From assembly GCA_051453625.1 (NCBI GenBank), contig JBOZIK010000001.1, forward strand, positions 47,994,801 through 48,043,028: 48,228 bases of DNA. The letters are read 5' to 3'. Shown piece by piece: positions 1-48,228 of this stretch. Source of the stretch: Welwitschia mirabilis (taxonomy: Eukaryota). The translations under genes and the position numbers were made by a program. How positions within the stretch are numbered: position 1 is the stretch's first letter; each line of letters opens with the position of its first letter. A model generated the notes under the pieces. The model saw only the letters and a list, made by a program, of their open reading frames with translations. It searched no databases and had not been told where the DNA came from.

Positions 1-250
1 TCATCCTAGTCTTTCATCACATAAAATATATCTTGTGAATAGTTGAGAAGATGTAAACTGGTTTTCAACATACATGAATAAATTTTAAGGATAATACCTA
101 ATCAATACAATAGAAGGTTTTAACTCCAATTAATGGCATTCCAACTTGATATCTGACTACCCTCCAAAGTTGGTTCTACTCCAGGTTCTAAAATATACAA
201 ACATGGCTGGGCATAACTCTCTAGGCTTTTACTTCATCTCAATATACCAC
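1..250. repeat. Dispersed repeat (LTR-like fragment), paralogous to ~8190-8440
   Basis: Colinear match to 8190-8440, e.g. 'ataaattttaaggataatacctaatcaata' and 'aactccaattaatggcattccaact' occur in both; truncated by an N-gap. Confidence 0.75.
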
Positions 251-350
251 NNNNNNNNNNNNNNNNNNNNNNNNNNNNNNNNNNNNNNNNNNNNNNNNNN
301 NNNNNNNNNNNNNNNNNNNNNNNNNNNNNNNNNNNNNNNNNNNNNNNNNN

Positions 351-960
351 AATTTGTCTTATCAATAAGGGCGTTTAAAAGTGTTTTATTTTTTTAGCTT
401 GTGCATGAGAAATTGTTAAAATGGAGTGATTTGTTCATCCTTGTAACTTGTAATCTATTAAATCTTGTTGTTGACTCTTGAGATATGATGTCAATATAAT
501 ACTTATGTTTTTCTTAAAATAAAGAAGTATTTATTTTCTCATGTATTTAAACATTATGTAAGTTATTTATCTTCTTTTCCTAGAAAAGTTACTTATAAAT
601 GTTCTTTTGTATGCATTCACATTTATTAAAGAATTATTGGCTTAAATAATTAATAAAAGCATTTGTGAAAGTTTAAGCTCATACTTTTGGGTTAAAAATC
701 TGGGCTGTTTCATTTGGTATCAAAGCATAAATTAGTTTTGGGTTAAAGGCAAGATTTAAATTATTACACATAGGTTTGAATCCACAAGGATGCCCCATAA
801 CCTCTATTGCCTTAGGTGTAAAAGGGAGGTTACACTTAGCTTGATAGAAGTTAAATTAATAAGAATCATAAATGAGGGCTATAGATGTGACTTAGTGCTA
901 TATGCTGGGTCATGATAAAGATCACATAGTTAAAGAGTTTACTATGCCTCCAAGCCAAGT
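351..960 (+). mobile_element. LTR retrotransposon remnant: LTR 3' end (..GGGCTGTTTCA, 712), tRNA-Met PBS and degenerate gag fragment
   Basis: CA terminus at 711-712 followed by TGGTATCAAAGC (715-726; canonical TGGTATCAGAGC); weak zinc-knuckle-like CYMLGHDKDHIVKE near 897-940. Confidence 0.6.
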
Positions 961-1179
961 AATCCTTGGTGTAGGAAAAAACAAAGATAAATATAATTAC
1001 TTGAGAAATGTTATAATGAAAAATGTACCTTCAAATTAAGTTACATACATAATTATTAATTCTAAATTAGAACAAACTAAAAAATGAGTATATTTATAAT
1101 AAAAAATGTAAATGATATTCATAAACAATACTATTTCTTATCATGTTAATAACTCTTATACATTAAACTTAATAAAGTT

Positions 1180-3591
1180 ATGTGACTGGATGCTGAGGGA
1201 GAGACCAAAAGGATAGTTGAAGAGATTTAAAATCAATATGATGTACTCTTTCTCTAATATTTCTATATAAAGGCTTAAACAATATTAAGACTTACATGAA
1301 GGACTAGAGAAATAAGGGCAATCAAAGACTTGAATTAAAAGAGGGTCTGGAGAAAGAATTATAAGAGATCTAAGCAGAACAGGAAAGTGGAGGCGATTAG
1401 GACATCCTTCGCAACAAGGAATATAGATGCCTTGTGATGCTTTAAGAAATAAACATGAATAAGAAGCGCTATTGGAGGGAAAGATCCAGAATTAAGTGGC
1501 TTAAAGAAGGGGATAATCATACTAAATAGTTATTCTAGCAAACTAACCAACACAAGATAAATAACAGAATTAGGAGGCTTACAATCAGGGAGTAAGTAAT
1601 TGATAATGAAGAAGATATGGCCAAGGAAATGCAGACCCACTTCAAGAACGTGTGGGAGTGGAAAGATATCACCCCGACCTTATTCCAGAAGACAAGAAAA
1701 TTTCTGATGAGGATAATGCTCACCTAATTAAACCACTAGTTAGAGAAGAATTCTAGATAACCTTGTAATATATAAAGAGCAATAGAGGTCTAGGGCCAAA
1801 TGGGTGGCCAGTAGAACTACTTAAGACCTATTTCTCCATTATGGAAGGTAACCTTCATGATGTTATGCAAGATTTTTAACAACAGATGCATTCTTATGGA
1901 GATGAATATAACTAGGGTTATTCTTATCCCTAATCACAGGACTATAGACCTCTAGGTATCTACAATGTTCTATATTGGATCTTCAAAAAAAATAATGGTG
2001 GGCCATATTTCCCCTCTTCTTTCCAAAGTGATCTTCGAGAACTAAGCTGGCTTCATCCATTTTAGGTACAAGATCAAGTCCTCCTAACTAATAAAATCAT
2101 TCATTCAGTTAAAAAGCATAACTTTTCTTTATGTATTACTAAATTAGACATAGTAAAAGCCTATGATTTTGTAATCTAAAAAACTTTAGGTTGTATCCTT
2201 AAGAAAATTAAATTTAACTCTAACATCACAAACTTATGGCTTGATATGTAAGCTTCTGCTAAGTTTATATTGGATGTTAACATCTATAGATGTAGATATT
2301 TTTTAGTAGGTTGAGGATTAAGGCAAGAGGATCCATTATCCCCATACCTCTTTCTATTCATTATGAACGTTTCATAGGGATTTCTCAGAAGCAATGCAGT
2401 CATAATAATTAAATTAAAATAGCAAGTCAAATGTTCATTAACAACCAATATGTAGATGACATAATTATTATAACTTAAACCTCCTGCCAACAGGCTAGAG
2501 CTATCAAAAATTCCATGAATCTCTTCACAGATGCTATAAGACTCCAAACTAATTGGAATAAGTCTCGAATTCATGTTTTTGACAAAAGCATCACCAAGAA
2601 GGATGAAATAGGCAGAATTTTAAACACCAAAATGGAAGATCTTCAAGACATCTACTTAGGAATTCCCCTTAGAAACTAGTATGAGTCTCTAACCTGTAAC
2701 TTTATCTTGAAGTGAATTCAAAGAAAATGAAATGCATGGCAGAATAAATTTTTCTCTTGGAAATCCAAGATCATCCCAGCAAATACCTAGCTAATTACAT
2801 CCTTCAGCTACATAGACTCTATTATCAATCCCTTTAAATTTATAATCAAAAAAATTAATAAAATGCTAAAGGACTTCATTTGATTGGAAGACAAGAATAG
2901 AAGACGCATCCACCTTTGTAAGTAGGAGCTCATTGCTCACCCCTAGTAGGTAGGAGGCTAGAGAATTCATAGTCCAGAAGATTGTCTCTTCACTAAAGCT
3001 CACAAAATAATCAAAAGACTACTTAAGGGTGGTCAATCATGGAGTGACCTACTCTATTATAAGTATCCAAGTTCAAGCTCAAGCGAAGGGGAGTTCCACC
3101 TTAGGAAATATCTTTCTAACATCAGAAGAAATCTGATAAAGCTAAACATCTCTAATGAAGACACAACCAAAATGATTTTCCTTATAAAATATGATAAAAA
3201 TAGGGCCTATAAAAGTTTTTAAGGGGGATGGATCCATGACAAGATTAAGATTTTCTACTAGTTGAAGGACTGCAATTGATTATTAATAAGAGATTAATTG
3301 CTTAAACGTGGCATTCAAGTTACTACTAATTGTTCAATCTGTCAGTCAAGTCAATAAGATGTACCACACCTATTTCATTAATGAAAATGGAGTCAAATTT
3401 AATGAAATTAATGAAAAATTACTAGAAGACTAGAAAAGTAATTAAGACACAATTGAAGGATAGGATAGGCCTGAGGTTGTGGTAGATATGGTGTACTCAT
3501 AATGATTTGATTTTCAATAATGCTCCTCTTTTCATTTCTTATAAATACTGTTAGGAGAATCAGATGGTACCATTCACAAATTTGGACAGCT
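1180..3591 (+). pseudogene. LINE ORF2 remnant (reverse transcriptase + zf-RVT), many stops and frameshifts
   Basis: Manual translation: RSRIKWLKEGDNHTK (~1482), GPNGWPVE (~1793), DYRPLGIYNVLY (~1940), KLDIVKAYDFV (~2141), GLRQEDPLSPYLF (~2315), QYVDD (~2446), YLGIPL (~2653), CSICQS..DVPHLF (~3331), W*IWCTHNDLIFNN (~3480). Confidence 0.92.
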
Positions 3592-4850
3592 ATGGAGGTC
3601 ACACCAACGTCTAAACTACTAAATCTGAGCTTGTTCGAAGGATATCTGATCCTTTGGGATAAGTTGCAGGCCCTAGGTTGGGAATCACTTTTACACAAAT
3701 TGAAAGGCGAGCCCAAGGCTGATATCACCCCATTCTACAGAAAATGGAAAGGGTACAAAATTACTTTTAGACAAATCTCAGTTAAAGTTACAGAAGAATC
3801 CCTTTCCTACCTGCTGGAAATCCCTATGGAATGGGAGAGAATTCCTCTCAAAAGTATAGAATAAAGGGAGGCTTCCCTTTTTTTTAGGAGGTGTCCCTAA
3901 GTTATCAAGTGGACACATTAGCCAGAAGGTGCTTTCTCCCCCGTAGGGTTTAGGTGTAAAGATCGTAGATAGATACTTCATTTAGTCTGGGTGTTGTTTT
4001 GAGCTTTTAAGGTTACACTTTATCTTTCTCAAGGCCTAATACCTAGGGAGTCAAGTTAATTTACCCCATTTCTTCATCTAAATGCTATGATGAAAGAATA
4101 TTATAAGGCATTTAGGACTTGTTATGGTCGTATGGAGAACCGCAAGGGATCTAAAAGTGAGGAGGCCCCCTCCCCTTTCCCTCGGCGAAGGGCTTCGAAT
4201 GATGCCTAGCAAACCAGAGGAAAAAAGAAGAAAAGAGATAAGAATGACAAAGATTCTCAACATGATGGGGATAATGAGCCAGGAGGCTCCCAGTTTCTAA
4301 GAAGGGCAACTCCACCTCCACCCCAAGAGACTCTTATAGAGGAAGTGATTCCATCCCCAATGCAGAAAGAGGGAAAATTCTAGTCTGAACTAGACCAAGA
4401 GTAAACCCCCGTAGAAGTGCAAGGAGAGGAGAATTTACATCCAGAGAAAGGCCAGGAGGACCCCCCTCAGAAGAATGTTGATAGCCCCAAACACAGTAAC
4501 CAGACAGAATCTCAGTCTAATTCTGAATCCACCTTAGAAGAATGAAATCAAGCAATACATGAGGATATTAACATGGATCATGCTAGGAGAGAGAAGTTTT
4601 GTTAGCCATAATCCATGGAATTAAGATGTGCTCTTTCTTAACCCTCATAATCTCTCATAGATTTCCATTAGATGTTATTAAATTAAGCTTTCAAAAGAAG
4701 ACCCTTAAACTTTATCCCAACAAAAACCAAGCAAGGGCAAAGGAATTTAAAGAGGTAAATTAGGCTTTCTAGGTCTTGGTAGATGAATTGGGATGATTCC
4801 TAATTTAGTACAAGCATAGCTACCTAATTCCTAATTACAAGGGATATTAA
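3592..4850 (+). pseudogene. LINE extra ORF ('ORF3') copy A: putative plant-transposon-protein-like domain, acidic/Pro-rich linker, C-terminal J-domain
   Basis: MEVTPTSKLL..LGWESLLHKLKGEPKADITPFY..VTEESLSYLLEIP..GLGVKIVDRYFI..QVNLPHF..RHLGLV; the C-terminus reads MCSFLTLIISHRFPLDVIKLSFQKKTLKLYPNKNQARAKEFKEVN*AF*VL..PNYKGY* (stop 4848-4850). Homologous to 23310-24528. Confidence 0.8.
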
Positions 4851-5400
4851 TCATATGCTTCTTATAGTTTAGATTAGTTCTTCTATAACTATGCCACGTT
4901 CTATTTTAGTCTTAGGAGCTAGGGATTTTCACCCTCATTTTTGTTGTTAACATATTATGTCTTATTTCTAGTATGTTTGCATAAATTTGTAGGCTGGTTT
5001 TTATCATTTCTAGATTTACATGTAATCCCCAATATAGGCGCTTTCATCACTCCTTATAACTATTACTCTTTTAATATAATACTTGGTTTCTTTTTCAAAA
5101 AGAGGAAAAAACAAAAAAGACCAACAGTAGCCAAAAAGCAATTTGCCAACCGCTTATTATCTAACTCCTCAACATCTGAGATTAGTTTTTGATCCCTCTT
5201 CGCTCAAGAATGGCTTTAACCAGACATATTAATTTTCAGCTTAAACTTTTATGGATGCTTCATGTTGATGAAACAACCAAATGAAACAACTTTTTTGAGG
5301 CTCTTGATTGAAAAGAGATTTCACCGAGTTGCAATAGCAGCTGCCTCATTAAATATCGCACGTGGAAGAGAAAATTTAGAAACAAGCGAAAGAAACGGAC

Positions 5401-5471
5401 CTGCTTGACCACCATATGGGGCGTCCATTGCACTGACGACCTTCAGCAGACGAGTTCTTACACCTCTCCTT
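5401..5471 (-). CDS. Exon 2 of the same gene: end of transit peptide and start of mature protein
   Basis: Acceptor ttttcAG at 5472; reads (R)RRGVRTRLLKVVSAMDAPYGGQA; likely donor AG|GTCCGT at 5400. 'AMDAPYGG' resembles the segment preceding 'FPR..V.DPYKRLG' in CPP1/CDF1-family proteins (recalled, not searched). No downstream exons are seen in the window. Confidence 0.72.
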
Positions 5472-5554
5472 CTGAAAAGATACAAACATCCCTTTGAGTT
5501 ACTCAGTGACGAGCAAAACCATAAGAAAACACCTAAAGAAATACAGTCATTAAC

Positions 5555-5682
5555 CTGACACATAGAAGGAAGCTACATGATCGAGGAACTTGAAAAGCTT
5601 TCGAGTCAGGCGATTTTAAACATGTCCTATAAGAAACAGCACTCGATGGCAAAGACCATTTCGAAACTACGGAGGTAGCCAT
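5555..5682 (-). CDS. Exon 1 of a plastid-targeted protein gene (CPP1/CDF1-like, DUF3353 family candidate)
   Basis: ATG at 5682 gives MATSVVSKWSLPSSAVSYRTCLKSPDSKAFQVPRSCSFLLCV (MA start, Ser-rich transit peptide). It ends AG|GTTAAT; the 83-bp GT-AG intron 5554-5472 joins exon 2 in frame. Confidence 0.8.
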
Positions 5683-6110
5683 TAAAAGGGATTCGTGTTA
5701 ATGCTCGTTAAATCTTTGGAAATCTGCCCTGATTAGAATGCCTTTGGAATGAAACTCGCAGAAATACTTGAAATGAAAGCGTAAATGTCACCGAAGCCTG
5801 CAAATGAAGTTTTCAGAGCCGAGTGACGATGAGAGGAACACTGATGTGGAAGCGAAGGAGATAAAGTCTGGATCATCTTCGCTCTGTTGCGAAGAAAAAA
5901 GTTACCTCCTCCACGTTTGAGCCCTTACAGAACATTATCAATATAGACCATAATAGCAAACTGTTACATGAAAGTGATGATGCGTTTCCAGTGAAACGTT
6001 GAAGGCGCCGTGTGATAAGTATTTTGTTCTCACTGTAATTCATGAAAATAAATAAACAAAATAAATAAATAATTCTCCCCCAGCCGTTGTGATATGGTTG
6101 TGTTTATAGA
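5683..6110 (-). promoter_or_regulatory. 5'UTR/promoter of the minus-strand gene; CpG-retaining island
   Basis: CG dinucleotides are frequent at ~5300-6090 but scarce in most of the window; MSA-like ATCACAACGGCTG on the minus strand at 6081-6093. Confidence 0.5.
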
Positions 6111-7869
6111 ATCAAAGTCTTAAACTTGAATTTTGTGAGTATTGTATAGTCAAAAAAAAAAAAAAAGGTTACCTTTTTTAAGAGAAATTAAAAAAATAAA
6201 ATAACTTTAAGAAAGTAGAATATAGTTAAATATTAATGCAAGTTAAACAAGATCATCGTAAATAAATCTTAAACCCAACTTTAAAGCAACTTTAAATAGG
6301 GGAAGTGGCAAAGTCATGGTAAAGTGATGTGTTTAGAAGTGTCAAAATACAAGTGCAAGTAGCAGCATTGATGGAAGATTTCTGCTTCCTAGATCTACAT
6401 AAAGCACACACGTTTATCATGCATTGAGTGGGTAATAGCAACTACTCTAAGCCAACGAAGCTAAGATGTTTGTAATATTAAATTGTTGCTCAAAGAAGTC
6501 TTGTGTTTCATCATCTTTTTACTAAGCATTAGAAAGCTATCTTCACAACAAAGCACTTCTTTCATTGCAAAAAACAATATCCACTTTTTAAATGAAGAGT
6601 TCATAGGCTAATGATGGTGTTACATGGGTTACTTTCTTATGCATAGTGTTCCAATTAGCCTAGGGGTCAGCAAATCAACAAATTGTAATCGTTTTAAGAT
6701 ACAATTATATAAAGTGTTCCAATTCCCTATAGGCATGTTCCAAAACATGTTATAGAAGTTGTCATTCTACTTCATTTGAACATAGTTTTGATTTCAACTT
6801 GTTTCATGACTAGGCGAAAACATAAATGATGGTCTAGAAAGTAATCCTATGGGCTTGTCCTCTACCCCTTTACAAACCCAAGAATAGTGATTAAGCATTG
6901 AACATTGTTGTTACTAGTGTTTAGGTGGTTCACATAAAATGACACAATGGTCGTTATCCCACTTGGTAATTTTTTCTTTAAGATGCACCACTTCCAAATG
7001 CACATTCATTAACTTCAGAAGGCCTTATTGGCTAAAGACTAAATGTTTAAAGACACAAAATTAGTAAGAGAGAATTTCAAGTTAACAATGATCACATTCT
7101 CATTCTTAAAGAATTTATAACATCTAGCTTTCTAAGATGTATATGAGATAATGACAAATAAGTAGTAACAGAGTAAGTATTATGAGTTAGAGAAAGACTG
7201 ATAAACATTCAAATGTGAGGGAATTATGAGAAACGTTGAGGTTGGGATGAGTCTAACTCAAAAGAGATAATGCAATCAACATGTCTATAGAAAATGTAAA
7301 ATGGAATTTCTTAAAAGTAATGAGGGCATGAAAGATTTGGGACTCTAGGGTTCTCAATTCTATAATATTAGTGTTGTTAAAGTTTAAGAAAGTTTTTGTT
7401 TCCAAATTATTCCCTCTAGTTGTTGGTCTAGTTTTAGTTTAAACTTCTAGTAGCCTAACTTAAAATTAGACAACAATGTATAAAAGGATTTCATGTGATA
7501 ACCTAAAAATTAACCCTTTCTTCCCAACTACAAATAACGTAAATATCACTAGAGATGTTGATTCTATGGATTGGCCAAGAACAAATCATTTACTAGACTT
7601 TTCAAACTATATATCTTTGAACCAAAATTAGTTGAAAATCTTAGATAATCTCTTACAAATGTAAAAGACAAAACTTTCTAACATAAAGACTAGTAAGGAC
7701 ATTGACTCCTTACCTTTGCAAATTATAAATGGCTTTCTAAGAGAATTACTAATTTTACAAGGAAAAATCCACGACAAAGAAAGGGTGAGAAGAGCATTAA
7801 CAAAAAGTAAATGTGGCATGTGATTCATTTCCTTTAGAATCTATCATTATTATTAAAAAATAAAACTTC

Positions 7870-7973
7870 CATTAGTGTCCTAGATTTTACTAAAGAAAAT
7901 GTAACTAGTTGGATGCAAAAGTTGAAATTCCTCTTCTAGGTTTAAAGAACATTCTACATACATGGAAGAAACC
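7870..7973 (+). pseudogene. Ty1/copia gag N-terminal fragment
   Basis: ISVLDFTKENVTSWMQKLKFLF resembles the copia gag 'L.G.NY..W..K' start; cut at 7974 by an LTR-like sequence. Confidence 0.4.
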
Positions 7974-8800
7974 TGTGATACCCTCTTTTATCTTACCCTA
8001 ATTAAGCACTATTTTTTTTAACTTTCTTTCTTTTTTAATATTTTTACCTGATAAACACAGCGAAACCTAGGACTAAATTCCGCTTACTCCTTAATTAGAA
8101 TTTCCCTATTCTAAAAAATAATTAATTTCTAGGTTATCTCGTTTTACAACCAATAGCGATGTCATAAGTTTGTGTCCTTCATTTCTTCCTTGTTTTTTCG
8201 TCACATAAAAGATATTCTATGAATAGTTGAGGAGATGTAAACTTCTTGTCAACATAAATAGATAAATTTTAAGGATAATACCTAATCAATATAATAGAAG
8301 ATTACAACTCCAATTAATGGCATTCCAACTCAATATTTGGCCATCCTTCAAATGTGAGTTGGTTCTAAGTCAAGTTCTAAACTATACAAACATGGTTGGG
8401 CTCAACTCTATAGGCTTTCACTTCATCTCGATATACCACTAATACAGGTGACAAGTAGTACATGAGGTGGATGCATGCTTACAAATTAACCTCGCTTCCT
8501 TGAAGCATCTCTGAATGGTACAACATGATCCATCAATGTCCAGGGCTCAAGATATTAAGTTGGAGTAAGTTCATACATGGGTAGGATAGGATAGTGGTGA
8601 TTAAATCCACTTCCAGAAGGGTATTATAAAAAATGTGATGCAATTCACCTTGGTGATGAAATCCAAGTATGGGAATGAACATTATTAAAATTATCTTAAT
8701 TTGTCCTATTCGATAAATACATTATACAAATGCATGCAAACAATTCTAACCAATGTGGATATTTAATGAATAACTTACCTAGTTATAATAGTACTAATTA
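7974..8800. mobile_element. Gypsy-type LTR fragment (terminus TGTGATACCC), same family as 1-250
   Basis: TG..ATACCC terminus at 7974; 8190-8440 matches 1-250; ~8727-8780 resembles ~18701-18755. The right boundary is uncertain. Confidence 0.45.
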
Positions 8801-8989
8801 TCATTTGGTTCGTTTTATAGAAACAACCATAGAAACAAAATAAGCATACAAGAACTTTTTTTTTCAATATTATAATAATAAAAATCTAAATGCTCCTAGG
8901 CTCATCTGTTTTACTTACTTGTACTTAACTTGTATATTACTTTTTTTCCTATTTTTGTTAATACAATATCGGATGTATTAATTCACCTG

Positions 8990-10990
8990 TGATTGGGACA
9001 GGACATATATTTTGAGAAAAAATTTTAAATTTTTAAGGGTTATTTTAACATTTTCATAAGGCATATCTATAATGTACTTATCTGATTTGATTATGTATTA
9101 TTTAAATGAGATGAATTATGGATATTATTTAGTAATACATGTACTTAACAGTAGAATACTTGTAGTTTGTTTTCCTTACAGGAATGATATTGGTAATTCA
9201 TGACACCATGAATTAATGTAATAATGTTATGATTGATTATTTTTTATATATTTTTTATTAAATATTGTGCTTATTAACTCAAATGTTTGATTTATAAATA
9301 CTATTTTTCAGTCATCACTCTTTTTTATTATACATCCACATTATTTTTATGGTTAGATCTTATGATGATTCTTCCGTCATCACATTGAATATCTATTTTT
9401 TTTTTATGTACTAAATGTATTAAGTGGGAGGTCTAATACATAGATAAGTGTTTTGATCTTATTTTCTAATGGGCATGATTATAGGCAATTGATTTTACAG
9501 ATTGATTTTTAAAAGCTTGTTGTCTCCATTATTATCTAGATGATGTATTAGATGATAGCATGATTACATTATCTGCCAGGTAAAACATTCAATTTATTTG
9601 ATTCTAAGATTTGATCCTACATAATTATATTTCTAAACTTCATTTACATATCCCTAGTTAATGTTTATTTTAGTCAATTTGGCTCACAATTATAGTTATC
9701 TGTCAACTTTGTTAAGGAGTTACAAGGGTAAGGAGGGGCTATGTTATGATGTCAAATTATATGTTTTTAATGGAGAATTTGAGTAATTTTGTAGGACATT
9801 TAGATAGGTTTAAGTACAAAATAATAATTATTAAGAGTCAAGGAAAAAAATCATGGAAATACACAATTACCAACACATTTGAAGGCATTTTGGATCAATT
9901 TTAATAATTTAAATTTTGAGGAGGAGTTAATGATCTTCAAGGCCATTTTGACTTGATGAAACATCTTAAAGAATATCATCATCTCCTATATTATCTGAAT
10001 GACCATCTAGATGACACCAGTTGCATGCTGACTAGGATGTTGACTAGACTAATATGGAAGCTGGTATGGAATCTCTATTGATATGGCATTGTCTCCATCA
10101 TTATCTAAACAACTAAAAGGATAACACCTAATTTTAGTTAATGCACTAAACTTTAATAAACTTGTGTAATGTGTTATTTGCCTTTTGCACTATTAGGATT
10201 TTGATTGTGTCCATTAGATGTGCTATTTTTTAGTCTACTGTTGTAAATAAATACTGCCTTTACCCTTAACTTTGATCATCTTTTTTGACATCTAAAAATC
10301 CTGTTATAGGAGATCAAAGGATAGAAGGTTTATCTGTTAGTTCTAAAGAGGGGTATTCCTTGGTGTTGGACTATGTCTCCTTTATTAAGATGCTAATACT
10401 TTAGAGCAGGATATTGATTCAACTTTTAATGAAAATATTCTTTTAGATTTATTTATGTACATTTCCCTTATGGTTTATGTTGGTTAGGATTTTATTATAG
10501 TTTCATAATTAATATAGGTCATTAAGGGTAACCTTTATCAAGATCAAAATCATTAGTTTAGGATTTGCATTACATTGCATTTTATATTTTTTAGCTTAAT
10601 ATTGCATATTTTCTATATTTTATTTGATGTACTTGATGGCTTAGGTTGGTTAGAATTAGTGATATTTTTCTTAATTGATCTAGATTGTATAGGACAAATC
10701 TTAGTGATAGAGATTTGGTAGTTAGATAGATATTGCATTTAGAGCATATTGTACTTACATTGCATTAGTGTGTTTATTTTCTTACATTATCGATTTTCAT
10801 TTTGAACCTTGAAGAAAACCTAAAAATACTTTGCTTAAATTAATTCTCTAGCTTCAAGACTAGTGCCTTTGATGGATAATAACATTCGAGTTCACTCTTG
10901 TCTATACTAATGTGCATGTTTTGCAATATATTTATGATTAACAAGATTTGATAAAGGATGTAAACAATTACATAAATACGCACCGCAACA
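8990..10990 (+). mobile_element. Probable Athila-like LTR inserted into a gypsy integrase
   Basis: Ends ..GCACCGCAACA at 10990, where integrase-coding sequence resumes; Athila-like LTR 3' motifs ('tctatactaatgtgca') at ~10860-10925. The 5' boundary is a guess. Confidence 0.45.
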
Positions 10991-11675
10991 TCTATCTAAG
11001 CATAAAATCCATCATAAACTTTCTACTACTTATCATTCCTAAACAAATGGCTAAGTTAAAGTAACTAATAGAGAAATTAATAAAATATTAATAAAAATTA
11101 TAAATTTAAAGAAAATAGTTTGGGTTGAAAAATTAAGTGAAGCTTTGTAATCCTATGGAATAGCTTGGAAACATAGTACACGATTTACACCATATGAAAT
11201 GATTTATGGAAAAAAGGGCCATTTTACGAATTAAATTTATAATAAAAATCTTTCAATTAGCTAGAGAACTTAGATGCAAATTAGATAAATCTCATGAAGA
11301 ATGGATAGAAAATATGAATGTTTTAAACGGAATGAAAAAAAAGGCCCTCTTCTGTAAATAACTAATACAACATAATACTAAAGTATATCATAATACTAAA
11401 ATAAGAAAAATTAATTTCAAGTAGGAGATTGAATATTAGTCTTTGAACATAAAAAGATTCATTCAAAACAAAGTAAGAAAAAAATTGGCAAGGGCCTTAC
11501 ATTATAACAAAAATTTTAGAAAATGAAACCATCGAAGTATATGACCCTAGTGAAAAAGTAACTTATCAAATTAATGGACAAAAAATGAGAATGTATTATG
11601 AAAATAGATCTTTACTCCACTATCTAGGAAATCCCTATAGGATGGAAAAAAAAAATGCTTCCACTCAACTTATAA
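10991..11675 (+). pseudogene. Gypsy integrase core/C-terminus remnant
   Basis: LSTTYHS*TNG*VKVTNREINKIL..WVEKLSEAL*SY..FTPYEMIYGK; GPY/F module WQGPYIITKI (~11487); ends LPLNL* at 11675. Confidence 0.88.
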
Positions 11676-14600
11676 ATATAACTAGATTAGGTAATAACAT
11701 CATAATTATTTCTTTAAAGATAATTTAAACTACCAATTTATTAAAGTTTTTAAAGTAAATTGAAGTGATTTTTAGATTAAAAAAGCTAGCTTTATAAGTC
11801 TTTAATAGTAGATTAGACATCATTCATACCAAAGAGGACCAAAGATGCATCTTCCATCATATGTTAGAATATATTTAAAAAATAAATAAATAAATACATA
11901 CCATAATGTTCTATTGCAAGTGCACTAGGGCAAATATTTCTGAGGGGGCCTTTGATAGTGTAATACGGGATCTGTGAGAATTGCACTAGGGGGTTAGTTG
12001 ATTATAATCTAGATTTGGAAAATCTTATGGATCCTTACTCCTCTAATAGTGATTGCACTCTCCTCATTATAGATAAATAGTAAAGTTTGGATAATAATGA
12101 GTTAAGGAACTATTGTATTCTAAGAGTTATCTGAGACATAGCTAGTTGCTAAGACTAAACATTATCCATTATAACCACTACTATATAATCTAAAATCCTA
12201 TTCTAATATGTGATAAAATATGGGTCAAGGAACCTCTAGTTAAATTTTGGTTACTCATTAAATTTTATTTAGCTAAGGGTAAAATCTGCTTTGTTTTAAA
12301 ATCATTTAGAATTGCTATGTTAATTCGATGAATTGTTTAGGGAAAATTCTCTTTACTAAAACTATTATAATCCTTTATAAATAGAAAATAATTTTAAGAA
12401 AACTTTATTGATAATAATAAATAGAAGATTTATTAAATAAGATAAATTATTACATGATCATAAAAAGAAACTCTCCAAAACATAACAAACTCTAGCTTAA
12501 GAAGCTTAATAGCTGAAGGAAAAAAATAAAGTAACCACATGACTACCCTAAAACTAATTCTTCAAGTAGTTAGAGAATTTATTTTTTCTGCTAGAATGCC
12601 TACTTTTAGAAGATTTAGCATCACTTTCAGAAGGAGGTAATAATTATATCTCACTTAATGATTCTGTCAGCAGGTATGGATGTACATGCTCAAAATTCTA
12701 ATATGGTTCTATATTTCATATCATATTCTCTAAATTCTCCTTATTAAAACTCTAGGTAGCTAAGCTAAGCGTAGGATTAGTATAAAGCAGCTTATCAACT
12801 TTTCTCTCTAATACTTATATTTTCCTAGCTAATTTTCCTAAGAAAACATCATAAGCTAAGCTCTTTTGATTAACCTATTGATGTGGTTTTTTATCCTAAT
12901 CCTCAAATACTCATCCATCAAGTGATAAATCATAGAGCCAAGCTTATAGGGATGATCCCATTCTCAAATTATTTCTTACCATTTTCTATGATGAATTTAT
13001 CCAAAGTGTCTAAGACTCTAGCAGTTGATTTATAGCTGGAAAAAGAGAGAATAGTGAACCTCATTGTCATACTTAATAGTAATTTGAGGTGGGTAGGGTT
13101 TTATACTTCTAGTACACATGTCTATCTAAGTTAAGCCTAGCTTAAAAACACAGTGTTTTACTTTTGTAATACCAGAGGTAGAAATAGGTGAGTAAGGAGT
13201 GGATGCCATAATGATTGAGTACCAAAAAAAAAGAAAAGTTGTTAAATATTATTAGAAGGAAACTTTAAAGCTTAATGTGAAGAATGGTGGAACTCTTTAA
13301 TTAAGGATGACATTTATAAGAAAAAGCGACAGATGTAATTCATTACAAAAGTTTTAGTTACATGTGTTTACTAGTTAAGTAAAGTTAATGATCAAGTTAC
13401 ATACATGTCTTACATCACTTCTTTGAGTGTTAGGTATTCACTATAGATCTCAGTGTTAAAATAGAAAGTAAAGATTTCCTATACTAATCAAGACTCAACC
13501 TGAAGTTGAAACTTAAACTCAATATATAATCAATCTAGTTTTTTTTTTAAATTCCTCATAGTTATAAATTGTGAAGAGATTTGCATAAACTAGACTATTT
13601 TAATGATCTCTAGGTGGCAAGCTGAAATTCCACACATTATATAACTTAAGATTTTATCTTACTTATATTAATTATACTTATAGAGATGATGGTTACTTAT
13701 GTTTATAAAAAAATCTTTTTGAATTTTAATAAATTCTTCTATTAAGATTGAGTTATAATTATTTGGTTGACTAATAGTAACTTTAACTATATTTCAAACC
13801 AGCTAGATAAATAAATAAAAACCATCTCTATAAGCTTTAAATTGAAAATGCCTATTTGACTAATACCATCTCAAATTTGAAACTTTGAATCAGATTTTAA
13901 GCTAACTAGATAAATGTAAAATGCATCTTCTTAAGTTTGATAATTAAATACATCTACATAATTCAAGACTACTAGTTGACTGATACTAGCTCAATGTTTA
14001 AACTTTAAGATAAATTTCAAGCTAATACTTTATAACAGGATGAATGAGAGAACTACACTATAATAGGATAAGCCAGTATAAACCCAGAACTAAAATCCTA
14101 GATTTAACCTTTTTCATTAAGTTCTAGAGAACTTAAGAATCTTCAAAAATCCTTTTCAAATCCTTTACAAGCCTTGTAAGCAAGATTCAATGATTCTCAT
14201 AAAAAATGCTTAAGTTTTCTATGATCCTTATTGAATCCTTTATCTATGAAGAACAATGAGCACTTAAATATAAAGATACCTTCATCTTTCCTCTATCTCA
14301 AGCTCATTCTTAATGACCCTCCCACATTCTTGATGACTCTTATTAAGTTTCCACTAATGACTGACTATCACATCACCTTGATTACGTAAGAACTATCTTT
14401 CATAAACCTTTATTTATTAAATCATGCATAATTACATATCATAAATTTGCTTAACATAAATTTATTTGAAATAATTTTAGATGGAGATTTTAAGTTTTTC
14501 TTAACATAAAAAATAAGTATATCCTTACCATTTTTCTTTTGTGAATTATAATTTCTCCCATGCACAATTTCTTTCTTTTAAATGATAGCTTAACTTCATG

Positions 14601-14944
14601 CACAAATAATATGTAAGTCATTTTCCCTTTTGTCATTGTTTTTTCTTATAGCATTCAAGAGCATGCAAGCTTTAACTTTAGGGGTAATAGTAATGGGTAC
14701 TAAAAGTTTTTAAATTTACATTTAGATAAAGAATTCATAGCCAAATATGTAAATATTTTCTATAATTTTGTAAAAAGTTAATTTTTAGAGTACATTTCTC
14801 TAGTAGTTTCTTTTGAAGAGTAGTAGCATGTTCATCAGTTGTTTTTGCTTAAATGGCACTTTATAAATTGCGTAGACTACCTAATGCATGTGAAATTTTT
14901 TCTATTAACATAGAGTTTCAGTCAATATTTTAAGTTTTTTCTAG

Positions 14945-17622
14945 CTTAGAATTATTATAGGAGATTATAAAATAATCACCTTCCTAAATTTTGAAAAAGT
15001 CCTTTTAGATCATTATTTGATAGAACTAAAGAAAAGCATTATTGAATTAAGATGGTGGAAATGGTTAACTTGGATGACAGCTATAATCTAGAGTAAATTT
15101 ATGAATTTTATAAAAAATTAGAATTTGAGAAAAAATTAAATTTATTATGGACAACAATTAATGATAAGAGAATATTAATTTCACAAGAAGAGGTAAGAGA
15201 GATACAACATTCACCCACTGAAGGCAAATTCATTAAAGATACTAACAAGAAAGAGCATACTACGCTAAGCATGGATTTTCTATAAAGGATTGCAATCTAA
15301 GATAGAATACCTCTAGATAAGAATTTGGAGCCTAAATATTTTATTATTTTAAGAATTATGGTAAGTAAATTGGTTCTAATTATTTACAAAAAGAAAAGCA
15401 TTACTTTAGCAGTTTGTACATGATAGCAGCCATTAAAGATAAATCAAATAGATTAAATGTTAACACTATAGAGGAAATATTCTTTAATTTACTAAGGCAT
15501 ATTCCAAAAATGGGGAAGGTTGGAATTGAAGCTTTTGATATAGATGGACTGCAGTTTTCATCTTTAAAAAGGATTTCATTTTAAATAAATAAGTCCTATG
15601 TGGATTTAACTATTTAAATTTTTTTTAGAGTGAGAGGATTAAGCCTTTTGAAATTCATAGAACAATAAGATCTAACTTCAAAAACATCTCAATCAGACCT
15701 AAGAAAACCTTCCTTAATTTCTCAACTCGGTTACCTCCACCTATACGTACGGAACAAGGAGACTCCATATAATTTACTTTTGAAGAACTTCTTCCTACTC
15801 ATCCCTTTCAATTTGGATTATTTTCCAAGGAACTAAAAGATAATAAAATTGATAGTCTCCACAATAATTTAAATTCTATAAAGGATAATATTCAAGCATG
15901 TCTTAAAATGAGAGAATACATGTTAGAATGTTAAAAATTAAAATATTTATTTAAACATTAAAAATGAATTTCTAAGACATCAGTTAAATTAGGAGAAAGA
16001 AAGAACTAACAGACCACAATAGGAAATGAATATATTTATCTCTTAGAAGCATACAAGGCAATAAGCAGGAAATTGCACAGAGCTTATGAGTGAATTACCA
16101 ATTTGGGATCTATGAAAAAAGACTAAAATAATTTAGATGCTTTTCCAAGAGATAGACGTGAGATTTTGATCAACTTAGTTTAAAATCTAGCCTCATCTAA
16201 AAAGCATGATACTGAGTATATGGAGCACAATAAAAATTTATTACATTCACATGTAATGAAGGACCTCTAAATTTAAATAAAGAATTTTTAAAAAAGTTTT
16301 ATTTAGATCTGAGAGGTATGAATGAAAAATATATGAAAAAACACAAAGAGACCCAAGAATATAGACATAACTGGATTGAGGCTAAAAAATCAGTTATTTA
16401 TTATCATCCTATATTAGAGGCTAATAAGAGAGCTATGAATCAAATGGTGGAATAAAATAAACTTTTATAGAGCAGATTATCAAGAAAAATTTCTTCTATC
16501 CACTAGATCCTATAAAATCTAAACTTAATACATATCATCCCAGAAATAAAAGATGGACTAGAAAAAGGAATGAACCTGATCCAAAACCATTTTGAAAGAA
16601 GTCCATAGGTTTAGGATATAAATTCATCTGTAAATTTTACCACTGACACTAAAAAAAATTAAGGCTCAAATTACAAATAGTATTAAATAGTCTTTAGTAG
16701 ATCTGAGAAAGGAGGTCATGATGATATGCTTGAATCTAGTTAAATGATTATTTAAATTTTGAAAAAAGAAAATATGAATTAGTTTATGAATTGCATCTCA
16801 TGGAAGTTAAGCTCAAAACAAGAATTGGCTTTGTGCATGAGGAGCCATCAATTCCTTGAAGCCTTTACTATTACCCCCAAAAATTATATGATTTTATTAA
16901 TAAATTTTAAGAACAACTAAAAAATATCATTCAAAAGACTTCTTAGGGTAATCAAAAATAAATAGAATTATTGATTCTAGCAGAAGGGAGCCTCAACTTT
17001 TGAAAATAGAATTTATGCATAAGAAAGTCAAATATCTACAAGGGAGTCTCAAGACCTTCTCCATGAGATATCAGTTAAATTTTGTAAAATAATAGAGGAA
17101 TGTGAAAAAGATATGAAGCTTTTTGCATTATCCTCTCAAGATCTACAATAATTGTATTTCCTCCAAGATAGAATTGTTCAAAATATAATATGCTTAAAGA
17201 AATCTTTACAGACATTTTTTCTAAACTAGAAAAGAGTAAGACTCTAAAGGTTTATACAATTATAATTAGAAAAACATCTAAAGAAGGATTGAGAATGAAA
17301 TCAATGCCAAAACCATCATATGAACCTTTAAGCACTAAATAAAGGATGTATTCTACTTTAAAATGAAAAGAGATAACTAAAAGCAGCTAAGAGTACCTTC
17401 AAAGAAAAGAGGTTAAGGAAGAAAGGTGGCAACCAAGAGCTAGATAAATTGGAAACCATTAGATACAAAACCAATAGACCTTAATGACCCTACTTTATAT
17501 GAGAAGCAAAGAAAAATTTTAGCTACTTCTGTAGAAGAGAAGAAATTAGCCTAGTTAGTTAAATAGCTAGAAAAATCAAATCTAGTGAAGAGCAGCCTTT
17601 TATTTTCAAGAGAAGAAACTGA
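14945..17622 (+). pseudogene. Extra 3' ORF of Athila-like element (putative plant transposon protein/ATHILA-ORF-like N-terminus plus charged, coiled-coil-like tail)
   Basis: DDSYNLE*IYEFYKKLEFEKKLNLLWTTINDKRILISQEEVREIQHSPTEG (~15074-15225), followed by long E/K-rich decayed frames ending FIFKRRN* (17620-17622). The start is approximate. Confidence 0.6.
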
Positions 17623-17735
17623 AAGAAATAAATTTATATTATTTTTTATACATATTTATTTACGTTATTGAAGAAGTAACAAAATCTTGAACTTGGGTGA
17701 AACTAATGAGTAGAAATGATGATGTCAAGTTTCAT

Positions 17736-18692
17736 TGATAAGAGAATATTTTAATGCCTTAAACTCTATTTTTCAATTAGTTATTTAATACTTCTTTTCA
17801 AGTTATTTAGGTTAACATGTTAGTAAGTTAAAATGTTAGTAGGTTAGCATATGTATTATTCCTTATGTTGCAAATACAAAATGCTAGTTGGCATAAGGAT
17901 GAGAGAGAAGAACAAGGTGGTAGAAACCAAGAAACAACCCAAATGATAAGCTATTTTTAAGGAGCAAAGAAAGGAAATTGTCTAATAAAAAGGGTATAAT
18001 GAAAGAAATAAAAATAAAAGAAAGGAAGGTAGAAGGACCTTTTGACAAAAATAGCTCAAGCAAAAGAAAATCTAAAGAGTCAAGAAGAAAGTTGCTTTGA
18101 ATAGATCTTAAAAAAGGCATAGTCAGCATCTCTAAATCTCCACTATTACCTATAAAGGAAAAACACGTTCTCATAAATACATTTTCTAAACATTTGATGT
18201 ATTTCAATTTAAATGCTAAAAAGCTAATCTTATGAATGAAGGAATTACTTTATGTTCATATTGAAAAGTAGTGTGTTTTATTATTTGATAAAGAAATGTC
18301 ACTTTAATTTGCTTCCATTTGTATATCTAAACATAGATCAGGATATTTAGCACTACTTGGAAATAGGTATTTTTTTAGCATATAGTACAATTCTTGTTAT
18401 GTTTTCCATTTTAATCATTCTTTATAATGTATAATTTGTACATAGTAATCTTATATATTAATCTTCAACCTAAATAATTCAAGTTAAATTAATCAAGAGT
18501 TGATCTTTATGATGTATTTTAAACTAAGCTAGTTGAAGATCTGATGATTTTTACTAGTTCTTTAGTAAACCTTTTGTTTTTAAATTTAACTATTTAAGCT
18601 TACTTTAGATTTAATAGCATCTTAGTTTTCTACATTTTTTAGCGTTAATTTATAATATTTTTAGTATCTATTTCAAAAATAAGCTTTTATCA
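17736..18692 (+). repeat. 3' LTR (~957 bp) of Athila-like family
   Basis: Inverted termini TGATAA...TTATCA; shares blocks with LTR 33896-34813 (e.g. 'actagttctttagtaaacctt'). Confidence 0.75.
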
Positions 18693-19136
18693 ACACCACT
18701 CAAATGCATAAATATAATCCTATCTAATATGGATATTTAATTAATTATTTACCTAAGAAAAATAATTATAAATTTATTAAGTTTATTTTATTATAAACAT
18801 TCATACATAAAAGGAAAAAAAATACATAAGTTTTACTTCATGTATTAAAAGCTAATTGTATTTGAAAAAATATAATAATTGTAATTAAGCTTGTGGAAAT
18901 ATATTCCTTCATTTCACATTAATAATAGTATCTTTTAAGGTAGAGCTAGAGTGAAGGAAGAAGCAAGGATTTGAGAAGTACCTCCTCGGTGGGGGAAAAT
19001 TTAGTTTCAAAGAATCGCAATGTGTAAGGGGTGGTATCCACTACCAGACAAGTGGGTAAGAGGTAAGTTTTAGTTTTATTCCTTTATTTAGCATTAATTT
19101 AAAACAAGATTTAAAGAGGGGCTTTTTACCCTCAAT

Positions 19137-20237
19137 ATGGAGAAGACTCGGCTCTTTAAGGAGGGAAAAACCCTAATCTTAGACATAGAGAAAGATGCAT
19201 GCTTAGAAAAATAAAGAAACTTCAATATAGTTTAATTGACAAGTTTGTTTCATCCAGCACAAGACGAAGACTCAATCTCATTAGAGACTCAATAGTCACA
19301 AAATGGATAGGGGTTAGTAAAGTTAAGGTAATATCCCTATCAAAAGGATTAGTTCTCTTCCAATTTGATAACAAATGGGATCAAGATGAGGTAATCATAA
19401 GAGGACCATGAATTTTCGGAGTTAGAGGGTTAGCCCTAGCTAAATAAATGTCACGGGTGCAATTGAACTTAAATCTAATTAAAAAGCTATCAATATGGAT
19501 TTTCATTCATAATTTTCCTCTAGAATTTTAGGATAAAGAACTATTAAAGAAAATTGCTTCTTAGTTTAAAGAATTAATAAAATTGGATAGGATAAACATA
19601 AAACAAATAAGGTTGCTCCTGGCAAGATATTGTATATCGATAAGTATTAAAAAAACAAAGGAAATTTAATACATGAAGTTTAGATTTAAATGGAGTACAT
19701 ACAATCTCAAAGTCACTTACAAGAACCTTCCAGTTATATGTGAGACATGTGGAAAGTCTAGGCACATCTTAGGAAGATGCATGATAGTAGAAAAGAGATA
19801 TTCCCATTGTGGGAGAAAAGGTTAAAAAAAGGATGAATGCAGAAAATATTTATTAACATCAAAGGAAAATAGAAGAATACATGCTCTTTTTATGATAAGA
19901 GAAGGCATAATCAGAATAATTACTAGTATAAACAAAAGAAAGATAAAATGGTAGAGAACACTACAGTCTATCCTAAAGAAAATAAGGAAAAGATCAAAGG
20001 ATATAATTCCTTTTAACAACTAATGGAGGAAGAGCCTAAAGGTACTCAGCAATGCCAGAATCCAATAAATACAAATGAGTTAAATAATGTTGAAATTCAA
20101 ATGAAGACAAACCTAGTAATAGAATTCTTTTAAACAAGAAAACCACAAAAATGGTGGCCAACAACTCCCAACTAACCAGCAAAGACATGTTGAAAAAAGG
20201 CCAAGGGGCCTCCAGAAAGGGGCAAAAACAAACTTGA
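19137..20237 (+). pseudogene. LINE ORF1 remnant (DUF4283 + zf-CCHC_4)
   Basis: SLIDKF..KWIG..SLSKGLVLFQFDNKWDQDEVIIRGP*IF..IWIFIHNFPLEF* and YKNLPVICETCGKSRHILGRC (~19718-19780). Confidence 0.85.
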
Positions 20238-23200
20238 TGAATTGTCTCACTTGAAGTTATAAGGGATTAGGGTCCTCCTATTAAAAAAAAAATTAGATAT
20301 TTGATCAATAAATTTAATATCAGCTTAGTCTATTTATAGAAAACAAATATGTGAGGTGTTATGAAATTAGATAATTTTTAGAAATAGTGGAACATTTTCA
20401 CCTCTACTATGTGAGGAAACGCAGGAGGTCTTATGACTCTTAAGAATAAAGAGGCAGAACTAGTTAACAGCAGTAAAAATCACTTAACTATATTTCTAAA
20501 AGAATAAGGATGAATCATTACAAATTTTTATGACTCTTAGAACAACCTAAACAAAGCCTCCATGTTGGAGGGCCTTCAGATGGTAGTAGCAGATAAGGCC
20601 AAGTGGCTAATAGTGGGGGATTTTAGTTAATGTCTCCACCATTAGGAGAAAATGGAGGGAAAAAATTAGAACAGTAGGGGAGTAGCAATTCTTAGATATT
20701 TTATGGTATAAAATACTTTATCAGACATACTGCTAATAGGATGCAAGTATACCTAGTCTAATAGAAGGACGGGAGGTAATCAGGTGATGTCTAGGATAGA
20801 CCAAATCCTTGCTGAAAAAGACATAGTAAAGCTTTTAATATAAGCTTGTGTTCTGAATAGAATGGCCTTAGATCATTAGCTAATTATATATAGAAAGGGG
20901 AGATAATGTCTCCTAGAGCCTCTTTCCAAATGAAATAGTATTAGATCACAAGTGCAAAAACCAAAAAGTTACTCGAGAATATCTGAAATTAATAAAATGG
21001 CATTCACCCTTTCACCTTTCTCTATAGAGGCTTAAACACCCTCAAAGCTCATATTAATAATTGGAAAAGGAAGAATAAGAAGAGATTCAAATCAAAAAAA
21101 TAGCTAGAGAAAGAGTTATAGAAAATTCAAGTTAAGCAAGAAGACAAAGAAGGTCAGGATTATATCCATAATAGAGAATATAGATGCCTCATGGAACTTT
21201 AAGAAATAAATGTAAATGAGAAAAATTATTAAAGAGAAAGATCAAGGATTAAATGACTTAAAAGGAGGGATACACATACCAAATTTTTCTTCTAGTAGGC
21301 TAACTATCACAGAGCAAATAACAGAATAAAAAGGCTTATCATTAGGGAATAGGTAATCGAAAATGAAGAGGAAATAACCAAGGAAATGCATATCCATCTC
21401 AAGGAAACATGGGAGTGGGACAATATTACCTATCCCAAAAGATAACAAAATTTCTGATAAGAATAATGCCCACTTAAGTAAACATTTAATCAAAGAAGAA
21501 ATTCAGTCAGCAATGAAATCAATGAAGAAAATATAGCTCTAGGATTACATCGTTGGCTAGTTAAATTTTTCAAGACCTACTTTCCTATTATGTAGAATAG
21601 TCTTCATAATGTAATGCAAGATATCCTTAATAGTAAACACATTCCCAAGGAGATAAATAGAAATAGGGTTATCCTCATCACCAAAAAATAGGACGCTTAT
21701 AGACCAAAAGGCTACAAACCATTAGGCATCTGCAATGTGCTATATAGAATCTTTGCAAAAATAATGATAGGCCATATCACCTCCCTGCTCCCCAAGGTAA
21801 TTTTTGAGAACCAATCTAGCTTCATCTGATTTAGGTACATTCAAGACCAAATTCTCCTAACTCACAAAATTATTCATTTTATTAAAAAGCATAAATTTCC
21901 TTTACTCATTATACAATTAGATATATAAAAGGCTTACAACTCTATTAGCTGATAATATTTAGGTTGTATTCTCAAAAAAACTGATTTCAATCAATACATC
22001 ATTAACTTATGCTTAGATATGTAATCTTCTGCTGAATTTAAATTGAAGGTTAATAGTTATATATCCAAATTTTTTTAGTAGGTTGAAGATTAAGATAAAG
22101 GGACCCTTTATCTGCATACCTCTTTATTTTTGTTATGAATGTTTTATAGGAATTTTTTAAAAGTAATGGAGTTACAAGCATCAAAATAGGAAGTTAAATG
22201 TTTATGAACAACCATGATGTTGATAACACAATTATCATGAATCAAGTCTCTTGCTAGTAAGCCAGAGCTATCAAGAACTCTATGAATCTTTTTGCAGAAG
22301 TCACAAGCCTCCAAATTAATTAGAATAAATTTAGAATTTACCTAGTAGATAAAAGCATAACTAGAAGGGGTGATATCGTCAAAATCCTAAATGCCAAATT
22401 AGGATATCTTTAGGATATCTACTTGGGAATCCCTCTATGGAATTCACATAAAACTCTAACTTGGAATTTCATCCTAGAATTAATCTAGAGGAGATGCAAT
22501 ATCTAGTAGAATAAATTCCTTTTGTCCAAAGCAAATATCATCTTAGTAAATACTTGTTTAATTTCTTCTTTCAAATACATTGCCTCTAATATTGCTCCTC
22601 CCCCTCCTTCCCCCAAAAGTTCATAATCAAAAAATCAATAGAATTTTGAAGACTTCATTTGATCAGGAGGTAAAAATAGAAGACATATTCATCTTTGTAA
22701 ATGGAAGCTTATTACTTGTCCTAAAGATTCAGGAGGTTGGAAAGTCTAAAGGTCAAAGGATTGCCTCCTCATAGGCACTCATAAAGTCCTCAAAAGACTT
22801 TTCATAGGAGGTTAACCTTGGAGTAACCTCATTAACTATAAGTACCCCACTTGAAGTTATGAAGGAGGGGAGTCCTATCTTAGAAAACACCTTTACAGTG
22901 CTAGAAGAAACTTGATGAACCTAAATATTTGTGGTGATGGCATAATCAAAATGATTCTTATCAATAAATATGGAAAAAATGAGACTTACAAAAATTTTTG
23001 AAAGAGACAAATTCTAGATAAAATTAAGATCTTTTGTTGGCTAAAGGATCATAACTGAATTCTCACCAGGGACTAACTTCTCAAGTATGGCATTAAAGTT
23101 AATTCTAACTATCCAATATGTCAATATTGTTAAGAAGATGCTCAACATCTTCTCAAATCAATGCAGATGAAGCTTAGAATTAATGATAGTTATGACAAGT

Positions 23201-23309
23201 TATTAGTGGTAGATTTGGTGCACTCACAATGAAGTAATATTCAATAATGTTTCACTTCCATTCATACAGCAAGAAAGATTAAATGGTATCATTTCCACAT
23301 AGGGCAGCA
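20237..23309 (+). pseudogene. LINE ORF2 remnant (EEP endonuclease, RT, zf-RVT)
   Basis: MNCLT*SYKGLG start; WLIVGDF (~20604); YT*SNRR..SRIDQIL; RSRIK*LK..DTHTKFF; YKPLGICNVLYRIFAK; LDI*KAY; DPLSAYLF; YLGIPL; W*IWCTHNEVIFNN. Confidence 0.92.
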
Positions 23310-24528
23310 ATGGAGCAACTCTAACAATTAAACTATTAGATCCAGACTCATTAGAAGGGTGTCCTATGCTCTAAGACAAGGTATAGGATGGGGAGATCTC
23401 CTACACAAGTTAAAAGAAGAACCTAAGGCTGATATCACCTATTCTACAAAAGATGGAGAGGGAAAAGAGCCACAATCAGAAGAGTTTTCATCGACACTAC
23501 AAAAGACTACATTTCTCACTTTTGGACATTCCAATGGTAGGGAAAAGAATCCCCCTTAAGAGAAGAAAGTACTGGAAGCCTCCTACTTCTTCCCAGGTAG
23601 CATTCCAAAACTAGCTAGTCATTATATTAGTCATAAGATGCTTTTGCCCCCATGGGGCCTAGGGGTTAAGATGATATATCGCTACTTTATTCACTCTTGC
23701 TATTGTTCAAAACTGTCAGGGCTGCATTTCACCTTTCTCAAGGCCTTAGACTTGGGGTATCAAGTTAACCTTCCCCACTTCTCTATTCAAGTGCTTCAAC
23801 AAAAAGATTCAACGAGGCATTTAGGACTAGTTATAGCTATTTAAAAGACTACTAAGGACCAGAGGATAAGAAAGGCCCCTTCTCCCCCTCCTCCTCAGTG
23901 ATAGAATTTAGTGGAGACTTCTTCTAAGAAAAAAAAAATCAAAGAAAAGGACAAAAACTAATGAGGATTCTCATTCCGAGAAGGATTTCAAGTAAAGAAG
24001 CCCCCATTCTTAGAGAGAGATGACTCTGTCCTTGGAAGTCCAAGCAAAGAAGGAGATCTCATCCCCAATGTGAAAAGAGATAATTCAAGAAGACTCCCCA
24101 GCTGAAGCCAAGGATCAGCATCAAAGACCTCTAGAGCAAGGCCAAAAGACCCCCTCTTAGAAGGTAGAAAGTAGTTTCAATTATAGTTAGGAGTTAAATT
24201 GCTACTTCCACTTAGGTTCCTCCCTTAAAGATTAAAATTAAGATCCCCGTAAAGACATTGACATGGATCACGCAAAAACAAAAGTCTTACTAGCTACCAG
24301 TCATGGTCTAAAAATATGCCCCTTATTGACCCTAGGAGTTTCACATAGATCTTACCTGTAAGCCATTAATTTAAATTACCAAAAGAATGCTCTCAAGGCA
24401 AGAACCAAATAGTAGCTAGGTAGTTTAAGGAAGTAAACCAGGCATTTGAGGTATCAGTAAGTGAAATAGGTCGCTTTCTGGTTAAGCACCATCACAGTAA
24501 CCTCTCACCTAATTATAGGGGATATTAA
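23310..24528 (+). pseudogene. LINE extra ORF ('ORF3') copy B with C-terminal J-domain
   Basis: GWGDLLHKLKEEPKADIT..PPWGLGVKMIYRYFIHS..QVNLPHF..RHLGLV; the C-terminus reads ICPLLTLGVSHRSYL*AINLNYQKNALK[10-nt deletion]KNQIVAR*FKEVNQAFEV..PNYRGY* (stop 24526-24528). Confidence 0.82.
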
Positions 24529-27500
24529 TCCTCTATTTCTTCAAGTTATACATAGTTGTTTTTTAGTATTTTCTAGTCCATTATTAAGTTCAATAGTTAG
24601 TGGTATTTTCACCCCCACTTTTGCTTTATACCCAATAGGTTCTCATGATTTCTGTAGTTTGGTTTTTGCTTTACCAGTCAGGATTTTTATTCCCCTCAAT
24701 ATAAGGAATTTTCTCTCCCCATGTAAATTTTATTTTAATATAATTCTCTTTTTTTTTTAAAAAAAAAGNNNNNNNNNNNNNNNNNNNNNNNNNNNNNNNN
24801 NNNNNNNNNNNNNNNNNNNNNNNNNNNNNNNNNNNNNNNNNNNNNNNNNNNNNNNNNNNNNNNNNNNNNNNNNNNNNNNNNNNNNNNNNNNNNNNNNNNN
24901 NNNNNNNNNNNNNNNNNNNNNNNNNNNNNNNNNNNNNNNNNNNNNNNNNNNNNNNNNNNNNNNNNNNNNNNNNNNNNNNNNNNNNNNNNNNNNNNNNNNN
25001 NNNNNNNNNNNNNNNNNNNNNNNNNNNNNNNNNNNNNNNNNNNNNNNNNNNNNNNNNNNNNNNNNNNNNNNNNNNNNNNNNNNNNNNNNNNNNNNNNNNN
25101 NNNNNNNNNNNNNNNNNNNNNNNNNNNNNNNNNNNNNNNNNNNNNNNNNNNNNNNNNATATATATAGTATTAATAATATTACATAAAAAAATAATATTAA
25201 AGTACACACTTCTTAAGTAAGTGATCAAAAGAATTTCACTTATTATCTAAGAACAAAGGCCTTAATAATAAAAGCATAAATTATACTTTATTAAAGAACA
25301 TTTAAAAAGATAATATAAAATGAAATTATTTTTAATATTATCCTTTTTAAATTATTTAATTGTTACAATAATTTTATTGAATAAATTTTATATGATTAAC
25401 GACATTAATTATAGATTTATTTTACCTTTATAAGAGATGTTATACTAAAAATTAATACTTTATTTTTTTACACTAAAAGATAAATTATGATAAATATTAT
25501 TAAAGTAGACTTATGATATAGTCTCTAGAAATTAACTTTATCAAGTTTAGATTCCTATAGTTATATTTTCTAAGATTATAATATAATTGTAAAGATTATT
25601 TAAATTTTTAGAGTTATTAAATTACCACACCACATTAAAAAGGTTATAACTTTTAAAATACTTCAAATTATTAAGTGATTGAGAACTCCCTAAAAATATT
25701 ATTTAATTATCTATAATGTAGACTAGCCATTTATTACAAACTATAAATTATTAATTTTATAACTAAAATAAATTACTTGTTATTTTCTATTTTATTTTAA
25801 GTTATTTCATAAAATAATTTTTAAAAATGTACTAGATCTTTAAAAAAAATACTATTTTTAAATTTATAATCTTAAAATACTTTTAAAATTACCAAAAAAA
25901 ATCTCATTAAACTTTATTTAATATATAAGAGTTTATAATATTTTTAAGTTATGCCACCTTTTGAGAATTTTGAACTTTAGCTATAATATAAACATAAAAA
26001 TATAGAAATAAATTTAAGAAACTATAGTTGATAAAATTAATATAAATATCTAATATAAATAGTCCATGTAATATAAAAAATAAATTTTAACTACTCCAAA
26101 TCAACATCAGTTAAGGAAAAGTAATGTGTAAGATTAATTTAAAATAAACAAATTCAATGAGCCTTAGGATTAACATAAAGGAGTAGCTAGCGTAAATGAG
26201 ATTAAGGATCAGATAATTAATCCTAAGTAGAGGATTGTGATGCATATTTGATACATAATAAAACTATAAAAATCATTCAATCTTTCATAATGCACAATGA
26301 AAATGATTACCTCAATATTAAATAGAATTCCTTGATCCCTTGGCCAAAATTTTCCATTGGTAATCTTATCAACTAAATATGTAAAGAGATTTCTCAAACC
26401 TCTCCATCTTCTTGATTTGAATCTAATGGAATAAATAATCTTATTAAAATAAATTTTACAATAAGCATATGTAATGACCTAAAGCAATAATATAGCATGC
26501 CACTAACATTCTTAAAAATGAAAAAAAATAAGTAGAGGAAACCTACTTGAAAATGTAATGATTAAAAATTTCTATGAGATAAAGAATGGATTAGGTTAAT
26601 TTATAAGTTCTAATTTTGAAGTTCTANNNNNNNNNNCTAGTATCCGAGCTCTAAGCTCCAAGCTCTATACTTCAAACCAAGAGGATGAAAAAGAAACAAG
26701 ATAAACATGAAAGAATGAGAAGGAAATCTAATAGCATGAACTTTTATAAAAATGAAAAAATTGATTTACAAGAGAGGAAAGGGCTTTATTTATAGTAAAT
26801 AATAAGCTAAATTTCTTTGATTTAATTAGTTAAAAACCCTTAACATAATTGTATTCATAAGGTAATATTATCATATTAAATTAGGTAAGATTACCCATAT
26901 TGAATTAGATAAGATTAATTATTTATTAATTGGACGAGCTTAAGTAATAAGTGACATTGATGTATGAATTATATGAACACATTATCTTTATAACTCATAT
27001 ACCTCCTATCCAAGATGATTAATACTCTTACCTTAATAAACAAGGTCAATTACATACCTCAGTTCCTCATCCTAGTTCCTTTTTAATTCTTCATAGGCTC
27101 ATAACCATATTTAACCAATTCAAAAACATAATTTAAATAATGAGTAATATGCATTAAAGGAACACTGATGCACAAATTTCAAAACTACCATGTGTAATAA
27201 TGAGATAATTTTTTCAACCCCAATAATGAATAAAATAAATATTTTATAAACTAATTAATTTTATAAATATCAAGAATCATAAAAATCATGGGAGAGTAAA
27301 ATATACTCTTTCATTCTTATTAGTTTAGAGATAAGAGTACACATCCTTATTCAAATGATCATTAATTTCAAGATATATCAAATTCATTAACAAAAACATA
27401 AAAAAGAAAGTATCATAATAGAATGGAGTACACTCAATCTTGTTATCTACTTCTTTTATCAACTATATTACTCATTTATTCTTACTAAGTATTTTCATTT

Positions 27501-28101
27501 TTTTCAAAACTTGGATGAGATACATAGATAAATGAGTAATACAAAGACGTCATAAATTATTTATCTAAATATTTTATCCTTATTTTATACCCTTTTTTGG
27601 ATTTAAAATTTAATAATTTTTCCATGTAAATTGAATGTCTCTACATAAGTAGAGCTATTTTAGTATTTTCATAGCTTTTGTTTATTAATTTCTTAGCTCA
27701 TTTAAAAATTCATAAAATAATAATAATTATTCTTATATTTGATCAAAAATATTAAATTTATGAAAAATTACCAAAAACAAATGTTAATATCTATAATTCA
27801 AAATTAAGCATGATTTAGACTATTTATTATAAAACTAAACATTAATTTTTATAAAATATCTAATTAAAAAGGATTTTATGTTAAAAATTACATATCAAAA
27901 AGTATCATCTAATTTAAGAATAAACAGTTCTAGTATTTAAGTAATTAAAAGTTTAGAAAATAGGGGATATAATAAGGTAGTTTATACAATTAGGAGGCAA
28001 AGGAAATTACTTTCATAATAGCATTCTTACTTAAATTTATCAAAAAACGAAAAACAAAAGTAAAGGGGTTTGATGTTCAAATTGCAACAAGAGAGGTCAC
28101 A

Positions 28102-31078
28102 TGGAAGATCATCTTAGAATTAGCTTTCCTAAAGGGGAGGGATGAATAGGAAGGCTATAGATAATTATAACTTATTTTAACTATTGCATGTGAACAATAA
28201 CAAAATCATGAAACTCAATTCTCATAGTCAATAATCAAACAATACTAACTAAAGAAATAAAAAACACAAGATATATGAAAACAAGCCTATTTTCTTTTAT
28301 TATAAGTGATTTAAAGCTCTATATGCCAAATAGGACTTTGCATTAGTCCTCCACCAATGCAATGAGATATTATAGCTTCCCCGGACCTAAGCTTATTATA
28401 ATGAAATGCTCCAATATTCAATGATTTAATATAATTATGATTAAAAGATAAAAGATAATAGAAAAATAAAGAATTATAACAGAGTAATTAGAATTGATAC
28501 TTTTTTCTTTTTTTTTTTGCTTTTATAAGTTAAACAATCCAATGTCAAAATATTTGAAAGAGATTCAAGAGAGATATTTACAAGTGTTAAAATGAATACG
28601 ATATAGATAACTTATTCTTAGTTTTTGTTGGAGTGTTTTTTTATTGTTATAATTATTGAGATTAATCATAATAGCTAAGAATGCTTCCAATAGTTATTTC
28701 AATAGTCAAGTCAATTGTTCAATGTCTATAACTATTAAAAACTAAGAGTCTAGCGGTTGACCTTCTTTTGGTTGCGAGTTAACCTAATAGTTAATATGTT
28801 ATTATCTCCTTAGCTCTATAAATCATTCACATGTACTCTTCCAACTGACTTGTTAATGCTTTACTATAGTGTATGATTGACCTTTTGGTCTTCACTAATT
28901 GATTGCCTCCTGCTTATTTAAACTCTTGTTAATCTTTAACCATTTTATTTCATCCTCTTGCATTTAGCTTTTATCTCCTTGAATTTCATGATTTCCTACA
29001 CAGCTAGACACAGTAGCAATTCTAGTTTGTGATGAATTTGATTTATCATTCATTCACAACTAGGAACTGCAACAATCATATCCTTTATCATTAATGATAA
29101 TCAACTTAAAATGAGATGTCCTTTATGGTTGTGATTTCCCTTATACTATGCTTCCCCCAAATTGATCATTTACAATTTAAGAATATAACTATTTTGATGT
29201 AATAAGAATGAATGTTATGATCATAAGCTTTAAGCCTAATAATTGAAATATAAAGATATCAATAAATGGGAAGGGCACATATATTAAAGGTAAAATCACT
29301 TGAGAAAAGTTAATGATATGCAAGTGCTAATTTTAATCAACTATTCATATTACATAGAAAATGATGATAATCATTTAACTATACTACTTATATAAAACAA
29401 ATGTAGATAATCATAATCCATAAACTCTTTTACTTTACCATTAATAACAAGAAGAAAGATGTACATAATACTAGTACATAAGTTGCATAAAGCATAACAA
29501 TGGAGTAAATAAGGTATGAATAAGATATCCAATTACAACATCCATGATGAAGAGATGATAACACATAAAAATGTAATAAACATTAATAAAACTCCATGTC
29601 TAATTAGGTCATAAGAAGAGTATCACCAGAATCATACAAAGAGCAAGATGAAGATGTTTGGAATGGTTTAGAAACTAAACGAGAGCTTAGTTAAGAAGAA
29701 AGTGCGATCCATTAAAAGCATCTATGGAGATACTGGAAAGGTACACAAAGACCTCTAGAATTCTTCTTACTCAGTGAAGAAAAAATGGGTGGAGATGTAT
29801 CCTCATAAAGTAACTAAATTTATTTAGAACTCTCCTTCTTATCATGAACTAATTAGATCTATGTAGAGCTCTTCTTAGCCTCATTAATCTCCTCCTCTAC
29901 CTCTATTTCCTCCTCTTCTTCTTCTTATTCTTTGTCTTTTGACTTCTTCTCTTCTTTTTTCAACTTCTTAATATCATAAGAAAAGTCTGATGGTGATGTA
30001 GGCTTTAGAATCTTAATGAAGGATATCTCTATGAAGGATGTAACATCAATGCATTGAAAAAGCATGTTCTCTCCCATGACCTCTAAGATATAGGCAATAT
30101 GCTCATGAGTTTTATGTTACGCATATAGTTGAGTATAGGTCATCTAAATCATACCAATGTGAGGATCAGTAGCAACTCTAGAGTGAGTAGCATAGGCATG
30201 AGAAGAAGTAGGTGGAGTTGTAGGCTCATAATAAATCGAATGACAACAAGTCCTCCCTAAAAAATATGCATGTAGATGAGGGTGAAATAGTTTAATGACT
30301 AAGAAGAATAGAGGATTTTAATATTTTTATTAGAAGAGGTACATTGTATTAGTGACACAACTCCATAATTAATCCTTCATATTGAAGTATTCTCATCTAA
30401 AATTAGAGTTTATAAATCATATATCTAAAGATGATCTTTAGTGCATGAATGTAAATGTAAGAGTATAACCAATGTAGAAATTTCAAAAGATATAATCTTA
30501 CCTCATCACAATGTTTCCCGTGAGATAAAAGTAGGGAAACATTAGGTGTAGAACTCTATAAGTGATGTGAGAAGGTAGGCTTTGAAGAAGATAGCTAAGA
30601 CTCACTCAAAATATATCATAATCATGCTTAGTTCTATCTCTAAATTTAAAATATTCAAAATCCAAGTTAGATACAACATTTCCTATAATCCTTAAAGTCT
30701 CTAAAATGATGTATAGTATGACCTTAATCTTAACTCTTGCAACTTTTACTATAAAGCTATATCTCTATGAGAAAATATTCTTAGCATTAACATAGAAAAG
30801 GACAATTACCTCTATAATGACATAAAGGTAAGAAAAATGAAGAGGTTCCCATTGCTAATAGTTAAAGATGATTTTAATTAGATTGATAAAAGCTTAAAAG
30901 GTGTTAACCTCTATTTCTCTCTCTTATAACTATTTTAATCTTAAAATTTATCTCAAATTTGAAAATTTCTTCCTCTAACATTCTAGGATAGAGTCTTATT
31001 TGTTAAGAGGTAGAAGCATTAGGTTCCTTTCTCTTTTTATAAGAGGCCATATCTACACTTAGATCCTTTTCATTATCA
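28102..31078 (-). mobile_element. 3' part of a Sirevirus-like copia element (env-like ORF, multiple PPTs, 3' LTR 29074-28102)
   Basis: Minus strand: degenerate PPT followed by TGTTG at 29074; LTR 3' motif CCTATTCATCCCTCCCCTTTAGG (28128-28150) matches 39142-39162; extra PPT-like TTGGGGGAAG at ~29152-29161. Confidence 0.7.
29610..31050 (-). pseudogene. env-like/putative plant transposon protein ORF remnant
   Basis: MASYKKRKEP..RLYPRMLEEEIFKFEINFK aligns by eye with IFYQGMSEEDIEKFLEKFK at 42102+; later QWEPL..IVLFYVNA; acidic EEEEEEIEVEEE tract at ~29890-29925. The end is approximate. Confidence 0.65.
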
Positions 31079-31549
31079 NNNNNNNNNNAAACTGAAATAG
31101 AACTAGTCCATCTAGAAAAGTAATAACTTGTACTTTAGAGACCCCTATTTACTTAGTGGCCTCTAAGTCCTTAATCATGTATAACCACGGCCCCAAACCA
31201 GAAGAAACGATTTTTCCTAGAAGTCTAAACTAAAACCTATTTTGCATTTTTACACATGCAACATCATCTATATCCAAGACTAGAGTTCTCTCATCTCTAG
31301 AGAACTTAGCTTTCTCCATTGCAGGGTGAAGTCCTAAGATAAGAATACCATAAAAATAACACAACGTAATAACTTAATAAAAACAACCCTTACCTGGATA
31401 GTCTCTTGTCAGAACTAGAACTACTTACATCCCCCTGTACCTTACAGTTCCTCTATGCTGCCATCATTATTGTCCCTTCTCTAGGCCACTTTTGCTCTTT
31501 GCAATTTCACCTAGTGCTCTCCTAGGTTAGGATTATTTTGAAGACGCAC

Positions 31550-33895
31550 CTTTTATAGTGAAGGTTACTTAGCCTATCATAATGTATACTATTTTTTATA
31601 CATTGGATTATTTAAACCCTTACATATAATTGAACTACTAGAGTGAGCTATAATTTTATGCTAACCTTGTGGATCCACATTTTCTTTTACTACATTTCTA
31701 TTCCCTATAATCTCTTCAATTGGTATCAAAGCTAGTGAGATCCATTACTTCATCATAACTCCTCATGATCCTTGAAAGTTGATTAACAATCACATATCTT
31801 GAGTGCCATTAGTTACCACCTCTCTTATTTACATAAATTTCCATAATTACTTTGTTTATGGCTATGATGAATTAATGATACTTTACTCCACATTGGCAAC
31901 TAAGAGGGCAGAGAAGGATGTACCACCTAATCAAACATTGAGATCTTCACATTGTCAATGCTATGAAAGTAGCCTTTGAGAAAATCTGCTCATGCATCAT
32001 CTCTATGTTCATCATCAAAGATGTCATAGCAGATTTCTTTCTTTTGTAAAGAAGGCATTCCATTAACATTCATGGTAAGATTAAAAAAAAGATACAGTAG
32101 TGTAATAAGAAAAGATTAGTAAAGTCCATAGATATTTTAATACTTTTTAACTCTAGTCAATAGTTTTACTATTGTGCATCTTATAAAATCTTTAAAAGTG
32201 CTTGGATCTAAAAAATTACTTTAACATATGGTTCTGATTATGAGAAGCTATCAGTTAAAATGTAAGCACTATGTACTAATGTTTTGTTAGTGAAAATTTA
32301 AGTTCATTTTATACTGCTCCTCATTTAATCCTTTTATTACCCAATCTTTTATAGGTGCCTCTATTAATGCTTTACTATTAATTTGTTATCTTAGATTAAG
32401 CTAACGTTTTTTCACCCTTTCTTTTTCATTTATTACTTTTATTTTCCCTTCTTTTTGTAAAAAAACAAAACATTTCCTTTATGTTTTTGTAAAAAACAAG
32501 CAAATAATAAATCACTTTTAAGGGGTAAGAGGAGAGTTAAGCAAGAAAAAGGGCTTATAAGTAGTATGCTTTTTAACAGATTAAACTCTCAAAGCTTAAA
32601 TTCTAAGGTCTATAAAAAGGCAGAAAATAATGAATGCAATTGAAAAGAAAATTTAAAAATATAATTGAAAAAATTTACATCCATAGAAGATCAAAATGCA
32701 ACTGACTTTAATTTAGAAAGGTATATAAAATATTATAAATAGTATAATATGTAAACCAATAGATGCATCCAAAGTTACAGCATGAAAAATCTTAAATGAA
32801 AAGGCACTTTCACTAATTGACATTGCACCTAAAGATAATTGTTTGCACTATCTCAATTTGATCAAATTCTCAAAATAAAACTAGGATGAGTTAAATAATT
32901 TATTTGGTGCAAGTGGTCAAGAGGCTAAGCAAATGTTGAAAAATCATCTTTGTGATTTAAAAATGAATGAAGGTAAAGGTATGGATATACACGTCAAATA
33001 CTTCTAATCAATTTTAACTTAACCTGCCTCAATAATTGCTAAAGTAAGTGACAATGATGCGAAATCCATTTAACTTAATAGTTTTCCATCCAACTTGATC
33101 ACATCATCTTCACTCTAAATAAGGTTTTAATTTCACTTAAAGCCACCATCTTCACACTTATTAATAAATACTAAAGAAATAAAACACATGAAGAGAATTA
33201 TGATGCACTAATTATAGATCAATGAAAATTTAAAAAGCTCTAGATCAAAGAAAGAACTTATTGGTATTATAAGAAAAGAGGACAAATAACAGTAAATTGC
33301 TTTGATTATGCATAAGATATTCTTGAGGGTAGATTAAAATTAGTTGCAATGATTATTGATAATACTGAACTAAAGATAAAGAAAAATCTCTCTTACTCAA
33401 AAGGAATATGAATGTGATGGTTTCTAAACGTTAGTTCCTTGTTCTTTCTTTGCATCTATTGGTTTTTATACTTTTTTGTCAGTTTTGTGTTTCACTGGTT
33501 TCATTATCAATTTTTTGTTTCATCAGTTCTATTAATTTTGATGCTCTTATCTTTAACTTTAGTGGTTATGTATTTTTGTCATTAGTTTATGATTAATATC
33601 AATCCTTTACCTTATTACAGAATTGATATTAAGAAGGGTTTTATTAAATATATCACTCTATTTAATCTCTAATTTCTTCTGTTTTTATTTTAAATAACTT
33701 AATTTTTTCTTGATTAAATAAAAATAGCATAATGTGTATGCCCACATGCCTTATACATTTTTTTAATTATCTATTTTCCTTTTTTCATGTATTTCATCCA
33801 CTCCTTATTTTTATAAGATTGTTATATCACTTTTATATTCTCCTCTCCAAATCCCTATAGTAAAGGCCACTTAGCCTATTATGATGTATACTATC
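31550..33895 (+). mobile_element. Gag-only (non-autonomous) Ty1/copia element; 3' LTR interrupted at 33896
   Basis: LTR end TTCA at 31718, PBS TGGTATCAAAGC 31721-31732, gag remnant, PPT-like 'gatattaagaagggt' at ~33625; LTR block 'acttagcctat..atgtatactat' at both ~31567 and ~33869; no pol motifs seen. Confidence 0.7.
32570..33340 (+). pseudogene. Copia gag remnant (Retrotran_gag_2/UBN2-like + zinc knuckle)
   Basis: ALSLIDIAPKDNCLHYL..DELNNLFG..LCDLKMNEGKGMDIHV..LNSFPS; decayed knuckle YWYYKKRGQITVNC (~33259-33300). Confidence 0.75.
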
Positions 33896-34816
33896 TAATG
33901 AGAATACATTTTAATGTAAATTGTGCTTATTAATGAAGTGTTTTCATTATCTTAATTATGCATTTTAAATAATAAGAAATGTTTTTTTAATAGGTTAGTA
34001 TGTATATTTTATTATTATGTTTCAGGTACAAGATGTCATGTGGCATAAATATGTGATAAAAGGTTAAGGTAACGAAGAAGCAATAACAAACCCTAATCAT
34101 ATAATTATTTTTAAGGAGCAAGGAATGAATATAGAAAAACAAACAAGGGTATAAGAATAGGGTCATCACCAAAGATAGGAATCTTTTTGGCAAAATGTTC
34201 TAGAAATAGACTAAGCAAGAGGGTCAAGAAAGGGAGCTTTAGATATCCTGCAAAGGGCACAATAGCATTTTCCATACTCCATAGTGTTACCTGCAACAAA
34301 GAACACAAGCCTTAGTGCATCTTTATGTAACAATTATTATTTTAATATAAAGCTGAAAAGCACATTTGAGTATCATTATGTGCATATTTTATTAGTTAAA
34401 AAAGTAATATTATCTCTATTTGCTCCTATTTATGCAACTAAACATAAATCAAGATAATTAACAGTACTTAGAAATAAGTATTATTCAGTATCTCATTTAA
34501 ATTCTATAATGCTTTATTACTTTTACCATTTCCCCTTGATGTAATACATATACATAGTAATTTAGTAGTAATAAACCAACCTAACTAGTTCAAGTAACTT
34601 CATCATGAAACTATGGTGATGATGCATTTTAAACTAAATGGTTAAATCTCAACTAGTTCTTTAGTAAACCTTTGGTTATTTTTATTAAATGATGTGAGCT
34701 TATTTTTAGGTTAAAAATAGCATAGTTTTTACGTTTTTTTAATATTATTTTATATTGTTTAATATTATTTAGTAATATTTTCTGTACTTATTTTACTATA
34801 TAAGCATCCATCATTT

Positions 34817-34836
34817 TGTCACTAGAAGAAGGGTCG
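34817..34836 (+). promoter_or_regulatory. Primer-binding site complementary to tRNA-Asn
   Basis: TGTCACTAGAAGAAGGGTCG versus the expected TGGCGCTAGAAGGAGGGGTCG (complement of the plant tRNA-Asn 3' end, from memory), 3 nt after the LTR CA end. Confidence 0.7.
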
Positions 34837-34857
34837 CTCTGAATTTAATTAGTGGAA

Positions 34858-37780
34858 ATGATAAAAACTATAATCCAATAAGATAGCCAAGGAAAAGGAC
34901 AAGATGAAAGAGGCAAGTATGTTAGAGACTTGCATAAATATGGTCTAAATAAGTGAACTAGAAAAAATGTTAAAATAGAGGTGGAAAAAGAAAATTTTAT
35001 AGAGGATGACGTCATCCTTAGAAAGATGGTAAAGGAACGAATCTTTCCTAAATTGATGATTAAATTTAAGCAATGATTATGTAACATTCTTACATCATCT
35101 CATTCACAAGAAGAATCTTATTAAATGGTTTAAGTAAAAGAACCTTAAAAAAAAGTTGTAACATGATGCCATTAAGAAGATGATGCAGACTCAAAATCAT
35201 TAAATCATGATACCCACTGGTTAGAAGATTTAATTCCTATTAACCCTATAGCCTTATAATAACTACTCATTTTTTAAGGTAAAAAGTTAGAAGAACCCCT
35301 ATTACATCTAATCTTATTTAATACCTTTTCTAAACCCAATTATCTAAACTCAGAATTATACTTTTAGAGATATTTTCTTGTTTTCTTGAAATGAGATGCT
35401 CAAGTACAGTATTACAGGAATCTTAATCATGCTTTTAGTTTTTAGGGATCTCTTAAAAATGCTTTACTATCCAAATTTCAACCCATAAGGATGGTTGAAT
35501 ATCTAAGGGAATAAATATTAAAGATTAAATAAAAAGATAATGAAAGATTTGACGACTTCATGGANNNNNNNNNNNNNNNNNNNNNNNNNNNNNNNNNNNN
35601 NNNNNNNNNNNNNNNNNNNNNNNNNNNNNNNNNNNNNNNNNNNNNNNNNNNNNNNNNNNNNNNNNNNNNNNNNNNNNNNNNNNNNNNNNNNNNNNNNNNN
35701 NNNNNNNNNNNNNNNNNNNNNNNNNNNNNNNNNNNNNNNNNNNNNNNNNNNNNNNNNNNNNNNNNNNNNNNNNNNNNNNNNNNNNNNNNNNNNNNNNNNN
35801 NNNNNNNNNNNNNNNNNNNNNNNNNNNNNNNNNNNNNNNNNNNNNNNNNNNNNNNNNNNNNNNNNNNNNNNNNNNNNNNNNNNNNNNNNNNNNNNNNNNN
35901 NNNNNNNNNNNNNNNNNNNNNNNNNNNNNNNNNNNNNNNNNNNNNNNNNNNNNNNNNNNNNNNNNNNNNNNNNNNNNNNNNNNNNNNNNNNNNNNNNNNN
36001 NNNNNNNNNNNNNNNNNNNNNNNNNNNNNNNNNNNNNNNNNNNNNNNNNNNNNNNNNNNNNNNNNNNNNNNNNNNNNNNNNNNNNNNNNNNNNNNNNNNN
36101 NNNNNNNNNNNNNNNNNNNNNNNNNNNNNNNNNNNNNNNNNNNNNNNNNNNNNNNNNNNNNNNNNNNNNNNNNNNNNNNNNNNNNNNNNNNNNNNNNNNN
36201 NNNNNNNNNNNNNNNNNNNNNNNNNNNNNNNNNNNNNNNNNNNNNNNNNNNNNNNNNNNNNNNNNNNNNNNNNNNNNNNNNNNNNNNNNNNNNNNNNNNN
36301 NNNNNNNNNNNNNNNNNNNNNNNNNNNNNNNNNNNNNNNNNNNNNNNNNNNNNNNNNNNNNNNNNNNNNNNNNNNNNNNNNNNNNNNNNNNNNNNNNNNN
36401 NNNNNNNNNNNNNNNNNNNNNNNNNNNNNNNNNNAAGAAGTGGGAGAAGTCATTACTCAATTCTATAACATAAGTTAAGGATGGAGATAAGAAAATGAAA
36501 AGAAGAAAAAAGTAAGCGAAGTATGTACCTTATAAGTAGATGATAGTATGTACAGTTCAAAACATATCAATCTTATAGAAGAGGTAACTAGAAAAGTGAC
36601 TGATAGTATGGTAGAAAAGTTTAATTGGTTTGTTATATAACACTTTAAGGAGGAAGAAGGACCTACATGTGAACACTGTGGGGAAGATAATCATCATGAA
36701 ATAGAATTTCCTTGGATGTAAAAATTTGTTCAATGGCTAGATACAAATAGATTAGATTTAAATTCTTAAAATCAACTATAAACTACAAAGAAAACATATC
36801 CTTATCAAAGTAGAAAATGAGCAGGTAAAATTAAAAACCCTTTACAAAGGTATGTAAATTCAAAAAGGCAATAATTAAATAACTACTATAGAAATTGAAA
36901 AAACAAAGATCCAAAAGATTAGAGACAAAATCAGAAATGGAAAAAAAAGAATGAAAAATAACTACTCAACCTTAACCAAATTTAAAAAAAGCTAGAAGTA
37001 AGGCAATAACTACTAGATCTAAAAGCAGAAAGTGACATATGAATCACAGAGAAAGAATACAAATTCAAGTAGCTCCCTTGATAAAGAAGTAAAAGAGACT
37101 AAAATAAAACTAATGGATGATGCCTCGGCAGATTCTTTACCTTTTCCAATGAGAAGTAAACAAATAAAACATCTAAAAGTTGAGAAGGAGAAAGAATATT
37201 TAATAAGAAAAAGAACCTCTTTTAAAGCTATTGAGAGATGTTCCTATGTATTGAAAACAAATGAAGAGCAAGAAAGAAAAACAAATTAAAATACTAAGTA
37301 AGGATTAAATTTCTTAGGCTGCCATGCAAGTTCTTCAAAATAAACAACATGAAAAGTATAGTAATCCTAGAACACCTATGATAGATATAAAAATTGATAG
37401 AAAACTCAAAGTAGAAGTACTTATGGATCTTGAAGTAAGTATTAATGTTATGGCCTATAAAACTTATAAAGAATTAGAAAAACCAAAACTAATACCTTAC
37501 CAAGAAAAGGTGTACTTAGTAGATGCTCAGCAGTGATACCTGAAGGAGTTCTAAAGGATGTACCATTTAACTCCAAGGTTTCATCTACTTGATATATTCA
37601 TTAGTGATGAAGAATCAAAGAGATACCCACACAGTGATTCTAGGAAGACCTTGGATGAATATTGCAAATGCTACTATTTATTTTAGAAGAGAAGTAATGG
37701 AAATTAGTCTATGAGATCTTAAAAAAGAGATTAAATTTTATAATGTAGTGGTTGTTAAAAAATGATACAGAATATAGAAG
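34858..37780 (+). pseudogene. Gypsy gag + aspartic protease remnant (N-gap inside)
   Basis: Knuckle-like CEHCGEDNHHEIEFP (~36668); protease NPRTPMIDIKI..VLMDLEVSINVMAYKTYKEL..VILGRPWMNIANA (~37360-37675), Athila-type. Confidence 0.8.
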
Positions 37781-37784
37781 TAAG

Positions 37785-39178
37785 TATTAGATTACATTTT
37801 GTCAATTGATGTCAAACTAATGTTTTCTATATAGCAAATTTTGTGTATCTTGTGCAGAAGATGTTAATCACTTACAAGTTTAATGATGAAATCAAAGCTA
37901 TTAAATTCTAATCACTAGAAACCTGTCAAGTTTACTTACCCTCTTGAGGGGTCGATCAGACTTTCAAGGGGTCGACCGCACCTATAGTAGACACTCAAAA
38001 TTGAACTAAATTCAGAGGGATCAACTAGATTTTTGATGAGATCGACTAGACCTATGATGGGGTCAACCAGATCTGTGAAGCTTAGAACAGTACTCCTAAA
38101 CTGATTGTTAAGGGTTCGACTGGATCTTTGAAGGGGTCAACTGGACCTGAGCACTGTGTAGTTAATACCCTTGAGCCGAATGTCATGGGGTTGATCAGAC
38201 ATCTGAAGGGATCGACTGGACCTGATGCAAGAAATTGAAATGATCTTTAATAAGGACTAGCGAGTGACTAAATATAATGACGGGCAACTAGATTGGAGTT
38301 GACCGAACCCTAAGGGGTCAATCGGACATGGAGCCATAAGAAACTTGAGCAACCAAAAATTTCACTTAGGCAACCTGTGTAAGTCATGACACCAGATGGA
38401 GTCGAGCGGACTTTGGAGGGGTTGATCGGCTAGAATGAAACTAAAATTTTTTATTTATTTTGTATCCATTAGATAGCCATTTTTTAGTCATTTATAATCA
38501 TTAGAAGCGTGTTTTCAAATGAAATAAACCTTAAAAGCCTTCCAATATAAATAGTCAAGAGAGAGATGACTAAAGAATCTTTTTGACTCATGAAATAGTA
38601 TTAAAGTCTTATGATATTCACTATTAAATCTTGGCATTTATACTTCTAACTAAGGAAGATCTATCATCTATATCAAGAATGAGTGATATTTATGCATCTT
38701 AACATTATTGCATCACTATTTTACATTGTGAAAGTTTGAGACTTATCCTACAAAAGTCCGTTAAAAGGTTAAGAGTAAGCCTGAAAAAGTTCGTTTAAAG
38801 GTTAAGACTAAGCCTGATAAAGTTTGTTCAAAGATTGATACTAAGCTTGAAAAAGTATGTTTGTAAAGGTTACAAGTGAACCTAAAATACTTAAAGGAGT
38901 AATGAAGATATGGATCAAGCTTGGTGATAAGCTAATCATCGAGAGTAGAGTAAGAGGTTTCTCGAACCACTATAAATCCTACATGCATCTATTTGGTATT
39001 TTGTGCTTTCAGTTAGTTTCATTTTTTTAAATACTTTTAGCTTTTCTTTATATGCATAAATTCAATTAGTAAATTATCTTGAGCAAGCTTTTAATACATC
39101 ATTGGTTTATTTACTTCATTTGATCTTAATTTTTAAAAGAACCTATTCATCCCTCCTCTAGGGTTCTCGATCCTATCA
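37785..39178 (+). repeat. 5' LTR (~1.39 kb) of Sirevirus-like element
   Basis: Matches 43704-44621; TATA-like 'aatataaatag' at ~38544; 3' motif CCTATTCATCCCTCCTCTAGG; ends TCA before the PBS. Confidence 0.88.
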
Positions 39179-39242
39179 ATTGGTGTCAGAGCTAAGTTAA
39201 ACCTTCTTCAAATTTTAACCAATCTAGAATTTATAACCTTAC

Positions 39243-41602
39243 AATGAATAATCCATCTAATGATTTTCTACTAGTCATCCATCCATGTTTGACAGGCTAA
39301 ACTATGCTTATTAAAAAGCTAGAATGAGAATTTTTCTTAGATCTTTAGATCCCAATATAGAAGAAGTTACATATAAGGATTATTCTATGCCTATGTCATC
39401 AAAAACGGATGTTAACAGTGATACCATCTTAGTTCCCAGAACTCGAGATTAATGGACTACCATTGACAAAATCAAAGCTACCACAAATGCACATGCTCTT
39501 AATGTAATATTTTGTATAGCCTATGCAGATGAGTTTAAATGTATAGTGAATTGTGATCATGCTAAAAAAGCTTAAGATATTATTGAGGTAGCACATAAAG
39601 GAACTTCAACTGTAAAGTAAGCAAAACTTCAAATGCTTATTTATAAATTTAAAGACATCCATATGGATGAGGAGAAGACTTTGCAAAAGTTCTTTGTGAG
39701 ACTCACTAATATTGTAAACTCTATGGAAAGCCTTAGAGAATGATTGAATAAAGGAAAGGTGGTTAAAAAGGTATTGAGATATCTACCAAAGAGATTTAAA
39801 CCAAAGGTCATAGCTATCATAAAGAGCAAGAATATAAATATAATGGCACTAAAAGAGCTATAATGTAATCTACAAATTTATGAACATAAATTTGTTAAAG
39901 ATAAGAAGAAAGGTATTGCCTTAAAATGTGTGTAGGAAGAATACAGGTCGAAAAGATCAGACGAGGACTTGGATGATGATGAAGTAACTCTCCTAGTCAG
40001 GAGATTCAGAAAGTTTTTAGATAAAAATAAAAAGAAAGGTGAGTCAAGTAAAAACTCAAAAATAAGTCATATAAAATACAAAAATGAGCAAGAAAAAGAT
40101 AAAAAAATCTAATGCTACTCATACAAAGGACTTGGTCATATGGCACATGAGTGCCCTAACACAAGAAGAGACAACAAGAAAACAAGGAATCCCTCTTTTA
40201 CTACAATACGGGACCATGAGGATGATCANNNNNNNNNNNNNNNNNNNNNNNNNNNNNNNNNNNNNNNNNNNNNNNNNNNNNNNNNNNNNNNNNNNNNNNN
40301 NNNNNNNNNNNNNNNNNNNNNNNNNNNNNNNNNNNNNNNNNNNNNNNNNNNNNNNNNNNNNNNNNNNNNNNNNNNNNNNNNNNNNNNNNNNNNNNNNNNN
40401 NNNNNNNNNNNNNNNNNNNNNNNNNNNNNNNNNNNNNNNNNNNNNNNNNNNNNNNNNNNNNNNNNNNNNNNNNNNNNNNNNNNNNNNNNNNNNNNNNNNN
40501 NNNNNNNNAAGGACTTGGTCATATGGCACATGAGTGCCCTAACACAAGAAGAGATAACAAGAAAACAAGGAATCCCTCTTTTACTACAATACGGGACAAT
40601 GAGGATGACAATGATGACAGTTGTTTAGGTTAAGAATCAGATAGAGGCATAAGATTATCTTTTATGGTGATTGTGCCTTCTCTCAAAAACTTACCTAGTA
40701 CATCAAAGCCTAATGACTTGAACATAGTCAATGAAAAAGAGAATGAACTAGAGAATACATGTCAGGAGCTATATAAAGAATGTGAAAAGCTAGCTAAAAG
40801 AATAAATGATCTAAACAAAGAAGTGAAGACTCTCACAAAAGAGAAGGAGAAAATGGAAATAAAGTACAATGTACTAAAATCTAACAACAACAATCTATTA
40901 TCACAGGTAAAATATCTATCTTTCTTTGTAAATAAATTTTCTGATGGTTCTTCTAAGTTAGAATAGATGCTTGGAGTACAAAAACCTACTAGAGATAAAT
41001 CAAGTATTGGTTTTATTTCACAAAATCCACAATAATAAGTAAACAGGTAATGTAAGTATACTTCTAGAGTTTTATGTAATTTTTGTGGTAAAACTGGACA
41101 TTTAAAGTTATTTTTCAATATTATAAAGTTAATGATTTTCTTGGATTATGCAAATTCTTTACCATTTAAATTCATTCCTAAAAGAAGTGTACCACATAAG
41201 TCTAACAAGACTAAGTGAGTAAGAGCTAACAGTCTCAAAAGTCTTATAACATAAATAGCTCTCAAAGGATAAAGTACAAATATGATAGAAGAAAGATCAA
41301 ATTTTCAACACCTGAGAAGTATTGATAAGGGAGATGTCATTTTTTAAAACAATAAAAAGATAAAGATATAAGGTAGAGGATGCATCAAAGAACGTAAGTT
41401 ATCTAAACTTAATTATGTGCTATATGTGAGTGGTTTGAAGTATAACTTATTGAGTATCACTCAATTGTATGATAAAGGTCACAAAATAATATTCGAAAAA
41501 TCAAAATGTAAAATTGTAAATGTAAAAATGGATTTTATTATTCTTGTCATAAATGAAGTAGATAATATTTATAAAATAGATACTTATTTAATGATTAGTT
41601 AA
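39243..41602 (+). pseudogene. Copia gag-protease remnant
   Basis: FDRLNYAY*KARMRIFLRSLD; VKKVLRYLPKRFKPKV; knuckles CYSYKGLGHMAHEC (~40113) and CNFCGKTGH (~41075); protease VLYVSGLKYNLLSITQL (41417). No integrase or RT motifs follow. Confidence 0.88.
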
Positions 41603-42101
41603 ATTATATGAATGACGATATTGAAAATAGAAATGTTAGCTTAAATTTTAGTAAAACTAAATGTTTTTTAGAAAATTCTAAAGTAACACCCCATTTCTGG
41701 AACTTTCTTATCAATTACAAACATGAACTAGGGGTTAACTCATTGTCCTCTGGCTAATTATAGGGTAGTTGACTGGATGTGGTCAGTCAACTAGCCTAAA
41801 AGCCTAGTCACTTGGACCTCTTCCTATGCCATAGACTTGCATCTTGACAGGTCAACTGAAAATATGATCGATCGACCGGACCTGATAAATTACAATGTAG
41901 AAGTATCATCAGTGGACCCGATTTCATTCTTCAAGTTACCCTATTTTACCTTGTTTATAAAATAAAGAGGCCCCTAAATCATTTTTATTATGTTCTAGCC
42001 CTCTCTATCTCTTAGATCTAAAGCTTATCCTTCTAGATCCAGAGCTTTACTTATAGATCTAGTGTTATTCTCTCATTTTTCTTACCTCTAGGCTCTTAGA
42101 A

Positions 42102-43150
42102 ATGGCTGAAAGCTTATCAAGAAAGAGAGTTAAGGAAGCTTCATTAATAGATACTGCCATTTTCTACCAAGGGATGTCTGAGGAAGACATTGAAAAGTTT
42201 TTAGAAAAGTTTAAAAAGAAGCCTGTTTGTCAAGAATGGTCTGTGACAACCTTAGAGCTTAGAGAGCTTAGGGAAGTTATCCAGCTCCTGAGAAATTAGG
42301 ATCTTAACTATTTTCTAGATGTTTCTGGATCTGCTTATCCATTTCTTACTCACATGTTCTATTGCAATGCAACTTTTGATCATGATTTAGGAACCCTTGA
42401 AATCCTTATTTTGGGAAATCAGCTAAGGGTTACTACAAATCTAATCTCTAATCTGACTGATCTTCCCAGAGTTAACTATGAAGAGTTTTGGCCTCTTTGA
42501 GATACCATGGAAGCTAAGCCTGTAGTGACAAAGAAGATCTATAATAAGACTCACTCCTAGAAACACGTCATTTCCACTTCTTTATTAACACCTAAATACC
42601 ACTTTATTCATTTGATTTTCACTTATAATTTTCTGCCATTAGCTGGTCATCGTGATGAGGCCTCATCTATAGAGCATATTTAATGTATCCGGTAGGGACA
42701 GAACATTCTATTGATGCTTCTGCCATCATACTGAAGAATATTATCTCTCAATTGGAGTATTACAGGACTAGGTCCTTATCCTACTTTGTGCTTATCACAA
42801 ATTTGTACCATCATTTTTGTGTACCCTTTCATCTGAAACTTGAAATCCTTCAACTTATGGCATCCATTGGGTATGCAACTCTATCTCGTATGCACATCTT
42901 TTCCCCTTCCAAGAAGTCCTCAAAGTCACCCTCTTTAAAGAAATCCTCTTTTGATGAAACTCTTTCATATCTAAGGCGGATTGATTCTCATACCAGACAT
43001 ATAAAGAAAGCACTCATAAAAACAGGGTATGACATTGCTAATACTTCAACAGAGGCCATGAGCTCAAAGTACATAGAAGAAGATGATGAAGAAGAAGATT
43101 CAGAAGAAGATTCTGAATAGGAATAAAAAGAGGAAGAGGAATCTGATTAG
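42102..43150 (+). pseudogene. env-like/putative plant transposon protein ORF (PF20167-like), nearly intact
   Basis: Reads through 2 TAGs and 1 frameshift (~42680) to the TAG at 43120, with a further decayed acidic tail to 43150: ..AYPFLTHMFYCNA..LRVTTNLISNLTDLP..NFLPLAGHRDE..IDASAIILKNI..LSYFVLIT.. Confidence 0.78.
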
Positions 43151-43703
43151 AACCTTGATTATGTTTTGCTTATGAGTTTTTGTTCTCTCTTTTGTTATTG
43201 ATGTCAAAAGAGGGAGAATTAATTGTTTATTATTGTTTGTTACTTATGCTTTTAAATGTAGTATACTCTTGATAAGCACTTTTATTTTATAATGCTTACA
43301 TATATTTAATGGAATCAACATGCACTTAGTTCTATGTTTTCAATTGGTATCTAAAATCCTTTTGTGAAAATCATATGAGCTTAACATTTTCCCAATGATG
43401 AATATTAAAGTTTTGAATGATTATCCCATAAATTCAAATGTTGATATCCCATATTGGAAATGAACTCTAAAAAGTGTCAATGATCAATATGTTAAATGGT
43501 TTATGTGATTACATTATGCTTTTTATAAAATTTGTGTTCTCAACTCTCTAAGTGTGCATCCTAAAATTGGTTTTATTATTAGCATAAAATTTGACTATTA
43601 ATGTCTTATAAAAAATGATAGGCATTTTGTAAGGGGGAGTTTCCTAAGTCCTAAATATTTTTACAACCAAGTATTATTTGCCATCAATGTTAAAGAGGAA
43701 GAT

Positions 43704-44621
43704 TATTAGATTATATTTTGTCAATTGATGTCAAACTAATGTTTTCTNNNNNNNNNNNNNNNNNNATCTTGTGCAGAAGATGTTAATCTCTTGCAAGTTT
43801 AATGATGAATCCAAAACTGTCAAGCTCTAATCACTAAAAACCTGTAAAGTTTACTTACCTTCTTAAGAGGTCAACTGAACTTTCAAGGGATCGACCGCAC
43901 CTAAAACAAAAACTCAAAATTGAGCTGAATTCAAAAGGGTTGACTAGATTTCTGATGGGGGTGACCAGATCTATAATGGGATTGTGAACCTGAGAATAGT
44001 AATCTTGAACTAATTATTAAGGGTTTAACCAGATCTTTAAAGGGGTCAACCGGACCTGAGCACTATGTAGCTAATACCCCTGAGCTAATTGTTATGGGGT
44101 TAACCGAACACCTGAAAGGGTCGATCGAACATGATGCAGAAAATTAGAATAATCTTTTATTAGGACTAGCAAGCGACAGAATATAATGGTGAGTGATCAG
44201 ATTGGAGTCGACTAGACCCTGAGGGATTGACTAGACATGGAGCCTTAAGAAACTAGAATGACCGAAAATTTTACTCAGGCGACCTGTGTAAGTCACAGCA
44301 CCAGATGAGGTCGACTAGACTTTTGAGGGGTCAACTGGCTGAAACAAAATTAAAATTTTCTATCCATTTTGTCTTCATTATGCATCCGTTAGATAGCCAN
44401 NNNNNNNNNNNNNNNNNNNNNNNNNNNNNNNNNNNNNNNNNNNNNNNNNNNNNNNNNNNNNNNNNNNNNNNNNNNNNNNNNNNNNNNNNNNNNNNNNNNG
44501 GGGTCAACTGGCTGAAACAAAATTAAAATTTTCTATCCATTTTGTATTCATTATGCATCCGTTAGATAGCCATTTTTTAGTTGTTTATAGCTATTGAAAG
44601 CACATTTTTAAATGAAATAAA
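43704..44621 (+). repeat. 3' LTR of Sirevirus-like element, truncated
   Basis: Colinear with 37785-38528, then switches to gypsy integrase at 'aaatgaaataaa|ttcttcatcc'. Confidence 0.82.
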
Positions 44622-46147
44622 TTCTTCATCCTTTGGAAAAAGATATATTTTAGTCTATGTTGATTACTTTACTAAATGGGCTGAGGCTGAGGCTGTGACT
44701 AATTATTCTTCCCAAAATGTAGTTAACTTTTTTCTTAGAAATATTATCTATTATTTTAGAGCCCTGCACAGTCTTATATCTGATAGAGGAATCCATTTCA
44801 CTAGTNNNNNNNNNNNNNNNNNNNNNNNNNNNNNNNNNNNNNNNNNNNNNNNNNNNNNNNNNNNNNNNNNNNNNNNNNNNNNNNNNNNNNNNNNNNNNNN
44901 NNNNNAAATATTATAATAATGGATTCAGATAATAAAAATTTTGATGTATGAAAATACATTTTATTGGGCCTATAAATTCTTCATCCTTTGGAAAAAAATA
45001 TTTTGGTTTGTGTTAATTACTTTACTAAATAGGCTGAGGTTGAGGATATGACTAATTGTTCTCCCCAAACCATAATTAAATTTTTTCTTAGAAATATTAT
45101 ATATCAGTTTGAAACCCCTTATAGTCTTATATTTGATAGAGAGATCCATTTCGCTAGTGAAGTCCTTGAGAACTTTTAACTAAGTTTGAGGTTAATCTCA
45201 AACTCTCTACTACCTAATACTCTTACTCCAATAGCTAAGCTAAAGTGACTAATAGAGAACTAAATAAAATATTAAAAAAATTTATAAATAGCAATAGAAC
45301 CGATTAGGCTGACAAATTAAATGAAGCTCTTTAAGCATATAGAATAATATGGAAACATACCATAAGATTTACTTCATATGAATTATTCTATGGAAAAAGT
45401 GCTATATTGCTAATTGAATTTAGAACAAAAACATTTAAGCTAGTTAAGGAATTAAAATGTAACTTAGATACAGCTCTAAAAGAATAGATAGTAACATGAA
45501 CATTTTAGATAAAAATAGAAAAGAGGCTCTTTTGTGAAAAGAGCTTATACAATAAAAAACTAAGATATATCATGATAATAAAATCAAGAAATAAATTTTA
45601 ATATTGGAAATTCTATATTAATTTATGACCATAAGAAAGTCCATTTAACATAAAAATATGAATAAAATTGACTAAGACCCTAAACCATAACAAAAATTCT
45701 AGGAAATGGAGCTATAGAAATATATAATTCTAATGAAAAAGTAACCTACCAAGTTAATGGATAAAGATCAAGAATATATTATACTCATAAATCGATGCTA
45801 AATTATTTAGAAAACCCTAATAGGATGGAAAGAATACTTCCACTCTACCTATAAAATAAATTCCAAAGTTAGGTAATAAAGGATGTATCATTTTTTAAAA
45901 GTTTATTCCAATTACCAATTTATTACATTATTTAAAGTAAATTTTATGTTTATAAAGTAAGAAGTTAACTCGATAAGTCTTTAATAGGGAATTATACATT
46001 ATCTTTATTAAGAAAATTAAGGAAATACATTCCATCATAGAATAAAATACCTTTTAAATAATATTAAAAAAAGAGAACTTTGACAGTGTAATATGATAGT
46101 TATAAAAATTTCACCAAGGGATCAATTTGCCATGATATATAGATATG

Positions 46148-46184
<37 letters not shown>

Positions 46185-46881
46185 CTTCTTTGATAATGGT
46201 TGCACTCTCCTCATTGTGGTTAACTTAAGTTTAAATAAAACAAAAAAAGTTGAGGAATAACTGTACTTCAAGATTCATCTGAGACACAGCTAGTTACTAA
46301 AACTCTAACTCTATTACAACTTATTTATAAAAAAAGAAAAATCAAGGGAGAGAAAAAATAGAATAAAAATATTCTAGTATGTAATGAAATGTGTATTTAA
46401 ATATTTTTAATTTAATATTACTCACAATCATTAAATTTTGTTAAAGCTAAAGGAAATCTTCGTAGTTTTATAATCATGTTTCATTATATTAAAANNNNNN
46501 NNNNNNNNNNNNNNNNNNNNNNNNNNNNNNNNNNNNNNNNNNNNNNNNNNNNNNNNNNNNNNNNNNNNNNNNNNNNNNNNNNNNNNNNNNNNNNATCATG
46601 ATAATAAAATTAAAAAAACAAATTTTAATGTAAGAGATTCTATATTAATTTAAGGCCCTAAGAAAATTCATTCAAAACAAAAATATGATCCAAACTAGCT
46701 ACGACCTTATACCATAACAAAGATTCTAGGAAATGGAGCTATGAAAATATATAATGCTGATGAAAAAGTAACTTACCAAATTAACAGGCAAAGAGTAAAA
46801 ATACACTATAATCATAAATTGGTACTAAATTATTTAAGAAACCTTGATAGGATGGAAAGAATACTTTCATTCTACCTATAA
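44618..46881 (+). pseudogene. Gypsy integrase remnants in overlapping duplicated segments (44618-44805, 44930-45854, 46595-46881)
   Basis: YILVYVDYFTKWAEAEA..LISDRGIHF; NRELNKIL..FTSYELFYGK; ends MERILPLYL* (45854) and MERILSFYL* (46881). Confidence 0.85.
46152..46182. repeat. (TA)n microsatellite
   Basis: Perfect TA run. Confidence 0.95.
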
Positions 46882-47100
46882 AATAAATTTCAAAATTAGA
46901 TAATAAAGGACATGTCATTTCTTTAAAGTTTATTCAGTCCACTAATTTACTAGATTGTTTAAAGTAAATGTTATGATTATAAAGCAAGAAGTTGACTTAG
47001 TAAGTTTTCAACAAGGAATTGTGCATTATCTTTATTAATAGGATTGAGGAAACACATTTCATCATAGAATCAAATACCTTCTGAATAATTTAAAAAATAA

Positions 47101-47179
47101 AAGAGGGAGGGGGAAGGAGGAACAGAGGGAGGGAAAGAGAGGGAGGGAGAGGGAGGGAGGGACAGAGAGGAAGGGAGAG

Positions 47180-47240
<61 letters not shown>
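47101..47240. repeat. Polypurine tract ending in (GA)n microsatellite (47182-47240)
   Basis: Directly visible. Confidence 0.95.
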
Positions 47241-47243
<3 letters not shown>

Positions 47244-48228
47244 CTACAGTGTTCTACTGCAAGTGCACTAGAGTAAATATTCCCAAGAGGGACCTTTGAT
47301 AGTGTAATATGATAGCTATGAAAATTCCACTGAGGGGTTAGTTGGCCATAATCTAGATATATATAGAAAAAAAAAATCCTATGGGTCATTACTCCTTTGA
47401 TAGTGGTTACACATTTCTTATCGTGGTTAACTTAAGTTGTGAAAAATAAAAAGTTGAGAAAAATTTATGTTGTAGGAGTCATCTGAAACAAAGTTAGCTA
47501 CTAAAACTCTAACTCTATTACAACTTATTAAAAATGAAGAAAAAAGGATTAAGAGAGAAAAGAAACCAGAAGANNNNNNNNNNATTCAATAGCATGCATA
47601 ATCATTAAATTCTATTTGAACTAAGGGAAAGCTTTAAAGTTTTACAATTATTTTGCATTATCTTAACAATTTAATAAATTGTCTAGTTTGAATTTCCTTT
47701 AATGAAATTGATGTGCCCATGATAACATAAAATAGTATAAGAAACTTCATCTGAAATAAAAATAAAAAATTTTATTAAGTAAAATAGTTTATTACATCTA
47801 GTTGCAGAATAATAGTAAAAACACTTCTTAAATTACTAATCAAGTAAATTTCAAACTCAATTAACTCAATTATTANNNNNNNNNNNNNNNNNNNNNNNNN
47901 NNNNNNNNNNNNNNNNNNNNNNNNNNNNNNNNNNNNNNNNNNNNNNNNNNNNNNNNNNNNNNNNNNNNNNNNNNNTCAAACTCAATTAACTCAATTATTA
48001 TAACAATCAGAAAATTTATTCCTCCTGTGAGAATAACTAGTCTTAGATGTTGACCCTATAGAATTCTTACCTAGAAGCAATAGATGCATCTCACCTAGAG
48101 ATTTTAATAGTATATTAATCTCCTCTAGGTGGGATTGCCAAAAGTTTTGATAAGGCTTAGCATTCCATATTGTCTTCTATATATTTTTTTTTTTTGTCAA
48201 AACTTAATGCAGCAAGACTAAGAATAGG

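Follow-up and report, generated by a model that had tools for sequence, protein, structure and literature searches.

A decayed J-domain behind the reverse transcriptase of an L1-type LINE family in Welwitschia mirabilis

Two L1-type LINE copies and the extra region at their 3′ ends

The window analyzed in this study, that is, the whole stretch of DNA, comprises 48,228 nt of Welwitschia mirabilis (assembly GCA_051453625.1, contig JBOZIK010000001.1, positions 47,994,801-48,043,028, forward strand) and is AT-rich, full of repeats and plant-like. Two L1-type LINE copies lie on its plus strand. Copy A, from 1419 to about 5125, is 5′-truncated and lacks ORF1, and copy B, at about 19270-24768, spans from ORF1 to an assembly gap just past its A-run. 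The two copies were aligned collinearly by blastn over 1419-4125 (A) and 21176-23834 (B) with 67.3% identity in 2751 columns, and again over 4564-4869 and 24254-24547 with 63.4% identity. Pfam domain scans, run on translations in which stops were replaced by X, detected RVT_1 in copy B (E 3.4e-10, 40.4 bits) and, slightly below the cut-off of 29.6 bits, in copy A (E 3.5e-6, 27.3 bits). The zf-RVT domain scored 29.1 bits in copy B (cut-off 27.5) and 21 bits in copy A, and the ORF1 domain DUF4283 (PF14111) was found upstream in copy B (E 1.9e-15), while no Exo_endo_phos (AP-endonuclease) match at E ≤ 0.01 was obtained in the three frames of the heavily decayed stretch 17001-23302. Both copies end in an A-rich tail. 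No convincing target-site duplication was found around copy A, and the 3′ flank of copy B is the assembly gap. The features of the two copies are as follows.

1419..3591, plus strand: copy A, ORF2 remnant, 5′-truncated (Pfam; collinear with copy B from 1419; third-position excess)
about 2063-2395 and about 3226-3381, plus strand: copy A, RVT_1 and zf-RVT, respectively (Pfam)
about 3510-3521 and 3541-3573, plus strand: copy A, IFNN motif and conserved tail INTVRRIRWYH, respectively
3592..4171, plus strand: copy A, N-terminal conserved domain, here the N-domain (protein identity to copy B; synonymous to nonsynonymous counts)
4172..4560, plus strand: copy A, low-complexity linker (composition; highest A-B divergence)
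4561..4850, plus strand: copy A, lead-in EDINMDHA and J-domain (PF00226, PDB matches, codon-position tests)
4713-4721 and 4830-4850, plus strand: copy A, YPN at the HPD position, and PNYKGY with the TAA stop, respectively
4851..5122, plus strand: copy A, 3′UTR (to about 5097) and degenerate A-rich tail (aligns to copy B; no codon periodicity)
19271..19637, plus strand: copy B, ORF1 DUF4283 domain (PF14111)
21176..23309, plus strand: copy B, ORF2 remnant, including IFNN motif and tail (Pfam; collinear with copy A)
about 21683-22025 and about 22966-23163, plus strand: copy B, RVT_1 and zf-RVT, respectively (Pfam)
23310..24528, plus strand: copy B, extra region with N-domain (to about 23890), linker and J-domain remnant (24254-24528)
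24529..24768, plus strand: copy B, 3′UTR and first part of the A-run, up to an N run (assembly gap) at 24769-25157

In the translations, the reverse transcriptase (RT) active-site box (about 2540-2580 in copy A) reads YVDD in copy A and DVDN at the aligned site of copy B; in plant L1 elements this box is usually FADD.

Between zf-RVT and the common 3′UTR, both copies carry an extra coding region of about 1.26 kb, and the proposal of the initial annotation that two L1-type copies share about 1.25 kb of decayed coding sequence was borne out by the Pfam matches and the blastn collinearity. Because the copies are collinear from RT to tail, the extra region holds an equal position in A and B. It starts at one aligned site with ATG-GAG in copy A and ATG-GA in copy B, in both cases read as ME, and ends at one codon with CCT AAT TAY ARG GGA TAT TAA, which gives PNYKGY (A) or PNYRGY (B) followed by the stop, so that the shared start and end that had been proposed were both recovered in the aligned copies. 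The proposed layout of an N-terminal block, a linker and a C-terminal J-domain also held, with a conserved N block of about 193 codons.

Both window copies are long dead. In copy A, the N2, linker and J segments contain 6, 4 and 4 in-frame stops, respectively, besides the terminal stop, and the reading frame changes at least three times across the extra region. Of the 33 gap events in the A-B alignment, 29 are frameshifting, and relative frameshifting indels occur once per about 105-160 nt. No third copy of the extra region is present within the 48,228-nt window, and no intact copy was found among the two decayed window copies and the summary tables of short contigs.

Other repeats were also found in the window. 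A decayed copia-type LTR retrotransposon occupies 37847-44282; its LTRs are direct repeats (37847-38373 and 43766-44282, 77-81% identical) that flank a gag domain (PF14223, E 3e-14) and a Pol beta-barrel domain, and a 100-nt segment with a CCHC knuckle is duplicated across an assembly gap (40126/40509, 98% identical). Downstream of the copia pol, 42102-43120 contains an ORF that is spread over two frames and continues into an acidic tail rich in Glu and Asp; its part at 42659-43120 matched PF20167 (Transposase_32) weakly (E 0.019, 15.3 bits, cut-off 45). The layout of this copia-borne ORF, a domain with a charged tail, recalls the N-domain and linker of the LINEs, with no significant similarity. 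In addition, a repeat unit of about 1.2 kb occurs once in 10987-12098 and twice in tandem in 45171-47666 (60-82% identity), and two dispersed copies of a repeat of about 240 nt are located at 12-250 and 8196-8439 (85-87% identical, 8.2 kb apart).

Family-wide presence, reading frame and selection

Logan contigs from two DNA runs (X1 and X2, which carry two organism labels) were mapped to 3000-5150 at a likeness of at least 80%. The results showed that 2334 (X1) and 2092 (X2) contigs covered this stretch, with depth in 30 of the 30 bins, contig depth not being equal to copy number. The ORF2/ME site at 3592 was bridged by single contigs (X1 records 3 and 4), and so was the border between the J-domain and the UTR (X1 record 8 and X2 record 14); other family contigs leave copy A at 5101 into poly-A. 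Since contigs span the whole stretch in both runs, the module is a family-wide trait of an abundant family, and the claim that the region belongs to the LINE family rather than to a local insertion was confirmed.

The contigs also read sense codons at stops of copy A. At the TAA stop 4037-4039, 83 contigs per run have T at 4038, giving Leu as in copy B, and at the TGA stop 4543-4545, G was found at 4543 in 22 (X1) and 13 (X2) contigs. At position 3392, within zf-RVT, an extra C as in copy B was present in only 24-31% of the contig depth, while about 70-75% shared the 1-nt loss of copy A. The loss is therefore a subfamily marker and not a private mutation, and a source element whose ORF2 end was already damaged may have given rise to a large part of the A-like subfamily. 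That the frame changes of copy A are family-wide, as the lack of common indels would suggest, was rejected, as the aligner clips (compare the loose ends at 3523 and 3890). At 80% likeness, two RNA runs gave 7 and 4 partial reads, mostly at 5016-5150, which are uninformative on expression. The last approximately 80 nt of the 3′UTR (5016-5097) reached an X1 contig depth of 6044, compared with 60-1200 elsewhere, and 5063 is the entry point of many contigs and of the few RNA reads, which exit at 5097 into a different common sequence. This segment may be common to another abundant, possibly expressed repeat, for example a tail-borrowing SINE.

The reading frame was then followed from the ORF2 end into the extra region. 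The longest open frame in either copy belongs to copy A, where it extends from 3511 to 3861 and includes the ORF2 tail and ME. The conserved tail peptide is INTVRRIRWYH in A and IHTARKIKWYH in B, and its comparison, read by hand, revealed 5 synonymous third-position changes in 15 codons; because these changes are synonymous at third positions, the tail peptide is coding in the ME frame. The IFNN motif and the tail are in different frames in both copies, and the T-rich stretch between them is 8 nt longer in copy A than in copy B. Among the X1 contigs, 18 diverge from copy A after 3523, and their consensus, read by hand at an agreement of only 0.62, extends the IFNN frame stop-free into a tail-like peptide. 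Further downstream, the consensus of 22 contigs before 3890, also read by hand, has 2 nt more in a T-run than copy A, and therefore the N1 and N2 segments of the N-domain join in one frame. In copy B, the lead-in DIDMDHA runs into the J-domain in a single frame. One long ORF2 with a C-terminal extension is thus probably a better reading than a third ORF, and we infer that the extension would be translated as part of a single ORF.

In contrast, the initial annotation described the region as a separate third coding region, which did not hold as written, as no stop between the tail peptide and ME is present in either copy. Such an ORF would begin at the ATG-GAG at 3592 or at the ATG at 3520 further upstream, overlapping the end of ORF2 in the +1 frame. 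We consider it unlikely; its translation through reinitiation, leaky scanning or frameshifting is unlikely to the same degree. The ATG with G at -3 and +4, placed at the same site in both copies, favors it, and so does the arrangement in copy A, where a stop closes the IFNN frame at 3552, while the next frame, open from 3511 on, has an ATG at 3520. Judged from A and B alone, a single 8-nt deletion in copy B would suffice if the arrangement of copy A is ancestral, but the consensus of the 18 other contigs carries the IFNN frame into the tail, and the tail peptide is under selection in the ME frame. Both copies switch frame in one short T-rich stretch, and with A and B alone an ancestral +1 overlap would save one event; however, at the indel frequency given above, coincident frameshifts in a T-rich run are not rare.

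Mismatches between A and B were counted per codon position on a MAFFT alignment to evaluate the extra region as coding sequence. The mismatch fractions at positions 1/2/3 were 0.25/0.23/0.49 in RT/zf-RVT (2400-3300, p 6e-9), 0.27/0.28/0.47 in N1 (p 0.03), 0.36/0.19/0.48 in N2 (p 0.008) and 0.31/0.20/0.57 in the J segment (p 0.0002), while periodicity was not significant in the linker (p 0.13) and absent from the 3′UTR (0.33/0.39/0.39, p 0.79). The frames chosen by this mismatch test were those of the conserved peptides and of the Pfam match. When transversions alone were counted, the pattern was unchanged, and GC at third positions was not above that at first positions; therefore, hypermutable third positions do not explain the pattern.

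Synonymous and nonsynonymous differences were further counted on codon pairs differing at one base, and the true frame was compared with the pooled off frames by Fisher's test. The synonymous to nonsynonymous counts in the true vs. off frames were 71:54 vs. 43:189 in RT (p 3e-13), 22:23 vs. 20:62 in N1 (p 0.006), 21:12 vs. 14:51 in N2 (p 1e-4) and 25:13 vs. 6:62 in J (p 1e-9). Since the module shares its junctions in both copies, the A-B differences postdate its acquisition, and since the codon-position pattern is that of RT and is absent from the 3′UTR, the region evolved as coding sequence in the LINE lineage. The third-position and synonymous to nonsynonymous tests thus upheld the claim that the region is real coding sequence, and the substitution pattern indicates that the N-domain and J-domain evolved like RT, under purifying selection inside the LINE lineage. 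Where copy A stands apart from almost every relative within the N-domain and J-domain, the differences numbered 6, 5 and 2 at positions 1, 2 and 3, respectively (13 differences, counted by hand among the 40 rows listed of 546), a spread that is the expectation for neutral decay after insertion.

These counts bear on a further reading, in which template switching or transduction added a fragment of a host mRNA or gene, coding for a protein with a C-terminal J-domain, to the 3′ end of the LINE, where it was a passenger of no use to the element. LINEs can transduce flanking sequence, the J-domain is of an ordinary cellular DnaJA/B type, and the zf-RVT frameshift common to most of the A-like subfamily suggests that the 3′ part was dispensable late. 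Nevertheless, this reading is improbable: the A-B divergence postdates the capture and has the codon-position pattern of RT, synonymous changes are 3- to 20-fold enriched over the off frames, the stop codon and the protein end are conserved whereas the 3′UTR beyond is not periodic, and the searches brought up no host homologue for the N-domain.

Domains of the extra region

The last 87 codons of copy A (4587-4847, with four internal stops read as X) matched PF00226 (DnaJ) at 28.7 bits (E 1.4e-6, cut-off 27.8), covering profile positions 6-56 of 63. The predicted match of the C-terminus to PF00226 was thus obtained for copy A; neither of the two copy B J pieces matched Pfam. In the whole-frame Pfam scan, PF00226 appeared in one of six translations, below the cut-off of 27.8 (E 1.8e-5, 25.2 bits). 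A phmmer search of the J piece against PDB returned 32 sequences at E ≤ 1, of which 28 have DnaJ/Hsp40/Sis1/Ydj1-type names, three are unrelated and the name of the remaining one is uninformative; the top 13 are all named J-domain proteins. The best match was dnj-12 (E 1.4e-4), followed by DNAJA1, and in these alignments helix II, the loop and helix III are covered with no gap. When the poorly aligned J pieces of A and B were combined into a profile, it matched nothing in PDB. Single-sequence AlphaFold prediction of the decayed J piece produced helices at 2-23, 28-42 and 48-57 at a pLDDT of 58.6, and Foldseek with this low-confidence model found no match in PDB. A word-indexed search of the J piece against longer proteins, weak because a decayed query had to match by exact 5-residue words, yielded 474 candidates, none of which was scored. 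By its sequence matches, the region ends in a J-domain of canonical, DnaJA/B-like type.

The HPD tripeptide between helices II and III is required to stimulate the Hsp70 ATPase. In copy A, this loop reads Tyr-Pro-Asn (TAT CCC AAC), and in copy B it is removed by a 10-nt gap at 24397. YPN and HPD are separated by one C>T and one G>A transition, both of a kind that ranks with the most frequent differences of copy A from its contig relatives, and the ancestral element would have carried an HPD motif.

That the match is a chance likeness in decayed AT-rich sequence with no J-domain is very improbable, for although the score is modest, HPD is absent from both copies, the copy B pieces had no Pfam match and the PDB profile search was empty, the score exceeds the curated Pfam cut-off, the top 13 PDB matches are J-domain proteins aligned in register, and the Pfam-matching frame is the one chosen independently by the codon-position test.

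The N-domain comprises about 193 codons (3592-4171), with an A-B protein identity of 54-59%; in N2, 58 of the 117 alignment columns are invariant. In copy A it is read in the frame of 3592 to about 3885 and then in the next frame, owing to a 2-nt loss in a T-run. None of the four in-frame N-domain pieces had a Pfam match at E ≤ 10, and the whole frames had none at E ≤ 1. With these negative profile tests, the kinship to PF20167, PF03078 or PF10536 that had been considered for the N-domain was not borne out. Its comparison with the PF20167-like copia-borne ORF (42659-43120) was not significant either (BLASTP E 0.70, hhalign E 0.16 and 0.93), and this candidate was rejected. The copy B N-domain (180 residues, partly out of frame) had no phmmer match among 1.84 billion representatives. 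Word-indexed searches, here also weak because decayed queries were matched by exact 5-residue words, produced 193 candidates for the N-domain against proteins of similar length and 49 for copy A N1 within a 1000-residue frame, and none was scored in either case. For the extra region, metagenome contigs gave 595 protein-pattern matches, of which none was confirmed, and no match to a 23-base pattern; none of 57 pattern matches in viral contigs was confirmed. The best ESM Atlas score for a copy B N2 piece was 0.76, which is a lead only, and the structure model of N2 (pLDDT 37.9) was unusable. As far as sequence comparison can tell, the N-domain remains an orphan, with no detectable relative in the searches made.

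The linker is the segment of highest A-B divergence. Its frame is that given in the initial annotation, from about 4172, and in this frame it consists of 13% E, 11% P, 9% Q and 8% each of S, D and K. It contains a Lys-rich patch, GKKKKRDK, and a K-rich patch is common to copy B; by sequence, the Lys-rich patch may be a nuclear localization signal. Reading the linker as a continuation of the N2 frame, as the pooled counts had suggested, was dropped on the basis of finer windows and the shared K-rich patch.

Comparison with known elements and proposed role

Full-text literature searches of main articles returned nothing relevant on a J-domain or DnaJ in LINEs or other retrotransposons, and a term search of one review of transposon classification found neither 'DnaJ' nor 'chaperone'. 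The combination of a LINE and a J-domain was thus not found in the literature searched, while a foreign domain at the ORF2 C-terminus is already known. The ORF2 C-terminus has been described as tolerant of foreign domains (Lazareva et al., 2015, PMC4686597): plant L1 elements with an archaeal-type RNase H at this position are cited there (Smyshlyaev et al., 2013), and insect R1 LINEs carry a tobamovirus-like SF1 helicase at the ORF2 C-terminus, behind a spacer of more than 300 residues that resembles nothing known (PMC4686597).

As described there, the RNase H-bearing plant L1s resemble the present family in that a foreign domain lies behind RT/zf-RVT of ORF2, a modular C-terminal gain. They differ in that here a J-domain follows an orphan domain and a linker, rather than a nuclease whose part in reverse transcription is obvious. 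With the helicase-bearing R1 LINEs, the family shares a long spacer, as about 320 residues (N-domain and linker) precede the J-domain, while the LINE clade, the host kingdom and the acquired domain are different.

Likenesses also exist outside retrotransposons. The T antigens of polyomaviruses have an N-terminal J-domain that engages host Hsc70, and like these, the family described here is a selfish element with a J-domain of its own rather than the Hsp40 of the host. However, polyomaviruses are DNA viruses with no reverse transcriptase, their J-domain is N-terminal, and homology is implied only for the J-domain fold. The best sequence matches, including the FKEVNxAFxVL motif, are to cellular class A/B proteins (DNAJA1, dnj-12, Sis1, Ydj1). 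In these proteins the J-domain is N-terminal and is followed by a G/F region and client-binding domains, whereas the LINE J-domain lies at the extreme C-terminus and, unlike theirs, has HPD preserved in neither of the two copies.

The explanation that we favor, and regard as probable, is that in a plant L1 family the C-terminus of ORF2 was extended by an orphan domain of about 190 residues, a linker and a J-domain, acquired once and maintained by selection. In the protein, zf-RVT and a tail helix would be followed by the orphan domain, then by about 130 residues of disordered acidic/basic linker and, at the very end, by the J-domain. The module would have been gained once, before the split of A and B, and then kept by purifying selection.

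Hepadnaviral RT and telomerase depend on chaperones and use host co-chaperones. In the LINE family, the J-domain may bring host cytosolic Hsp70 in cis to the ORF2 protein or its ribonucleoprotein, and the recruited Hsp70 may aid the folding, assembly or remodeling of the RT complex. Given an intact HPD in active elements, the J-domain would dock on the nucleotide-binding domain of Hsp70 and trigger ATP hydrolysis, by which Hsp70 would be loaded onto nearby segments of the ORF2 protein or ribonucleoprotein, the long linker giving reach. We infer this recruitment by analogy with established J-domain biology, and a benefit to the element would follow the same reasoning. It is quite possible, if still tentative, that an autonomous retrotransposon lineage gained an Hsp70 co-chaperone of its own as a fusion to its RT/endonuclease protein and kept it under selection.

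If so, this would be the first known retroelement to recruit host Hsp70 in cis, and it would additionally carry a domain of about 190 residues with no detectable relative. It would imply that Hsp70 recruitment can limit retrotransposition enough to be selected in cis, and that the ORF2 C-terminus also gains modules that are not nucleic-acid enzymes. The orphan N-domain, conserved across both lineages, is a second unknown worth a structure, and the J-domain would offer a natural handle for finding the step at which Hsp70 is needed in the assembly of LINE ribonucleoproteins or in target-primed reverse transcription.

Follow-up and report, generated by a model that had tools for sequence, protein, structure and literature searches.

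A 48,228-nt stretch of Welwitschia mirabilis DNA, referred to here as the window (all positions are counted from its first letter), contains at 4626–4790 what is probably the decayed J domain of a plant L1-type LINE lineage. According to this reading, which is drawn from sequence comparison, the domain would have been under selection while the lineage was active, would have carried the HPD motif ancestrally and would have served to recruit Hsp70. The J-like segment is the last coding module of a LINE and not a free-standing gene or element: it lies inside a 3' extension common to two LINE copies, A and B, approximately 300 nt upstream of the tail.

The window is AT-rich, with a GC content of 0.20 to 0.39 per 2 kb, strongly depleted of CpG (observed/expected ratio 0.21) and interrupted by twelve N gaps. 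The 17 open reading frames of at least 100 amino acids that were listed for it are short and scattered, and several of them span N runs.

Two related LINE copies

Comparison of the window with itself matched positions 1419–4125 to 21176–23834 (67.3% identity over 2751 columns) and positions 4564–4869 to 24254–24547 (63.4% identity). A more sensitive comparison placed the upstream limit of homology at about 1204 in copy A and about 20960 in copy B, and no homology between the two copies was found past the A-rich tail. The copies are collinear from the RT through approximately 1.4 kb past the zf-RVT tail to the A-rich end. When the mid and J pieces served as tblastn queries, the window yielded no copy beyond A and B.

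Copy B (19271–24768) comprises an ORF1 with a DUF4283 domain, present in this copy only (19271–19636; Pfam 58.6 bits, E 6.7e-16), followed by RVT_1 (21683–22024; 40.6 bits at a cut-off of 29.6, E 2.9e-10), zf-RVT (22966–23163; 29.0 bits at a cut-off of 27.5), the mid region, the linker, the J domain and an A-rich end at 24768, which adjoins an N gap (24769–25157). In copy A (1204–5119), RVT_1 (2063–2395; 25.9 bits, below the cut-off of 29.6), zf-RVT (3226–3381; 19.8 bits, below the cut-off of 27.5), mid region, linker, J domain and tail follow each other in this order. The 3' UTR and A-rich tail of copy A extend over 4851–5119, with the A-rich stretch at about 5096–5119 and no periodicity. All of these features, and those described below, are on the plus strand. 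No convincing target-site duplication was found around copy A or copy B.

Pfam gave no endonuclease match at E<=1 in the three frames of 20050–21251; endonuclease-like strings can be made out by eye in the copy B frame. DUF4283 is the dominant ORF1 domain in plant L1 elements, according to a survey of these LINEs (PMC5203782). With DUF4283, RVT_1 and zf-RVT on the same strand, copy B is thus a plant L1-type LINE of nearly full length. Copy A stems from a related LINE and is 5'-truncated, since homology begins at 1204 in A and 20960 in B while copy B extends further upstream into ORF1.

A J domain at the end of the coding region

The 84-aa piece encoded by 4560–4811 of copy A, translated with X at stops, matched the Pfam family PF00226 (DnaJ) with 28.8 bits (E 1.3e-6), which is borderline above the gathering cut-off of 27.8. 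A piece of 87 aa scored 28.7 bits, and within a frame translation of 2833 aa the match reached 22.3 bits (E 1.4e-4), under the cut-off. The match covers 4644–4787 and profile positions 6–56 of 63. Pfam found no match in the J pieces of copy B alone. A phmmer search against PDB sequences returned 30 matches at E<=1, 29 of which are J-domain proteins by the names that their depositors gave them, the single exception being 2wqh, CTPR3Y3. The top match was dnj-12 (2och, E 1.2e-4).

A preliminary description, made from the letters alone, had translated 4626–4790 and recognised in it the helix I/II/loop/III spacing of a J domain, with a YPN in place of HPD. The translation agrees letter for letter with ours. 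As for the spacing, YPN falls on the HPD column in each of four alignments with J domains of solved structure; three of these, one with dnj-12 and two with DNAJA1 entries, contain no gap, and the fourth has a single one, located after the motif. The loop between the motif and FKxI has the same length in the dnj-12 and DNAJA1 alignments, and the distance from LGV to the motif in the query is 20 residues, as in the canonical pattern, where LGV and HPD are spaced by 20 residues. Based on these matches we take the J domain at 4626–4790 to be real and not a chance resemblance.

The J reading frame of copy A runs from 4573 to 4850, that is, from an ATG at 4573 conserved in both copies to a TAA (4848–4850) that is also common to them. 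In copy B, the frame extends over 24263–24528, ends with the TAA at 24526–24528 and has suffered a 10-nt deletion between 24396 and 24397. In copy A, four stops (4761, 4770, 4794 and 4806) and a 2-nt indel near 4584–4585 interrupt the frame. The TAG at 4761–4763 stands opposite CAG (Q) in copy B, in agreement with the preliminary description, and a second TAG (4770–4772) stands opposite GAG (E). Copy B retains LGV, which reads LII in copy A, as well as FKEVNQAFEV, whereas K, L and D have been kept in copy A where copy B has N, S and S. Consensus residues kept in such a complementary manner fit independent decay of the two copies from a better J domain.

The TAA at 4848–4850, located about 20 codons past the Pfam match, is probably the ancestral stop codon. 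Two other readings of the ends of this frame were discarded. A conserved start at the ATG of 4626 is contradicted by copy B, which has ATA at this place; the conserved reading begins at or before 4587. GTAAGT at the J-domain end of copy B was also examined as a splice site; the frame continues under selection to the common TAA.

The best matches among solved structures are class A/B Hsp40 J domains (dnj-12, 2och; human DNAJA1, 2m6y and 2lo1; yeast Sis1 and Ydj1), with E-values of 1.2e-4 to 1e-2, and dnj-12 and DNAJA1 can be aligned with the LINE J domain without gaps over helices II to III. Class A/B Hsp40s continue with a G/F region, a zinc finger and a C-terminal substrate domain, whereas the LINE J domain is followed by only about 20 residues and a stop. 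Because these parts are missing, the LINE J domain is class-C-like. It further differs from the class A/B proteins in being encoded by a retrotransposon and in having, in copy A, YPN where they carry HPD.

Constraint on the J codons

Differences between A and B were counted by codon position in ungapped blocks, and pN/pS was determined by the method of Nei and Gojobori. All results on selection refer to two decayed copies from one window, both full of stops and frameshifts, and with pS at 0.69–0.86, near saturation, the pN/pS ratios are rough. Within these limits, three blocks of ORF2 showed the pattern of purifying selection: 1419–1673 (17, 12 and 37 differences at positions 1, 2 and 3; pN/pS 0.33), 2413–2835 (33, 30 and 68; pN/pS 0.27) and 2872–3375 (47, 44 and 81; pN/pS 0.30). 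This ORF2 pattern implies that the LINE lineages from which A and B derive were active and under selection as they diverged.

The J frame behaves in the same way. Its N-terminal half (4587–4708) has 11, 9 and 26 differences (one-sided p 0.001) and a pN/pS of 0.27 (bootstrap 0.17–0.42), to be compared with values of 1.15 and 1.59 in the two wrong phases. For the C-terminal half (4719–4795), the counts are 8, 6 and 13 and pN/pS is again 0.27 (bootstrap 0.09–0.67); extended from 4719 to the common stop, this half together with the tail gives 15, 8 and 22. Over the whole J frame, 26, 17 and 48 differences fall on positions 1, 2 and 3 (p 1e-4). Transversions alone are also enriched at third positions (5, 6 and 14; p 0.016), and the codon table displays runs of synonymous differences at third positions only, from about 4596 to the common TAA. 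The periodicity does not stem from base composition, since the GC content of the J frame is flat across codon positions (0.35/0.30/0.34). The J codons are thus constrained as strongly as those of the RT over the whole divergence of A and B.

The HPD column

In copy A the HPD column is occupied by TAT (4713–4715), CCC (4716–4718) and AAC (4719–4721), i.e. YPN. According to the preliminary description, Y and N are each one transition away from the HPD codons, transitions are the dominant type of mutation in this DNA, and the ancestral element had a canonical HPD. The first two points hold: TAT can be derived from CAT and AAC from GAC by one transition each, and the alignment of copies A and B contains 763 transitions vs 395 transversions over 3539 aligned bases. 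In addition, the implied G>A change at 4719 follows C4718 and so falls on the site of a former CpG. Of 31 CpGs present in either copy, none is common to both. The proline and the KN that follows the motif are intact in copy A.

The third point is supported in part. The J domain is real and its two deviating residues are each one transition off; HPD as such is seen in neither copy, copy A reading YPN and the column being deleted in copy B. There, the 10-nt deletion has removed the H and P codons and shifted the frame, so that copy B cannot settle the ancestral motif. With the gap placement of MAFFT, which is ambiguous by two bases, the codon of copy B in the D column is GGC. If this is the remnant of the D codon, AAC in copy A and GGC in copy B are each one transition away from GAC, and also from AGC.

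The active element might be thought to have had a J-like domain with YPN or some other loop instead of HPD, and with a role independent of the stimulation of the Hsp70 ATPase. J-like proteins without HPD do exist, and this proposal agrees with the lack of HPD in both copies. We nevertheless consider it unlikely, as each mismatched residue is a single transition off, one of them at a CpG, with P and KN kept. Moreover, damage after insertion at this density is normal for a sequence that has accumulated four stops in its J frame, and two more changes in nine bases are unremarkable in copy A. In J domains HPD hardly varies, so that it would be the loop expected for the ancestor of a selected J domain; purifying selection on a par with that on the RT also makes a working motif in the active element more plausible. 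Given the rest of the reading, we regard HPD as the ancestral motif with good confidence, and the YPN of copy A is most likely an ordinary product of decay in a dead copy.

Mid region, linker and layout of the coding region

Upstream of the J domain, the 3' extension contains two further parts. The mid region (3878–4171 in copy A, 23587–23880 in copy B) consists of 98 codons under purifying selection, with 31, 22 and 51 differences at the three codon positions and a pN/pS of 0.28 (bootstrap 0.20–0.39). Searches of Pfam in six frames and of PDB sequences gave no match for it. Likewise, no Pfam family was detected in the three plus and three minus frames of the 3' extension of either copy, the J pieces being scanned separately. 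A likeness of the mid region to RNase H or to a plant-mobile-domain was noticed by eye; it found no profile support and was dropped.

The mid region is followed by an acidic, Pro-rich linker (4172–4583 in copy A), which diverges fast and contains short internal repeats. In none of its three phases are the differences between the copies periodic (pN/pS 0.94, 0.66 and 0.63). Its GC content is periodic (0.52/0.35/0.42), namely in the frame that enters the J domain directly in copy B. This suggests a disordered, fast-evolving stretch within one long ORF2. At 4543, both copies have an in-frame stop in the linker (TGA in A, TAA in B), and the conserved ATG at 4573 lies 30 nt 3' of it. Since this ATG follows a stop in both copies, a small third ORF is possible. 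A CGA that decayed in parallel in both copies would produce the same arrangement.

Alternative origins of the J domain

3' transduction or template switching could have captured a host J exon or mRNA tail a single time, and the element could have carried it along untranslated without its ever being functional. LINEs can carry flanking or foreign RNA sequence, and such a passenger would be in keeping with the length of the extension (about 1.4 kb past the zf-RVT tail), with the lack of any other Pfam domain in it and with a linker that evolves as though unconstrained. A passive cargo of this kind would be expected to diverge like the 3' UTR, which for positions 4796–5065 is not periodic in any of the three phases (pN/pS 0.76, 1.02 and 0.86). 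The J frame does not do so: its pN/pS is 0.27, its differences are distributed unevenly over the codon positions (p 1e-4), and 26% of its first and second positions differ, compared with 42% in non-coding DNA on either side (Fisher p 5.5e-4). A mere passenger thus appears improbable. The simplest reading would be that the J domain was a translated and useful part of the active element. It was captured a single time, before the two lineages split, as indicated by the junctions and the non-coding 3' UTR that are common to A and B.

Selection on the J domain could also be that of the host, if one long-lived LINE locus beside a host gene for mid region, linker and J domain had repeatedly transduced this gene in 3' direction. 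Identical junctions and selection on both parts are what this scenario would yield. It needs, however, a single LINE locus that remained active across a divergence of pS ~0.7–0.86. Furthermore, coding-like periodicity can be followed from 3479–3530 into 3539–3876, with the qualification that the frames for 3376–3876 were picked after inspecting the data. As this periodicity sets in immediately behind the ORF2 tail, there is no space for a LINE 3' UTR, a poly(A) site, a promoter and a 5' UTR, and no intron is visible between the linker and the J domain. We judge repeated transduction to be rather less probable than an untranslated passenger.

Segmental duplication of a dead LINE adjoining a host J-protein gene is very improbable. 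There are just two copies, both in one 48-kb window, and no target-site duplications were found, as such a duplication would have it; but a dead LINE is not expected to show purifying selection on its RT (pN/pS 0.27–0.33 between the copies), the 5' ends differ, A being truncated and B including ORF1, and homology does not continue past the A-rich tail. That AT-rich junk DNA merely happens to look like a J domain, as might be suggested by the borderline Pfam score and the many frames read by eye, is a proposal with practically no probability left in view of the E-values (1.3e-6 on the piece, 1.4e-4 in the translation of 2833 aa), of the J-domain proteins that make up 29 of 30 PDB matches and of codon periodicity in exactly the J frame, which comes from an independent comparison.

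Searches for relatives

Using phmmer with the mid-to-J translation of copy B (390 aa) against 1.84 billion representatives, we obtained no match at E<=0.001. Word-indexed searches of longer proteins delivered 10 candidates for the J piece, 248 for a three-row J alignment and 785 for the LINE piece from RT to zf-RVT, none of which scored. Scans of metagenome DNA with patterns conserved between A and B gave no matches. These blank results say little about the rarity of the family, since the query from the LINE RT turned out equally blank.

A putative co-chaperone of an active LINE

Taking the preferred reading of a selected, HPD-bearing LINE J domain, the coding region of this lineage would continue past the zinc-binding tail of the RT with the mid region, the acidic linker and a C-terminal J domain. 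The latter would be class-C-like, with about 65 residues plus approximately 20 more before the stop, and be followed by roughly 250 nt of 3' UTR and a tail of the poly(A) type. The product of the active element would be either an ORF2p with a C-terminal extension or, if translation started at ATG 4573, a protein of about 90 aa from a third ORF. We propose that the HPD-bearing J domain docked onto host Hsp70 and triggered its ATPase in the vicinity of the LINE protein or RNP. Hsp70 recruited in this manner may have helped to fold a large multidomain protein, or to assemble the RNP or remodel it, perhaps at the target site. After insertion, both copies would have decayed neutrally: in copy A, C>T at 4713 together with a G>A of the CpG type at 4719 would have turned HPD into YPN, and in copy B the motif would have been lost through the 10-nt deletion. 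As to the wider claim that a plant L1 lineage encodes its own J-domain co-chaperone, as an ORF2 fusion or a third ORF, and was under selection to retain it, we consider the case about evenly balanced.

A bolder option is that the domain interfered with host silencing of methylated TEs based on J proteins and HSP70. In Arabidopsis, the J-domain protein SILENZIO is recruited by MBD5/6 to silence methylated TEs (PMC8616336). SILENZIO likewise ties a plant J-domain protein and HSP70s to TEs, with the difference that it is a host repressor whereas the LINE J domain is encoded by the element. A link between the LINE J domain and SILENZIO, e.g. by mimicry or titration, is speculation.

Selfish genetic elements with a J domain of their own are known from another field. 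The large and small T antigens of polyomaviruses possess a J domain with HPD and harness host Hsc70. They belong to animal DNA viruses, have their J domain at the N-terminus and bear no relation to LINEs. For accessory domains in LINEs, a parallel is the RNase H of plant L1. Plant L1 LINEs with an RNase H domain added to ORF2 are described in the L1 survey (PMC5203782), which cites Smyshlyaev et al. 2013; they are likewise plant L1-type LINEs with an accessory domain downstream of the RT, the module being RNase H there, and here a J domain plus a mid region without a family match. In insects, R1 LINEs have a C-terminal SF1 helicase domain (PMC4686597). This provides a precedent for a foreign domain at the C-terminal end of a LINE ORF2, in a clade, a host and with a domain other than those of the plant L1 J element.

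Among the literature matches listed, there was no record of a J domain in any retrotransposon. The main text of the survey of L1 elements in 503 genomes contains no mention of "DnaJ", and its supplementary domain tables could hold one (PMC5203782). If our reading is true, the element described here would carry the first retrotransposon-borne J domain, as far as the literature matches listed go, and plant L1 would have gained a new accessory domain beside RNase H and RRM. The J domain is accompanied by the mid region, which is equally selected. A selected J domain borne by a LINE is of more interest than YPN itself. LINEs are thought to recruit host chaperones indirectly; a J domain of their own would offer a direct handle on chaperone dependence, through the comparison of HPD with QPD, and would mean that Hsp70 recruitment can limit retrotransposition enough to make encoding a J domain worthwhile.

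Conserved domains and stop codons of the LINE copies

Between the tail of the zf-RVT domain and the decayed DnaJ-type J domain, both L1-type LINE copies carry a mid region of about 98 codons (3878-4171 in the 5'-truncated copy A, 23587-23880 in the near full-length copy B). Compared between the two copies, it yields a pN/pS of 0.28, which indicates purifying selection as strong as that on the reverse transcriptase. This mid region is a LINE-borne domain; searches with it returned no family in Pfam and no sequence match in the PDB.

The reverse transcriptase-encoding frame, ORF2, contains four in-frame stops that are common to both copies (2872-3375 in copy A vs 22651-23154 in copy B). All four sit where a W or R codon would be expected, and they are likely to stem from TGG or CGA codons that decayed in parallel in the two copies, so that shared stops are here weak evidence for ancestral ORF ends.

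In the acidic, proline-rich linker that precedes the J domain of copy A, short degenerate GCCAGGAGGCTCCC-like repeats occur at 4157-4170, 4278-4291 and 4451-4464, which suggests that this linker grew by internal duplication.

Other repeats and assembly features

Copy A lies between two direct repeats (12-250 and 8196-8439) that are 84% alike and 8.2 kb apart, with an N gap starting directly after the first. These could be LTRs, or else two copies of a short repeat. A dispersed family of about 1 kb is represented by three copies of 71-82% identity (11016-12156, 45200-46358 and 46595-47565), two of which are arranged in tandem at a distance of 1027-1216 nt. After these repeats comes a long microsatellite rich in GA (47103-47248). 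A 280-N gap (40229-40508) is flanked by two copies of a 100-nt stretch with 98% identity (40126-40225 and 40509-40608), probably an assembly artefact at the gap rather than biology.

A further pair of direct repeats, about 76-81% alike and 5.9 kb apart, was located at 37785-38528 and 43704-44621. A CCHC zinc knuckle lies in the internal part (39700-43300), along with a match to Pol_BBD (41267-41479, E 4e-11); neither reverse transcriptase nor integrase was found in the three plus-strand frames scanned there. Taken together, repeats and interior look like a decayed LTR retrotransposon of the Ty1/copia type.

Follow-up and report, generated by a model that had tools for sequence, protein, structure and literature searches.

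Signs of past purifying selection on a 3' module with a J domain in two decayed copies of a plant L1-type LINE from Welwitschia mirabilis

Two decayed copies of one LINE

The window, that is the whole stretch of DNA analysed here, comprises 48,228 nucleotides of the Welwitschia mirabilis contig JBOZIK010000001.1, and all features are given by their positions in it, on the + strand. Two copies of a single plant L1-type LINE, both decayed, lie in it and are 66.6% identical over 3731 aligned columns: copy A, at about 1229-5105 with an A-rich end to 5117, and copy B, at about 19160-24768. They run colinearly from the reverse transcriptase (RT) to the tail and its A-rich end; neither copy is intact, and both read-throughs show frequent in-frame stops (29/667 and 27/484 codons) as well as frameshifts.

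Copy B is the longer of the two. Its 5' part carries a DUF4283-like remnant of ORF1 at 19160-19411, where Pfam DUF4283 matches with E=2.6e-4, its 21.1 bits falling short of the 27.2 cut-off. A CCHC-like knuckle can be seen by eye in the ORF at 19670-19825, without a Pfam match. In the heavily decayed stretch 20036-20988, where an APE-type endonuclease N-terminal to the RT would be looked for, no Pfam family was found at E<=0.01 in the three + frames. The RT core follows at 21623-22177 (RVT_1, E=1.3e-11, 45.1 bits, in a read-through with X at stops), and the zf-RVT zinc-binding region at 22966-23163 marks the end of the canonical ORF2 (E=1.6e-6, 29.1 bits, cut-off 27.5; residues 263-328 of a read-through spanning the RT C-terminus and the downstream module). 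Behind it lies an ORF2 tail with IFNN... and I-K-W-Y-H motifs (23206-23309), where small indels break the frame; mismatches to copy A are in excess at the third position in both 23206-23257 and 23258-23299. Copy A is truncated at its 5' end: its RT and zf-RVT occupy 1229-3381, aligned to 20986-23163 of copy B, and its zf-RVT matches Pfam with E=1.7e-4 (residues 272-323 of the read-through).

An RT followed by zf-RVT is one of the features of plant L1-type elements, and it is found here with 45.1 and 29.1 bits respectively. In agreement, the closest database proteins carry RVT_1 and/or zf-RVT, at 21-26% identity, and the four with source names bear those of plant species or typical plant-LINE labels. 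When the RT C-terminus plus module of copy B was used as query, the 13 RT-level relatives (10 + 3, near-length and longer proteins) covered 22-35% of the query, confined to its RT and zf-RVT portion, and DnaJ was absent from all of them. RNase H was also missing among the Pfam matches of the A and B read-throughs at E<=0.01, where zf-RVT was the sole family.

At the 3' side, copy B has an untranslated tail at 24529-24768 with a short A-run (24757-24768), directly flanked by an assembly gap (N run, 24769-25157). This tail aligns with that of copy A (4851-5117) up to the A-rich end of the latter, so both copies end A-rich, and the aligned tails show no periodicity (mismatches 27/28/31, p=0.86; pN/pS 0.68-0.97). 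A candidate target-site duplication of copy A pairs 5103-5117 with 973-987 (15 nt, one mismatch), but it is A-rich and possibly due to chance.

The first-pass annotation had regarded copy B as independent of copy A, and our results agree. The homology between them stops where the element ends, copy A lacks the 5' part present in copy B, and the RT blocks differ with a pN/pS of 0.31 (95% interval 0.25-0.36, 533 codons), a value that a duplicate of an already dead copy would not give. DNA sequencing suggests thousands of fragments of the family: at a likeness of at least 80%, 12979 and 13689 contigs from two sequencing runs fall on copy B, and single positions in the core and J domain described below are each covered by 38-98 contigs, comparable with RT positions (DNA run X1). 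RNA reads on copy B numbered 84 and 30 in two runs, mostly less than 90% alike and overlapping only partly.

The region behind the zf-RVT and its reading frame

Only about 150 nt after the zf-RVT, and starting at an ATG common to both copies (A 3592, B 23310), an additional region extends in copy B over 23310-24528. Its order would be an N-terminal part of about 90 codons, a core of about 98, a fast-evolving linker of about 130 that is rich in K, E and P and joins the core to a C-terminal J domain, and a stop, followed by the untranslated tail of about 240-270 nt that is A-rich at its end. Both junctions are alike in A and B: the ORF2 tail passes into the N-part, and the common stop is followed by homologous non-coding tail and the A-rich end.

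The N-part (B 23310-23584, with three frameshifts; A 3592-3864) is followed by the core at 23586-23880 in copy B, with one in-frame stop, and at 3877-4171 in copy A, with six; they form an ungapped block with 54% amino-acid identity, and the fold is probably helical. The linker (B 23885-24273, rich in K, E, P and S; A 4172-4583) is 52-60% identical between the copies. No constraint was detectable there in any frame: pN/pS was 0.57-0.96 over the three phases in copy B coordinates and 0.63-0.94 in those of copy A, without periodicity (p=0.32-0.37).

Searches for relatives of these parts gave little. Pfam returned no relevant family for pieces of the N-part, core and linker at E<=10. With the read-through of the copy B module, a word-index protein search proposed 519 candidates of which none scored, and an exhaustive phmmer search of 1.84 billion representative proteins gave no match, in a query where the core is in frame and some 50 residues (B 23438-23585) are out of frame. 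A PDB search with a core profile and the copy A N-part retrieved matches at chance level only (E 0.25-1.8), the ESM Atlas had no usable match for the copy B core, and AlphaFold2 on the two-sequence core alignment gave an unusable model (mean pLDDT 39.2). For the copy A N-part, the Atlas pointed to a Streptophyta cluster, 49% of whose members have Transposase_32 (PF20167), with a score of 0.91 and 175 shared features, at rank 21 of 30. The PF20167 profile itself was not matched, as no family appeared at E<=10 for A 3511-3864 or B 23560-23844. We take this relation, drawn from language-model features, as a lead only and assign no membership. A resemblance of the core to PMD/Transposase-type plant domains was considered and dropped: Pfam lends it no support, and only the Atlas lead on the N-part points in that direction.

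The J domain is better defined. In copy A it occupies 4586-4850 together with a short C-terminal tail, and its read-through 4590-4847 passes Pfam DnaJ (PF00226) with 28.8 bits (cut-off 27.8, E=1.4e-6) over profile positions 6-56 of 63. A phmmer search of PDB retrieved 32 sequences at E<=1, mainly J-domain proteins, with Caenorhabditis elegans dnj-12 on top (E=1.3e-4) and further alignments to DNAJA1 and Sis1; the HPD of dnj-12 aligns to the Tyr-Pro-Asn of copy A. In copy B (24274-24528) the two pieces of the domain alone gave no Pfam DnaJ match, and only the alignment with copy A ties them to the family. The helix-I peptide CPLLTLGVS, mentioned in the first-pass annotation, lies at 24317-24343. 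The stop after the domain is common to both copies (TAA at A 4848-4850 and B 24526-24528), and the coding signal ends there.

The HPD tripeptide itself is present in neither copy. For copy B, its loss had been attributed to a 10-nt deletion; the deletion is real (between 24396 and 24397, opposite A 4709-4718) and takes out the Leu-(His/Tyr)-Pro codons plus one base, but the codon at the Asp position survives as GGC, so the loss was slightly overstated. In copy A, each deviation of YPN from HPD is a single transition of the C>T or G>A type, which makes an ancestral HPD plausible, the Asp codon being one of two equally parsimonious ancestors. With HPD in neither copy, we can only infer that the J domain once worked.

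The earlier reading treated the additional region as a third reading frame of its own, ORF3, and this is open to doubt. In copy A the stretch 3511-3861 is free of stops, so that the ORF2 tail continues into the N-part up to the TAA at 3862-3864 (ORF 3511-3864), in a frame which in both copies is that of the RT and zf-RVT. The third-position periodicity is likewise continuous across the ATG, with pN/pS of 0.24 in the ORF2 tail (3539-3591, 16 codons) and then 0.28. What was called ORF3 may therefore be a C-terminal extension of ORF2. The module would have been translated either in this way or as a downstream ORF, and we slightly favour the extension.

The core complicates this choice. In both copies its frame differs from that of the N-part, while the spacers between them (25 nt and 26 nt) differ by an alignment gap of just 1 nt; a continuous ancestral ORF thus needs two nearby indels, and an ancestral change of frame would take fewer events. 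This favours a separate third ORF, in which ORF2 stops soon after the IFNN/IRWYH tail and ORF3 starts at the common ATG, or in which core, linker and J domain form an ORF of their own by reinitiation or frameshifting. In the same sense, the ATG is kept in both copies, the IFNN frame of copy B meets a TAG at 23300-23302, 7 nt ahead of it, and the N-part frame of copy A closes at its TAA. Besides the unbroken passage from the ORF2 tail through the ATG in copy A, the core start has no conserved ATG, and the N-part and core would belong to one ORF if the Atlas lead is right and the core is the rest of a Transposase_32-like domain. This last step is a presumption, the lead covering the N-part alone. 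Altogether, we consider a separate ORF rather unlikely, though a serious contender to an extension of ORF2.

Purifying selection read from two dead copies

The claim that the region had been a selected protein was built on four pairs of codon strings, and all of them are present in the frames given: GLGVK (A 3947-3961, B 23656-23670), RYFI (A 3971-3982, B 23680-23691), QVNLPHF (A 4052-4072, B 23761-23781) and FKEVN (A 4746-4760, B 24424-24438). Across their 21 codons the copies differ at 14 nucleotides, always synonymously. Since these strings were picked by hand, whole segments were tested, in one pairwise comparison of two decayed copies for which the Nei-Gojobori pN/pS baseline under neutrality is about 0.6, not 1. 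The core gave a pN/pS of 0.28 (95% interval 0.20-0.40, 98 codons) and the J domain also 0.28 (0.18-0.41, 64 codons), with 0.27 for B 24274-24396 and 0.28 for B 24397-24528. For the N-part it was 0.38 in the frame of copy A (0.27-0.54, 85 codons). In the two negative controls, linker and 3' tail, it was 0.96 and 0.97 respectively. The synonymous divergence announced across all of ORF3 thus holds for N-part, core and J domain and does not extend to the linker. The outcome named beforehand as speaking against selection was a dN/dS close to 1 in the N-terminal and J domains; the A/B pair does not display it, with both segments close to the RT value.

A count of mismatches that presupposes no frame leads to the same place. 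Modulo 3, the core (B 23586-23880) has 51/31/22 mismatches, that is 31/22/51 by codon position (p=0.0017), and the J block B 24274-24396 has 9/27/11 (p=0.0036); the surplus sits in each case at the third position of the frame in which the quoted peptides are read. In the N-part the mismatches are 22/24/42, and the third-position excess persists when stratified by base (CMH p=0.003). The + strand frame was the best of six in every segment. Masking of C>T and G>A sites had been proposed as a check, and the signal stood it: with transversions only, the core still shows 9/2/20 over the codon positions (p=3.5e-4) and core plus J domain 14/8/33 (p=9.2e-5). Moreover, GC3 and GC1 are about equal, and the third-position excess remains when the bases are taken class by class (CMH p=8e-11 for core plus J, vs p=0.95 for linker plus tail), so that neither hypermutable third positions nor composition explains it. 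A within-position shuffle was reached by 4/2000 runs for core plus J but also by 17/2000 for the non-coding tail; as it responds to clustered conservation, this test is unspecific and we give it no weight.

In neutral simulations, where the best of three phases was taken in 1000 runs per segment, the observed pN/pS was reached by 0/1000 runs for the core, 1/1000 for J helix I-II, 31/1000 for the rest of J and 0/1000 for RT, and by 902/1000 for the 3' tail and 705/1000 for the linker (24081-24273). As judged from the codons of the two copies, purifying selection acted on N-part, core and J domain as strongly as on the RT while the lineages leading to A and B diverged, and both copies then died and decayed. 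As the differences between them are mostly silent, the additional region was in all likelihood once a working protein of the element. From such selection it follows that the protein was produced and was of importance, but not what its role was. The pS of core and J (0.77-0.85) is similar to that of RT (0.71), which argues for divergence of the module over the same period and under the same regime.

Three sources other than selection on the element have to be weighed. If A and B had gained their 3' modules separately from diverged, selected host paralogues, or by gene conversion with them, a low A/B pN/pS would arise without any LINE-encoded function, and the protein searches retrieved no external homologue with which to exclude a host source. 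Against this origin, which we hold improbable, stand the identical junctions on both sides, a module pS that matches that of RT, and the dozens of contigs that carry the module at a likeness of at least 80%. A little less probable still is passive cargo, that is a fragment of a host J-protein gene gained once, by 3' transduction or template switching, and never translated, with the codon pattern as its leftover. LINEs transduce 3' flanks, the J domain is of an ordinary cellular type (best PDB matches DNAJA1, dnj-12 and Sis1), and linker and tail evolve neutrally. However, a leftover pattern cannot bias the A/B differences towards synonymous sites, as in the 0.28 of the module vs the 0.97 of the true tail, and the base composition, the excess in each base class and the equality of module and RT pS likewise speak against it. 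Lastly, a chance or alignment artefact of an AT-rich pair 67% identical is scarcely credible: short segments (98 and 64 codons), a frame picked after looking and a low neutral baseline would speak for it, but the best-of-three-phase null hardly ever reached the core and J helix I-II values, both blocks are ungapped, the frame agrees with the independent Pfam DnaJ match and the negative controls from the same alignment are flat. In this sense, the contention that the region was a selected protein in active ancestors and not a passively transduced flank is supported by pN/pS, by the simulations and by the RT and tail controls, and we regard 23310-24528 as very probably a 3' coding module that belonged to a now extinct family of plant L1-type LINEs. 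The pair also exemplifies how past selection can be read from two dead copies, with the RT as positive and the 3' tail as negative internal control.

A possible co-chaperone and its known counterparts

In the usual description of LINEs, ORF1p and an ORF2p with endonuclease and RT are the only proteins encoded. To our knowledge, few additional domains are known, among them the RNase H of plant L1 elements and the helicase of insect R1 elements, and each of them is informative. A selected J domain would be a different kind of addition, a handle on the chaperone system and not a nucleic-acid enzyme. We tentatively propose, at somewhat less than even confidence, that this family encoded its own J-domain co-chaperone behind the RT, made of an accessory-like domain (possibly Transposase_32/Athila-ORF1-like), a disordered linker and the J domain, under selection as strong as that on the RT. 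With an ancestral HPD, the J domain would have brought in Hsp70 of the host and raised its ATPase activity at the protein or RNP of the element, aiding folding, assembly, remodelling or transport, and N-part plus core would be the client-binding or RNP-binding end. If true, a non-LTR retrotransposon engaged host Hsp70 directly, in the manner of polyomaviruses, which bears on the folding, assembly and movement of LINE proteins and RNPs. In the open-access literature searched, we found no description of a LINE-encoded J domain or of such an accessory function in LINEs.

Additions at this place have precedents. In PMC4686597 and PMC5203782, the LINE ORF2 C-terminus is described as tolerating added domains, and plant L1 elements are stated to have gained an RNase H there (Smyshlyaev et al. 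2013, via both sources). Those elements share with ours the plant L1 type, the RT plus zf-RVT and a selected extra module after the canonical end of ORF2; they differ in that the module here consists of N-part and core without known family, linker and J domain, with no RNase H match. Insect R1 elements, according to PMC4686597, carry a tobamovirus-like SF1 helicase at the ORF2 C-terminus, with a spacer between it and the LINE part. This also is a foreign, spacer-separated domain at the same end, although LINE clade, host kingdom and domain are others, and the R1 case concerns intact ORFs whereas ours concerns two dead copies.

Polyomavirus T antigens carry a J domain that engages host Hsc70/Hsp70 (PMC8567380 and PMC1945078). 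They would be a functional counterpart, a selfish element with a J domain of its own; theirs is N-terminal and in a DNA virus, whereas here it is C-terminal and in a non-LTR retrotransposon. The likeness is proposed as functional analogy, not common descent. Among cellular class A/B J proteins, DNAJA1, C. elegans dnj-12 and yeast Sis1 are the best matches over helix II, HPD loop and helix III. There, G/F and client-binding domains come after an N-terminal J domain, unlike the C-terminal J domain here, which lies behind an unrelated module and has HPD in neither copy. Regarding the N-part, Transposase_32 (PF20167)/Athila ORF1-like proteins are extra-ORF proteins of plant Ty3/gypsy elements, as PMC11728184 has it. 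They would resemble our module, by way of the Atlas lead only, as accessory non-enzymatic proteins of plant retroelements, and they differ in being described from LTR elements, not LINEs, and in the lack of a Pfam match for N-part or core. The interactome of human L1 ORF1p is reported to include chaperones and a DnaJ homologue (PMC3753637). In the J domain of the present element, the short loop that follows the HPD position resembles that of DNAJA1 and dnj-12.

Purifying selection on the module

The region behind the RT and zf-RVT domains, made up of an N-part, a core, a K/E/P-rich linker and a C-terminal J domain (hereafter the module), belonged to the LINE element. While the lineages of copies A and B were diverging, purifying selection acted on its N-part, core and J domain as strongly as on the RT. 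The first-pass annotation had called it ORF3, a selected protein in active ancestors, citing synonymous differences in four codon strings: GLGVK (A 3947-3961, B 23656-23670), RYFI (A 3971-3982, B 23680-23691), QVNLPHF (A 4052-4072, B 23761-23781) and FKEVN (A 4746-4760, B 24424-24438), all on the + strand. We found all four in the frames indicated, with 14 differences in 21 codons, every one synonymous. Because these strings were hand-picked, whole segments were measured with internal controls.

Comparing copy A with copy B (Nei-Gojobori, bootstrap 95% intervals), pN/pS was 0.31 (0.25-0.36) for the pooled RT (533 codons), 0.28 (0.20-0.40) for the core (A 3877-4171, B 23586-23880; 98 codons), 0.28 (0.18-0.41) for the J domain (A 4586-4850, B 24274-24528; 64 codons) and 0.38 (0.27-0.54) for the N-part (A 3592-3864, B 23310-23584; 85 codons). 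As point values, the linker (A 4172-4583, B 23885-24273; 127 codons) gave 0.96 and the 3' tail (A 4851-5117, B 24529-24768; 74 codons) 0.97. The pairwise values for the N-part and J domain are thus far from 1, and the proposal of a selected protein is supported. Counted by position mod 3 without reference to frame, mismatches were split 51/31/22 (core block) and 9/27/11 (first J block), the excess falling in both on the third position of the quoted-peptide frame; read out of frame, core and J domain gave pN/pS of 0.64-2.0. Neutral simulations, in which mismatch number and substitution spectrum were held and the best of three phases was taken, placed the neutral baseline for this pair at ~0.6, not 1. 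A pN/pS as low as that observed arose in 0/1000 simulations for the core, 1/1000 for J helix I-II, 31/1000 for the rest of J and 0/1000 for the RT block (positive control), and in 902/1000 for the 3' tail and 705/1000 for the linker (negative controls).

Composition was checked because hypermutable third positions might mimic selection. GC3 was about equal to GC1, and the third-position excess was present in all four base classes (Cochran-Mantel-Haenszel p, stratified by base: core+J 8e-11, RT 3e-17, N-part 0.003, linker+tail 0.95). The signal also withstood the masking of C>T/G>A sites suggested in the annotation, since it stays with transversions only (core+J 14/8/33 by codon position, p=9.2e-5; core 9/2/20, p=3.5e-4). 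In every segment the best of six frames was the + strand frame and the second was the wobble-matched antisense frame, the same as in the RT. A stricter test, in which sites were shuffled only among those of equal codon position and base class, favoured core+J (4/2000) but also flagged the non-coding tail (17/2000), hence it is not specific and we did not rely on it.

Reading frame and J domain

The coding signal is continuous from the RT through the ORF2 tail (pN/pS 0.24, 16 codons) into the N-part, is lost in the linker and reappears across the J domain, as far as a TAA common to both copies (A 4848-4850, B 24526-24528), 3' of which the tail has no periodicity; a sliding-window scan gave an identical map. 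In copy A the ORF2 tail passes into the N-part without a stop, in the same frame as RT and zf-RVT. This continuity of frame and periodicity speaks for a module that extended ORF2 at its C-terminus, so ORF3 may not be an ORF of its own; what stands of the ORF3 reading is a coding region under selection, except for its unconstrained linker. On the other hand, the core is out of the N-part frame in both copies, across an alignment gap of only 1 nt, and the spacer between them measures 25 nt in A (3853-3877) and 26 nt in B (23561-23586), neither a multiple of three. A continuous ancestor would therefore need two nearby indels but an ancestral frame change only one. Neither copy has a conserved ATG ahead of the core. 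In each, stops in the core frame lie just upstream of it, and a run of eight T in A faces a C/T mix in B, consistent with C>T decay.

The J region of copy A exceeds the Pfam DnaJ cut-off (28.8 bits vs 27.8, E=1.4e-6) and aligns with dnj-12, DNAJA1 and Sis1 (PDB), with YPN at the position of their HPD. The two J pieces of copy B alone had no Pfam match. Copy B keeps the reported helix-I CPLLTLGVS (24317-24343), and the 10-nt deletion ascribed to it is present (24396/24397, facing A 4709-4718), taking out the Leu-(His/Tyr)-Pro codons plus one extra base; it did not remove the whole HPD, as had been claimed, since the Asp-position codon survives (GGC). As read from the two sequences, HPD is preserved in neither copy.

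The two copies, the window and the family

Domain content indicates that copies A (~1229-5105) and B (~19160-24768) are decayed plant L1-type LINE copies. Pfam recognized RVT_1 in copy B (E=1.3e-11), zf-RVT in both (B 29.1 bits, over cut-off; A E=1.7e-4) and, weakly and under cut-off, DUF4283 in the ORF1 region of B (E=2.6e-4). The closest database proteins are LINE-type ORF2 with RVT_1 and/or zf-RVT, at 21-26% identity over the RT part only; RT-level relatives amounted to 10 matches in one protein search and 3 in another, those with names being from plants. When the region was compared with the whole window by blastn, copy A was its sole relative (B 21176-23834 vs A 1419-4125, 67.3% identity, 2751 columns; B 24254-24547 vs A 4564-4869, 63.4%), and a MAFFT global alignment (A 1229-5110, B 20986-24768) comprised 33 ungapped blocks, with 3731 aligned columns and 66.6% identity. 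Homology stops at the A-rich 3' ends; the ORF1 region and 5' part are present in B and missing from A.

The window is AT-rich (GC 20-39% in 2-kb steps) and holds 12 assembly gaps; long ORFs spanning N runs were rejected as artefacts. A 389-N gap (24769-25157) adjoins the short A-run of copy B, so the length of its poly(A), its 3' flank and any target-site duplication are unreadable. For copy A, an A-rich stretch of 15 nt at 973-987, ~240 nt upstream of its first detectable homology, recurs in direct orientation with 1 mismatch at 5103-5117, at its A-rich 3' end; this is a candidate target-site duplication, chance being possible in A-rich sequence. On the - strand, 31089-31320 is a third LINE ORF1-like fragment (tblastx to B 19137-19366, the DUF4283 region, 38-53% identity, E=2e-11) without adjoining RT or module, and a 51-nt match of 78% identity to the zf-RVT region (47655-47704; B 23091-23141) is probably a further small LINE fragment close to the window end.

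Contigs of two DNA runs were aligned to copy B at >=80% likeness (12979 and 13689 contigs). Summed contig depth, which is not copy number, was 547-635 in the core bin, 268-460 in J bins and 87-120 in linker bins, and single ORF3 positions were covered by 38-98 contigs (run X1). This cover places the module in a highly repeated family, not private to A and B. RNA reads on copy B were too few and too unlike it for any conclusion on expression. Runs under two coded organism labels (A, B) each held 0.65-0.77 of the sampled words of copy B 23310-24528, which implies the same dead insertion in both; the labels may denote close relatives or one species with two names.

Possible role and relatives of the module

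From established J-domain knowledge, an ancestral HPD-bearing J domain would have bound Hsp70 of the host and activated the Hsp70 ATPase. The domains upstream would have coupled this function to the protein or RNP of the LINE, and the unconstrained linker would have served as a flexible tether. The available portions of PMC4686597 and PMC5203782 describe added domains tolerated at the ORF2 C-terminus, and those of PMC3753637 report that preparations of human L1 RNPs contain chaperones, together with a DnaJ homologue. Polyomavirus T antigens offer a likeness, as their J domain is also encoded by the element itself (PMC8567380 and PMC1945078, available portions). The element falls among LINEs with an accessory C-terminal module; an earlier description of a LINE-encoded J domain was not found in the literature covered, with Repbase, Dfam, subscription journals and supplements outside the scope. 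The word DnaJ is absent from the available portions of PMC4686597, PMC5203782 and a review of plant LTR-element extra ORFs.

Pfam, a word-index search, exhaustive phmmer and PDB returned no relative of N-part or core, nor did the ESM Atlas for the core, on which AlphaFold2 reached pLDDT 39. For the N-part of copy A, the ESM Atlas gave a recognition value of 2757. The clusters returned include unnamed ones at 0.92-0.93 and, in 21st place, one from Streptophyta where 49% of the members have PF20167 (Transposase_32; score 0.91, 175 shared features). This last match is the only lead to the identity of the N-part; PF20167 is related to Athila ORF1 in section 2.5 of a sunflower study (PMC11728184).
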